Both the position numbers and the translations under genes were made by a program. 64,000 nt of DNA from Takakia lepidozioides (taxonomy: Eukaryota > Plantae > Bryophyta), in contig CM060734.1 of the NCBI GenBank assembly GCA_030704615.1, forward strand, positions 5,952,001-6,016,000, written 5' to 3'. The notes under the pieces were generated by a model, which worked only from the letters and a program-made list of their open reading frames with translations, was not told where the DNA came from and did not search any database. Positions 1 through 64,000 of the stretch are shown one piece after another; positions within the stretch are counted from its first letter, which is position 1, and every line of letters begins with the position of its first letter.

Positions 1-71
1 TCTCTGTGAGTAAGGCAACATCCCAAGGCTACAGTATCGAGTTTGGAAACAGTATGTGCATAGTGAAGGAC

Positions 72-954
72 TGTCACGCACCTCACTTCGGTAAGCTCCC
101 CTTCAAGTCATAGTTACTCGCTTTGATGCGCACGCCTGACTCCCAACCTGGCCGTCGGGCCAACTCGGAGCTTCGGCTGCTCACCGGGACATAACGGTCC
201 CCCTTCGCTCTCCCGAAAGACCCTCCACCTATTTGGGCCTAGTGGAATTCCCTTTGGTAGATGGCAGTCCGGAACAGCTCCCCACTCTTTGGTCGCTTTC
301 CGGCTCGCTTGCTTACTCATTAGTTTTTGGACACCAACGGGCTTGCACCGTTCTTGGGGTTACTACTCCCTATATATACTTCTGTAGCTGTCCGCGGGGG
401 TTTCACAACCAGCCATGCCATTTTATGGCGAACCACCACGAAGACCCTCGACTCCCGGTGGTGAGTCGCGGTGAGTCTTGGCCCTCTCACCACGACCCCA
501 TTGGGCCGTGATGAGTCCCAAGACTCCCCACGACTCCCACCACGAGGTCTCCACCCTATGGTGAGTCCTATGCCACCCCCACTAAGACCCGCTAAGCTAC
601 CACCACCCCTTGTGGAGCCACCCCCACCGCAACCCGGTGTGCAGGGCTCCACCTAGTGAGCGCCTCCGCCTCCTTGAGTGCCTTGGACACTCAAGGGTGC
701 TTCAGCCCCCCCCCATACCTATCGCTGCCGCTGCCCCACCACAGGGGCAGCCCCTCATGTGTCCCGACCCCCCCGCCCTCAATGCAAAGGGCCGCGACAC
801 ACACCCCTACCAACAGGGAGTCGATGTCCTCATCGACTTGTCCATTTTGAAGAAACGAACATCCAAGTTGTGGCGTCCCACATCAAGGAGTTTGTTTCCG
901 CACCATGGCGTCCCATGGCAAAGAACCAAACCCCACACTTGACTCTACTCTCCA
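72..954 (+). mobile_element. LTR-like repeat (probable solo LTR), copy 1
   Basis: Starts TGTCACG and ends CTCTCCA (TG...CA), with a TATA-like CCTATATATAC near 370. Homologous over its full length to 42842-43721 in inverted orientation. No target-site duplication visible. Confidence 0.7.
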
Positions 955-1553
955 GAATAGCCCCCTTAAACAAATGCCATCTGATGTAACCGCGGGTCAA
1001 AGAAGGCCCCGCAACGTGGCGGGGCGCAGGGCCTCACGGGCCAGACAATAGCGCGGACCGCTGCGGATAAAGGCGGCGACCGCCGGTCCGCAGGCCGGAG
1101 CTTTACCCAGCGATTAATAACTCAGATTTGGCATGCGGCTGTTTTTGTCAGTGTCCTGGCCACGCAGGCCGTCCTTTTGTGCACGTACGACTAGGGTCAG
1201 CACCCCGCCTTCTCAGCGCCGAGGCGTGGGGCCGCGACTGCTCCCCGCGTTTCCGCCGTTGGGTCCCTGGCTCCTGGGCGCACCAGTCGGGGCTTTCCCG
1301 CACTGCTGGCGACCCGTGGGCAGCTCCTACACTCCAAAAAACCAAGGTCCAAAAAAATACAAATCCCCCCCCCCCCCCCTTCCTTGTATTCAAGGTCCCT
1401 TAGTGGGGTAACTAGAGAAGGTTATCAGGGCCTTCCTAGGCCTTTCAATAGGTAGTCTAGCTTCTGGTTAGAACTTCTTAGAGCTATATATCAACTCCTC
1501 TTCATCAATAATAGAGCCAGTGCCTCTTTTGTACCCTCTCCTATGATGAACAT

Positions 1554-2075
1554 AGAGTACGGAGTATTGATTATGAAATCGGCGCCTATTTCATGTAATA
1601 CACAAAAGTACATTCCCACGCCGTCCCTGCATTCATGGAGTTCAAGCATTCCCCCAATTCATGGACAAATCCCAAATATAATTTTCTGGCAGTTACCGCA
1701 CACTGCTTACGTATGTGTTGGAAACCAGAGTAGGGAGTATGGATGTTCTAATCGGCGCCGATTTCATGTAATAGTGAAAAGTACATTCCCTCGCCGTCCC
1801 TGCATTCATGGAGTACATGCATTCCCCTTGTTTCATGGACAAATAAGAAATAAATTTATACGACAGTTACATGACACTGCCTAATGTATGTTTGGAAAAT
1901 CAGAGTATGGAGTATGGATGTGGGAAATCAGCGCCGATTTCTTCTTCTAGCCAAGACTACATTCCCTCGCCGTCCCTGCATTCAAAATCAATCATTGCCT
2001 CAATTTCGTGAAAAAATCACAAATAAAATTTTACTACAGTACAGGACACTGCATTATGAATGTTTGTGGAAATCC
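1554..2075. repeat. Three diverged tandem units of about 173-175 bp
   Basis: Units start at about 1554, 1727 and 1902 (AGAGTA...). Each contains ACATTCCC.CGCCGTCCCTGCATTCA and G/CACACTGC. Confidence 0.85.
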
Positions 2076-2149
2076 ACATAACTCCCTAGTCGACAAATCG
2101 GCGTCGATCACCCCCTATTGACGACGTACCCTCTTTCCCCATTTGCACT

Positions 2150-3047
2150 ACCCCTCCCAGGCGCATGGGTCCTTCCGAAGGACCGATGTCACTTCGTTCA
2201 TATTAAGAGTAGGGTAATCGGTAGTTTCCAGATCCGTCGGACACCGAAGGCGCCGGAGAAAATATAGTAGATGTGCTTGCAGTGAGTGTACGTTCCCTTC
2301 GAATTTCGCATCTTCAGGAAATCCCGACATGTGCAATCCGGATAGATGGATATGGATACATTGTACATGACTCCCGTTTTGGCAAACCCGGCAGTGGAAA
2401 TGTTGTAGACACAGCCAATGCCTGGACGAGGGACATCACGGAATGATTGGACTATGGCTTTCAGAGCCAGCGCCAAGCCTGCCCTTTGTCCAAGCCTAGC
2501 TTGTCTGCATTGCGCTTGTAAATTTTGTTCCATCATTTCGTGGGATAATCCATGTCCTCGTATGGGCCATGCCCAATTGCAGCCCTGTCCACAGACCCAT
2601 CGTGGAACGCTGGAACATCATCCCGAGGGACGAGTCGGAAGCCCGCCGCATCGAGACTGTCTATTTCGGCTTGGGTCAAATCAGTCCCTACCTAGACTGG
2701 CCACATGCGTGGTGGGTCTGGTTTATCTTTCACATCCTTGCTAACTCTGCCACGACTACACTGCTGGATGTCATGAATGCAAAACCAGAACTCCTGAGCC
2801 TTTTCATTAACCATCCATGAAGGATGCCACATTCCACTGTATGTGGGTGCAGGAACACCAAGCGATTTCGACAGTTGAATTGGTTATTTGCAAGGGACTC
2901 GACTGTCCACACGAATTGCCCAACACTGTCGGCGACATGTGTCACTTGTTTTTTGCAATTTGCCATATCGCAGCTGAAACAACTGATTGTAAATGGGCTT
3001 CCCATACTGCATCGCACATAATCGTCGTCGTCAATCGTCGTCGTCAT
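2150..3047 (-). pseudogene. MULE-type transposon remnant, C-terminal SWIM zinc-finger module
   Basis: YNVSISIYPDCTCRDF...THCKHIYYIF (CxCx(n)CxH SWIM). Upstream PDPPRMWPV*VGTDLTQAEIDSLDAAGFRL matches PPPPAVWPVKTGTSLSTLEIAMLEDHGFRL of the 23463-24170 ORF. Confidence 0.75.
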
Positions 3048-3426
3048 CCGGCTCAGTATCCAAGTCTATGCATGGAGGACTAGCCCTTGATCCTCCAGCA
3101 CCATGGGATCTGCGAGGTCCTGTTCACAGGTTTATCCTCCTTCCCATGCACAGGTTTGGCATAAACCCTGTGCACCTCTTTCAGAAGTGCATGTTCATGA
3201 TTTGCCTATTACAGCAACGCTTGAGCTTGGAGTGTGAGCTTGGAATGTACTTGTTTGTATGGTTAACTACATGGCAAAGCAGGTATGAAGCCAACTAGTA
3301 TATGCTTCCCCGCAGATGATAATATGTCCATTCATTACCCTAATAGCAGACATCATCGGAAAGCCAAATGTGTGCCGGTCTTTCCACCGGCAGTCTCAGC
3401 AAAACCATAGCCAGTTTGGGACACAA

Positions 3427-3555
3427 GAGCCATAGCCAGAGTTTAGGCTCTTGCCTTTCTGAGCCAAGGTACTGCACAATGTTTTCATGATGGAATTGAA
3501 TAAGAAGAGGTATGTCCTGCTCAAGTTGCATAATAGACTGTTGTACTGCATTCCC
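3427..3555 (-). pseudogene. MEKK-type MAP3K kinase-domain fragment (subdomains III-IV)
   Basis: QSIMQLEQDIPLLIQFHHENIVQYLGSERQEPKLWLWL resembles plant MEKK1-type QLEQEIALLSQFEHENIVQYYG..K.E.KLYIFL. Confidence 0.7.
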
Positions 3556-3574
3556 CATAATTGTGCCCAAACTA

Positions 3575-3920
3575 CCTAGCTGGATGAATTGGTGCTTTGT
3601 GGCCCGGTTTGTACCCGCTGGATGTACCCCATTGAAAGGTACATGAAAACCTTGAAGGGGTATGTCAGGAACTATGCCCAGCCAGAAGGGAGCATGGCAA
3701 GTGGGTACTCCCATGAGGAGGCCCTTGGCTTCCTCACGGAGTATATTGCTGAGTTTGAGGGAACATCTAGGCGAATATGGGATTCTAATGAAGAAGAGAG
3801 GGTTGTTGGAGAGCTTTTGGAAGGAGAAGGAGCACGGAGGACCATGTCAGTGGAGCTCCGTGATAGTGCGCACGTTTATGTGTTTCACAATACAAAGTGC
3901 TTGAGGCCTTTCTTGGTGTA
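3575..3920 (+). mobile_element. CACTA/En-Spm transposase C-terminal fragment (DUF4218 region)
   Basis: DELVLCGPVCTRWMYPIERYMKTLKGYVRNYAQPEGSMASGY is the signature of TNP2-like transposases. Confidence 0.9.
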
Positions 3921-4589
3921 AATATATGTATCATGCACTATGTATATTCTGAATTGGCACGACATTGAGATTGTGACCCCAGGGGGGGTTGGGTTTCTGA
4001 CCTGCGTTTTGTTGTATGACCAGAGTTTATGATCGGACTTTATGACCGGGAGAAGGTTGAAAGGGACTCGGCAAGAACAAAGTTTCTGTAGAATAATAGG
4101 AATTTCTGACTCAGTTACAATTTTAAAAAAATTTAATGTTTTTTTCCATCGATATACTCTGCGATACCTTCGATATTGCTGCGATAGAGTAGTGTTCCTC
4201 GATATCTTGTATGCAGCCGATAGTCTATCCTTGACTGGATGATAGAAAAAGTGGATGAATGATTATAGAGGATGGATAGAAGAGGTTGAGCGGTTATTAA
4301 AGTTGTTGGAGCATTCTGCTATATATTGCATTTATGTGAAGCAGACGGTGTCAGTTGAGCCAGAGAGCCGTGACCAGGGAGAGTAGAGTGAGTAGGAGTT
4401 AGAATATAGAGTTATTCTTTAATGGTAGATTAAGTACTGCATTCTTGTGATGTTGTGTTCGTAAATGAATAGAAGAGAAGAAGGAGAAAAATGAAGTTCA
4501 ATTCACTTTGTGTTGTGTGAAGAATGGAATGACGGAATGAGAATTTGATTCTAAATGTAATGGTTGAAGAATTATAATTATGTGAGATA

Positions 4590-4847
4590 GTGAGAATGTT
4601 CACAAATGGAGATGATAAAGATTCTGAGAGAGAATTAATTCTTGGCTTACCCAGAGAAATATCGATTTGGATATTTAAAAGTTTATCTTGCATTGAGGCA
4701 GAGTTAGTTCCAATAGAAAGTGTGAGTAAAGCCTGGAGAAATGAATTATCAATTCTATATAAACATCGTCAATTGGGACGTAAATGGAATCAGTATGTGG
4801 TGCTGTCCGATAGATGGTTATCAAGAGTTCATGAAGGAGCAAATTAA
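4590..4847 (+). pseudogene. Degenerate F-box (F-box/kelch-like) relic
   Basis: ELILGLPREISIWIFKSL...VSKAWRNELSILYKHRQLG resembles the LIPGLP.....V.K.WR.....Y..R..LG pattern of plant F-box/kelch proteins. Flanks are full of stops. Confidence 0.5.
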
Positions 4848-5285
4848 GGAAATGAAGATAGAAAGTCTTCGATTGGATTAACTGGAGGAGTATAACAGTG
4901 AAGTAAAATCATTTGCATGGCAGAGAGCAATGATGAGAGAATAAAAGTACAAAGTTGATCACTGGATTACCAGATCATTTATTGATAATAATCTTTCATA
5001 AGCTTTGTTGTAGCGACAAAGAAGTATCCTTATTACAATTAGTCAATAGAGGATAGTACAGGGAGATATCAATTCTATATAGGAGTTGTTATTGGAAGCA
5101 CAGTTAGGTGCAGGCATGGTATAAATCGATTGAAGGCTATCATGAACTTATGAGAGAGTGGAGTAATTCCTTTGGTGAGGGAAAATCCCTGGAGCAACTG
5201 AAGAAACAGGATTGGTGGTGAAGAGCAATCGGTAGTGATGTGTGAAAAAGAACATATAGTAGATCATGTAGAATTAATTATCGGA

Positions 5286-6091
5286 CTACCTAATAGTATA
5301 TAATGGTGCCCGACGCTTCAATGGCACCGGACTCTGTCCCTTGTGGAGCGCTTTGCTGATCAAATGCTCCACAAGGTCCTCGCCCGATTCTTCTCCCTCT
5401 TTGTTAGAGTCGTCGTTCGGGTAGACGTCATTATCGTAGTCAACATCTAGTTCTTGCTCGTTGTCCACAACATCATCCATGTCGGAACCTTCTTGTTCTT
5501 TCTGGGTACTGGCCTCCATGTCCGATCCTTGCATCTCCATCGGCGCAGGAGCCTCCGCCTCCTCCATGCCAGCCATTGTCAAGTTCTTCAGCCGGCGTCT
5601 TTGGGGGGGAGGCCCACTATGCTCAAACTTGGCCTTCCTGCTTGGCCTCTGGATGCTTGCTGCTAAGCTGCACAATGCCAGCAACGTCGCCTCCTCAAAA
5701 ACAGAAGTAAATTTAGAAAACAAGCAGCAAAAACAAAAGTATTCCAGAAACCCGAAATATGAGGTCTTCAATCCAGCACCACGAACCTTTCCTTCGTGCT
5801 TGTTATGTTAAGCATTGCCAGCGTTTCCAGGTTGCTCTTCACTCGCGTGTCTCTCGCGGCCTCGTATGCATTCTGGGTCTCTGTCTCTTTCATGTCGTCG
5901 CTGGAAATGTCGTCCAGATCACAAAATGACACCTCACAAAGCTTCACCATGCTCAGGAGGTGAAAACGCGAACAAGGAGACAGTAGAACAAAATCACAAG
6001 GGCACATAGTTACATTCCCACGCACGCATAGGTAGTGAGTGGGAGCAGTAGACAGTAAATAATTAGTGAGTTCGACGGGAGGTGAAGTCAT
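5286..6091 (-). pseudogene. Acidic hypothetical ORF fragments, probably CACTA-associated
   Basis: Two adjacent minus ORFs (5768-6091, 5286-5771), divergent from the TNP2 gene. Contain a YEAARDTRVKSNLETLAMLNI motif (YE..R..R...N...L type) and an acidic low-complexity tail. Confidence 0.35.
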
Positions 6092-8685
6092 TGAGACGAT
6101 GGCAAGCTACTGGCCGAGAACGTCTACTACCTCCAAACGTAGACGCGCTTCTATGGCAACAAGAAGAAGAAAATGCGAGGAGACTGGGTATGGCTCAAAT
6201 ATGGTGCCCGTGCAATGACTGCCATGGTGGGCGCCTACAGTTCGTGCACACTGCTCGAAATCATTTGCTTGCTAATCAGCGAGATCCCAACCTGCGCAAT
6301 CTGCCTGTGAGGATGCCTCTCCTCTATCCTGTGGGTTCTATCTCAATGTACTGCAACGTAGTTTTTGAATTCCGCTTTGGCTGCTTGGAAAAGGGGATGA
6401 CACGTAAGATAACACATGCAGAATTGACTTGTGCAGGGAAACGGGGGAAACGGGGGAAACATGGATGTGCCGAATCCTCAACAGGACGTCGATGCACAAA
6501 TAATACGCCCGCTTGTGGGTGGGGAAGGATTGGATGGGCAAATGGACATGATGAGGATGTCGCGGGAGACATTTTCGATTGCGGGCAATGTTGGACGCCA
6601 ACAAGTGAATGCCGAGGAAGACATGGGGCAAGCCGGGGGAGATGAAGACTGTGCAGATGCTCATGTGGCATCCGAGTATGAATATGCGGCGAAGACCCCA
6701 CTGTATCTTGGCTGCAAAAAGCAGACTGGCAGCCACCTTGCTCCTGTTGAACGTAAGTGCTACTCACGGTATTTCTAATGCAGCGATGGACGAGTTTCTC
6801 AAATTGATGCACGGACATCTACTGCCACAACCTAATTCCCTGCCTAAGTCGCACTATGAGGCAAAGAAGCTCATATCAAGACTAAGCCTTGCACACACAA
6901 ACATCCATGCTTGCCCGGAAGGATGTGTGTTGTATAGGGGTGACTTGCGGAATGCTGTTAGTTGCCCAAAATGTCGGGCAAGCCGCTACATACCTAGCAT
7001 GAAGACACTGGTTCCACAAAAGGTGGTGAAGCATTTTCCTCTCATTCCCAAGCTTACACGAATGTACAAGTGCAAGGACATATCCAAGCTGATGGTGTGG
7101 CACGCCGAGAATAGAAGTGAAGATGGGAAGATGAGGCACCCATGTGACAGTCTTGCATGGAAGCACATTGACAACAAGTGGCCTGCATTTGGTCAAGAGC
7201 CTCGGAATTTGAGATTGGGCTTTGCTTTTGATGGTGTCAATCCTTTCAGCGACAAAACAACATCATGGTCTGCTTGGCCCGTCCTTTGCATTAACTACAA
7301 TCTCCCTCCCTGGCTAAGCACAAACCCTTCTTCCTGATGTTGACACTGCTGATTCCTAGAAAGGAATCCATGAAGAACCAAAATGTGGATGTGTACTTGC
7401 AACCTTTGGTGGATGAGTTGATTTTGTTGTGGGAAGAAGGTGTATGGGCTATTGATGCAGGTATGCAAGAAGAAGGACGTCAAAGGTTTCAAATGAGAGC
7501 CATTCTAATGTGGTCTGTACACGACTATCCCGCATATGGGTTGTTGGTGGGGTGTGCACATCAAGGTTACAAGGCATGTCCAGTATGTGGGCCGAATGTG
7601 GATGCTAGGTACTCCCCGGCCTGCAGGAAAATGTTGTACTTTGGGCATAGACGGTACTTGCCACGAACCCATCCATACAGGCGCAATCGCGCCCATTTCA
7701 ATGGGGCCACAGAGCTGAGAGCAGCCCCCCCACCCGTAACTGCATTGGATCAGCTTCAGAACGGTGAAGAGTCCCATGCGTACAAAGGTAGGCCGGGGGG
7801 GGACTCAGACCCTGCAAAAAAGCATGGCATGAAGCGAAGATCATGTCTTTGGAGTCTACCGTACTGGAAGGTATGCTTGTTCAATCTGCCCCCATTTCTA
7901 GGACAATACATGGAGTGTATGTTGCAGCTCCTCTCAACTACATGTGCTTGTTTTATGGTCAATGTTCACTTTAGTTTCCTGCAATGCATTTTAAGATCAG
8001 GGCTGTGAAATTAGAGTCTGAACACTCTACAAATTTCACTGCCTTTCACAAATTTCACTTCTTATTGCCATCTCATCACTTGGTAGAAGGTTGTCATTAT
8101 TGGGCTGAATTGGTTGCTTTGCTGAAAGTGGGAAGGGCCGTGTAATGCCAGGATTTGCTGATAAGGTACACTTTAGATGTTATGCATTGTGAAAAAAATG
8201 TTTGTGAAAACATTTTGAAGACCATTATGGGGTTGAAGGATACACCAAAGAGTAGGAAGGACATGGAGTTTGAAGGCATAAGACGCCACCTGTGGCTAAG
8301 TCCCCACCACAGCGATGGAAGGACGTTGGAGAAGCCCCATGCTCCATACGTGTTGAACCATGAAGAATCGGAATCCTTCATGGCCACTCTTGGTGCTTTG
8401 AAAACCCCCACGGGGTATGGCGGAGCATTCAAGAAGCATGTGGGCAACCAGAAGCTCTCAAGCATGAAGTCCCATGATTTTCATATCCTCATGCAACAGG
8501 TTCTTCCCCTTTGCATCCGGGGATTGTTGGGTAAAGGTACGAGGCAAGCCATCATGAGCATTTCAAGGGTTTTTTGTCATTTATGCATGAAGACCGTGGA
8601 TCCCGAATGTTTGGGGGCCTTGAAGGATGATGTGGTTCTTACCCTTTGTTTGCTTGAGAAAGAATTCCCCCCCTCTTTCGTTGAT
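6082..8685 (+). mobile_element. CACTA/En-Spm TNP2-like transposase (transposase-associated domain plus Transposase_21), disrupted and 3'-truncated
   Basis: IWCPCNDC; IHACPEGCVLY; MRHPCDSLAWKHID; RNLRLGFAFDGVNPF; YNLPPW; HDYPAYG; LDVMHCEKNVCE; MKSHDFH; LEKEFPPSF. Frameshift near 7330. GT-AG introns at about 6307-6436 and 7871-8151. Confidence 0.92.
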
Positions 8686-9919
8686 GATTGTCAGAGGTGG
8701 GTCTTGATCCCACTGTGTGCATGAAATGCCAGGCTGAATCGTGGTTGGCTTTCTCAAGAATAGGCTTGTTTTCTTTGAAGAACATTAGATCACAATGAAA
8801 AGGCTGGGCACCAATGTGGTTAGTGAAAGTCAAGCCCTTTGTTTCTTCATGCACCATCATGAAGGATACTATGAAGAAGCCGGATGGGCCTTTGCCTCTG
8901 GATTGCAGGTAGAATTGACAGTAGGCCAATGTACAGGTCCAGGGCTGCCTCTGTTTTGTTGATTGCTTGAAGTTGGGTATGTCATGTTCACAATCAGCTT
9001 AAATGGTGGGCAGCCTTCTTGTTGAGAGCAAACTGGGGACAAGGAAAGGATACCTACTGCAGTGTCTGTAATTTCGTATAAGCTATCCCTTCTGGCATAT
9101 CTTTCTTTCTAGTATGACATACGGGATTCCGGGACAGCCAACCCCTTGCTGAGGTCTTCCACTCTGAGGAGCAGAAATGTTAGGCATGGGGGATTCGGAC
9201 AGTGCTCCACCGTAGAGAATCTATTGGTGTTCATAAGTTGTTTTTGGGGTACCTGTTTACTGACTGCATTCTTTCTTTATATCCTGCTTTGTTTTGTCCC
9301 ATAAGCTCCTTGAGCTTTCCATGGATAGTAGCCAGTATGCTTTTTTCTTCTGTCCTATGGTAGCCTGTACAGTAATTCTATATTTCTTCCAGCACTGCCT
9401 TCTTCCAACTTTTTGTCATAGGGTCCTCCAGGCCTCTCAAAGTGAAAATGCTGTTCTTTCTTCCATAACCTCTGACAGCTTCATGTGGATGCTATAGAGT
9501 ACCTTTTGTTTACCACTGTGTTGGCATGGTGCTGATGGTAAGTCAATTGTATGATGTGAAGGGATTCAGATTGCCCCATACAAAGAAATTCTGCACTACC
9601 TACCATGGTTTGTGTGGAAGGTTATGTGAAAAAATCAAGTGAGCCAATGTTGACCTTCAGAGGCTTGGAAGAAAGGAGATGCTCAAAGAAGAAGAAAATC
9701 CACTGCCATGAACCTTGAAGAAACTTATGTGGTACTCAATAGTCCATCGAGTATAGTCTCTAGTAGGAAATTACACTCCACTATCCTGTAACAGCTCTGC
9801 CATTCTAATTTGGTTTTATTCTCTGCACTTTTGGTTTGAAGACTTTGCATTGTTTCCTTTCTATTAGCCCATGATTGCTAAGATGAGGTGTTTTGACTGT
9901 TTGGCATGTATGCGCAGGA

Positions 9920-11034
9920 TGCAGGGAAGAAAATGCCCAGACTGGGGCAGATGTCAGTGTTGCCAGTGCCAGGGCCTCCACCTCCTCCAAGCGCAGCCGC
10001 ACTAGGCAGCTTCTATCCCCAGCCCTATCCTGAACACCTGCACCAGGGCTCATCTTCTGGACGGATCGCACTACAATGAAGGGCCACCATCGTATCCAAA
10101 CTACCAGCCTCCCCCCAGCCCGACAGGTCAGTACTCATGTTATGCTGGACCAGCAGGGCAGCAGCCAGACAATGCAATGAATGGCCACTACCACGAAGGC
10201 GTGTGGTATCCTGCCATAAATCCGCTGAACCCTGCTTACCGTCCTCCTCCCTAATACTATCCCACAAGTCCCGCAATGCGGCCTGAGGTGCATGGCCAGT
10301 ACCCTGGACAACCAAGTTCCACTCCCAACTCGTCAGCCCAAAGGCCCCTTCATTTCACGGTATCCCGGCTTGGCACGAGTGGCGGTGGACTGAAAGAGCC
10401 TCAGCAAGCGCCTGGGTGGCAAGGCATGTCACCTGTGCAGACGGGCCCTCGCAAAATGGAAGGGGCAGAGGGAAGGGAGGACTCCAATGTGACTCCGGAT
10501 GTAACACCCATGACCACGAAGGAATGAGCTTCTCACCTGAGGAAGGTGAGAAGAGCTGCCAAGAAGGAGATGAAAGCGCAGGCAGCAGAAAATGCAGCAG
10601 CAGGGAGGAAAAAATTCTACATTGAGCTTGATCCCAAAGGCGCTCTAGTGGGCGATACATGCAACGACTGGTTGTGTGCCCTGCGTGGACAATGTCAGCG
10701 TCTTCTTGACTGGTCACTGCCAATTCTCCAAGTGCCAATGGAGAAGATTCTTGAGCTTGGGCAGATTTTGGATCTTGACTGGGAGTATAGCAGGCCAATG
10801 AGTGACAAGGCACTATGGAACCAGGTTGGTGGCATTCTGAAAAACCAGCGATTGAAGTTATACAGGAGGGTGTATAAGCTCGGGAAACCGAAACCCAACC
10901 ATATTGCAGACAAAACTTGGGCACAATTGTGTTCTTTATGGTCTACACCGGAGTGGAAAGCCAGTTCGCAGAATGGTAAAAAAGCGAGGTCGCATGTAAA
11001 GCTACCCAAACAGGTCTGGACGCTCAGGCGTTAG
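9920..11034 (+). mobile_element. CACTA second protein (TNP1/Ptta, Transposase_24-like) remnant
   Basis: Pro/Gln-rich part followed by KPKPNHIADKTWAQLCSLWSTPEWKASSQNGKKARS, typical of Ptta/En-Spm plant transposase. Confidence 0.75.
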
Positions 11035-12659
11035 CGGTGTGGAGACAAGGCTGATACATCCTGAACATTGTTTCCATGCGAATAATCATGTTCCATTGCC
11101 ACGTTCTCATGACATGGAAGTCCCTTTTTCATGGTATAAGTTTCTTCGCAAAATCCCATTTAAACTTTGAAAGGTGAGCTTGTCAAGTAATTCCTTATGA
11201 AACATTGAATCTGTTGTTGAACTATGGTCTCTTCATTTGGACCTGAAATTTGGATGTGGTAAAGACACTTAAGAAGGAACAAGATTCTTAGGACTGTGAG
11301 GCAGTCACTTGCATAGGTGCAAGTACAATTCAAACGTGAATAATAATCCATGGTGGTATATTATAGTGTACATAGGTCTGGTACAAGTAGTGTACAAGCA
11401 AACAAATGCAGACTTTTGGTGGGAAGTTGCATTGCAAGTCTTGGGTACACTGATTTGCTGACTGGTATACTAAATTGGAATGCGTTCAAACCAGTGTTGG
11501 GCGGGTATATATGTTGACATATATACCCAGCCGGGTAATAGTCAGGGTATCATACTGGTCATGGCACCTTACTTTTCTGAAAACAGCCTGAGTTTTCAGC
11601 AAACAACTTACACCATAACCATCCATTAGGCTTTTTTGCCTTCCATACAACATCACTGCTATAAGATTCTAATCATGCTCATAGTTGTAAGGAAAAGGGT
11701 TAAGCATATAGCAATGTAGTCATGAAAGGCAGGGCTTGCTACAGTCATGGCTGGTCATGGCTGATGCGCTTGGCAGGCTCAACTGAATATTCAGATCGGG
11801 CATTCCAAATACTCCACATCTGTCGAGTCATGACCATTCACATTTGTCAATTCTTAGCCCTTAGAGATTACCAAGCACCTGTTTAGTGAAGAAGCATCTA
11901 ATATGTTTCGAAATAGAAGCTCGGACATTGCCATCTAGTTACATATCACCTCAAATCTGATTATGTGGTAGCCTGTAAAACATCACAACCCATGAGAGTA
12001 TATTACCCCCAACAAGGACCTACAAAACAACTTGACCCTGGGCCCTCTCTACATTTGTTTGATGCACCAAAAATCCTCACCGTATCACTGCACAACAACT
12101 TCTGATACAGGTAATTGTTTTTGTGGATCAAATTAGGACCGAGACGCCAATAACAGTACCCACAAAGAGACACAACAAGCATCATTACCAATGATACATT
12201 TCCATAGAAGCCCCTGACCTTTATTTGCTAGACTAACAAATTATGGACAGTGGTGGGGTATGTCCCCACAGGAGATGGTGGCACAAGAATTCAGCTGCAC
12301 ACGAACAAGAATATGGGAACTCTTGCAGGATGCACATGGTCTTGTAAATTTATACTCTAGTGCTACATAAGACTGCACCCTGCACTTTCCAGAAAGAACT
12401 GGATCGGTTTTAATGAAAGAAAAGCCAAAACTAGGTCTTCCTGGTAAAATATTGTCCAGAGTGCACCACCAGAGCACTCAATGATCTGTGACTACAATTT
12501 AGAACCATTATCAAGATGCACAAGATAAAATGTAGCATGGTTGAGTTGCAACTGGATCCTCTGGTTGCAATTCATATACTTGAAACCTGGTTTGAATAGT
12601 GTAAACGAAAAAGAACCCCACCTCCATGTAGTTTGATAAATTCGACGTAAGTATGGAAG

Positions 12660-12770
12660 GCATTCATGCATTTTGAAGACCACTCGGTGCGCATCCACCA
12701 CACTCCCATCTGCAATACACACTGACAAGAGCAGTCCCCACTTGGACATCTGAGAGAGAGAGTTCATGAC
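12660..12770 (-). pseudogene. PLS-class PPR repeat fragment
   Basis: SDVQVGTALVSVYC then, after a frameshift, GSVVDAHRVVFKMHE. Confidence 0.65.
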
Positions 12771-13093
12771 AACCACATATGAACCCACCCCACCCCACCT
12801 GTGAGCCTTGGACTTCCCCAATGGACAACACTTCTGTACATTGCATTCTTGGGTTATCTGTAAAATCCGAGTTCATTGAGAATCTGCAATCTCCAACAAA
12901 CTGTCATAGAGAACTGAGAATCCTCCTCAAACCAAGAAAACAAGTCATTCTTACAAACTTATCTACTAAGGGTAGAATTTGTTCAGACTGAGGGCACAAC
13001 TCTACATGTAAAACAATCAGTTTTACTCTTGAATGCCAAATTTCTTGTCCTGGTTTGTAGGTTTCTATAGCATAGAAGTGGGCCATGTGAGCT

Positions 13094-14105
13094 CTATCCT
13101 AATGTAAGTTCGGCTGTAGCACCCATTGCCAAAGGTCCCCCCCTCTCTAACAGAGCAATTGCAAGGTCCTGTTCATGCCAGAATCTGAGCCATTTGGCAA
13201 GCTTTCGGAGTGTCTCAATTTCAAGGTCCAAAATCCAATTAGGTGTGCAGGTTATCATCAATGCCAAAAAACCTACCACATATTCTCTCCATATAGTTTG
13301 CTCACACCCAACTGAAATTCCCCCCTCCAATCCACCAGCCAAGAAGTCCATGTGCGAACCTAACACATGCTGCCGCCGCAATTTAATAGGAACACCAGTA
13401 CTACCATGCAATGACTGGGTGCCCTTGGATCCAGAAATGCCCCAGGCAAGCGCACCAGAGAGCAGGGCAAAGTGAGCTATGGCATAACCTTCCACTATAA
13501 CAGCACCCCCACTTTGCGTGGATTTTGAACCACTAGTAGACAGGAACCAGGTCGGTAAACTTTCGGTGAAGAGTTTTGCCACTAATGTTGTGCCTCCTGA
13601 TACATACAAGAGAGATGCTCCTAAGGATGATGCCTGTACTGCTCTGGACATAGACGTGGCCAAGGATGCCTGCACACATCGTAGTCGCGCTTCGTGTCCA
13701 GCTGTTACATGAGAATCCACATTGGCTTGCGCCCCTAAGTCCCTGGCTGCTTCATGCACCAGTGCCAGTGTTTCATCACTTAAAAACATGATGTCGTGGA
13801 GGGTTGGGTAGGAGCGTAGGTACAGAATCCCTAGGGCAATATGATCAGTTCTATTGAGAAAGGAGTGTGACCAAATGCCATGGCCCAGGAGGGCTCCCAC
13901 ACCCCCATTTACCTGCAACTTGTTACGTAGTGCAGAAGAAGTGAAAAGAGTGACAGAAAAGCAGCTGCGCAACAACTGCAAGACAACCAGTTTGTTCTGC
14001 TTGAAGACTGAGCATGATGTTGCGAACACAATGTACTCTTGCCACCTCCACACCTTTTGGGACCACAAAGCTGTAACCACTTGCATACTGGGCCAGGGGC
14101 CACCC
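13094..14105 (-). pseudogene. MED33: Mediator subunit 33 (REF4/RFR1 family) C-terminal coding segment, isolated fragment
   Basis: PWPSMQVVTALWSQKV.RW; GGVGALLGHG; GILYLR; SLGASL; LPTWFLS; HMDFLAGGLEGGISVGCEQTIWREYVVGF; LALALLERGG..AMGATAEL. The N-terminal part of the gene is absent from the window. Confidence 0.85.
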
Positions 14106-14495
14106 ATCCAGCTTTAATGATGCTTGCATGAATCTGCTTGCCCATTTCCAGGGTGGTTGGGCTGGCACACGCATTGAGGGCGCTGATGAAGGTGATCTTG
14201 TTTGGCTTCATGCCTTCTAGTTGCATTTGTTGAAAGAGGTCCAAAGCCTCTTCATTGTGCCCTTGGTGAGCATATCATGCCATCATCCCAGTCCATGAGA
14301 CCACATCTTGTTCAGGCATTGTGTCAAATACGACGCGCACATCCCCCCACACACCCGCATTGGCAATACATACAAACAAGTGCAGTCCCACTTGGACATC
14401 TGATTCAAAACCAGCTCTGATTATGCCGGCGTGTAGCTGCTTGCCCTATTCGAGTGCTGCTGGGATGGCACATGCATTGAGAATGTCCACATATT
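14106..14495 (-). pseudogene. PLS-class PPR gene fragment (several repeats, with stops)
   Basis: ILNACA.PAALE*GKQLHAGIIRAGFESDVQVGTALVCMY...DVVSWTGM..YAHQGHNEEALDLFQQMQLEGMKPNKITFISALNACASPTTLEMGKQIHASIIKAG. Confidence 0.85.
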
Positions 14496-15125
14496 CTGAA
14501 AAGTGATCTGCAATCATATCCATCAGAAATAGCCCTACCTTCAGGGACAATCCTGCCTCATGTGAAAACCTGTATTTAGTCTTTCTTGCATATGAGAGAG
14601 GTGGGCTTCAACTTCAAAATATGAGGTTCAGGGACTTGGCTTGGTCTTGCCTTTGGACCTCAAAATCCTCTGGGTGGCAGTTGGACTCCCTACCACCTAA
14701 AAGCAGCATTGTTTCAGCCCACCCTGGTACATGAGACTCACCCCAAAATTGCCATAGCTCCAATGACAATCTGGTGAAGGGCATGTGGATACAAGGTGGA
14801 CTAACATCATCGTCGAAACACAATGCTGATTTCAGACTGCTGATGTTGCCATTTGCCCACAATTGCTGAAGAGAATGTACTTATAACATGTTTGCCACAA
14901 CTGCTAGAGAGAAAGAGATAGAGAGAGGGAGAGGGAGAGAGAATGTACTACTCGTAAGACGGTGTTTGCCGTAGCCTTGTAGCCAATGACCACCATCATG
15001 AAGTGGTAACCAACAACAATATGTTGTGCCAAAAATCGATCCACGCTGCACTCATCTCCACCTACACCCTGCAACAAGAGAACAACTCCACAATTTGGGC
15101 AACAGACATGTAAAGACTTTAGCTT

Positions 15126-15137
15126 TAGTATCAGAGC
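15126..15137 (+). other. Degenerate tRNA-iMet primer-binding site of an LTR-retrotransposon remnant
   Basis: TAGTATCAGAGC, one mismatch from TGGTATCAGAGC. No internal domain follows. Confidence 0.4.
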
Positions 15138-15903
15138 ATGGCCTGGTCATGTGGACTTTGTGACAGTGCTATAAGCTCTTGGTTGAGATAAATAGCGATG
15201 CAAGTGCCAAAGCTCCACCAACCACCTACACCCATAGAATCTGAAAATGTACTTGTGAGACTGTTTGCTGCAAGTTGCAACTTTGAGACCATAGACTCGG
15301 GAAATGAGAAAGCAGAAAAGAAATAAACCTACAACATCAAGGAAGCTCAAAGAGCTTATGGGACAAAAGAAAGCAGAATAATAAAAAGAAAGGTGGTTCC
15401 CCTAACAAGCTCTCGACAAACAGCCATTCATCAAGAGATTCAAACCTGGACCAGTCCAACTGTCGTGCAGGTTTGCATCTGTTTAAGATAACTAAAAGAA
15501 ACCCACGTGCCCTCAACACGATAGTATAATCTGGCATGTTAATGAGAAAGTAATGCTCAATAGCTAGGGTAGAAATGTAGCCATAGAAACAATTTATGAA
15601 ACAAACAAGTAGAGACATCAGAAGCATCTAGTTTTAAAACCTCAATTGATGTCACAGACCTTGAGGGTAGGGGAAGAAACAGAGAGAGAGAGAGAGAGAG
15701 AAAGAAACAAAGAGAGAGAAGAGAGAAAAAGAGAGTACTTATGCCATTCCAACACATGTAGTGTTCATGTGGACTTTATGATATCATAAAGATTTAGGCA
15801 CCTTCAAACTGCCTCAATCCAACTCTTTCTACATACCTCCTTCTGTCATATCCGCACCAGAAAAGCAGATGTGGGGTGTTCCAAATACAATTGGCTAGTC
15901 CAA

Positions 15904-18620
15904 CTAGCTAATCATGCGGCCATGACCTAAAAGGCTCAAATCCTCAAAAAAACCTGCTTCTTCTATGACATCATAGTTATCCTCGGCTAGGGTTGCCTCT
16001 CCAACCATGAAATCTTTCAGATCTCCTCTAGGTTTGCAATCATATCGAGGGTCCTCTGGCCAATTTTTGATCACCATAACCAGCCTGTCAAGATTCTCAA
16101 CCTGCAAACGACAACAACGAAGTGCTGTGAGGACACCTGCAAGACTAAAAACTCGTTCGGTCTCAATTTGGGACCCCGGGATGCCAAAGATTTGTTTGGC
16201 AAGATATGCAACGTTGGGAAGTTGTTGCTCGTGATCACGCCACCATAACAAGGGATCGGTTGTTGCAGTTATAGGAACAATGAATCGCCGAAATAATGAA
16301 AGTTCAGCCTTCACTACTGCAGCACTTGCTTCTTCGTTTGATGCTCCCACACCAAACATATTGCTGTCCTCATATGTTTCAGGAGATGAAACAACTTCAT
16401 ACTCGCATGTAGCCGGGTTCAGCCGCTTAAAACAAACCATCAGCAAAGGCAATAGACATTTCTGGTCATAGTCCTGAACAAGTTGTATAGCAGCGTCACG
16501 GCCCACATAATTTGACACAAGTTTCAGCCCCTTGAAACGAGGATCCAACATAAGTGCAAACATGTTATGCGCCTTGCGTGCATCAAAATGCTGTAGAAAT
16601 GCAAGGAAAGGTTTGAGAACATGTAACACCTCTTGCCGTATCCTGCTTTTCAGTAGGAACGCCACCATAACAAGGGATCGGTTGTTGCAGTTATAGGAAC
16701 AATGAATCGCCGAAATAATGAAAGTTCAGCCTTCACTACTGCAGCACTTGCTTCTTCGTTTGATGCTCCCACACCAAACATATTGCTGTCCTCATATGTT
16801 TCAGGAGATGAAACAACTTCATACTCGCATGTAGCCGGGTTCAGCCGCTTAAAACAAACCATCAGCAAAGGCAATAGACATTTCTGGTCATAGTCCTGAA
16901 CAAGTTGTATAGCAGCGTCACGGCCCACATAATTTGACACAAGTTTCAGCCCCTTGAAACGAGGATCCAACATAAGTGCAAACATGTTATGCGCCTTGCG
17001 TGCATCAAAATGCTGTAGAAATGCAAGGAAAGGTTTGAGAACATGTAACACCTCTTGCCGTATCCTGCTTTTCAGTAGGAGAAGCTCCAATTTGAACACA
17101 TCTGGCGGTTGCATCTCCTCATCAAACTCCAACATCTCCCTTTGCATGATAACTGAGATGGATATGGATGCATTGAGTGTATCAGAAAATAACCATTGAC
17201 CTCGAGATTGGTTTGCCAGATTTCAAAGAACTTGTAACAACCTCTGCAATAGCCTAGATTTGGGGCTTAGGAACTCTTTGCTGGAGCGTCAAACTTTGAC
17301 GACCATAACAAGTGACAATGGCGTCTTTGAACTCCATGATTTCTTCAAACATTATCACCTTTGATGCAAATCTGGTTTTGACAGGAGTTTTTAGTTTCCG
17401 AGGCCGTAACCTCAGACACAGGCCTTGTTCCACTCAATTCTGCCCTTTCCACTTTTCTTGGTCCATGTGATTGTTTTTTGTAGTGACGCTTGAGCATCTG
17501 AAACTGAAACCTCTTTGAAATCTACACAAACTTTGGCCTCATTTGTTGCGTATTGGCATGCTTTAGACATCACATGTGCAAAGCATGTGCCTTCAAAAAC
17601 TGTAAGGGATTCCAAAACATCGCATGATACGACAAATCTGAGAGCGGCAGCCATTGTGCTCAAATTACCTCCTTCATCCTTGACAAAGGCAATAATGCGT
17701 CTGGTCAAATCAAAATTGTCGAGTAAGGTTTTCAACTGAACTGCCATCGCTGCCCCTGATGTGTTAGACACTTCAAATAGACCCACAGTAACATGAACAT
17801 GAACCCACTCAGAACTAATGAAATTGATTACCAAGGCAAAAGTGTCGACTCCACCCCTGCTCATCCATAAATCGAAGCTGGTAGATGCAGAGACACAACT
17901 TCCAAGGGAAGACAACACATGACGATCCATCGTCTTAGCAACCATTGACGGCAAAACCTCGTCCACAAATTGTCTCCGAGAAGGAAATACGACACGAGGA
18001 CACCGCCTCAAAACCAATCTTCTAAGCCACAAATTTTCAACAGACGAGAGGGCCATGTAACCTTTAGCAATATAAAGTGTAAGGTCTTCCAAAAATTGCA
18101 CTTGCTGCTCATCTGTTTGCTTGTAAGGATTTGTGGACCCAAAGTATGATGTAATGGCACAACCTGTAGGCGAAGTTCGTTTCTTACTTGCTTGACGACT
18201 ATGCTCGAGCTTCGCAGATGCCTTCGCAGCCAAATGCGCTTTCATCGTAGCAAGCAATTCCGGATGAGCAACGTCAACATGCTTGCGCATGACAGTGATA
18301 CCATGCAGCTTGTTGTATTTCACAAGACCTTTCCGGAGCACACTACGCTTACCAACAAGCTGATTGGAAGTCGTAGGCTGGGATCGACAGACAATACAAC
18401 ACAATATCTGAGGATTGACATGGTCCACCTCAGCTGCATCATTCAACGCAAAGAACGACCAACAGACAGAGCCTCTATTGTGTGGTTTCCAAAATTTGCC
18501 CTGTGCTTGCAAAACAAGGAGCTGCTATTGTGCAGGTTCGATTTGCGGATCTTCGACAACCTCATCCACGATAGCAAGATCATGCCCAATCTGCTCAACC
18601 TCAGTGTCATCATGTGATAA
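15904..18620 (-). mobile_element. hAT-superfamily transposase (BED-like finger, DDE core, dimerisation domain), disrupted
   Basis: VCWSFF...CIVC...RKHVDVAH; SFDLWMS; VKDEGGNL; CFAHV; LDPRFK; DPLLWWRDHEQQLPNVAYLAKQIFGIPGSQIETERVFS. Contains stops and an internal duplication. Confidence 0.92.
16237..17080. repeat. Apparently identical 422-bp tandem duplication inside the hAT gene
   Basis: 16237-16658 equals 16659-17080. ORFs 16280-16471 and 16702-16893 are identical at offset 422. Confidence 0.95.
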
Positions 18621-18732
18621 AATGTTGGAAGATGCAGGGATTTCATATGCTTGCAAGGCACAACTAGCTTGCTCATCCATGATTTCCCAGAGGGAGCCCA
18701 GAGGCTATAGACTCTAAGCTCGCAACAATGTT

Positions 18733-20274
18733 TTTAGTGTCTACCTAGCCCATGTTTTTGGGTACCACATGTCAATGGGGGCAGGTTTAGGTAATGAATT
18801 TTCTGCCACTGGCATGTTCCACGTTGGCAAGTTGTGACAAACGAAGGTACATCAACACATGTACATCAAAATGTAGAGTTTTACCTTTTAGTTTATATAT
18901 AAGCTCTGGTGACCGGAAGAAGAGGCCAGTGAAAGAACCCTCAATTCCCAAGGTCATAAAGTAACAATCAGGAAACAATCTTATATCAAACTTTTAGTGT
19001 TTACCCACCCCTTGTTTTGGGTAAAACATGTGTACAAAACCAAAGGGGGCAGGTATTGGGACTTAGGTAATGAAGTCTGGCAGGGGTTTACCACCTGGTA
19101 TTCAGACAAAACATCTACCAACAGCATATCAGAATTGGGTTTTTTTTATGGTGCCTATAAAGAGCAAAGCCATGACCAGGAGAAACAATTTGAGCCAAAG
19201 AAATGGAACTCATTCTTATCATGAGGTATCCAAATCTGACATAAGGCATCGGCTACAAGGGACCGGCAAACAAGAGTAATGTGCATTGACCGGATCATGT
19301 ATAAGGTGTACACGTCTACTCCAGCAAGCTGTCTTACCAAGGCCTAGCTCAAAATTTCAGCATTCAGAAGCCCTATAGATGTTCTGTGCTTATCTCAGGT
19401 ACCTTCAAGGATGCCTTACTCTCCATGCCCAACATATTTTAGCCAACATATTTTTGTTGGAGAAGATCTTACCTTATGAAGGACTTGTTTGCTCCACACC
19501 ATGGTCATGGCGGGAGAGGAGGTCTCATGGCTTTGGCCTTCCCATTGCCTTGGGTTCATCACTTCAATCAGGAACATATTTGATAACCTTTTGTCATGCT
19601 CAGACCAAGGTGTTAGTAAATCAAACATAAAACTGAAAACAGAAGGGAGATTGGTTGATAATGTGTACAAGAACCACCAAGTACACTAGTCTAAATCAGA
19701 GAGGGAAGATACTTATGTCTTGTCGAGACATGGACAAAGACCTGACAAGGTCATTGTAAAATTAACGACAAATCAGCCTCATAACAAGGCATTGTCAACC
19801 ATTCTTCATTCACAAGTCAGCTTTATGACAAATCCCAGACTTCAAAGTCAATGAAGTCTCTGGGTGGGGGGGTGGGAAAAATTAGAGACTCAATTACCAC
19901 TGTTCATAGCAGGAAACCATTGTTCAGCATGCTAAAAAGTGTCATTCATGACATGCCATATCATTCAGTCTCTATTTTTTGGTCAGCTTACATACCAAGG
20001 CATAACCACATCCATATCAGTTTGGCACGGTATCGAGTGTCCTAAAGTAACCAGCTTCTAAAAGAGGCTAAGTTTCCAATGCTTGTACATTCAAGAACAC
20101 TGTCTGGTCATGAAAACAGGTATGCCCTACATTGTAGCATGTTACCAGATCTCTTTAATATCATTGCTCCATTGTCACATCAGTATGCCATAGGGAACAA
20201 GAGATAGTCGCCCCAATGATTGATTGTCCACCATACTAGGTTAAACATAGGAGCCATCAAGATCAAAGGAAAGA
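18733..20274 (+). repeat. Dispersed non-coding repeat B, copy 1, left part
   Basis: 18733-19608 is nearly identical to 26239-27114 (offset 7506). About 19420-20274 matches 63173-64000 inverted. Confidence 0.9.
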
Positions 20275-20690
20275 ACCAAGGCACCGCTCGGGGCTCTCCC
20301 AGCTCCTGCACAACTCCCCACCTCTGCCAACGCCCAAGTGCCAGGACTCTCTCCCACGAATGCCACCACGGTCCCTCTCTGTTAACTAGTTTTATAGAAA
20401 TGTTGTATTAACTTCCATTTTTTCACGGCAAAATGGGTGTAATCCATCCTGGTTTCATCCTCAATTGCCCTTTATTCTCTGGTTTCATGACTCTATGATG
20501 GAATTCCAGCCTCGTTTCATCCTTTTTAAACCCGATTTCATCCTGTTTGAGCTAAATTCAGTAACTAACAACATGTCAGTAATGATAAATGATGACGCGA
20601 TTAGATGTCATCCCTATACTGGATGACTGTCATGGCTTGACGAGAGCTCGTCGCTGCAAACCCTATCACCAAGACAACCAAGAGTTAGTC

Positions 20691-20857
20691 TGAGATGATG
20701 CACATTCTCACTATCTCCCGTTCTCTCATAATGCACATTCTCTCTATCTCACAATCACTCTACACCGAGATGCTTGGAATAGCAGGGCTTTACTTTAGAG
20801 TCCTCACATCATAGCACAAGTACACATCAAATCACTCTGATTCCACTGGATACACAC
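20691..20857. repeat. Short repeat shared with 32672-32839 (probable LTR fragment)
   Basis: TGAGATGAT.CACATTCTCA...CCACTGGATACACAC is present at both sites. Confidence 0.75.
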
Positions 20858-21210
20858 TGATCTGTTCTAAGTTGCATGCAGTTCTTTTATACTACGCTTG
20901 AAAGAGAAGTTTACAGTTCTGCGGTCGTTAATGACCGTTGTCTAACTGCCTACGCAACCTAAAAGGTTTGCAAAAAAGTGGCCCGTGGCCGTGGTTGTGG
21001 CTCGTGGCTCGTGTGCCTCGTGGTACATGGCCCACAGCCCTTCACTACCCTTTCTACTAGTAAAGCCTATGCTACCGTTGACTGCTCCCGTGGTAGTGTA
21101 CCCTTGTTCCGCTGTTGCTAAGTGCTGAGCACTTAGCCTTTTCTGCCCGGGGCCGGGTAGTGTCGGCTATGTCCCATCGTGACTCCCGCGGCCCATCCCT
21201 CGTAGCTGTG

Positions 21211-24170
21211 TCACTTAGCCGTTACCACACCGCTGCAAGACGATGACCCGTGCCTACATACATATTGGAAGTCATGAGCATCCACTGTCGAAAGGGGGAT
21301 GTAGAGAAAGCATCGACGTTTCAAAGGCCCTTCTGAAGGAGGAATTCTACAACACTCCCTCTGCAAAACCATCTGCAATTGCGCTTGCCACCAGCAAAAC
21401 ATTTCTTGTCAAGCACATCATGGCGGGGGAAGATCAGTCCTATGTGAAACTGGAGGGGAGTTCGCTTGAAGCAGTGATGGACCACTTCTCCATTCGTAGC
21501 TCTCCAAATATCCAAAACTAGGCAAATGCGTTGAGAATGGGTCCGGGTAACAAGTTGCATGTACAACATTCTGGACCTGAAACGTCAAAGTCGGTACGAC
21601 TTCATTCAGGATAGTGTCTTCCCAGGACAAGGATCGACCAAAGTGTATTTGTTGCGTTGTGTGATGGGGACTTGCCGGGATTCAGTCCTCAGCAAGCCTC
21701 AGATTCCAGCCGTGTGGCCAGTGAAGTTGGGAACATGTCTGTCGAAGTAAGAAATTGAGATGCTGGAGGATGTCGGGTTTCGTCTTCCAAGAGGCCCAGT
21801 AGTCATAACACCAGTTTCATGTCGGGGTTCGTAATCCGCATTCCCCCCACGTCCACCACATGGGAACGACTGGCCTATGAAACGAAATGGAAAACCGGTC
21901 CGTCGTGTTGAGGCAGGTCCTGAAAACGAGTGCAAAATTGAGTCAGCAAGAAACCTGCAGTGTCGGGTGACCCAAGTTGTCAATGTCCCCCCTCCAGGCT
22001 ATGGGCTGGTGTACAGTATGGTGACATCTGTCTACAGTTGGTCAGGGGAGCGGTGTCACCCTTGTCGAGCGTATGCAGCCTGGTGGAGATTTGGCGAAGG
22101 CATGGTTGAAGTTTGACCACTGGAACGTAAAGAATTGGACGACCATGGCATGCCATGTCTACGATCCAGTTTATCAGCGCCTCATGTCCATTGCCATATG
22201 TGACATGCAGTCTGAGGACACAGAGTCTCAAATGATAATGTGGAACTGCTTGAAATCTGTCATGAGGGCCAATGGTGTTGCGGACACAAATTTCGTAGGG
22301 TTCATGGCTGATAGTGCGGAGGCAAACTGGAATGCGGTTAGGCGAGTTTTCGGTTCGGGATCCAAAGGTGGCAATGGCCAACAGGGAGCGCACTTGCCTT
22401 TTCCACTGGACTCAATCTCTGGAGAAGCACACAAAGAGGTGCATACGACCTGATCTGCAAGCGGAACATAGGAGGCTGTGTCATCTGTACAAGAACGCCA
22501 AAACTCTGGCTGAGGCTGATAGCAGGTACGCCGTGATCAGGGCTTGGTGGGTGTCATTTGGGGCTGCAAGTGAAGACTTCCAGAAAGAATTGGATGACTG
22601 GATTGTCTTCTGGCATTTCTGCTACAGACAATAGGGAGCTTTCATGACAACGGTGAGCTCTCTTCAACCACATTGAACGATTGTTGTTGTTGCAATTCTT
22701 CACCTTCTGCTTCTGTGCAGCAGTTCCACTTCCATACATTCATTGTTTGATGCTGTTTTGCAGGACATGTCACTTGAAGATATGGCGGACATGCCATCCT
22801 GTAATTTGGCGGAATCGGTACACAGTGTCTGGAAGGTGCAGTCCGGGAAAATAGAGATGGATTTGTATGCTGCCACAATGGACGATATGGTTCGAGCACT
22901 TTGCCAACAAACCAGATATCGAGATTTTCTAAGGGGACGGGCAGGAGGGAAAGGCCCAGACACCACTGAATTGATGTTGAGGGCCGCCAAGAGATCGGGT
23001 GATCCGAGTAAGATGGCACAAGCACTCAACAAGTGCACAGTGGGGTCTCCACTGCAATCAAGGGTTCCTCACTTGGAAGGGGAGGAGAGGTTTGGAACAT
23101 GTAAACGTAAGCTTGACACCCCTCCAGGTGTAGATGGGACTTCCCATCGCCACGACATAATGAATTTCTCCGTGCCCCGGTTGTCTCCAATGCAGGGAGG
23201 TTCAAGCAGTGAGACATTTGGTGCAACGTCTTCTTCATGGAAGCCCTCCCAATCACCTGCCACCTTGCCGGTTCCAGGTGGTTCCTCGGACGTGGATCCG
23301 CTTGTGCAGGAGACTGACTGTGATGATAGCGACTGGCACATCAAGCGTGCTCCGAGCGGTTCAAAGGTGAAATGTACTGCAATCCGGGCAAAGACTTATG
23401 CAAAATGAAAAATCCAAATCAGCAAAGGCTCTCGTGGAACTCCTGCTCCTGCATTCACAGGTTTGATTAGACCTTATATGGCAAAAGAGTCCAAAGTTCA
23501 TAAATTTTGGTTCTGCCCCGATGATATTGAGATCTGTGTGAAGGGAACCGTGCGGGAGTCCGTGATAATGAAGCCGCCCCCACCAGCTGTCTGGCCAGTG
23601 AAGACGGGAACCTCCCTCTCAACACTGGAGATTGCCATGTTGGAGGACCATGGATTCCGACTGGCACGCTGTCCAATTTTTCCTGCAACTGGCCCTGCAT
23701 CCACTTTCACTTTATTTGCAGGGGTCCCACCTTCGGTTGATTCTCATCCCACCAAAATGAATGGGAAGACTGTGCGGCATGTGCAATCAGGTGCGGAACA
23801 CGACTGCAAGGTTGAGTCAGCCAGAATCTTGCAGGCAAGGGTGACATCTACCATGGAAGCCCCCCCCCCCCCCCCCCCCCCCCGATTTGGTTGTGTCTAC
23901 ATAATGGTCACTTCGGGCTCGCTTCTTCAGGATAAGGCGTATCAGGTTACGATTGGCACCTGCCCGGAATGCACTTGTCCGGATTTTGTTTTCATGCGTG
24001 AGGGCAGCTTGGGAAGGAAGGGGAAGTGGGTTCCATGCAAGCACCTATACTACATTTTTGTGCGCAGGATGTGTTGTGACCCCAAAAGAGACCAATACAT
24101 TCACCAGGCCACGCTATCACCTGGTGAAGTCCATACTCTTCTGCAACGTGACACGTCCGAGACCGGTTAA
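21211..24170 (+). mobile_element. MULE/Mutator-like transposase pseudogene with C-terminal SWIM finger
   Basis: HIGSHEHP; WLKFDH; GFMADSAEANWNAVRRVF; RTCLFHW; SCNLAESVH; YQVTIGTCPECTCPDF...PCKHLYYIF. Multiple stops and frameshifts. Confidence 0.8.
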
Positions 24171-24496
24171 GTAGAATCATGTAGAGTGTTTGGTGCAATG
24201 CCCCTTGGTGCTTGTTTGCATGTCATACTTTTGCGTGGAAATTGAGTAACAATGAAACAAAAACATACTCGTAATTCAGTGCATGTCTTCATTCAATCAC
24301 TCACTCCTGTGCCGGTCCTATGCAACTCATGTATTGCATGGTCATCTCCTTTCATTGCATATGCATGGATTGTGCTGTCGCTCCTGTCACAAAAGTGCTC
24401 CTGCATTCTTATATTGCGTTGTGCAGTGCAAGATGTTGTCTGTTCCAGCGGGGAAAGGCCCCTGTTCCACGGGAATAGGTGCTGTTTCTAATAGAC

Positions 24497-24600
24497 CCTA
24501 AACCCTAGGCTCATGCTTACCAAGCGTGAGCCTAGGCTCACGCTTAGGGCCTGAAACGTGAGCCCAGCTCCCAGGCTCATGGGGCTGGGCTCATGACCTA
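24497..24600. repeat. Cluster of GGCTCA/TGAGCC inverted repeats including a perfect 24-bp palindrome
   Basis: AAGCGTGAGCCT|AGGCTCACGCTT at 24522-24545, followed by a TGAGCCCAGC...GCTGGGCTCA hairpin. Confidence 0.85.
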
Positions 24601-24917
24601 ACTGCCCTCAGTGACGAGTACCGCATGAGGACCGCATAGAGTACCATGCATGAGTCGTTGATGCATCACAGGCACCGCGCACATTGGAAGGTTGACACAT
24701 TTCCTTACTTGTCATTTATACACTTGAAGTGTGATTTCTTTTCCAAGCCATGACTTGAAATTTGAAAATAGATTGACAAAATAGCCCTCTTGAAGAGGTG
24801 ATGTTAACTATGAGTTTGCTATGATTTAAGTTCATATTTGATGTGGGAAAACCCCAAGACATGATTTGCAAAAAGCTTTGGCACCATTGGAAGTGGAAAG
24901 AAGCATTGGGTACTTGA

Positions 24918-25192
24918 TTAAGTGAGGACCCTCACCTGGTCCCATCACATGCAATCAGAAACAGTTAAGTTAGAGACGATGTGGAACCCCGGGTGAATCG
25001 CAGGTCTCACGCTTGTTATCGCTGTACAACATGCAATACAAAGCAGGGGCAGAAAGGAAACAAAGCATATGCAAGCCAATACCTTGATGGCTTGTGGAAG
25101 AGAGGCCTGTGCCATAGCTCTCAAGACCAGCAAACAAGAATGCACAACAAAATGTACAAAGCATGCACAAAGAAAGTGAATCGCCCAAACTC
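24918..25192 (+). repeat. Dispersed repeat B, copy 1, right part
   Basis: Inverted match to about 62810-63085. ORFs 24981-25223 and 62501-63022 share their first 70 aa. Confidence 0.9.
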
Positions 25193-25539
25193 AAAGAGTT
25201 CAGACACTTCCCTGAGGCCTTAAGATCGCCGCTTGTATCTTAATGATCAATGAAGGTCACAACAAGCAACCACAACACAGGTAGATCGCCCGCCAAGCAT
25301 TAGAGACAACCACCACAGGGAAATTGCAGGTACTGCCGCCATTGCGCACCCCAAGAGGGGAAGAAGGTACTGAATCTTGCCAGAACACCTAAATGCCTTA
25401 ATGGCGCAGCTCCATGGCATTCAAGGGCGCCTGAATCGAGCTCCATGCGGCCCCCGCCGCCATCTCTCAGCTCCAGCCATCCCTTAAGCACGATCGTCGT
25501 GGAGAGGGTTAGGGCAGGGAAGAGATGAAGCGCGATTTC

Positions 25540-25690
25540 CCGCGATTTCATCCACGTGATTTCCCACGATTTCATCCATTCGGGATGAAATCCATCACAC
25601 GGGATGAACTCTACCGCATAGGATGAAATTGTCTCTCGATTTTTCATCTGTGTCATCCTCTGAGGATGACATCCATTTATGGATGAAAAA
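25540..25690. repeat. TTCATCC/GGATGAA motif cluster (subterminal-repeat-like)
   Basis: Many copies in both orientations. The same motif recurs at about 20440-20550. Confidence 0.5.
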
Positions 25691-26084
25691 ATTAAAGAAT
25701 AGGATGGCTCCATTAGGATCCCGACCGTATACCAAAAATCCGGGTAATGTAAATAACCGAAATTAACCAAATTCCAAGAAGGTTAATTAGGGGTTAGGTA
25801 ACATACCACTGGTCTTAAACTATCAAGTTTTAAAAGAACCAGCCAGATCCATGGAGGGAGGGAGAGAGAGGGAGAGAGAGGGAACCCACCAACCATCCCC
25901 TGGTATGGCAGCTCCTTATGGAGTGAGTGTGGTATGCACTCACCCCGTAAGGGAGTGCATACCAGACCCCATCACATAAATGACCTCCCTCTTCTTTGTA
26001 GCTTTTACTTCTGGTTACAAAGGAACCATAGAAATAAACATGCCTACAATCTCAACTCTCCAAGGTCAAAAAACAAAACAAGCC

Positions 26085-27114
26085 GTGACAAGCAAAGGTA
26101 CATCAACACTTACATCATAATGTAGAGTTTTACTTTTAGCTACACATAAGCTCTGGTAATGGAAAGATGAGGCCAATGAAGGGACCTTAACTCCGAAATT
26201 CATGAAGCAACAAACAGGAAATAAACTTTTATCAACCCTTTAGTGTCTACCCAGCCCATGTTTTTGGGTACCACATGTCAATGGGGGCAGGTTTAGGTAA
26301 TGAATTTTCTACCATTGGCATGTTCCACGTTGGCAAGTTGTGACAAACGAAGGTACATCAACACATGTACATCAAAATGTAGAGTTTTACCTTTTAGTTT
26401 ATATATAAGCTCTGGTGACCGGAAGAAGAGGCCAGTGAAAGAACCCTCAATTCCCAAGGTCATAAAGTAACAATCAGGAAACAATCTTATATCAAACTTT
26501 TAGTGTTTACCCACCCCTTGTTTTGGGTAAAACATGTGTACAAAACCAAAGGGGGCAGGTATTGGGACTTAGGTAATGAAGTCTGGCAGGGGTTTACCAC
26601 CTGGTATTCAGACAAAACATCTACCAACAGCATATCAGAATTGGGTTTTTTTTATGGTGCCTATAAAGAGCAAAGCCATGACCAGGAGAAACAATTTGAG
26701 CCAAAGAAATGGAACTCATTCTTATCATGAGGTATCCAAATCTGACATAAGGCATCGGCTACAGGGGACCGGCAAACAAGAGTAATGTGCATTGACCGGA
26801 TCATGTATAAGGTGTACACGTCTACTTCAGCAAGCTGTCGTACCAAGGCCTAGCTCAAAATTTCAGCATTCAGAAGCCCTATAGATGTTCTGTGCTTATC
26901 TCAGGTACCTTCAAGGATGCCTTACTCTCCATGCCCAACATATTTTAGCCAACATATTTTTGTTGGAGAAGATCTTACCTTATGAAGGACTTGTTTGCTC
27001 CACACCATGGTCATGGCGGGAGAGGAGGTCTCATGGCTTTGGCCTTCCCATTGCCTTGGGTTCATCACTTCAATCAGGAACATATTTGATAACCTTTTGT
27101 CATGCTCAGACCAA
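26085..27114 (+). repeat. Dispersed repeat B, copy 2, including diverged ~255-bp internal tandem units
   Basis: 26239-27114 matches 18733-19608. GTGACAA...AAGGTACATCAACAC...TAGTGT.TACCC occurs at about 26085 and again at about 26340. Confidence 0.85.
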
Positions 27115-27696
27115 AGGCTGTTGTCCACCAAAAGCCCCGACTGGGGTTGGGTAGCGTGTTGGGGGAAACGGCATTGAAATGTTGCCTGCGTACCATCTCG
27201 GAGTAGTCATAACAATCCATGAAGGAGGGTGTGTCGATGTAAGCTGTTGCATGATGATTCCTTGACTGATAGAGAAAGGGCAGGTGGTAGAGCTTCCACC
27301 GCCCCACTAGGTAGTGTCGATAAGCAAGAGTGAGGAACAACATGCTGACAACCAGCATGTAGCCCAGTGGTAATGGGCACATACCACGTTGGATGTGGTT
27401 GTGGGTTCAAACCATGGTCTGGTGTGTCATGAAGGTGTCCACCTTTCAGCTGGAAGGCAGTAGCCCTTGTGGTGAAGTGACACCATAAGTTACGCTCCCT
27501 TCGGGAGGCGTCATACTTGAGGAACAAGATGAGAGTTGCGCCTTGAAGAAACCATAGAACGTATGGTGGCTCGCGGAGCTGTTGGAGTGTTGTACGTCGC
27601 GCAGGCTTGCGGAGTAGCTTTCCGGGGACCAGATGCGCCTGGCCCGATGAGAAGGGAGTTGTAGAGTAATCGTGGTCCAAACATATCCAGAAAACA

Positions 27697-28760
27697 CTAA
27701 TGAGATGAACGAAAAAGAGCTAGAAAAAGACAAAGAAGAGCGCGGAGCTTAGCAGAGACGTCACGAGCAGGACGTGTAAAGCATAGAAACAACAGTTCGG
27801 AGCAAGGGCCCGGCGCTTCATCCACCTCACATTCTATTTGGTTTATGTTGTGAAGTGGGAAGTGTGCTACAACCTTGCCTGGTCCATATCTAATGCGCAT
27901 AGTTTCAGTTTTGGTGTCTACCACAGCACCAAACTTCTTCAAGAAGTCTAACCCAAGCAACACGTTATATGTATCAGTATCCACGACGATGAAGGAAAGG
28001 CAATTGGTGAGCTCTCCAACATTAACCTTGAGATCCTCGAGTCTGCCCATAGCCGCTTCAATTGCCCCACATGCTACCCTATGCGTCATCTCTCTGTCAC
28101 TAACAACAGATCCCGTCAGCCCTAAATCTCTGATAGTGCTGGCAAAGATTATTGAAAGCATGGCTCCCGTGTCCACCTGCCCCAGTACTTGGTACTCCGG
28201 GCAATCATTACCATAGTGTGTAGTGCCTTTACCTGACCAGTGTAAGCATAGGCAATGTTTGAACCCACTTATGAGGGATACATAGGCTTCCATTTTCTGC
28301 TTTTAACAGCTGATGGCCCATTTGACACTGTAGCAACTGCTTCCATTTGTTGATGCATAGTTCTTTCAACTGCTTTAGCCAAACCTTTCAATTTTTCAAG
28401 CTCCCCATGAACAAACATAATAAGATCCATGGGCCCGGATAAAGAGATACGTCCCTTGTAGAAGTGACTAAGAATTCTGGACTTTGGCCCTCCTTCCATC
28501 GTAGAGCGAAAAGAGGGACCTACACTTTCTACCTTAGTTTACCCATAGTTATCAGAGTGACACTTGTCATTCCACACCTGTGCTGTGCAGCGGAAGAGGA
28601 AAACACAGGTGCAGATACTACATCAGCTCTTGTTGTCAACGATTCTTTGGTGGTGGTTGCGTATGTAAGCAGCAGCCCTGAACACAAGCTCAACAATACA
28701 TGAAGGGTGAAGCCCTTGGGGTGAATCCACCTACTAATATTTGAGTGGTGATTCAATCAC
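27697..28760 (-). mobile_element. Ty3/gypsy gag-protease fragment
   Basis: QVDTGAMLSII...FIVVDTDTYNVLLGLDFLKKFGAVVD (retropepsin), preceded by gag-pol linker-like ORFs. Confidence 0.8.
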
Positions 28761-30468
28761 CAAAACCCCAAACCAGGAGTTGTGACTGCTCATATGGCCA
28801 AGCAACTAACTCTTACATTCACTCTTCCCACTCTTTTCCCTCACTAATGGCTGGACATGGACTCTGGCCCTTGCTTGCAGTCCACCTTTTTTTGATAGTC
28901 ATCATTACAGCTTACCAATGCCACATCCACTGCCCTAACACAGGGTACATGCTAACCAACCCAAATGCAGAGGAGCTCTATGCAGGAAAGATGCAAGGAA
29001 AATATACGATTCTACATGCTGTTTGCAGACAGTATCATGCTTACTATACCCAAACAAAGTAAACAAAGGGAATGAACAACAATGAATACGAACCCTAAGA
29101 CATGCCAGCAATAATTATGAACTAGCCATGCAATGCACTATGCTGTGAATGTCCCCAGAACCCATATGCAACTATTCTGCATTCGTTCATGCTTCAATAA
29201 CTCACTAGCTATGCAATTACCCGTCATGCATAATGGTGATGCACTAATGCAGGGAGATCACCCACCATGCTCCAATGACCCGCCAGTCTGGTTCCATTCC
29301 CCTTCTCTATGCCATCCCCACAGCTAGTATGGAGCCAACAAAGACATCCCAGTCCCTTAGAAAATGAAGCCTCTCATTCTATTCCTATTCCACTACAGCA
29401 GGTTAGTTCTACGAGCAGTTACCCTTCCAGATATGAACCCAACAGAGGCACACCCTGTAATGCCGTGCACACCCAAACTACAGCGCCTACATCCCTATTG
29501 ATAAATGCCCCACAATACTGTAATAAAACGGAGGCAAATTAGTTGGCTTACCACGACTATAACAGTGATAGTCACTCCATGCTACGACCCTATCCACTAC
29601 AGGCATGCAGTGATCAGAAAGACATAAATGCTAGACCCCAAATGCCACCTCAAATCCCATAAAACCTTGCAAATGCTCATCTGCTGCAACTGAGCTCAAT
29701 CCCACACAAATGCGCATACCGATACCCCAAAATGGCTGCGTATTCCTTCATTAAAGCTTCATCACATCAATACATCCCCACTCTCCAAATGCCTCCACCT
29801 CAAGAGCTTCAAGGATTGTTCACAGCTCACGCTCTTCTCCACATCTTCCCTCCCTCTCTCCTCATACCACTCACACCTCTATGCCAAAGAAAAGAGAGCT
29901 ACTACCAGGCCAGCCCGGCCTATATCCACCCAACCGCTTGTCTCTATCCCTCCGAAGCTTCCCGCGCTGCCTGACACTCCTTATCTCCATACTAAATCTC
30001 AAGCTGCCACAAAAAGTTGTGCAATAAAAACCCCACTACAACCAGCCACAATTGCACACCCCTAGAGCTACAGGGAATTCAACTGAGCAATTGGCTCATA
30101 TCGAGCCTCGAGCTTGCTGCTTGTCAGCACTTGCATTACAATGCTGCTCCCGTCAGCTGCTCCACTGCCCGCAGCTCATACTCCTGTAATTCTAGGGTTC
30201 CACGACGAATGTACCCTCTATTCATCATTGAATGAAAAAAAAAACCAAAATCATCCATGTACTTAGCAAAATTTTCAAACCCCAGTGATTCATACCAAAA
30301 AATTTACCCCTGGAACTTAGCTTAAAATTCAAGCCGCAAACCAAAAGTAAAATGAACCATAAATTCGCCCTACATATGTAGAGCGTCTCCCCTTTTTTAA
30401 GTGCCAGCGTCCTGGCTGGCAATGGGCTCATCCCCCACCTTCTCCTTGTGATGATACAGCTTGAGATC

Positions 30469-32450
30469 TCATCTACTCTGAATCCAGATTTTGCCAGAGC
30501 CATCCTTCAACTGGCAGGCACGCTTCGCTTCTTTCTCCTTATCTTGAGCATGGTGATCTTTGTATCCCAAGAAAGAGTACAGCCCTTCCCATGGGCTGGT
30601 CATAGAACTCCGTTTACCTGGCCTGAGCATCATGACCAGGGCGTTGGCTGGAAGTTCCTTGTACTCATGCCCTGCCTTGTGTCTCCCCTCATAATCTCTG
30701 GCTTGTTGCCTTTGCCCCCGCCTGACATTCGTTTTCAGCTGTGACTTCAGTTTAGCCAAGAACATAGCCTTCTCATTGATGGCTGCAGACAGAGCCTCCA
30801 CACTGTCATCCTCATTGACTGTTTCTAGTAGCTTGCCAAGTTTGTTGTCAATGCCCCCAGCCTGGGCACTCTGCCCATTAACACCTGATACGGAGAGAAT
30901 TGGGTGGTTGCCTGCACCCCCATTCGATACCCCATTAGTGCCTTGTACAGGTGTACATCCCACTCCAACTCACCTAGGCTGCCTTGCGTGGTGAGACTCT
31001 GCTTAATGGACTTGATTACCCTTTCCACCATGCTGTTGCATTGGGGCTAGTATGGAGCACTATGCTCCCTCTTAATGCCAAGCTTGGCACAGGTGTCAGC
31101 AAATTCTCCTCCCCATTCAGACCCAGTGTCGGTAAGCACTATGGCAGGGCACCCATACATGCATACAATCTCCTCGTCCAAGAATCCGGCTGTCAAAGCT
31201 GAAGAATGATTGGTCACAGGAAGTGCTTCCACCCATTTAGAATAATGGTCTATGGCTACAAGGAGATACTTGTTACCTCTCTTGGTGACAGGCAGTGGAC
31301 CAGTGGTGTCCAACGCCACCCGATAGAAGATGTCTACCACAGGTATGCTGTGAAGCCTTCATGAACCAGAGAGCATCACCCCTTTCACTTTGTTGAGCTG
31401 ACATTGAGGGCATGCTGCCAAAATGCTGCGCACCATCCTTGTTCTGTCATGCCAGAAGTACCGTCTGTATATCTCTTCCTGCGTCCTCTTTTCACCAAAA
31501 TGCCCCATTAACTCATGCACTTCCATTATTATGGATCGGCGGGATTGTGTTGGTGGCACGAGCCTACCCTCGTAGTAAACCTTTCCTTTGTCATATGAGC
31601 ACTTACTGGCTCTCTTTACTGCTCTTCTCTTCTCTGCAAGAGTGAGGTAGTCATGAGCCTCACCAAAAGTTAATATATGCATGGCCTGAACATCTTCCAA
31701 GATATCAGGTTTCATTTCTTCACGTTGCTGCCTCTGCCAGCCTCCCTTGTCATGCAGCTTTTCTGGTACACCCTCCCCATTAGCCATCCTTACCAGATCT
31801 TCTTGTTCCTTACGTGTGGGGTTTATCCACACCCTAGAGCTTCCCACATGGCTCCATGGTGGTGTGGAACAAGGGCTGTGTAGGTAACCCTTACCATAGT
31901 TACAATGTCCACAATGTTTCTGGCTCTGCATTCCCGCTGATTTTGATTCCTCTGAGCTAGAGACAGGGCTATATCCAGATATGCTTGCACCAATTTCCAG
32001 GTTAGCATGACCAAATTCAAACCCTCTTACAGCCTCCAACTGCTCGTCCAGTGGAGCAGACCCTGCCGTTGAAGATGATGCCCTTGAATATTTAGGGATG
32101 CTGCTCCTCTGCTTCTCCTTTCCAGGGCGTTGTTGCTGCTCCACTTGAGATTGCCTTCCCTGCCTTGTTTGCACCACATTGAGGGTTGGCAGCTCTTCCA
32201 TCCACCGAACCTTGCGCTTCCTTACGTCAGCCAACAGTCTCTGGTTGTTGGCTGTCACATCCTGCAGCTCGTGATCGTCCATGTTGCTCTGCTTGCTGAG
32301 TGTACCTGCACCTGTACCTCCCAGATGGCATTCCCCCAAGGCATTTTGCATCCTATCTACATCCTTTTTTGCACCACCATGTTAACCGATGGTTTATGAC
32401 TTAGACAAAATAGGCTTTCAACTCTACAGCCCATTTCCCAAGACATGCAA
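30469..32450 (-). mobile_element. Ty3/gypsy RNase H end plus integrase fragment
   Basis: KWAVELKAY at about 32430; HELMGHFG...CPQCQ (HHCC); RVALDTTGPLP...LVAIDHYSKWVEA; VLTDTGSEW; GMVERVIKSIK. Confidence 0.85.
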
Positions 32451-32839
32451 CAGAGGTTGTCCGATGGTATGCCTTCTGAAACGATTAAAAGTAATCGTTT
32501 GAAAGATAGCTAAACCCCGGTAGTCGTATGAATCACCGTCTCTGCAGGTTGCTTAATCCTATTAATTAAGTCCAACCCTTAGTCTCATCAGCAAAAAAGG
32601 TCTTAGTCGGAAAGGCTGGAGCCTTTTTGTTCATACAGTCATACAGTATTAAAGACAAACAAGATCTATTATGAGATGATACACATTCTCACCATCTCAC
32701 GTTCTCTCATAATGCACATTCTCTCCATCTTACAATCACTCTACACAGAGATACTTGGAATAGCATGGCTTTAGTTCAGAGTTCATCTCATCATAGCATA
32801 AATACACATCGAATCACTCTGAGTCCACTGGATACACAC

Positions 32840-33130
32840 CTCCAAAACCTGGAGTTTGGTGCTTTCTTTCGACTCTCATTGGAAAGCCTCGCCTGCTAGT
32901 ACCCCATCTATTTTGCTTCTGAATTTTTCTCCGGGAACCTCGTGGTTGTTGTGCGCATACATATCGCTACACAACTACATCGCTGTCCAAACTACACCAC
33001 ACATATATGCACAATAAAGTAGTCTGCCACAATGATAGAAAACTAAGAACACAGTGTTCACACAAGAAACATGAAATCCAACACCATCACTCTTTAAAAA
33101 TAGTAGTCAAGCCACAATCGCCCCCCTAGT
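32840..33130 (-). other. Polypurine tract and start of 3' LTR of the DNMT-bearing element
   Basis: Minus strand AGGGGGGCGAT (33117-33127) is followed directly by TGTGGC at 33116. The far LTR boundary is unresolved. Confidence 0.5.
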
Positions 33131-33385
33131 TGGTGGATAGGTCCCTCTAACTCCAGATAGCTACAAGATGTAATAGCCACAGCCGTACTAAGTCCTCTAT
33201 CACTGTCCCTATTGTACTCAAACTCTATAGATCAAGAGGTCGGGTACAAGAGTAGCCCCATCGTTAGTCGTCGTCTTGCAATCTATGAACTTGAGCCAAG
33301 ATTTCGTGTGTTCAAGGTCTCATAGTAGCTTGGCCTTGCATTTCTTGTTGGCCTTCCATGGTTGTATCCACTCCCACTATCCAAT

Positions 33386-33520
33386 GCAATGCGGACATAA
33401 CCAATCCCCATCAGGAACCATCTCGAGAGGTGGAGTCAAGCATCCCATATGCCAACCTCTAGAGCATCGATCACACACCAGCATGGTGGCTGCCCCTTTA
33501 GCAGACCCACACAACATGCA
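33386..33520 (-). pseudogene. PHD finger at the C-terminus of the retrotransposon integrase
   Basis: CMLC...MLVCDRCSRGWHMGCLTPPLEMVPDGDWLCPHC is a complete C4HC3 pattern, in frame with pol. Confidence 0.92.
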
Positions 33521-33652
33521 CCTCAAACTTGCAGATACCACTGCCAGGTTTGGGTCAATCCTGCCATCGGCATTCGGAAGGTGACATGGCGCACAATTAC
33601 GCACATGGTCCTTCCAAGTTATGCCATCCCGACCCTCCAAGATCAAGACGCC

Positions 33653-35630
33653 TCAGGGCAAGACCTCTTGAACCCTCAAAATAACACGTCCTGCAGTCAC
33701 ATCCAAGGTCGTAGGAGCAGTCTGCTGCAGATAGACATAGTCACCAGGGTTGAATCTCCGAACCCCAGGACGATAACCCCCACCACGTATGGTAGCATAC
33801 CTCAACGTATCACAATGTTGTGCAATGACAAGGTTCTCGAAAGCCATGTGCATGACTTTCTTGAACAACTCTGCACGCTGCTCACATGCACGTGCCCACA
33901 CGTCCGGATCGTCAAGGTTAAGAATTGTAGCAGCTTCTCTACGAATGGATGTAGGCAAATCCGGCTCTCGGCCAAAAAGAAGAAAGTATGGTGAGAAAGA
34001 GGCAAGTGATGCTTGCTTGCTGAACCTGTAGCCCATGGCTAACCATGGTAACTGAAGGTCCCAATCTCCTAGGTGTCCCTTCTGCAAGCCATACTTGCGC
34101 AAACCCCTCTTTACTGTCTGAACAACTCTCTCTGCCAAGCCATCGGCCTCAGGATGATCCCGATAAGTGGTGCGGTGGTTTATCAAGGCCTTGTCACACA
34201 AAGCCTGAAACTCCCCCAAGAACTCTCTCCCTTGGTCCGTGAGTACCTCAGCTGGAGCACCGAATCGGCTAAGTACACAATCCAAGAATGCATACGCGGC
34301 TCCCTCACTAGCCTTATCAGGCAATGGAACCAACTCGATCCACTTGGAGAAGTGTTCCACCATCACCAACACGTACTTGTTGTGGCGCATGGTCAGTGGC
34401 AACGGCCCTGCGAAGTCAAGACTCCACCTGTAGCCCAATCCCATGATCGGAAGAGGGTGCAATTGTGGAGTAGGGGCGTTGAATGAAGCACGCACCCTGT
34501 CACACACCATGCACCTAGCCACAAATTGTTGCACCTCTGTGTGCATACCACGCCACCAATACTGCCCCTGCAGTAGACTATGAGTGCGTCGCACCCCAAA
34601 ATACCCCAACTCCTCATGGGCATGCCGCACTAACCGTGCCCGCTGTGTTGGGTGAGGCACAATCCTCACTCGACCATCCTCCCACACTCGGAGCAGGTGT
34701 GTCCCCTCCCACTTGAACCTCTTGGCTCGTTGTAGGATCCAATCCCTCTCCTTGGCAGTCACAGTGGCTGCAGTGTCTCCAGTGCGGAGGTAGTCCAACA
34801 CAACTGAATCCTCATGTATATCTTTGGCGCCACCTTGCTCATTGCTGGCCTTAGGGTCCTCAGACACTTGATCTACAGTCATCCCTGTTGCAGGTCCAAC
34901 CTGGCCTTCCACTGCCAAGATACACAGAAACGCAGATGCATGCCATCCGGGCACCATCTCCTCGTCCGTCTCACCATGCCACCGAGCTCCAGTGTCATCT
35001 TGCTGGCTCGTGCATGGATTGCGACTCAACCCATCTGCATTACGATTGACCAAACCCGGTCGATGCACAACCTGAAAGTCATATTCTTGAAGGATGAGTG
35101 CCCACCGTGCAAGCTTCCCCGTAAGCTTCTCTGACTCCATCAACCACTTGAGTGGCTGGTGATCCGTGACAAGGGTGAAGAGATTGCCGTATAGATAGCA
35201 CCTGAAGTGTGCCACGGCCCACACTGCAGCTAAGCATTCTCCCTCATATGAGCTATACTTAGTCTCGGCAGCATTGTTCGAGCGGCTAGCATAAGCCACT
35301 ACGAACTCTCTTCCCTCATCATCCACCTGTGTGAGCACCGCTCCAAGCCCCAGCATGCTCCAATCCGTATGCAGCTGAAAAGGACGCCCCCTGATAGGTC
35401 GTCTCAAGATGGGCGCCGAGGTCAACCTTGCCTTGAGCTCTTGAAAAGCTTGTTCTTGCTCATCTTCCCACTGCCACTCATGGTCCACCTTGGTCAGTTT
35501 GGTTAGAGCCTTTGCAATGGCACTAAATCCCTTAACAAACCGTCTATAATAGTTTGCTAACCCCATGAAAGCTCGAACTCGGCTCACATCCGTGGGGCGT
35601 GGAATCTGTGCAATGGACTCTACCTTAGTC
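33653..35630 (-). pseudogene. RT connection/RNase H and integrase domains of pol
   Basis: RAFMGLANYYRRFV; FQLHTDWS; YSSYEGECLA; LVTDHQPL; HEELGY..CMVC; WSLDFAGPLP; VLTDQGREF; DGLAERVVQTVK. Confidence 0.95.
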
Positions 35631-35632
35631 TG

Positions 35633-36457
35633 CTATACCCCCAATCCTCCAGGATATATCATGTGACCCAGATACTCAATCTGGTTGTGGAAAAACTTGC
35701 ACTTTCCCGGATGTAACTTCAATCCGTGCACCCTCAAGCGCTCAAATACCCCCTGAAGGTGTCTCTCATGCTCCTCCACCATAGCACTAAAGATGATGAT
35801 GTCATCTATGTAGCACCGAGCAAACTCCACCCCTGCTAGAATCCTGTCCATGACTCTTTGAAACTCTGCCGGAGCGTTCTTAAGCCCAAATGGTAAGAAC
35901 CGCCACTGGTAAAGGCAATCCTTCCCGTACTCATTGATCCCCCAGAATGTTGTCTTCTGCTTATCCGCCTCCTTGATCGGCAACTGGTGATATCCGGATC
36001 GTAAATCCAAAGTGCTAAAGACCTTGGCATGCCCAATGGCATCAAAGATCTCCTCTGGTGTCGGCATAGCATACCTATCGGACTTGGTCTGACGATTTAC
36101 AGGCCGGTAATCACCGCACATACGTCTCTCCGTCCAATTGCCATAGACATCCTTCTGGGCTGGCATCACTGTGGCTGAAGCATACTCTCTCCCAGATAGC
36201 TCCACCAAACCAACCTCCCAAAGGTCCTGAGTTCTCATCTGAATCAAGGACCTCTCCATGTCACTGTATCTATAGGGTCTCCGAAAGATTGGCGTGTCAG
36301 TAGCCAATTCAATGCGAATCTCTTGACCCTTCAGTGCTCCTAAGTCCTTCAAACTGAAGGGAAAGCAGTTCATGTAAGCCCTCAAGAACCGTCGTATATG
36401 TCGTCTCTCTCCTTCGGTGACTATAGGTCCAACATCAGGCTCCCAGTTGTCCTCCAT
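35633..36457 (-). pseudogene. Reverse transcriptase domain (Ty3/gypsy)
   Basis: RMCGDYRPVN; FSTLDLRSGYHQ; LPFGLKNAPAEFQR; YIDDIIIFS; KCKFFHNQIEYLGH. Confidence 0.97.
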
Positions 36458-36824
36458 GACTGCAACCTTGAGTCTAACAGACTTAGAGGTAAAAGACGCG
36501 TCCCGTGGTTGCTATGTTGCAACCTCTTGAGCAGTGACCACTGCCTCCTCTGTCAGTGACAATGTCTCATCCTGCCCCATCATCCCATCCTTGAGGACCT
36601 CCTCAACCCGAGAAAAATCCCCAACCTGATCCATCACCCCCGCCTTGGCTGCCAACTCCTTCTGAACCTCGAGCACCTCCCACGTGTGCCATGGATGCGG
36701 CCTGCACCTCGCAGTCCTCATCTGCTCGCCCCCACTCACTGCTTGTACCGTCTCGGTAGGTAGGGAGACCATGAAGGGAAGTGTACTCCGTACTCTGCGC
36801 TGCTCAGCCATAGCCAAGCTGATA

Positions 36825-37770
36825 ATCCAGGTCAAACAATTGAGATCCATTGCTTGCCCCAACACCTGACGACGTGATGCCTCAGAAAAAGATGGCTCCG
36901 CCGTGGTACCAGTGGTAAAATCCATTGTCTACTCGCGCTCGTCAGCATTGGGCTCCACTAATTGTTGCAACTGGCTATTCCATAAGAGGCCAGGTCCACC
37001 ATCCCGAAAAGCATGGGATCCTGGGAAGCTGAGCAATGTAGGTAATGCTGCTCGTGGTTGACCCACCCTGTTGACCACTGCCAAAGGCGAACGGTCATCG
37101 TGTCTCACACGTTGAGACTGCCTCCCTGTGTCCAAAATGCTATCCACTGTGAGGTGTGTTGGCCGCTGCACCCCATCAAATGCACGCTTGAGCAGTGCGG
37201 GTAGCATCAAGTTAGTCCACCATAGCCATGGACGATGAGCCTATGATCCCACTGCAGCTGCATCCAGCAACACTGCTGACCCAAGCCATGACCGGACTTG
37301 ATGCACACTGGCCATCACCCTGGCCCGAGAATCACCCATCAGTGGCACATTCTCCAAGATGTATGCTGGAGATACAGCTTGATGAAGCTGCAAGTGGCGC
37401 AAAACCCGCACTATCTCCCAAAACAGACCCGTCCTTGAGTCTCGCAATCCATTGCCATGCCCGGCTGATGAATACCCTTGGCAGGGCCAACCTGCCACTA
37501 CCAGATCAATGGAGCCAACCTGCTCCAAATCCTGCGCCCCCAGCAACGAAATGTCTGCTGGCAAGGCTTGTTGATATCCACGAACTGCAGACACTGGCAA
37601 CAAATTAGGGTATTGCTGTATCAACTGAGCAACATGGCGTAGTGAGATGCGTCGTGCAGTCTCATCCCTCTCTACATACAGGTAACGTCGAACTCATATA
37701 CCTGCCTGCAGCACTGCAGCCAATCCAGTGCTGATCCCGCCAAACAAGTCCAGAAGGCATATGCCTTCAT
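36825..37770 (-). pseudogene. DNA (cytosine-5)-methyltransferase domain, DNMT3-like, embedded in pol
   Basis: Motif I LLDLFGGISTG; II RYLYVERD; IV IDLVVAGWPCQGYS; GLRDSRTGLFWE; VI YILENV; VIII AHRPWLWWTNL; IX-X ERE*TMDFTTGTT...SRRQVLGQAMD. Three in-frame stops. Confidence 0.93.
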
Positions 37771-38149
37771 CCGGGTACTGCCACACAAGAGGTGTGGTAT
37801 CCAATGGCGACAACTGAGATGGCCCTGGTGCAATCACCGCACTCTCCTCTTCTCCTGACAGTATGAAGGCCTCTACCCAGGCTTGTTGCACCCGTCTATC
37901 AGCAGCCTGCTGCAAATCCTTGCTCGTACCCCACAATGGAGTGTGAGCAACCATGGCAGGCAACTCCGCCGTACCATGCATGTCATCCTGCTCTGCTGAA
38001 GGTGGCACATCCTCTGCATGGGCATTGCCTTCCAGCAACTCTCCAGGCCAACTAACTGCAGCTGTAAAGGCGGCTAGTGTTGGCATCTTGCCCCGCTGGG
38101 TAGCTGCAATACCCCCAATGAATGTCACAGGGAGCTGTGCACGACGACC

Positions 38150-38580
38150 ATCCCCTAACTGCCATCCAGGCCTGTAGGATGCTGACTCCTCCCAAAAGTC
38201 CAGGGTGAAGCCCATGGGATATAACACTGCCCCACCAATGAGGATATCGTAAGAGACCGCGTCTGTCACAATGGCCTTGGCTCGCATCACTGAGCCATCT
38301 ATAGGATGATCCGGCTGCAGTCTAATGGCCAACTCACGCCGTGTCATGCCCCGAGCCTGCTCTGATCCTCCCAGAGATGTCTGTATCTGGAAATGACAAG
38401 GCTCTATATCCGCCTCCATGAGGCCCAAACCTGCAATAGCAGCTCTGCCCAACATCAGTGGCTGAGCTCCCGAGTCCAACAAGACCCGCAGTGGCCGGTA
38501 CTTCTTGCCTGCCGGTCCACTCAAAGAGAAAATGCCATCCTGGTTGTCTAACAAGACAACTCCAGGTGTCACCATAGTGC
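38150..38580 (-). pseudogene. Aspartic protease domain of pol
   Basis: RVLLDSGAQPLMLG ... SYDILIGGAVLYPMGFTLD. Confidence 0.85.
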
Positions 38581-38858
38581 GCTCAAAGGCTGGCCTAGCT
38601 GGCAGCTCCGTCAACCTGGTAGCTGCAGCTTGCCAAGGCGCAGCCGTGGCAGTCTTGACCCTCAAATCTGAGGATCCCTATGCCGCTACACCTTCCAGTA
38701 ACTCCGCAGAAGATGAAGTGACCTCCCCATTCTCACAGAGTGTTGCTGCTAGTCTGAACACTGCAGCTGGTCTTACCCCCGGCGTCACAATCATGGTTGC
38801 CGAGAACAGTGGGGCTTAACACACAGAGGTGGCTGCCCCCAATAACACACCGGCTGCA

Positions 38859-40725
38859 CTAGCCTGCACTAGCCTTGGTAGCAGGTGTCAGTGATGCACG
38901 TGTAGCTCTTCCCAATGGCATAGTAACCTCTGCCTCGGTAACAATCGGGCGAGAACTAGGTGCCATGGATGGCGTCGACACTGTCTCCGCCAATGTGAAT
39001 GACTGAGGAAGCCTCGCCTGATGGCTTGCCTCCCCACGTTGTGGATCCAACTCCACCTCTGCACCTCGTGGCTCAGGAACTCGTGCTGCTCCTCGAGTCA
39101 CGGCTGCAGCAGACTCCACCTGCTCTAGTGGTAGTGCTACTCCGCACATGAATCCCATGCCTCCCATATCTCCACCCTCAGGAGCAGGAGGTGGACCATC
39201 CCGCCTGGGAGCCGGTACCACCTGAGCTGTAGCCATGACAGCGAGCCTCTGCTCTAGCTGCTGAAGCCGGTTGGCCATGCCTTGGTCAACACCCTGACCT
39301 CCGCGTCCTTAGCCATGTTGAGCTTGCCCTTGGCCTGCACCTCGTGCCCGGCCACCTCGTCCTCTCTTGGCTGGTCCAGCTCGCCCCGGCCACCATTGTT
39401 CCCTTGGAACTGGCCTGGGCGCAACTCAGGATGCAAGTCATAACATTGGGCATCTCCATGCCCATACTTGCCACAATGCCCACACTGCAACTGTGCAGGC
39501 TGTGATTGTGCTGGCCTTTTGCCACTCTCTGGGCAATCTCTCTTGACATGGGGTCCTCCACATGTCCAACATATCATCCCTGGTTGTTGTTGGCTTGCAA
39601 AAGATGCTACTGGCCTCTGCACCTGAGGTCCCCTGTAAGCTCCATGAAATTTGGGTTGGGAAACCTTGCCCCCCTGACCATGCTGTTGGGCAGTCCCTTG
39701 TGCCTGTGGGCTGGCAGCTGCGCCTGGTGCAGGCATGTCTTTGCCAAATCCAATGGTAATAACTCGCTCCTCTACCATGTTGAGCTCAATCCGCTCAGCC
39801 AGCAGAAACACATCTGCTAATGTGGGTTGGGCTGCTTGTAACAGGGTTGCATCCCATACCCTTCTCCTGAGCTCCTTGTCCAAAATTCCATACCATAACT
39901 GGATTGCCTGAGCTTCAGTAACCCCTTGGGTCACACTATCAAGCGCCTCATACGAGTGTACGCCTCTCGTAGGCTCTCACTGGGTTTGCGTTGGAAGTCT
40001 TGCAAACTTCGCAGCTTCTCTGTCCGTACACCTTGGTAGTTCCTCCGCAAATCCTGGAAGAACTCCACCACCGGGTTGAATCTAGGCACATGTGTTGTAG
40101 TCGTGGCGGGAGGAGTAGTAGCACATTTTGAACTGGTACCACCTGAAGAAGTACCGGCACTACTTGTTCCACTACTAGTGCTGGCAGTGAGAAATATTGG
40201 TGCTGATGCAGCTACTGGTCACGTCGTGCCTCGAGTAATGGAGACGTAGTCAGGTGACCAATACATCCTCCACTCCTCAATCTCTGCTTCATGTCCTCGC
40301 CTGAACTCGTGGTAATCGTCCATAGGCGGGCCTTCCAAATGCTGGAACAGTCCCTTCTACGCCATGAATGGGGTGAACAGCTGTGGATTGCGCATCTGCT
40401 ATAAATCACACCAGCTGTCGAACTCCTGGATAAAGTCATCCAGCTCAATTGTGCCCACAGCTCCAGAGTACCTACGAGGCCCCTTGGTAGCTCCATACAT
40501 CTCCTCCATGTCGTCCCACAACAATGGCAAATGAAACTGCACACCTGTTGATGAAGCCTCTGAGTCTGTGTCTGACTTTGCACTAGTTGAGGGTGGAGGT
40601 GAAGGTGGTCTGAACCGAATACCTCGTCTTGTGAACCCACTCTCACTATTACTACCTATAGCCGTACTCCCCTCAAAACCCTTGGGTAACTCCGTGATGA
40701 CACTCACAATGTGCACCTCCCCCAC
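38859..40725 (-). pseudogene. gag with zinc knuckles (frameshifted)
   Basis: LDDFIQEFDSWCD; ILDKELRRRV...VFLLAERIE; CWTCGGPHVKRDC and CGHCGKYGHGDAQC (CCHC). Confidence 0.85.
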
Positions 40726-40738
40726 GTGACACTATAAG

Positions 40739-40750
40739 GCTCTAATACTA
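40739..40750 (-). other. Degenerate tRNA-iMet primer-binding site
   Basis: Minus strand TAGTATTAGAGC versus consensus TGGTATCAGAGC, directly upstream of gag. Confidence 0.7.
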
Positions 40751-40759
40751 ATTCTAATA

Positions 40760-42146
40760 GCAAAAACGTCTCTACGTGCCGAAGGGAGAGATCAGAGATA
40801 GTCTCTTGAGAAAATGCCATGATGGCCCGCTTGCGGGCCACGGCGGAGCCAAGCGCACCGCGGCACTCTTGAAAAAAGAGTATTTCTGGCCCAAACTGAG
40901 GGAGGAGGCCGAGGAGTATGTCAAGACATGCACCACATGCCAACAAAACCGGAGCGAGTACAAAAAGCAAGCGGGACTGTTACAACCCTTGCTGATTCCA
41001 GAGGGGTCTTGGGAAAGTGTCTCGATGGATTTCATGACTGCTATGCTGCTGTCAAAAGGATTCGATGCAATCATGGTGGTGGTGGATAAGTTCAGTAAAA
41101 TGGGCCATTTCATCCCCACCAAGGAGACGGCAACGGCGCAGGAGACGGGGCGACTTTATTTCGCCCACGTCTTCAACCATCATGGATTCCCGAAGGATAT
41201 TGTCTCGGACCGCGATCCAAAGTTTACAAGTAAATTTTGGAGGGCACTTTGGAAGAAAATGGGGACAAGGCTCAAGATGAGCACCGCCTTCCGACCTACG
41301 ACGGACGGCCAAACAGAAAGGGTGAATTCCGTGGTGAAGCAGATCCTGCGGAATTACGTGTCGGCAGACCAATCGGACTGGGTGGAGCACTTGGATGCGG
41401 CAGAGTTCTATTATAATAACACAAAACACTCCGCAACGGGAGTTTCCCCTTTTGTATTGGTCTATGGAAAAGCACCTCTGGTGCCGACATGTTAGGCCGC
41501 CCAAGACGTTGAGGAACCAGCAGCAGCAGCAGTGCCGGAAGAACGCGAGCGTTTGTTGAAACTCGCAAAGTACAACATTGTCAAAGCTAGAAAACGGTAT
41601 GAAAAACAGGCGAATCAAAAGCAGATGGAAGTTAAGTTTGAGGTAGGCACGGAGGTCTGGTTGAACATCAAGAATTTCCGACTACCTCCGGAAGTGAGCC
41701 CGAAATTCGTACCTCCGTATGCGGGATCATTTCGCATCTGGAAGGTTATGAATGAGGATGTGTATGAATTGGAGCTGCCGGCAAACAGCAAGGTGCATCC
41801 GGTATTCCACGTCTCCTTTTTGAAGCCTTACTTCAAAGATAAAACGCGTCCGAATCGACATCAAGTGTTACGTCTGCCACCTGTGCTGTTGGATCATGAA
41901 AATGAACCTGAGTACGAGGTGGAGACAGTGCTTAAGTCGAGGAGGATCAAGAATCGAGAAACGGAGTATCTCGTGAAATGGAAGGGCTATCATCATGTGG
42001 AGGCATCATGGGTGCGTGCCTCAGAAATGGAAACGCATCTGAGGCGGTTGCAGCTTTTGAAGGGCGACCTCAAAAGCGGAAGAAGCGTTGATGGGGACAT
42101 CAACCTTGGATCGTGGGGGAGGAAATGCATGCTTAGCCCGGCTTAG
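40760..42146 (+). mobile_element. Chromovirus (Ty3/gypsy) integrase plus chromodomain, 5'-truncated
   Basis: CHDGPLAGHGG...CTTCQ; WESVSMDF; IVSDRDPKFTSKFW; TDGQTERVN; VHPVFHVSFLKPY; EYEVETVL...YLVKWKGY...SW. Stop at 41493. Confidence 0.93.
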
Positions 42147-42841
42147 CTAGCTCAAGAATCCGATTGCAAAAACTTGTGTTGTACAAATTTTGTTATAAAT
42201 GAAATGGTTTCCAAATGTTGCGCCTCCTATTTTATTTGGAATGGTGATGCATGGTATGGTTGGCTAGTGTGTAGAATGCATGCTAGCTTACAAAAGTGGG
42301 AGAGGTAAATTGGATTAATCGTGTGTTTGCGCAGAGCCAAAATCGGATGACTCCCATCTAATGGGCAAAGAAACTTGCGCCTTCTTGGGGAGTTCACGTG
42401 CTAGTGCGCACCTGACGCGTGCACGTACTATAATTGCGCTACCGAGGGGGTTGCCTTGTAGTGCGGGCTAACGCGGAAGCTACGTGCTTCCGTTCACGTA
42501 CTATAATTGTGTAGCCTCGGGACGAAGTCGTAGTGCGGCTTCGGCGTGTTCCCGTACCTCAGGCCAGCATTCCAAGGCGGACCCAATTGTAGTGATTGGG
42601 GCGCACGGTTGGTTCAAGGTTATCTTCCTAGTAAAAAAGGGTTCAAGGTGAACCCTTGCTCAAGGTGACGCCAAAAGCGACATCATGAGCGGTCGCAAGC
42701 AATGTTGTTGCAGTAAGACGATTCGATCCTCGGGGATGATCGTTTCTTGGCCTTGAAGTAGGCCAAGAAGAGTGCACTGGGTGGAGCTTGAGAGGCTCCA
42801 CCCTTGGCCGGGACTTGGAAAAAGTTGGCCGAACTAGCTAG
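42109..42841 (+). mobile_element. PPT and probable 3' LTR of the chromovirus, cut by the next repeat
   Basis: GTGGGGGAGGAAA followed by TG at 42126, then non-coding sequence up to the repeat starting at 42842. Confidence 0.5.
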
Positions 42842-43721
42842 TGGAGAGTAGAGTCAAGTGTGGGGTTTGGTTCTTTGCCATAGGACGCCGTGGTGCGGAA
42901 ACAAACTCCTTGATGTAGGACGCCATAACTTGGATGTTCGTTTCTACAAAATGGACAAGTCGATGAGGACATTGACTCCCTGTTGGTAGGGGTGTGTGTC
43001 GCGGCCCTTTGCCTTGAGGGCAGGGGGTCGGGATGCAGGAGGGGCTACCCCTGTGGTGGGGGCAGTGGCAGCGATAGGTATGGGGGGCTGAAGCACCCTT
43101 GAGTGCCCAAAGCACTCAAGGAGGCGGAGACGATCACTAGATGGAGCCCCACACACCGGGTTGCGGTGGGGGTGGCTCCACAAGGGGTGGTGGTAGCTTA
43201 GCGAGACTTAGTGGGGGTGGCATATGACTCACCATGGGGCGGAGACCTTGTGGTGGGAGTCGTGGGGAGTCTTGGGACTCATCACGGTCCAATGGGACCG
43301 TGGTGGGTGGGCCAAGACTCACCGCAACTCATCACTGAGAATCGAGGGTCTTCGTGGTGGTTCGCCATAAAATGACATGGTTGTTTGTGAAACCCCTGCG
43401 GACAGTCACAGAAGTATATATATGGAGTAGTAACCCCGAGAACGGTGCAAGCCCGCTGGTGACCAAAAATTAGTGAGTAAGCGAGCGAGCCGGAAAGCGA
43501 CCATGAAGTGAGGAGCTATTCCGGACTGCCAACTACCGAGGGAATTTCCACTAGGCCCAAAATGTTGGAGGGTCTGTTGGGGGAGAAAAAGGGGACCGTT
43601 ATGTCCCAGTGAGCAGCCGAAGCTCCGAGTTGGCCCGGCGGCCAGGTTGGGAGTTAAGCGTGTGCATTAAAGCGAGTAACTATGACTTGAAGGGGAGCTT
43701 ACCGAAGTGAGGTGCGCGACA
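42842..43721 (-). mobile_element. LTR-like repeat, copy 2 (inverted relative to 72-954)
   Basis: Reverse complement begins TGTCGCGCACCTCACTTCGG and ends TACTCTCCA. Its ORF translations match those of copy 1. Confidence 0.75.
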
Positions 43722-43949
43722 TATATATATATTTAGATTGCTTTTGTGATACATAGATGTAGCGTATGTGTGTTGGTTAGTTTGTAGTGTCTTAGAAATG
43801 TTATAACGTGGAGGTCTTAGGTTCAAGTATGCATTGCATGATATATGTAGAACAATGAACATATCGCCATTAGACAGAATCGGAGTCAATGGTCAACAAG
43901 TTTTTGAAATTCAAATTTTCCCGCCTAAATTCAAATGTACCCCGTTAAA

Positions 43950-44011
43950 TTGTGACGTCCGGGCGTCGCACTTTGCGACCCCCGGACGGTGCTAATTCTG
44001 CATTGCAGAGT

Positions 44012-44043
<32 letters not shown>

Positions 44044-44229
44044 CGACGTCCGGGCGTCGCAAATCGCGGTTTCGCCTATTTGCGACCCCCATTCGTCGCA
44101 AATTTGCGACGTTTTTTTGGCGACGCCCTTGCGACGCCCGGGCGTCGCAAATTTGGTTCTTCCCCCCTTCCCAAAAAAGGCTGTTTTACGACGCCGCGGC
44201 GTCGAAACCCCCCCCTTTTTCCTATAGTG
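43950..44229 (+). mobile_element. CACTA element right terminus with subterminal repeats
   Basis: Ends TTTTCCTATAGTG (CACTATAGGAAAA on minus). Preceded by many GCGACG/CGTCGC repeats in both orientations. Confidence 0.75.
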
Positions 44230-46151
44230 TCAACCCAGCCTCACCATAGAAAAACACTGGTGGTTTGCTGTTCATCACTCGGCTAGCCTCACTTTGTCCG
44301 CATACTCTAGGATTGACCAATGATCAAGTCCGGCCTAAATCCCTAGGAAAGCAAGCGTTCACACAAAACTAACATGATGCACAGTCAAGCATGCAGGTGT
44401 GAAGAGGATCCAAACACAAGAAAACCAAACAACAACACTCCCACACCAAAATTCTTTCGCAATATCCCCCGAGAACATCCCAACCCAAACCTGAGTAATT
44501 CTGTAGCCTCCGCCTATGTAGGGATAGGGGGCGGGGCGGACAGGTTCTGTTTTGCGGGGGAAGGTTGCTTGTGCGCTAGGGGGTGTGGAGGGATCTAGGT
44601 GTCTGGAACCTGCGAGGCAACGTTTAAAGCAGGTGTGACACCCACTTAATGAGCCTAATTCTCAGGCCGAATCGGCCACCCAGGGTCTACTGCCGATTCG
44701 TAGGGATGGCCGATTACGCACAGAAGACGCCACAGCTACCAGTGAGGCCCATGTCGTCAGCCATCTGCCATCAACCCGCCCGCATTCCCTCGGAGGCTCG
44801 CTCCGTTTTTATGTCCTCTCCAACCTGGGCAATCGATATGGGATAATGGAACCTCAATCACATTGCGCCAGGTGGTGGCGAGAATACCCCACAACCTGCT
44901 TTTAACGCCAATGAAGGGGCCGCGTTGGCCGACTCTGCCCTGTGCGCGGCCGTAGGGCTCGCCCAAAGGCCGCTTACAGGGCAGAATCGGCCAACGCAGC
45001 CCGTTCTCTAGAACGGGAAAGGCGGGTCCGCATAGCGGGATGCAAGCGAAAATCGGAGTCCGCGGACCGGGTAGGGACCGGCTACGTGGGACGGATTTGA
45101 TTGTGCTTAGGTAGGCAGTGACACTGAACCGTCTGCCTGCACTTGCGTTGCTGCTTGCCCCTGTGCGGAGTCTCCGGACGTGCTGCCTGCGAGTCTCGGC
45201 GTTGCGCGCTTGTCTTGTGCAGGCAGCAGAGTCACGGTTGAATCATTGCCGTTGTACGCTCCAGGCGGCTTACTAAAGTTGCCAGTGATTTGTGACCTGC
45301 GCTGTGTTATTTGCGCAAGCTCTTAGGTCTGGCAGAAGCTTTGGGAGATGATGGTGAGTTGCTCTAGTGTTCTGGAGTGTTGTACGGCTGAGGAAGAGAA
45401 CGTAAGTTCTTCGGACAGTGTTCCCCTTGTTCCACTCGCCGTTGGCTCCAGCGTCCAGGTATGGGGCGCTTAGGTTTTTCGTCTAACATGGTTGGAGCTT
45501 GAGACAGTGGTCTCTGTCAGCACGGGTGGTTCTATCTCCGGGTGGCATTGTTGAAGCTGTGATGTGTCTTGCAGGCTTTTCTTCGCTGGCAGTCTGATTG
45601 TCATGGTGTTGAAATCGTTGTGCTTGGTGGCACTTTCTTCGAGCTTCTAGGTGCGATTCGCACCATTCACTGAGATCAGTGTCCCCCTCTTTGCGACTCT
45701 GCACGTGTCTTCCATTATCTACCCTTCGCTAATATCCGTTACTGTTTGGGTGGGCCTTACTGTTCCTTTGAATGTGATGTACCCTAGAAACGTGCTATGT
45801 AATATTGGCTTCTATTTATGCCCTGCCATCCACCCCAAAGTCCTCATTTGAAGACAACAATCCTGACCGCAAATGTGGTCAGGGTAGGTGCTCTTTGTTG
45901 TGATAGGCAGTGTCTATCTCAAGTCTTGAAGCCTAGATCGCTGTTCAGTTTTTTGTGTTTTTTTGGTTTTTGTGTTTTTTGCTCCAGAGTGCATTGGCTA
46001 AGGTGCATGGAGGGTAAATATGGTTTTAGTCTGTTTGTTTGCTGTACTAATGTTTGGAACATTTGGCTTTGGGAAATTCCGTTTACAGGGTCAACTTGCA
46101 GGTAACAAACAGCCATTGGTATTCTAGGAGTCTTTCCAGTCAGGGAGACAG

Positions 46152-49100
46152 ATGGAAGAGGACGACCCTGGCACAGGCCCAGTTGCCCATGCCGCAGAGG
46201 TTACAGAAGTGGAGGGGTTGAGGACCAATGGGCGGCATGTTGCTCTTGAGGACGGACTAGTGGATAGGGATGGGGCCTTGGGATTTGGAAACCCAACTGA
46301 GATGAGAAGTGTGTCCTTTGGTTCCATTTCAAGTCCACCCAGGGCTAGTAATGCTGGGGCATTGAACTCTCCAGACACCAAGAGAGAGAAGGTGAAGATA
46401 TTGTTGAAGAGAAAATCTCGGGATGAGGGCTCTAGAGAACTGGAGACGGCATTGAAGAAGCAAAATGTGGTGATCACCTCTGTAGGAAATGCGGAGGCGG
46501 CTTTCACAACGTCCACCACAGCTGCGGCACAGGATATGGCTGCAGTAACATCAACACAAGCTGTGCTCCTGCACACCTCAGAGATGGACATGAAGGATAG
46601 GTATGTGACTGGACTGGCTGTCCTTGCAATCTTAGATGATTAATTCCATACAGGACTGTGCTTTAGTTTCTAGTTCTAGCTGAAGAATATTTCAGTACTG
46701 GAGCCTTACAAAGGTGCAGGAGGATTTTTCAATAATCAATCGCCCGAAAAAAACTATCATTTTGTATGTGGTATGGAAATAGAAAGTCAGCACGCTTTGA
46801 GCTCAAAGATTACCCCTGCTCCACAGGGAAGTCACAGGACCTGTAAGTTAAGAACAGTAGGTGTGTTGTGATAATCCTTCATAATTTGTATTTTCTTAAT
46901 TCAAATTGGTTAATTCTGGTCTACAACACACAGCCAGGTGGCAACCTCTTCTGAGACACCTATTCCAACTGAAGGTCTATCAGGCTTGTCAACCTCTTCT
47001 CCCGCCATTGGTGAATCCACCCTGGAGGCAAGCAAGCCTACAATGAGTGGCCTTGCAAAGAGTTTGCCAAGCTCCCTCACCTTGAGCTCAAATGGTGGTT
47101 TGTTGGTTGAGACTGAGAGCTCTGGAATTGATTCACTCCTTGTCACTCCTGTGAGGATTCATGAAAGGTCAGCTACTGTTGAGCCCATGCAGTTGGAGAG
47201 GGAGGATGTTGATGCTGCTGTGGAGGCAAGCAAAACTGCCACGGATCCAGCAATTTGCTCAAATGTTGGCTCTGAGGTTGAGACACGAGGTGCTGGAGTT
47301 GATGAAGGCATCATCACTACCGTGGAAATTGAGGAATTATTGGCTACAGTTGAGCCCTTGCAGTCGGAAACCAAGGAAGGTGATTCCGCTGTGGAGGCAA
47401 ATGGAGCTGTTGTAAGTGAGGCTTTAGACTTACAGGAGCCAGTAATTGGCTTCGATGCTGGCTTGAAGGTTGAGACTCTGAGCTCTGGAGTCTGCGAATT
47501 TCTTCTCACGGCTATGGACATTGCAGAAATATCAGCTATGGTCGAGCCTATGCAGTTGGAGGCGAAAGAAGTTGAGCTTATTTTGGCGGCCAACAACAAT
47601 GGTGAGAGCGGGCTTTTAAACTCAAGGGAGCCTGCAGTTGTCTCAAGCGTGGGCACAAAGGTTGAGACTATCAGTTCTGGAGCTGATGAATGCATCATGC
47701 CTCCGGCCACAATTGATGAAAGATCAGCTATGGATGATCAGCCTATGCAGTTGGAGGTGAAGCAAGTTGATTCTAGGTTGGAGGCAAGCAGCGCTGTTGT
47801 AAGTGAGCTTCCAAAGGCAGGGGAGCCAGCAATCTCAAGTGTTAGCTCAAAGTTTGAGGGACCGAGTCCTAGAGTTGATGAGTGCATGATGGCCACAGTG
47901 AAAATTGAGGAGACGAAGCAAGTTGATTCTATCCACGAAATAAATGAAGCTGTTGTTGGTGAGCTTTTAGAGCAAGGGGAGCCAGCAGTTGACTCAAGTG
48001 TTGGCTTGAAGGTTGAGACTGTGAGTTCTGGAGGTGATTCCATCATTTCCACTGGGGAAACTGAGGGAAGATCAGCCGTAGTTGAGGGCATGCAGTTGGA
48101 GACGAAGGAAATTTATTCTACTCTGAAGAGAAACAATTCTCTTGCCAGTGAGCTTTTACGCCCAGGGGAGGGAGCAGTCAGGTCAAGTGCTGGCTCGAAG
48201 GTTGAGACTCAGAGTTCAGGACTTCATGAATGTGTCATCACTAATGTGAAACTAGAGGAAAGTTCAACTTCTTTTGAGCCTATGCTCTTGGAGAGAAATG
48301 AGCTAGTGCTGGGCACGTTCAACAGCACTGGTGAATTGCAACAGGGTGCTGAATTTGAAACAATGGTCAAGGTCGACACATTGCATGGTGCAGATTGGCG
48401 GAGTGAGAAGGATTTTGTAGAGCCAGCATTGGAAGTGGCTGCACCAAAGGCAAAAAGGACACCTCTTTCTTTCCGGCCGGTTGATGTGCTCCCCTCTATA
48501 GACGGTTTTGGGTCTGCTGGTGGACCTTCAAATTCTTCGCACCGTCGCCTGTCTGCTTCAATGCCATCAAATTCTTCTGCCACATTTGTTCCGGCAAAGC
48601 GGTCCCCACTTCCTTTTCCTGTGGTGAGGTCCCCGCTGCCTCTCTCTGGGCAAGGTCAGCGTTCGTCTGTTGGAAGCGCTGTTAAAGAAGAGAATGAGTT
48701 GTTTTCTCTCCTCCAGGTGGGGCAAACTGATCAATCAGGGGATGCTATTGGATTATCCTTGGGTCAAGTAAGTGTCTTGCAGCCTCCGCCTGTAGTGTTG
48801 CACTTGACTTCCATCAGAAACCCAAAGATGTGATTAGTTGAACTCCTTATGTAGGGATGGCTGCTGATACTGGTAGATCATTCTGCCAATAATGTCCTAT
48901 GTCCTACCAGCGGGTAAAAGTGTGAGTAGAAGGCTGCTCAAGTTATACGTACTGTATTTGACATAGCCATCTCTTAGATGGTGATGCATCACTAGTTTTC
49001 TTGGCTCTGCTCAAAAGCATTTTTTTTTATCTACACTGTAAGAGCTTAGCATCAAGTATCACTGGAGATCACTGTAAGTTGAAACAACAGTGATTGTCCA

Positions 49101-52100
49101 ATACACAATTTCTGTCATCTCAGAGATGAGCATTTAGTGCCAGTACTAGATAGTTCTTCCCCAGTTCGAGGAAGTAGCATTTTATATTGCAGGAGTCAAT
49201 CGTCAACAGCAGGAAAGGACAGGAGATGGTTATGGACGTATTCTATTATAAAATAATCGAGTGTCTGCTTTCCAAGGTGTCTTGTTATGAAGAAAGGCTA
49301 GTCAGTCTGTGTCTGCTGGCCATAACTGCATCATTAATCTATAGACTACATGATGTCTGGCTACAAGGGAAGTCATCTGAAAGTATTGTAGCTCAGCTTG
49401 GTGTGACTGATGGACTTAGCATTTCATTTGGTGATATAAACCTTATGGGGAAAATTGGATGCGCAGGGTATGGGAGGGGATGGAGCGTGGCAACGAAAGG
49501 GGGAGCCTGATATTATTGCAGGTATTAGTCGTGAGGAGAGCAGCAGTGACGATGGTGGGGAAATCGAGGATAATGAAGGATTGAGCAGTGAGGAAGATAA
49601 TGTGCAGTTTTCCGCGATGGCAACAGCCACAGAGGCAGATTTAGAAATACCCGGGGATAATGTGCAGTTTTCCGGGATGGTGTCAGTCCGGGAGACAGAT
49701 CTAGAAATACCTGGGTTCTCATTCCAGAACTTAATGAATGGGGAAATAAGCGAAGACGATGATGATGACATGGATATGCTGTCTGGGGATGAAGAGGCAA
49801 CGGAAATGCTGTTCCGGACACCACTGCCAGGGCAACTGTTCGATGGGGCAAGTGGTCTGCAATCCTCAGCAATGGATACTGAGGGGACCAGCAATAGTCA
49901 GTTCTCTGATGATGTGCATCCTGACCAAGAGGGAGTTTCCAGCAAGCCGAGATCAGCTCGGTGGGGCAAGAGTTATCACTGCAGCAAGTGTTTTGCCCTA
50001 AAGAGAGGCCATAAGTGCCCATTTGAAGGGAATGAAGATGGAGAGGAAGGTCTAGAAAAGCAGGAAGCTGCAATCGAGGTCATGGATCCACCTGCTCTGC
50101 CTCCATCCCCACCCCGAGCCCCATCCTCACCCCCACCTCCACCTCCACCTCCACCTCCACCTCCACCTCGGGCACAGTCACCTTCTATCAAGGTAAGTGT
50201 TTTGTTATCTCTCTTTTCTTCTAAAAGACTTCTCTGCTCACAGATGGTGGTCATGGCTCCCCCAGGAATCATTGTCACAGATCTTAATCATGTTCTGGTT
50301 ACCTTTGACAATAGAATGGCTGTTGCATGAGTTAGGACATGTTCACAGCAGAAGATCTGTCTATCTTCTTATATTAGAGTAGCATGTCACGGATTTTTCT
50401 TTTGTACCACATCGAGACCCTCACAATTTCTTACCCTGTATGTTGTGCTGAAGTTTCGGTTAAAGGTGAAGCCCCCTGCAGAAAGTACACTGAAGGAAGT
50501 TCCAATGACTGCCAAAACACTCCTGGCAACAGGACTGCTAGAGGGCCATCATGTTCGTTACTTGGGTCGCGGAGGAGAAGTACGTCTGTAATTCTCTATT
50601 TCCAAAGTTGCTTCCTGGTATGTGCCTGCATGTCAGAAGGCTTGGAAATTGTAAGTGGGAAGGGAAAGCTCCTTCCAGTTTGAAGGGAGAATGTGAAAGA
50701 ACAGCACAAAGAGTGTTTTCGTGGATGTCATTGGGAGAATTGCGGTATGCTCAATTTTTGCATACCACATTTTCTAACTGGCTTGTTTACCTGGCTAACA
50801 GCAGGTGTTGCTCACGGGGACCATACGGGAAGGGAGTGTATTATGTGACTGCAGCAGGTGCAAGGGTGTACAGGTTGGTCACTTTAATCCTCTGTGACTG
50901 CTTGTACGTGTTCTGCGCTTTTCTCTATGGAGTAGTCTATTGACCTGGCCCCTGGTTGGTGGTTTAGTTAGAAGGCCTGGGTGTTTTTCCAGGGTACTCA
51001 TGTTCTGATGTGAACCGTCTGTGCTGTTTCATCATGTTCTCCATGGCTGATGTGCGTGCTGGTTTGGGTGTGTGTCATTGAAAGATGATAAATGTTTCTG
51101 CATTCGAGAAACATGCGGGTAGCTCAGCTCGGCATCCCAGTGATTTCATCTTCCTTGAGAATGGCAAAAATCTTCATGAGGTTTTGGAGGACGGCTGGAA
51201 AGCGGGTGACAGGAACCTGAATGTCATGTCTGTTCTCAAGGCTGCGATCGGTCCGATAGGAGGTGTTGGTGGCATCAACAACAGAGTTTGTTCAAAGTGT
51301 GGGTCGGGGGAGGGCCAAAAGTTGGTCCCCTGTGCTGTTGCGAAATGCTTGAATGTGTATCATCCAGGTAGAGCTGTTGCTATCATTTGATTGTATGGCA
51401 CTTATTGTCTGCTACTTGGAAAGGGTCTCTGATCTGAAGGCCATGCCTAGCACGGGTAGCTTTCCGGCTCATTTATCAATCATCTCTTGCTAGTTTTAGA
51501 GCCACTGTTGGACACATGAAGTGGGTCGAAGGAGTTATGTGATAGTCTGTTCCTGAAATTAGGTCCTGGGTGCATGCTCAGGTTGGTGCTGTTGGGCCTA
51601 ACTTAGTGCAGGCAGAAGAGGCCACCCTTTTGATAGTGTATTTTTGCAGAACCCGTAGTTTCTTGTTACAATTGGAATTTTTTCTGATTCGCTGTATATA
51701 TGTAGGTTGTGTTGATTTGTCGCGTGCATCTGGTAGCGATGGGCTGTGCCCAAAGTGCCAGAGGGCAGAGAAGAAGCCCAAGTCAACAGTTGAGATAAAG
51801 CCTAAGAATGCTGAAGGAAGGACATGGCAAGCAACCACAAGGTACGGAACCAAATCCCTCAACAAAAATAATGGGTTCTGTGTGTGTGATAATATCAGGC
51901 TTTAAATAACCCAAAACTTAGGGTTTCATCTGCTTGAAAATGCATGTCAGCCAAATCACGCGGCAGCATTCTGCCCCTTGAACACCTCCTAAGACCTATG
52001 TTTATATATGGTGGCCTGCTAATGCTCACTCAGACCCCAGGCTTCACCAAAGAACTATTTTATTTGCTGCCGGGCTCTTTAACTTCTTGCTAGGAAGGCA

Positions 52101-55100
52101 GAGTTCTTTCTCTCACACTGCATTGTCCGCAACCAGGTATCTGTTTAGTAGCAGTAGAGGAGAATTTTTACTTACTTCTCTATGCCCTGTCACTATGGCA
52201 TTTTCCCATACAAAATGAAAAACTTGATATGCCTATGAACCTTTGCCTGGAGGAAAGATTACATCATAATTGGTGGGGATGGAGAGAATTGAAGAGGAGA
52301 GTGAGATATGCTGTTGGCCTGGATATGCTAATGAAGTAGTAAACAGGTTTATCAGTTCTAGCTCTAACATTGTAGTAGTTGTTTGTCATTTCTTCATGGT
52401 ACTTCATCTGCAAGAGCAATAATCTCCCTGGATCAATTGTCCTATTTCTTGTTACAGAGATGGGAGTGCAGGGAGAGAGAGAGAGCTGGTGGGCTTGACA
52501 AGCAACAGCAGGGATGCAAATACCAATCTGCACAAGGCCCTCTTCTTGCCAGGTGGTTTGCCAGATGATATTGCAGTCGGCTACTATGTGAAGGGCCAGG
52601 TTAGCAACTTTCTTGTTGTGCTTTCTGAAACGCATAATGAAGATGTTTTTCCACTGTAATCCAGAGGTCACCCTGGCAGGATTTTTTGTTTTTGTTTTTT
52701 TTTTTTGTACGACTGGTTTATCTGGACCTCTAGTCGGTTGCAGTTTTGTTGGGAGATCAGGCTGGTTTCAGGACTTTGAGATCATCTGTTCCTCATAACA
52801 GCAGTTCTAATGTCTGAAAGGGAAAGGAATTTTCTGGATAGAAACTCATGTCTTGGAATTCTGTGGCAGTGTTTTCAAACGGGGGTGAAGAAAGGTGCAG
52901 GGATCTGCTGTAGTTGCTGTCAGCAAGTGGTGAGTAGTAGTCTATTGCGTGGCTGTATGTCTCATTTAAAAGTGTGACAAAAACTTTACGATGTGCCCAG
53001 GGGCCCCCTAGGGCCCATAAGGGGGAACATATCACAACAAGAAACCACTCAGAAAACAGAGAATGAGCAGTAGGGAGCAGAGTACTGAGCAAGTGCAGCT
53101 TCATTTTCTGACCAGTATAATTATTTACTGTAGTGCACCAGTTAGAGTAAGGCTCTTGGATTTGTGACCACTCCACCTCCTCAACGGAGTTACTATGCAG
53201 TGTAACTTTAAACTAAGGCTCTCCGTCTCGAGATTTGTGCTGGTCAGAGGGTGTTGTTTACAAGTCTTGTGATTTGTCCATGGGATGCAATTTGTTCAAG
53301 TGGTTATATGGTTGTAATTTGTTAACATATATAGAAGAATTTGCAAATCTCCCTCATTTCTTACCAGTCATTCTGTGCCACCAAAGTATCTGTCTAGTTT
53401 TCAGTTACATGTGGAGGAATTTCTTTAAAAAGATCATTTTTACCCTAGGTGGATCTTTTTTGGTGAGCTTTTTGAGTTTGCACTAGTAGAGATGACTCTC
53501 AATTGGGATGATTTGATGTGTTTGCAGATCAGCTGCACCTTGTTTGAGCAGCATGCTGGCTGGGGTTCTCGTCGGAATCCGTAAGTTTTGCCCGAAGCCT
53601 ATATGATGTGTGTGGTATATTTGGGGGAGGGTTATTTGGTCCAAAATGTTGGAATGTGAGGCATCATAAACCTGTTCTAGATGATAACTGGACACACTTC
53701 ATTGGGAGGTTTTTCACTGTTTGACTGAACACCTGATTGAGATGAGTCTTGAATTCCTGGGAGATGATTTTCCTCTAGTGTATCAGCTTGACTCCTAGGC
53801 ATGAATCCTATTTACGGACCGTGCAAATCTCTATTAAATCATTTGACAGGTATGGAAGCATCTATCTTCCGGATGGTCGGTCGCTCCATGTGGCGGCCCA
53901 ATCGCTTGCTGGTCAGAACAAGGTTAAGAAAGTGGGGAGCACATCAACAGCAATTGAAAACGTGGACCACTGCACTGAATGTGGGGACGGTGGAGATCTT
54001 GTTCTGTGCGATAGTTGCCCAAGTGCCTATCATCAAGGTATAGATTTGCACGCACCCTTCCAACCTGTGTTTCGTTGCATTGTCCATCTGTGTGACTGAG
54101 GATACGTTCAATATTGTGTCACCCCTTCATACTTTCGTCTTGTACCGCATCTCTGTCTATGGTCCCCAGTTTCTTCTTGGTGTGGTCATCCTAAGTTTAT
54201 CTGCAGGTGATATCTGCCTGCGTGGTGGTTTCCAGTCAAGGGATGTCACGTGCGAATCTCAGTTCCTTGAAAACATGCCAATTTTGAAGAATCTGATGTA
54301 CAATTATGCTTCTGTTGTCCTCCCTTTGCAGAGTGTGCTGGTCTCACAGGTGTTCCAGATGGTGATTGGTTTTGCCCGCAATGCCAGGAGCAGCAGTTGG
54401 GGGTTACTGGGGGCCTTCGTAGAGCCAAGAAGCGGGCTAAGGGGGCTGCAAAGACCTGCCTCACAAAGGATCGCGTCACTGGACGCTGCACACGCTTGTT
54501 GAAAGTCCCAGAGAGTGTTGCCATTGGCGGATGTGTGTTCTGCAAGTGAGAATCTCTCTTTTTCTTACCTCGATTGATGACTCTATTTGGGCTTTCTGTC
54601 CCGTTCGCATCCCGTGGCTGGAGTTCTCTTTCAAATCCATACTATGTTGCAATTTGGTTGGTCTAACATCAGATTGACATGCCCTTTCAGATCCGGGGAC
54701 TTTGCTAAATCCGGATTCGGTGCAATGACAATCTTGCTTTGTGACCAAGTGAGTAAACTGTCGCCTCTCTTTATTGAAAGATAGAATGATGTTGTGAGCT
54801 TTGGAGTGATGGTCCTTGATTTGGCATGACATCCCTCTTCAGCTATGAAGGGTAAGGTCGTAAGGGTTCATTTTGACACCCGATATTATCAAGCCTGCAG
54901 TTGTCCATGGATTCTCTTTTTTCAATCTCTTGAATGTGCCTCCTGAACCAGTTAGAGGCATGTGTTGGAATTATTTTATGCAAGGATGCTTGTGTCATCC
55001 TCGAAAAGTTCAATTTTGCAAAGGGGGGACAATTCTTGAGCAAGTCGCAGGTGCTGGGAGAATAAATTGTCTTAGTGATGTGCGTGGGATTGGAAAGTTA

Positions 55101-58100
55101 ATGGCTTGACTGTGGGTTTGTCAGTGTGAAAGGGAGTATCATGTTGGCTGTCTGAAGGAACATGGATTAGCAGACCTCACGGTGGGTTCTGCTCTCTTGT
55201 ATGATTCACATGTTATTATACTTGAGCAGGCAGGCCCAATGGTTCAGTGTTTGTGCCTTGCCTGTCCATAACTAGGTGATCCTGGATTCCTTAAAAATGT
55301 TCCTAACCGGCTCTGTAAATTTGCTGAACTTTAAACAAGCTTTATCTTTACCTTTATCTTTGGTTACCTCTGAAATGCGAGTTCAAAGTTTAGTTGGCTC
55401 TCATAAGCCAGCACGAAAGCCAATTATTATTTCTCAGGAAATTGTTGCCTTTTAGGGATATATATGTCATGAATCACATTTTTGGTTGAGTGGAAAAATG
55501 CTTTAGCTAGATAATTAGGTTATGTCAAATCTGGAGTACCTATCATCCGTTTATGGCTGACTGTTACTTCTCATCTTTGCAGGCGCTGCCAGAAGGCGAG
55601 TGGTTTTGTGGATGGGATTGTAAACATATCCACAGTATACTAAATCTATTGGTGGCCAATGGGCCAGAACCGTTGGCAGATAGCATCATCAGCAAAGTAT
55701 TGGAAAGCAGGCAGAGGCAGGGCAGTTCTGACGAGCAGGCCGAGTCCAGCAGTCCAAGCTTTGAGTGGCAGCTGCTCCATGGCAGGCGTGGCGACCCTGC
55801 AAATGGCCGGACCCTTGCTGAAGCTGTGGACATTTTTTCAGTTTGTCTTTCATATGCCCCCAAACTCTCTCCCATTCATTTTGTTCTTTCAAGGAGTGTC
55901 CTGCTTCAGAGCCACAAGCTAGGTTAATGATATCTCTACCCCACCAACACAAGTAGGTTGATTAGCGGCCAAGGCCTAGGTTTTTTTCCCCAGTTGGATT
56001 CTCTATCGTTGATTTCATATAGGCCAGGGGAACGTCAATGGGTGATTTTGTGCTTTTGTTCCTTGCTTTTTCTAACTTGGATTTAAGAAAACCATGCTTT
56101 GTCGCGTTATTAGACCTGCCTTGGAGTACGGATCTGCTATATGGGTTGATAACTCCAACCAGGCTAAGTCTCTAGAATCCATTCAAGTGGGGGTGCTTAA
56201 GGAGTGTATGTCAGCATGCTCCAAAACAGCCAATGTGGCTGTTCGGGGTGAGTTTGGCATTCCGTCCTTAAGCTCCCGACGAGATGAATTCAAGATCAGA
56301 TGGTGGGGTCAGCTGCAACATATGCCCAACACCAGATATCCTAAGTTAATCGACTCTATATCTTGGAAACAGGACCGCCCTGTCAAACAGGCTAAGTCCT
56401 GGCAGAAGAGAGTAGAAGAGATCCTCAAGGACCTGGACCTGGATCCGCAAGTCTTGACCCTGCTGGATAAATCTGACTTAGAGGCTGTAGTGTCCTCAGC
56501 CATGTCTGTTGCCATGAGATTGTCTGATGAAAATGAAGTTAGGCAGAAAACTTCCCTGAACTTGTTTCCAGTCTGTGACATGGGGGAGGACATCTTGGAT
56601 GACCTCGAGGGTCTACCCACTCTCGGCACTAGACTGAAATTTAAACTCAGGGCAGGAAGCCTACCTTTGAACAGCAAACAGAAGCAGAGAGGAAAGGGAG
56701 AGTGCAATTGCCCGTTGTGTGGGCAATCTGAAGACAGTATTCATTTTCTGATACACTGTCCGGGGTTCTCTCACCAAAGAGACTCTCTCTTCAAATCTAT
56801 TAAGGGAATTGTGCCTGTACCCCTGTTTACCAACTTTGAAAGTCTCGAGGCTGAGCCAAAAGCCCAGGCCCTCCTGAGGCCTAGTTTTTGGGCAAATCAC
56901 ACACAGCAGATTGATGCTTGTGTGAAGGGATTTCTAGAGGATATCTGGAAAACCCGGATTAATTCTTTATATGGAGGTAAGTCTTACTACCAACGTCAGC
57001 CCCTGACAGAGGTAGGTTCTGTCCCTTTTGTTCCCGCTCAAACTGGGCGCGGGGTCAATGGCCACAAGGCTACGGCAAACAACGTCTTATGAGTACAATC
57101 TAACTTGGATTTAAAATTTGCAGGAGTGTTTTGATCCAATTGTGGATGGAACATCAGGACGCGATTTGATTCCCCTCATGGTGTACAGGTGTGGTCTCTC
57201 TAGGATCTGATGTTTATGGCAGTGGAATGTGTGAAGAGGATGGCTTTACCTTTACCTGCCTGGTTACAGTCTGCTGCCTGAGATCTCCCTTGCTGGCTGG
57301 GGGGGTTTACTGGCCATGATGTCACATCCTGTAACCTTAGTGGATAATAGAGCATTGGCTGAGAATCTTAGAGTAATTGAATAGTGGGTTTTGACAATTG
57401 ATCTGTATTTGTCTTGGGGCAGCCGAAGTATAAGAGATCAAGAGTTTGGAGGCATGTACTGTGTAGTGCTCAAGCGCAAGTAAGCTGTTTTCAAACCCCT
57501 TAAGAGTCCTGTTTTCGCTTGATGAAAGGAGGTCGGTCTTGTTTGCTCGATAGCTAATTTATGCGGCGTGATTATCAAGTAATCAACATGTAATTTTCTC
57601 CAGTAATGTGCCCATTGTGATAGTAGTTGGACTTCATCCAAGTTCTAACCAGGGAGCCTGAACTTCCCAAGTAGAGAAATTAAAAGTTTTTTATGTGCTG
57701 TGGTGTTGTCTACAGTGACAAGGTAGTGTCCACAGCCCTCATTCGAGTTTTTGGGAATCAGCTGGCAGAGGTGCCCCTTGTAGCAACTAGCCTTGGACAC
57801 CAGGGCCAGGTCGGTCTCTCTTCTCTCTTTCTCCCTCTCTGGATAAATCTGACTTAGAGGCTGTAGTTTCCAAAGCCGTGTCTGTTGCCACGAAATTGTC
57901 GGATGAAAATGAAGTTAGGCAGAAAACTTCCCTGAACTTGTTTCCAGTCTGTGACATGGGGGAGGACATCATGGATGACCTCAAGGGTCTACCCACTCTC
58001 GGCCCTAGACTGAAATTTAAACTCAGGGCGGGAAGCCTACCTTTGAACAGCAAACAGAAGCAGAGAGGAAAGGGAGAGAGCAATTGCCCGTTGTGTGGGC

Positions 58101-59490
58101 AACCTGAAGACAAAATTCATTTTCTGATTCATTGTCCGGGGTTCTCTCACCAGAGAGACGCTCTCTTCAAATCTATCAAGGGAATTGTGCCTGTACCTCA
58201 TTTACCAACTTTGAAAGTCTCGAGGCTGAGCCAAAATCCCAGGCCCCTTTTGGGCCTAGTTATCGGACAAACCACACACAGCAGGTTGATGCTTGTGTAA
58301 ACGGATTTCTAGATGGTATCTGAAAAAACCGGATGAATTGTAAGTCTACTACCGGTGTCAGCCCCTGACAGTCCCTTTGTGTTCCCGCTCAAACTGGGCG
58401 CAGGGTCAATGGCCACAAGGCTATGGCAAACAAGGTCTTATGAGTACATTCTATTTTCTTCCAAACCCTGGTGGGTGTGGGTACCCCACAAAAGGGTTAG
58501 TCTGCCACGGGGTGAATGGCTCTAAGGCTATGGCAAGCCAATGTTCCCAGGGAACGGCATGATCACTTATTTTGTTCCAAACAATATCTTACGAGTACAT
58601 TTTCTCTAGTTTTTTCTTTCTGGGCCTCTGCAAATCTTGAGGCTGAGCCAAAAGCCCAGGCCCTTTTGGGGTCTAGCTATTGGGCAAATCACACACATCA
58701 GATTGATGCTTGTGTGAAGGGATTTCTGGAGGATATCTGGAAATCTCGGATCAACTGTTTATTCCAAGGTAAATCATACTACCGGCGTCAGCCCCTGACA
58801 AAGGTAGTTTCTGTCCCTTTATGTTCCGTTCAAACTGGGCGCGGGGTCAATGGCCACAAGGCTACGGCAAACAATGTCTTATGAGTACAATTTCTGGGCC
58901 TCTGGATGGAAGAAATCTTTTTTTTTGTCTCACTCTCTTTAGCTTTTTAGTTTTATACACTTATTTTATCGGCTCTGTTGTCCCATTTGGAGAATGTTAG
59001 ACTTTTTTTTCCAGGAAGAGTTCGAGTTCTTTTGAAGGTGTGTGTCAAGAGTTATCAGTAGGCTTGCCTGGTCAAAGGGGTTTTCGGGTTCTCTTATCAA
59101 TCTCTCGGTGATGTATACAGGGGCACTGTAAAGCACTTTTGTTATCAATAGAGAGACTACTGGGTTTGTTGGGCGTTGAGAGTCTGGCACTCCCAGCAGC
59201 GGATGGTGCCGAGGACATTTGGGTAACAAAGTTTGACTTCAGCCAAATGACCGACGAGCAGGTTGGTGTTTTGTTCTAAAGGCATCTGCTGCAGACCTGC
59301 GTCATTTCTGTCCAAAATCGTCTTACCAATTTATTTCAGAAGCCTTTTTTCTAGTCACATGCAGTATGTTTCAAGTGTTGGAGTGTGTCTGGTGTTGCAG
59401 CTCCAGAAGTTTCGGTCGGAGGTGCAGATGATGATTTTCTCAGGGTCTTCTATGCTCCAGAAGCCGATCAACCCATTGGCTATCGAATAG
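46152..59490 (+). CDS. TDBD/PHD-finger GNAT acetyltransferase (IDM1-related family), 20 exons, about 1699 aa
   Basis: Phase-consistent GT-AG exons: 46152-46600, 46934-48767, 49467-50192, 50454-50579, 50805-50873, 51085-51367, 51706-51841, 52458-52599, 52870-52929, 53528-53580, 53850-54037, 54332-54545, 54691-54748, 55125-55181, 55583-55840, 57124-57188, 57423-57479, 57716-57809, 59121-59261, 59401-59490 (5100 nt). Motifs: LLATGLLEG; FEKHAG..RHP; FEQHAGWGSRRNPY; CTECGDGGDLVLCDSCPSAYH; LLCDQCEREYHVGCL; GRDLIPLMVY; FGGMYC; AEVPLVAT; LPAADGAEDIW. The 5' exons are less certain than the 3' exons. Confidence 0.88.
47090..48310 (+). repeat. Degenerate coding repeats of about 60-65 aa in exon 2
   Basis: KVET.SSG...E.SA.VEPMQLE.KE....EA...VVSE....EPA..SSVG recurs about 6-7 times. 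Confidence 0.85.
50132..50168 (+). repeat. (CCACCT)n encoding poly-proline
   Basis: Perfect hexamer run within exon 3. Confidence 0.9.
56087..57098 (+). mobile_element. 5'-truncated LINE in an intron, with 16-bp TSD
   Basis: ORF IRPALEYGSAIW...RGEFG...RYPK...CPLCGQSEDSIHFLIHCP. TCTAACTTGGATTTAA is duplicated at 56071-56086 and 57099-57114. Confidence 0.92.
57839..58449 (+). mobile_element. Second, shorter copy of the same LINE 3' end
   Basis: Matches 56463-57097 with indels and ends TATGAGTACA. Confidence 0.9.
58631..58890 (+). mobile_element. Third LINE 3' end, with 14-bp TSD
   Basis: TTTCTGGGCCTCTG at 58617-58630 and 58891-58904. Ends TATGAGTACAA. Confidence 0.9.
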
Positions 59491-61020
59491 TGTTTTGGTT
59501 AGGCACTTGATTGCGCTCATGGGTGGGTGGAGCTATGGATGGTGTCTGGCCATATTAATGGCGCAGTTCTCTGGGTTATTCTGCTGGAATTCACGCGACA
59601 TGTTGTAGGAAAGAAGGCATTGAGTAAAAGCCAGAATGAACATAGTGGTCTCAGGTAGTAGTGGCTTCAAATTCATATGCACCGAAGTTGCCGTCGATGT
59701 CATTATTGGCCTCTTTGCCTTCATTCACATTCAGGACAAAATCTGTGATCTGTAGAGGTTGAGAAGAGAAGACCTTTATTTAGGATGGCTTACAGCTGCT
59801 GGTAAGAGCTGAGAAGGAAGTGAATGAGGAATTTCTGTTGAGGTCTGGCGTGTTTTAGGGCCAGAGTCAGTGTACCAGGTAATTTGAGTTTCATGCCAGT
59901 TGACCACTGGAGACAACTCCCTGTTACTATTGGTGAGCTATGATTCTGGGATACTAGACACAAAGCTCTTCTCTGGGAGGAGATTTCAAATTGAGATTAC
60001 ATATTTCTCTTGTTCTTCAGGCATATTTGAGCTCTCTCATTTGAGCTCAGGGTTTTTCTTGAGCACAGAGCCCAGTGAGTACTGCCACACCAAGCAATGT
60101 GTACAAACAGATATCTTGTTATGTGAATATTGACACTTTGTGGCATCTACATCTATGGGCAGATTCTGTTTCCTTTCCTCTCACATGATAAGCAAACTAT
60201 TCTGACTTCCCTGGAACAAAAGTGCTGTTTATCTTGTGAGAAGCTCCTGCCCCAGTGACTGATGAGCAGCACACTGATGTGGTGGCAGTCCAGTGATCCC
60301 ACATGATCCAGTTGAGACCAAAATGAAGGTCCTTTCACAATCATCAACCACCATAGTTGCCGTTGGTAAACACTATCAAGTGGTCATCTTGATGAGACAT
60401 GTGACTGTCGGCACTAATTTTGCGTGCACTCTTTGAGGGCAGTGGTTTCCACTGTTGAAGATTGTGTCATCATCTTCTTCATCTTGTTGTGTTACATGGA
60501 TCAACAGAAGTGCCCTCAGAGTCCAAGCTGCAGGAGAAAACTCAACAATTCTTGGAATGACTGTCTAGGGCCAAGTCAATTGTGTGCCCATCAAGGAATC
60601 CTTTGAAGCAAACTACAAACCACGCGTAATAGAACTACAAATCAGATTGTCCTGTGGACATTCCATGAGGTAAAGTTTGCAACAAGGGGTGGGGTTCATA
60701 AGTGAAAGCTCCATACCATGTTTCGTGGAAGATCCGTAACCGGCAGTTGTTCGTTTGTCAGGAGCTTTGCCATTAACCTAATGTTGGTATGTTGTCACTG
60801 TTTAGTAGGAAGGGTGAGCTCATATGGCATGCCAATGAGGCACCCATAGGTCCCGAAAATATATAGCTTTCGTGGGTTTCATCACCGTGGGATCCTTCAG
60901 GAAAGAGAAAGACGGAAGTGAGAAGGCCTTGCAAAGCAGCTTTGTGGCTTATATATGCCTTGCTTGTGGCAGAATGTGTTGGAATATTATCATCTTACCT
61001 ACTCAGGCACAACTTTATGT

Positions 61021-61246
61021 TGAAGACATGATAAGATTAATATCAGGACACATTACATACTGTCAGAGCTCATGAGAGCTTCACTCTGTCTCTCATCTCT
61101 AGACAAGTACCTCTCGTGTGTGTGTAGACTACCACCGAGCTTCACACCCTTGGTATCCTGGACACGAAGAGTCAGATGTAACTACAACAACCAACTCACA
61201 GACTCCTAACAATATAATGACAGAGAATTTATCATTCATCTCTTCA
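61021..61246 (-). mobile_element. 3' LTR of the copia element (226 bp)
   Basis: Terminal inverted repeat TGAAGAGATG...CATGTCTTCA (9/10 match), directly after the purine tract AGTGGGAG on minus. Confidence 0.7.
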
Positions 61247-61282
61247 CTCCCACTGATGCTCTGTCATATATCCCTAGTATTA

Positions 61283-62812
61283 TCAATCTTCTTCTGATCC
61301 TATCTTCAGCTCCTTGGTCCACACGAGTCCCAACTGCTTAAGACAGAAAAAATGTTTGTCTCTAGGAACGCTTTTGGTTAAGAAATCAGCAGCCATATCC
61401 GAAGTGGAAATATACATCAAAGTCACTTCTTTAGCTTGGATCTGTTCCCGTATGTAATGGTACTGAGTATCTATGTGCTTGCTCCTGGCATGATACCTAG
61501 GATTCTCTGAGAGAGCAATAGCACTTTGATTATCTCCATAAATGAGTGTAGGCTTCACTTGAGCAAACCCTAGATCCGCCAACAGTCTTCTCAACCATAC
61601 AGCTTCAGAAGATGCCTTTGACAACGCCATGTATTCAGACTCGGTACTTGATAGAGCTACTGACCTTTGCTTCTTGCTGGACCAACTCACCGTTCCACCA
61701 GCTAGTTTGAAACAGTATCCTGAAGTTGATCGTCGTCAATCAACGTCCCAAGCCCAGTCATCATCTGAAAACCCTACCATCACATCTCCTTCCTTGGACT
61801 TAATGTACTGAATCCCAATGTGAATAGTTCCTTTGAGATACCTTAGAACTCGTTTTAGCGCTTGCCAATGTTTCTCCCTGGATTTGACAAAAACTGAGCA
61901 AAACTCCCCACTGCATATGCACAGTCAACTCTGGTGTTCACTATAGCATGCATTAGACACCCAACAGCTTGCGAGTAAGGTACTCCTCTCATCTGTACTT
62001 TATCTTCATCTATACTTTATCTGCTTCAGCTTGCGGGCAATCTTCTTTGGTAAGTTTATCTTTTGTCTCCATCGGCGTACTCACTGGCTTGCACTGCTCC
62101 ATCTTAAATCGATGTAAGACTTCAATTAAGTACTTCTCTTGCACCATCCTTATCCATCCTTCTGCCATATTTCTCCTGATTTGTACTCCAAGACAAAAAT
62201 GTATCTCACCAAGGTCTGTCATTTCAAACTTAGATTCAAGCAATTGATGCAGAAATGCCATATTATTACCAGCTAAGATAGTGTCATCCACATAGATGGC
62301 CACAATGACATATCTTCCATTTTCTCTTTTGGTGTACACATTAGAATCAGCAAAACAGTTCTAAAACCCAATCCATATTAGGTATGAATCAAACCTTTGA
62401 TACCACGCTCTTGGTGATTGCTTGAGACCATAGAGTGCTTTGTTCAGCTGACATACCAGATTAGAATTTCGTCCCTTTTGTACTCCATGTAGATCTCTTC
62501 CTATATGATGTCGTTTAAGAAGGCCGTCTTCACATCTAACTGTTGTACTTCTAGGTCGAATTGAGCAGCCAATGCAAGGATAACTCGTATTGAGGCCAAT
62601 TTTACTACAAGTGAGAAAGTCTCATTGTAGCCAACTCCTAAGATCTGTGAGAACCCTTTTGCTACAAGTCTCGCTTTGTATCTCTCCACCTCTCCATCAG
62701 ATTCAAACTTCACCTTGAACAACCACTTGCACCCGACAGCTTTTCTGTTTGTTGGAAGTGTTGTGATCGTCCACGTCTCGTTTGTTTTCAAAGATTGTAG
62801 TTCAGACTCTAA
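61283..62812 (-). mobile_element. Ty1/copia RT and RNase H, 5'-truncated pseudogene
   Basis: ELQSLKTNETW; GCKWLFKVK; YKARLVAKGFSQ; QLDVKTAFLN; IYVDDTIL; SWSSKKQRSVALSSTESEY; DNQSAI; KHIDTQYHYIRE; ADFLTK. Confidence 0.95.
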
Positions 62813-64000
62813 GTTTGGGCGATTCACTTTCTTTGTGCATGCTTTGTACATTTTGTTGTGCATTCTTGTTTGCTGGTCTTGAGAGCTATGGCGCAGGCCT
62901 CTCTTCCACAAGCCATCGAGGTATTGGCTTGCATATGCTCTGTTTCCTTTCTGCCCCTGCTTTGTATTGCATGTTGTACAACGATAACAAGCGTGAGACC
63001 TGCGATTCACCCGGGGTTCCACATCCTCTCTAACTTAACTGTTTCTGATTGCATGTGATGGGACCAGGTGAGGGTCCTCACTTAACATGGATTTTAAAGC
63101 TTGAAGTTGATTGGAATCGAGTTGAAGAAGCGACGCCATCTGTATCTTTGGGGGAGAACAATCCTTTCTTCCTCTTTCCTTTCATCTTGATGGCTCCTAT
63201 GTTTAACCTAGTATGGTGGACAATCAATCATTAGGGCGACTATCTCTTGTTTCCTATGGCATACTGATGTGACAATGGAGCAATGATATTAAAGAGATCT
63301 GGTAACATGCTACAATGTAGGGCATACCTGTTTTCATGACCAGACAGTGTTCTTGAATGTACAAGCATTGGAAACTTAGCCTCTTTTAGAAGCTGGTTAC
63401 TTTAGGACACTCGATACCATGCCAAACTGATGTGGATGTGGTTATGCCTTGGTATGTAAGCTGACCAAAAAATAGAGACTTTTTAGCATGCTGAACGATG
63501 GTTTCCTGCTATGAACAGTGTTAATTGAGTCTCTAATTTTTCCCACCCCCCCCCACCCAGAGACTTCATTGACTTTGAAGTCTGGGATTTGTCATAAAGC
63601 TGACTTGTGAATGAAGAATGGTTGACAATGCCTTGTTGTGAGGCTGATTTGTCGTTAATTTTACAGTGACCTTGTCAGGTCTTTGTCCATGTCTCGACAA
63701 GACATAAGTATCTTCCCTCTCTGATTTAGACCAGTGTACTTGGTGGTTCTTGTACACATTATCAACCAATCTCCCTTCTGTTTTCAGTTTTATGTTTGAT
63801 TTACTAACACCTTGGTCTGAGCATGACAAAAGGTTATCAAATATGTTCCTGATTGAAGTGATGAACCCAAGGCAATGGGAAGGCCAAAGCCATGAGATAT
63901 CAGCCTCCTCTCCCGCCATGACCATGGTGTGGAGCAAGCAAGTCGTTCATAAGGTAAGATCTTCTCCAGCAAAAATATGTTGGCTAATTGGGCATGGAGA
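62810..64000 (-). repeat. Dispersed repeat B, copy 3 (inverted, uninterrupted, runs off the window)
   Basis: 63173-64000 matches about 19420-20274 and 62810-63085 matches 24918-25192. Confidence 0.9.

What the first reader, a model, noticed from the sequence alone, without database searches (positions are those of the whole stretch)
36825..37770. Ty3/gypsy retrotransposon encoding its own DNMT3-like C5-cytosine methyltransferase inside pol
Seen: between the protease (LLDSGA) and RT, in the same frame as all of pol (38665 to 33377), is a full C5-MTase domain with motifs in canonical I-to-X order: LLDLFGGISTG, YVERD, DLVVAGWPCQ (catalytic PC), YILENV, AHRPWLWWTNL, RRQVLGQAMD. Known: these align by eye with DNMT3A (VLSLFDGIATG, DLVIGGSPCN, LFENV, AHRARYFWGNL, RQRLLGRSW) and are not circularly permuted as in plant DRM. 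From memory, DNMT-bearing retrotransposons were reported in dinoflagellates and a charophyte alga (de Mendoza et al. 2018); I know of no established description in a land plant. Inference: frame continuity on both sides and flanking linkers indicate an ancestral part of the polyprotein, not a chance insertion. The enzyme could be released by the protease, packaged, and methylate the element's cDNA or integration site.
Basis: partly seen in the sequence, partly recalled or inferred. Interest (0 to 1): 0.95.

Follow-up and report, generated by a model that had tools for sequence, protein, structure and literature searches.

The report
Dead bryophyte Gypsy retrotransposon carrying DNMT3
This is a decayed copy of a plant jumping gene whose family carries its own DNMT3-type DNA methyltransferase and a histone-reading PHD finger; the type was described only from the alga Klebsormidium, and here it proves to be a conserved, abundant family in mosses and liverworts.

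Summary
Window 33377-38665 (minus strand) is one reading frame: protease, C5 cytosine methyltransferase (Pfam PF00145, E 1.9e-14), RT, RNase H, integrase, PHD finger. Gag lies upstream, to about 40704.

This copy is dead. It has three stops inside the methyltransferase, two more in pol, a lost invariant Arg in motif VIII, frame changes in gag, and no recognisable terminal repeats.

The domain belongs to the family and is not a one-off capture. Of 55 nearest RT relatives with enough upstream DNA, 49 carry it. Colinear copies occur in Sphagnum balticum, Marchantia paleacea and M. polymorpha. Closterium and Klebsormidium nitens have the same gag-PR-DNMT-RT order.

A family profile and a predicted structure both match DNMT3A/B/C best. 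Long-term dN/dS of the domain is about 0.1, like RT.

One "stop" (36512-36514, TAG CAA CCA) is ancestral. It is a conserved leaky-stop context between DNMT and RT, so Gag-PR-DNMT would be the main product.

Enzyme activity and biological role are untested.

It is a new member of a known kind (KnitGypsy-Dnmt3, 2018). I found no paper reporting it in land plants. The scan has reported this family before on other DNA of this genome (s1-447641, s1-446136, s1-446192).

The parts
38955..40704 (-). gag remnant with two CCHC zinc knuckles. It is read in three different frames (40704-39874, 39943-39383, 39278-38955), so it is broken by frame changes and stops.
   Evidence: tblastn with the M. polymorpha protein P0321 and the L011 upstream ORF; CCHC motifs seen in the translation
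38297..38497 (-). Aspartic protease core (D-S-G at about 38474-38482)
   Evidence: Pfam Asp_protease_2, weak, E 0.03. Homologous region of intact relatives scores as PF13650/PF13975.
36746..37780 (-). DNMT3-type C5 cytosine methyltransferase domain, a pseudogene. Motifs I to X are in canonical order and the catalytic P-C is present. It holds three private in-frame stops (37694-37696, 37241-37243, 36929-36931), and R-x-R of motif VIII reads R-x-W.
   Evidence: PF00145, E 1.9e-14; family profile against PDB matches DNMT3A/B/C best; fold of nearest intact relative matches DNMT3A/B/C; stops; motif table
36506..36514 (-). Ancestral in-frame stop in a leaky-stop context, TAG CAA CCA (UAG-CAR-YYA type). 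It separates Gag-PR-DNMT from RT-RH-IN-PHD.
   Evidence: It is the only internal stop shared with the 95.6%-identical copy L007. The same position and context occur in L005, L006, L001, L003, L004, L008 and K. nitens L009, and in 53 of 72 metagenome copies.
35657..36124 (-). Reverse transcriptase (YIDD at 35812); one private stop just downstream at 35633-35635
   Evidence: Pfam RVT_1, E 5.5e-32
35081..35386 (-). RNase H
   Evidence: Pfam RT_RNaseH, E 3.2e-36
34160..34651 (-). Integrase (H2C2 zinc finger and catalytic core)
   Evidence: Pfam Integrase_H2C2, E 1.1e-14; rve, E 8.7e-14
33386..33520 (-). C-terminal PHD finger, where chromoviruses carry a chromodomain. A private stop at 33653-33655 separates it from the integrase in this copy. 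The polyprotein stop is at 33377-33379.
   Evidence: Pfam PHD, E 1.2e-11. Nearest solved PHD fingers are CHD4, PHF12, KDM5A/B PHD1, ATXR5 and PHF21A. At 33654 nearly all other copies in the runs read another letter.
32942..33161 (-). 3' non-coding tail with two short motifs conserved with the Sphagnum and metagenome copies (33113-33161 and 32942-32981). This is the probable 3' end of the element.
   Evidence: blastn against the B-A-B repeat regions of L004 and L001
40776..42146 (+). Foreign flank: fragment of a chromovirus (integrase, SH3, chromodomain) on the other strand. It abuts the start of gag, where the element's 5' repeat should be.
   Evidence: Pfam; tblastn
30858..32351 (-). Foreign flank: integrase fragment of another Gypsy element
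   Evidence: tblastn, 33% identity to the element's integrase; Pfam Integrase_H2C2

Best explanation
Window 32.9-40.7 kb (minus strand) is a dead, 5'-interrupted copy of a Ty3/Gypsy retrotransposon family of bryophytes. The family's coding plan is Gag(CCHC)-PR-DNMT3, then a leaky UAG, then RT-RNaseH-IN-PHD. It is a member of the Gypsy-DNMT3 kind first described in Klebsormidium nitens.

Shown:
- The domain order.
- The DNMT3 affinity of the methyltransferase.
- Its presence in nearly all nearest RT relatives.
- Purifying selection on it comparable to that on RT and IN.
- Conservation of the junction stop and its CAR-YYN context.
- The decay of this copy, mostly by C-to-T type transitions.

Inferred:
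- In live copies Gag-PR-DNMT is the abundant product, so the methyltransferase is made in Gag-like amounts. A minority of ribosomes read through to make RT-RH-IN-PHD.
- The DNMT, assembled into particles as part of the Gag-containing precursor and possibly freed by PR, methylates the element's new cDNA or its insertion neighbourhood.
- The PHD finger on the integrase most resembles readers of unmodified H3K4. It would steer integration to non-promoter chromatin.
- Together, writer and reader would let a new copy take on the host's silent-chromatin look instead of disrupting genes.
For: - Domains and frame.
- Colinear PR-DNMT-RT-RH-IN-PHD copies at 50-82% amino-acid identity in Sphagnum balticum (L004), M. 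paleacea (L003), M. polymorpha (L008) and metagenome contigs (L001, L005, L006, L011).
- K. nitens KFL_013780020/L009 has CCHC-PR-DNMT, an in-frame TGA CAA, then RT-RH-IN.
- RT-first test: 49 of 55 nearest RT relatives carry the DNMT upstream.
- DNMT3 type: the family profile scores 86-93 bits against DNMT3A/B/C, 49-56 against DRM, 44 against HhaI. The model of P0236:905-1245 (pLDDT 96.4) has DNMT3A/B/C as its top 50 Foldseek hits.
- Catalytic Cys, ENV and R-x-R are invariant in 36 diverse members.
- dN/dS: 0.10-0.13 for DNMT in deep pairs, against 0.07-0.14 for RT and RH-IN. The family median is 0.51 for DNMT, 0.38 for RT and 0.45 for RH-IN.
- Junction stop. L005 has 2379 codons with this as its only internal stop.
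- Decay: all other stops are private to the window copy or to L007. The window has T/A where the family has C/G about twice as often as the reverse. CpG observed/expected is 0.47.
- Abundance: 60,332 contig pieces at 90% identity or more in one DNA run of the source organism.
Against: - No enzymatic activity has been shown for any Gypsy-DNMT3. The K. nitens domain gave no methylation in yeast, which the authors called inconclusive (PMC5890265).
- About half of the wider family has Glu instead of Pro before the catalytic Cys, which is unusual for active C5 methyltransferases.
- Readthrough is inferred from sequence context only.
- The L001 and L003 contexts depart from the strict YYA. K. nitens uses UGA.
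- This copy has no detectable terminal repeats.
- The PHD specificity rests on which solved fingers are most similar, not on a test.
- The organism is not disclosed, so 'bryophyte' rests on the nearest relatives and on earlier notes of the scan.
Confidence: 0.85

Rival explanations
1. One-off capture: a fragment of a host DNMT3 gene was inserted by chance into this one Gypsy copy and has no meaning for the family.
For: The copy sits in a nest of transposon fragments, where chimeras are common.
Against: The same order and junctions recur in three named bryophyte genomes, in Closterium and in Klebsormidium. They also recur in 49 of 55 loci found through RT alone. The domain is under purifying selection.
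Confidence: 0.02
2. The domain is kept by the family but does not act as a DNA cytosine methyltransferase. It might methylate RNA, or it might serve as a DNA- or SAM-binding or structural module of the Gag-PR precursor.
For: - The K. nitens domain was inactive in yeast (PMC5890265).
- About half of the members have E-C instead of P-C in motif IV.
- The paper says motif X is poorly conserved in the K. nitens members.
- The position at the end of a Gag-containing product suits a nucleic-acid-binding role.
Against: - The catalytic Cys, ENV and R-x-R are invariant across chlorophyte-to-bryophyte members.
- The fold and the best profile matches are to DNA-methylating DNMT3A/B/C, not to DNMT2.
- The bryophyte clade keeps P-C-Q.
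- Human DNMT3B was also inactive in the same yeast assay.
Confidence: 0.25
3. The locus is a host gene derived from the element: a domesticated DNMT3-like gene still in use.
For: Gene models over such copies exist in public annotations: MARPO_0020s0163 and Mapa_000232. Contigs of a run guessed to be RNA cover parts of the family.
Against: - There are three stops inside the domain and an invariant Arg is lost.
- The stops are private to this copy.
- The copy is one of very many.
- The M. polymorpha model needs introns to skip frame breaks in a decayed full-length element.
Confidence: 0.02

Closest known systems
KnitGypsy-Dnmt3 of Klebsormidium nitens (de Mendoza et al. 2018, PMC5890265)
   Same: - Gypsy element with a non-permuted DNMT3-type domain.
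- The same order, Gag(CCHC)-PR-DNMT then RT-RH-IN, with one in-frame stop followed by CAA at the DNMT/RT junction.
- Split direct repeats in the order A-coding-B-A-B, as the paper describes, occur in the Sphagnum and metagenome copies.
   Different: - The host is a land plant, not a charophyte alga.
- The DNMT falls in a separate, well-supported clade; the backbone of the tree is unresolved.
- The stop is UAG, not UGA.
- A C-terminal PHD finger is present here. The paper's text does not mention one, and the K. nitens contig ends before that point.
- This copy shows no terminal repeats.
SymbioDIRS-Dnmt3 and SymbioLINE-Dnmt of Symbiodinium (same paper)
   Same: Retrotransposons that carry a C5 methyltransferase in their coding region. 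There are two domain orders within one group, as seen here between architectures A and B.
   Different: They are DIRS (tyrosine recombinase) and LINE backbones in dinoflagellates. There is no DDE integrase, PHD finger or gag-PR-DNMT unit.
Host DNMT3A/B/C (animals), plant DNMT3 and DRM
   Same: Best profile and fold matches. The spacing between motifs VIII and IX is short, as in DNMT3. DNMT3A pairs its catalytic domain with an ADD reader of unmodified H3K4; here a PHD finger of similar apparent type sits on the same polyprotein (with general knowledge).
   Different: Only about 20% identity. There is no PWWP or ADD domain. The domain is not permuted as in DRM. It is embedded in a retrotransposon polyprotein. 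Many relatives have W-E-C-Q instead of S-P-C.
Chromoviruses (Ty3/Gypsy with a chromodomain after the integrase)
   Same: A Gypsy backbone with a chromatin-reader module fused to the C-terminus of the integrase.
   Different: A true chromovirus fragment lies next to this copy at 40776-42146.
Leaky UAG readthrough of tobamovirus type (UAG-CAR-YYA) and gag-pol readthrough of gammaretroviruses
   Same: An in-frame UAG followed by CAA/CAG and a pyrimidine-rich codon, placed between an abundant upstream product and the polymerase (the motif is from general knowledge).
   Different: The recoding site lies after PR and DNMT, not after gag. Readthrough has not been measured. Several copies have YYC instead of YYA.

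Membership tests
Ty3/Gypsy LTR retrotransposon | Domain order PR-RT-RNaseH-IN in one polyprotein, with gag upstream | tested here: met
   Pfam hits in that order in one frame; gag with CCHC upstream
Ty3/Gypsy LTR retrotransposon | Long terminal direct repeats flanking the coding region | tested here: not met
   No direct repeats flank this copy. The 5' side abuts a foreign chromovirus fragment. Relatives L001 and L004 have split direct repeats in the order A-coding-B-A-B, not plain LTRs.
Gypsy-DNMT3 retrotransposons (KnitGypsy-Dnmt3 kind) | DNMT3-type, non-permuted C5 methyltransferase domain encoded within the Gypsy polyprotein | tested here: met
   same frame as PR and RT
Gypsy-DNMT3 retrotransposons (KnitGypsy-Dnmt3 kind) | Same placement as in the K. 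nitens element (after PR, before RT) | tested here: met
   K. nitens KFL_013780020/L009: CCHC 297-313, PR 598-691, DNMT 833-1150, then RT-RH-IN in the same frame after one stop
Gypsy-DNMT3 retrotransposons (KnitGypsy-Dnmt3 kind) | Common descent of the DNMT domain with the K. nitens elements, to the exclusion of host DNMT3 | tested here: inconclusive
   All element domains group apart from a phage-type outgroup, but the backbone is unresolved. No host DNMT3 or DRM sequences were available to include.
Gypsy-DNMT3 retrotransposons (KnitGypsy-Dnmt3 kind) | [quoted passage not shown] | tested here: met
   Deep pairs 0.10-0.13. The family median of 0.51 includes neutral decay of dead copies.
DNMT3 family of C5 cytosine methyltransferases | Motifs I, IV (P-C), VI (E-N-V), VIII (R-x-R), IX and X in canonical order | tested here: met
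   The order and motifs are present. In this copy R-x-R reads R-x-W and three stops interrupt the domain. The family keeps all of them.
DNMT3 family of C5 cytosine methyltransferases | Closer to DNMT3 than to DNMT1, DNMT2, DRM or bacterial enzymes | tested here: met
   Profile against PDB: DNMT3A/B/C 86-93 bits, DRM 49-56, HhaI 44, DNMT2 30, DNMT1 not listed. Foldseek top 50 are all DNMT3A/B/C. The single broken piece alone ranked HhaI first, weakly.
DNMT3 family of C5 cytosine methyltransferases | SAM-dependent methylation of DNA cytosines | not testable with these tools
   The only published assay of a Gypsy-DNMT3 domain was negative and inconclusive (PMC5890265)
Programmed stop-codon readthrough (UAG-CAR-YYA type) | In-frame stop with a conserved CAR-YYA downstream context, kept across diverged and intact copies | tested here: met
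   - Window, L007 and M. polymorpha: TAG CAA CCA
- L005: TAG CAG TTA
- L006: TAG CAA TCA
- L001: TAG CAA CCC
- Sphagnum: TAA CAA CCC
- K. nitens: TGA CAA TTC
- 53 of 72 metagenome junctions have a stop plus CAA plus a YYN codon

Programmed stop-codon readthrough (UAG-CAR-YYA type) | Measured readthrough giving a fusion product | not testable with these tools
   No protein or reporter data available

The most novel reading that the evidence does not exclude
The DNMT3-PHD Gypsy elements would be one ancient lineage spread across green plants. Architecture A (PR-DNMT-RT) occurs in Klebsormidium, Closterium, mosses and liverworts. A rearranged architecture B (RT-RH-DNMT-IN-PHD) occurs in chlorophytes such as Scenedesmus and Monoraphidium. 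This would replace the published picture of a local acquisition in Klebsormidium. On this reading, live members make Gag-PR-DNMT as their main product through a leaky stop, and use writer plus H3K4me0-type reader to methylate and hide their own new insertions. Model bryophytes such as Marchantia polymorpha hold copies, so the idea is testable there.
Probability: 0.3. Interest if true: 0.7.

Novelty: new member of a known kind. Interest (0 to 1): 0.5.

Why it matters
Cytosine methylation is the host's main weapon against transposons, so a transposon family that carries its own de novo methyltransferase is a paradox. It has been documented in very few lineages.

This work shows that the Klebsormidium type is also a conserved, selected and very abundant family in bryophytes. 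Genetically tractable models such as Marchantia polymorpha hold copies. That moves the question of what the enzyme is for into organisms where it can be tested.

Three observations give concrete, testable hypotheses about how the element makes and uses the enzyme:
- the conserved leaky stop, which places the enzyme in the Gag-level product;
- the PHD finger on the integrase;
- a second domain order in chlorophyte relatives.

Public bryophyte annotations contain "hypothetical protein" gene models that are really decayed copies of this element (MARPO_0020s0163, Mapa_000232). This matters when counting host DNMT genes.

Tried and rejected
- **Terminal repeats in the window.** Four repeat searches and a blastn with word size 7 found none for this copy.
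- **Naming the organism.** The Rfam scan was empty. An exact look-up of a window ORF found nothing. Run and organism names are coded. I therefore do not name the species. "Bryophyte" rests on the nearest relatives and on earlier notes of the scan.
- **Single-sequence PDB search.** With the broken 150-residue piece, M.HhaI ranked weakly first. I rejected this as a guide after the family profile and the fold search both put DNMT3 first.
- **ESM Atlas look-up of the RT piece.** It gave only generic RT clusters.
- **Search for a Klebsormidium relative among long polyproteins.** The first search found none. It appeared only with a shorter query range.
- **Copia-type and phage-type methyltransferases as outgroups.** They gave very long branches and did not resolve the backbone. 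Architecture B is one group at 98-99 SH-aLRT in the quick trees, but only 80/63 in the careful tree.
- **Expression.** Contigs of a run only guessed to be RNA cover parts of the family at 95-97% identity. I do not count this as evidence of transcription.
- **One-off capture and domesticated host gene.** Both were considered and rejected (see rivals).

Full report
**1. The observation**

Pfam on the seven stop-free pieces gives:
- a weak aspartic protease
- PF00145 DNA_methylase (E 1.9e-14, on 37244-37693)
- RVT_1
- RT_RNaseH
- Integrase_H2C2 and rve
- a PHD finger at 33386-33520

Intact relatives align to 38611-33386 in a single frame. The frame continuity on both sides of the methyltransferase is therefore real. 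Gag, with two CCHC knuckles, lies upstream to about 40704.

**2. State of this copy**

- The frame holds six internal stops. Three lie inside the methyltransferase domain, one after RT, one between integrase and PHD, and one between DNMT and RT.
- Motif VIII reads R-x-W where the family has an invariant R-x-R.
- Gag is read in three different frames.
- No terminal repeats can be found.
- The 5' side abuts a chromovirus fragment on the other strand at 40776-42146. The 3' side is followed by another Gypsy integrase fragment.

A second copy, on a Logan contig of run SRR327418 (L007, coded organism B), is 95.6% identical over 4.7 kb. All stops except the one at codon 718 and the terminal one are private to one copy or the other. 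They are therefore decay, and most are of the C-to-T or G-to-A kind.

Reads point the same way:
- In a DNA run of the source organism, 60,332 contig pieces match at 90% identity or more.
- The window carries T or A where the family carries C or G about twice as often as the reverse.
- CpG observed/expected in the element is 0.47. Two uninterrupted metagenome relatives have 0.69-0.77.

The copy is a methylation-worn relic of a very abundant family.

**3. Part of the family, not a chance capture**

A HMMER search of 1.84 billion representatives with the 150-residue piece gave 2639 hits. Many are long polyproteins.

Colinear PR-DNMT-RT-RH-IN-PHD copies lie in:
- Sphagnum balticum (GCA_965153435.1, L004)
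- Marchantia paleacea (GCA_014180765.2, L003; truncated after RT by another element)
- M. polymorpha (GCA_003032435.1, L008, gene model MARPO_0020s0163)
- metagenome contigs

Identity to the window is 45-82% in amino acids.

As an unbiased test I searched JGI metagenome contigs with the RT piece alone. Of 55 nearest RT relatives (53-77% identity) with at least 1.6 kb of upstream DNA, 49 have the methyltransferase within 2.5 kb upstream. One more has it further away.

**4. What kind of methyltransferase**

The broken piece alone ranks M.HhaI weakly first in PDB. A profile of 23 family domains scores:

| PDB family | bits |
|---|---|
| DNMT3A/B/C | 86-93 |
| DRM | 49-56 |
| HhaI | 44 |
| DNMT2 | 30 |

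An AlphaFold model of the nearest uninterrupted relative (P0236:905-1245, mean pLDDT 96.4) has DNMT3A/B/C as all of its top 50 Foldseek matches, with a target-normalised TM-score near 0.8.

The catalytic Cys, E-N-V and R-x-R are invariant in 36 members from chlorophytes to bryophytes. About half of the wider family has Glu instead of Pro before the Cys. The bryophyte clade keeps P-C-Q.

**5. Selection**

- In deep comparisons (window against Sphagnum, Marchantia and metagenome copies) the DNMT has dN/dS of 0.10-0.13, with dS near saturation. RT and RH-IN have 0.07-0.14.
- Over all family pairs with dS between 0.1 and 1.5, the medians are 0.51 (DNMT), 0.38 (RT), 0.45 (RH-IN) and 0.78 (PR plus linker). 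These values are inflated by neutral decay of dead copies.
- Window against L007 gives 0.46 for DNMT and 0.45 overall.

The domain has been constrained about as strongly as the core enzymes.

**6. The stop between DNMT and RT is a feature**

It is the only internal stop shared with L007. The same position carries:

| Copy | Junction |
|---|---|
| M. polymorpha | TAG CAA CCA |
| M. paleacea | TAG CAA ACC |
| L001 | TAG CAA CCC |
| Sphagnum | TAA CAA CCC |
| L005 | TAG CAG TTA |
| L006 | TAG CAA TCA |
| K. nitens | TGA CAA TTC |

- L005 has 2379 codons with this as its only internal stop. In L006 it is the only stop in 2675 codons, up to the end of the contig.
- Of 72 metagenome junctions, 53 have a stop followed by CAA and a pyrimidine-rich codon.
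- L011 has just one stop besides this one in 6.5 kb.

The context is that of the tobamovirus-type leaky stop, UAG-CAR-YYA (general knowledge). The coding plan is therefore Gag-PR-DNMT, with RT-RH-IN-PHD reached by readthrough. Readthrough itself has not been measured.

**7. Wider relatives**

Two domain orders exist:
- **A:** gag-PR-DNMT-RT-RH-IN(-PHD). Found in the window, the bryophytes, Closterium spp. and K. nitens.
- **B:** RT-RH-DNMT-IN-PHD. Found in Scenedesmus sp. PABB004 "pol" KAF8056149.1, Monoraphidium MNEG_11595 and many metagenome proteins.

In DNMT trees the bryophyte copies form a clade with 100/100 support, and the window pairs with L007 at 99/91. The uninterrupted L005 and L006 are their nearest neighbours (92/98). 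K. nitens sits in another well-supported clade, and the backbone is unresolved. Architecture B is one group at 98-99 SH-aLRT in the quick trees, but only 80/63 in the careful tree. No host DNMT3 sequences could be included, so a single origin is not shown.

The K. nitens contig DF238327.1 has the same gag-PR-DNMT, stop, RT-RH-IN plan. The Sphagnum and L001 copies have the A-coding-B-A-B split repeats that the 2018 paper describes for KnitGypsy-Dnmt3 (PMC5890265).

**8. The PHD finger**

It is most similar to CHD4, PHF12, KDM5A/B PHD1, ATXR5, PHF21A, DPF3, AIRE and UHRF1 fingers. By general knowledge these mostly read the unmodified H3 tail. This is a resemblance, not a test.

**9. How it most likely works**

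Shown: the coding plan, DNMT3 ancestry, selection, and the conserved stop context.

Inferred:
- Gag-PR-DNMT is the main product, so the enzyme is made in Gag-like amounts and enters particles with Gag.
- It methylates new cDNA or the neighbourhood of the insertion.
- The PHD finger guides the integrase to non-promoter chromatin.

Against: the only assay of a Gypsy-DNMT3 domain (K. nitens, in yeast) was negative. The authors called that inconclusive, because human DNMT3B was negative too.

**10. Novelty**

- The 2018 survey of land plants covered Physcomitrella, Selaginella and angiosperms, and reported the elements only in K. nitens.
- Later papers cite "streptophytes (Gypsy-DNMT3)" with reference to that work.
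- Searches for liverwort, moss, Marchantia and the gene identifiers found no description in a land plant. The library is incomplete.
- The scan itself has reported this family on other DNA of the same genome.

I file it as a new member of a known kind, with the leaky stop, the PHD finger and the chlorophyte architecture as added detail.

**11. Limits**

- The organism is undisclosed.
- Transcription is not shown.
Broken copies were read with X at each break, for alignment only.

Noticed in passing
window 18733-19032 and 26239-26538: Two direct repeats of at least 300 nt, 99% identical and 7506 nt apart. This looks like a young LTR retrotransposon of another family. A 131-nt piece inside it (20671-20801) recurs at 32652-32782, just beyond the DNMT element's 3' end.
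   Followed up: no
window 46938-48833 (+): A 631-codon ORF with no Pfam match. It holds four or five diverged repeats of about 190 nt (47165-48221).
   Followed up: no
window 56463-58891: A cluster of direct repeats, 84-94% identical, spaced about 1376 and 417-441 nt apart. Nature unknown.
   Followed up: no
proteins P0030, P0047 (Scenedesmus KAF8056149.1), P0277 (Monoraphidium MNEG_11595) and about 75 others: Relatives with a second domain order, RT-RNaseH-DNMT-IN-PHD. They occur in chlorophyte green algae and many metagenomes.
   Followed up: partly
proteins P0077 and P0136: The same kind of DNMT domain joined to a Copia-type RT (Pfam RVT_2). P0077 nests among Closterium Gypsy-DNMT sequences in the tree. 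That suggests either exchange of the domain between superfamilies or a chimeric gene model.
   Followed up: no
family alignment, motif IV: About half of the family reads W-E-C-Q where C5 methyltransferases normally have P-C-Q. The bryophyte clade, K. nitens and some architecture-B members keep the Pro.
   Followed up: partly
L008 (M. polymorpha KZ772692.1) 10164-12111: The decayed M. polymorpha copy contains an internal duplication of about 1 kb covering the C-terminal two thirds of the DNMT domain. The public gene model MARPO_0020s0163 spans it with predicted introns.
   Followed up: partly
L004 (Sphagnum balticum OZ233180.1) 15668-18261: A second, much more distant PR-DNMT-RT element (27-41% identity) lies 2.6 kb from the first. 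At least two lineages of the kind therefore coexist in one moss genome.
   Followed up: no
L001 3721-4060, 12923-13458; L004 4590-4889, 13230-13799: Split direct repeats in the order A-coding-B-A-B around the bryophyte-type elements. This is the DIRS-like repeat layout reported for the Klebsormidium element.
   Followed up: partly
L011 (JGI Ga0209208_10023449): A nearly uninterrupted copy, 76% identical to the window in RT. It has only one stop besides the junction stop in 6.5 kb, which hints that the family was active recently in the source of those metagenomes.
   Followed up: partly
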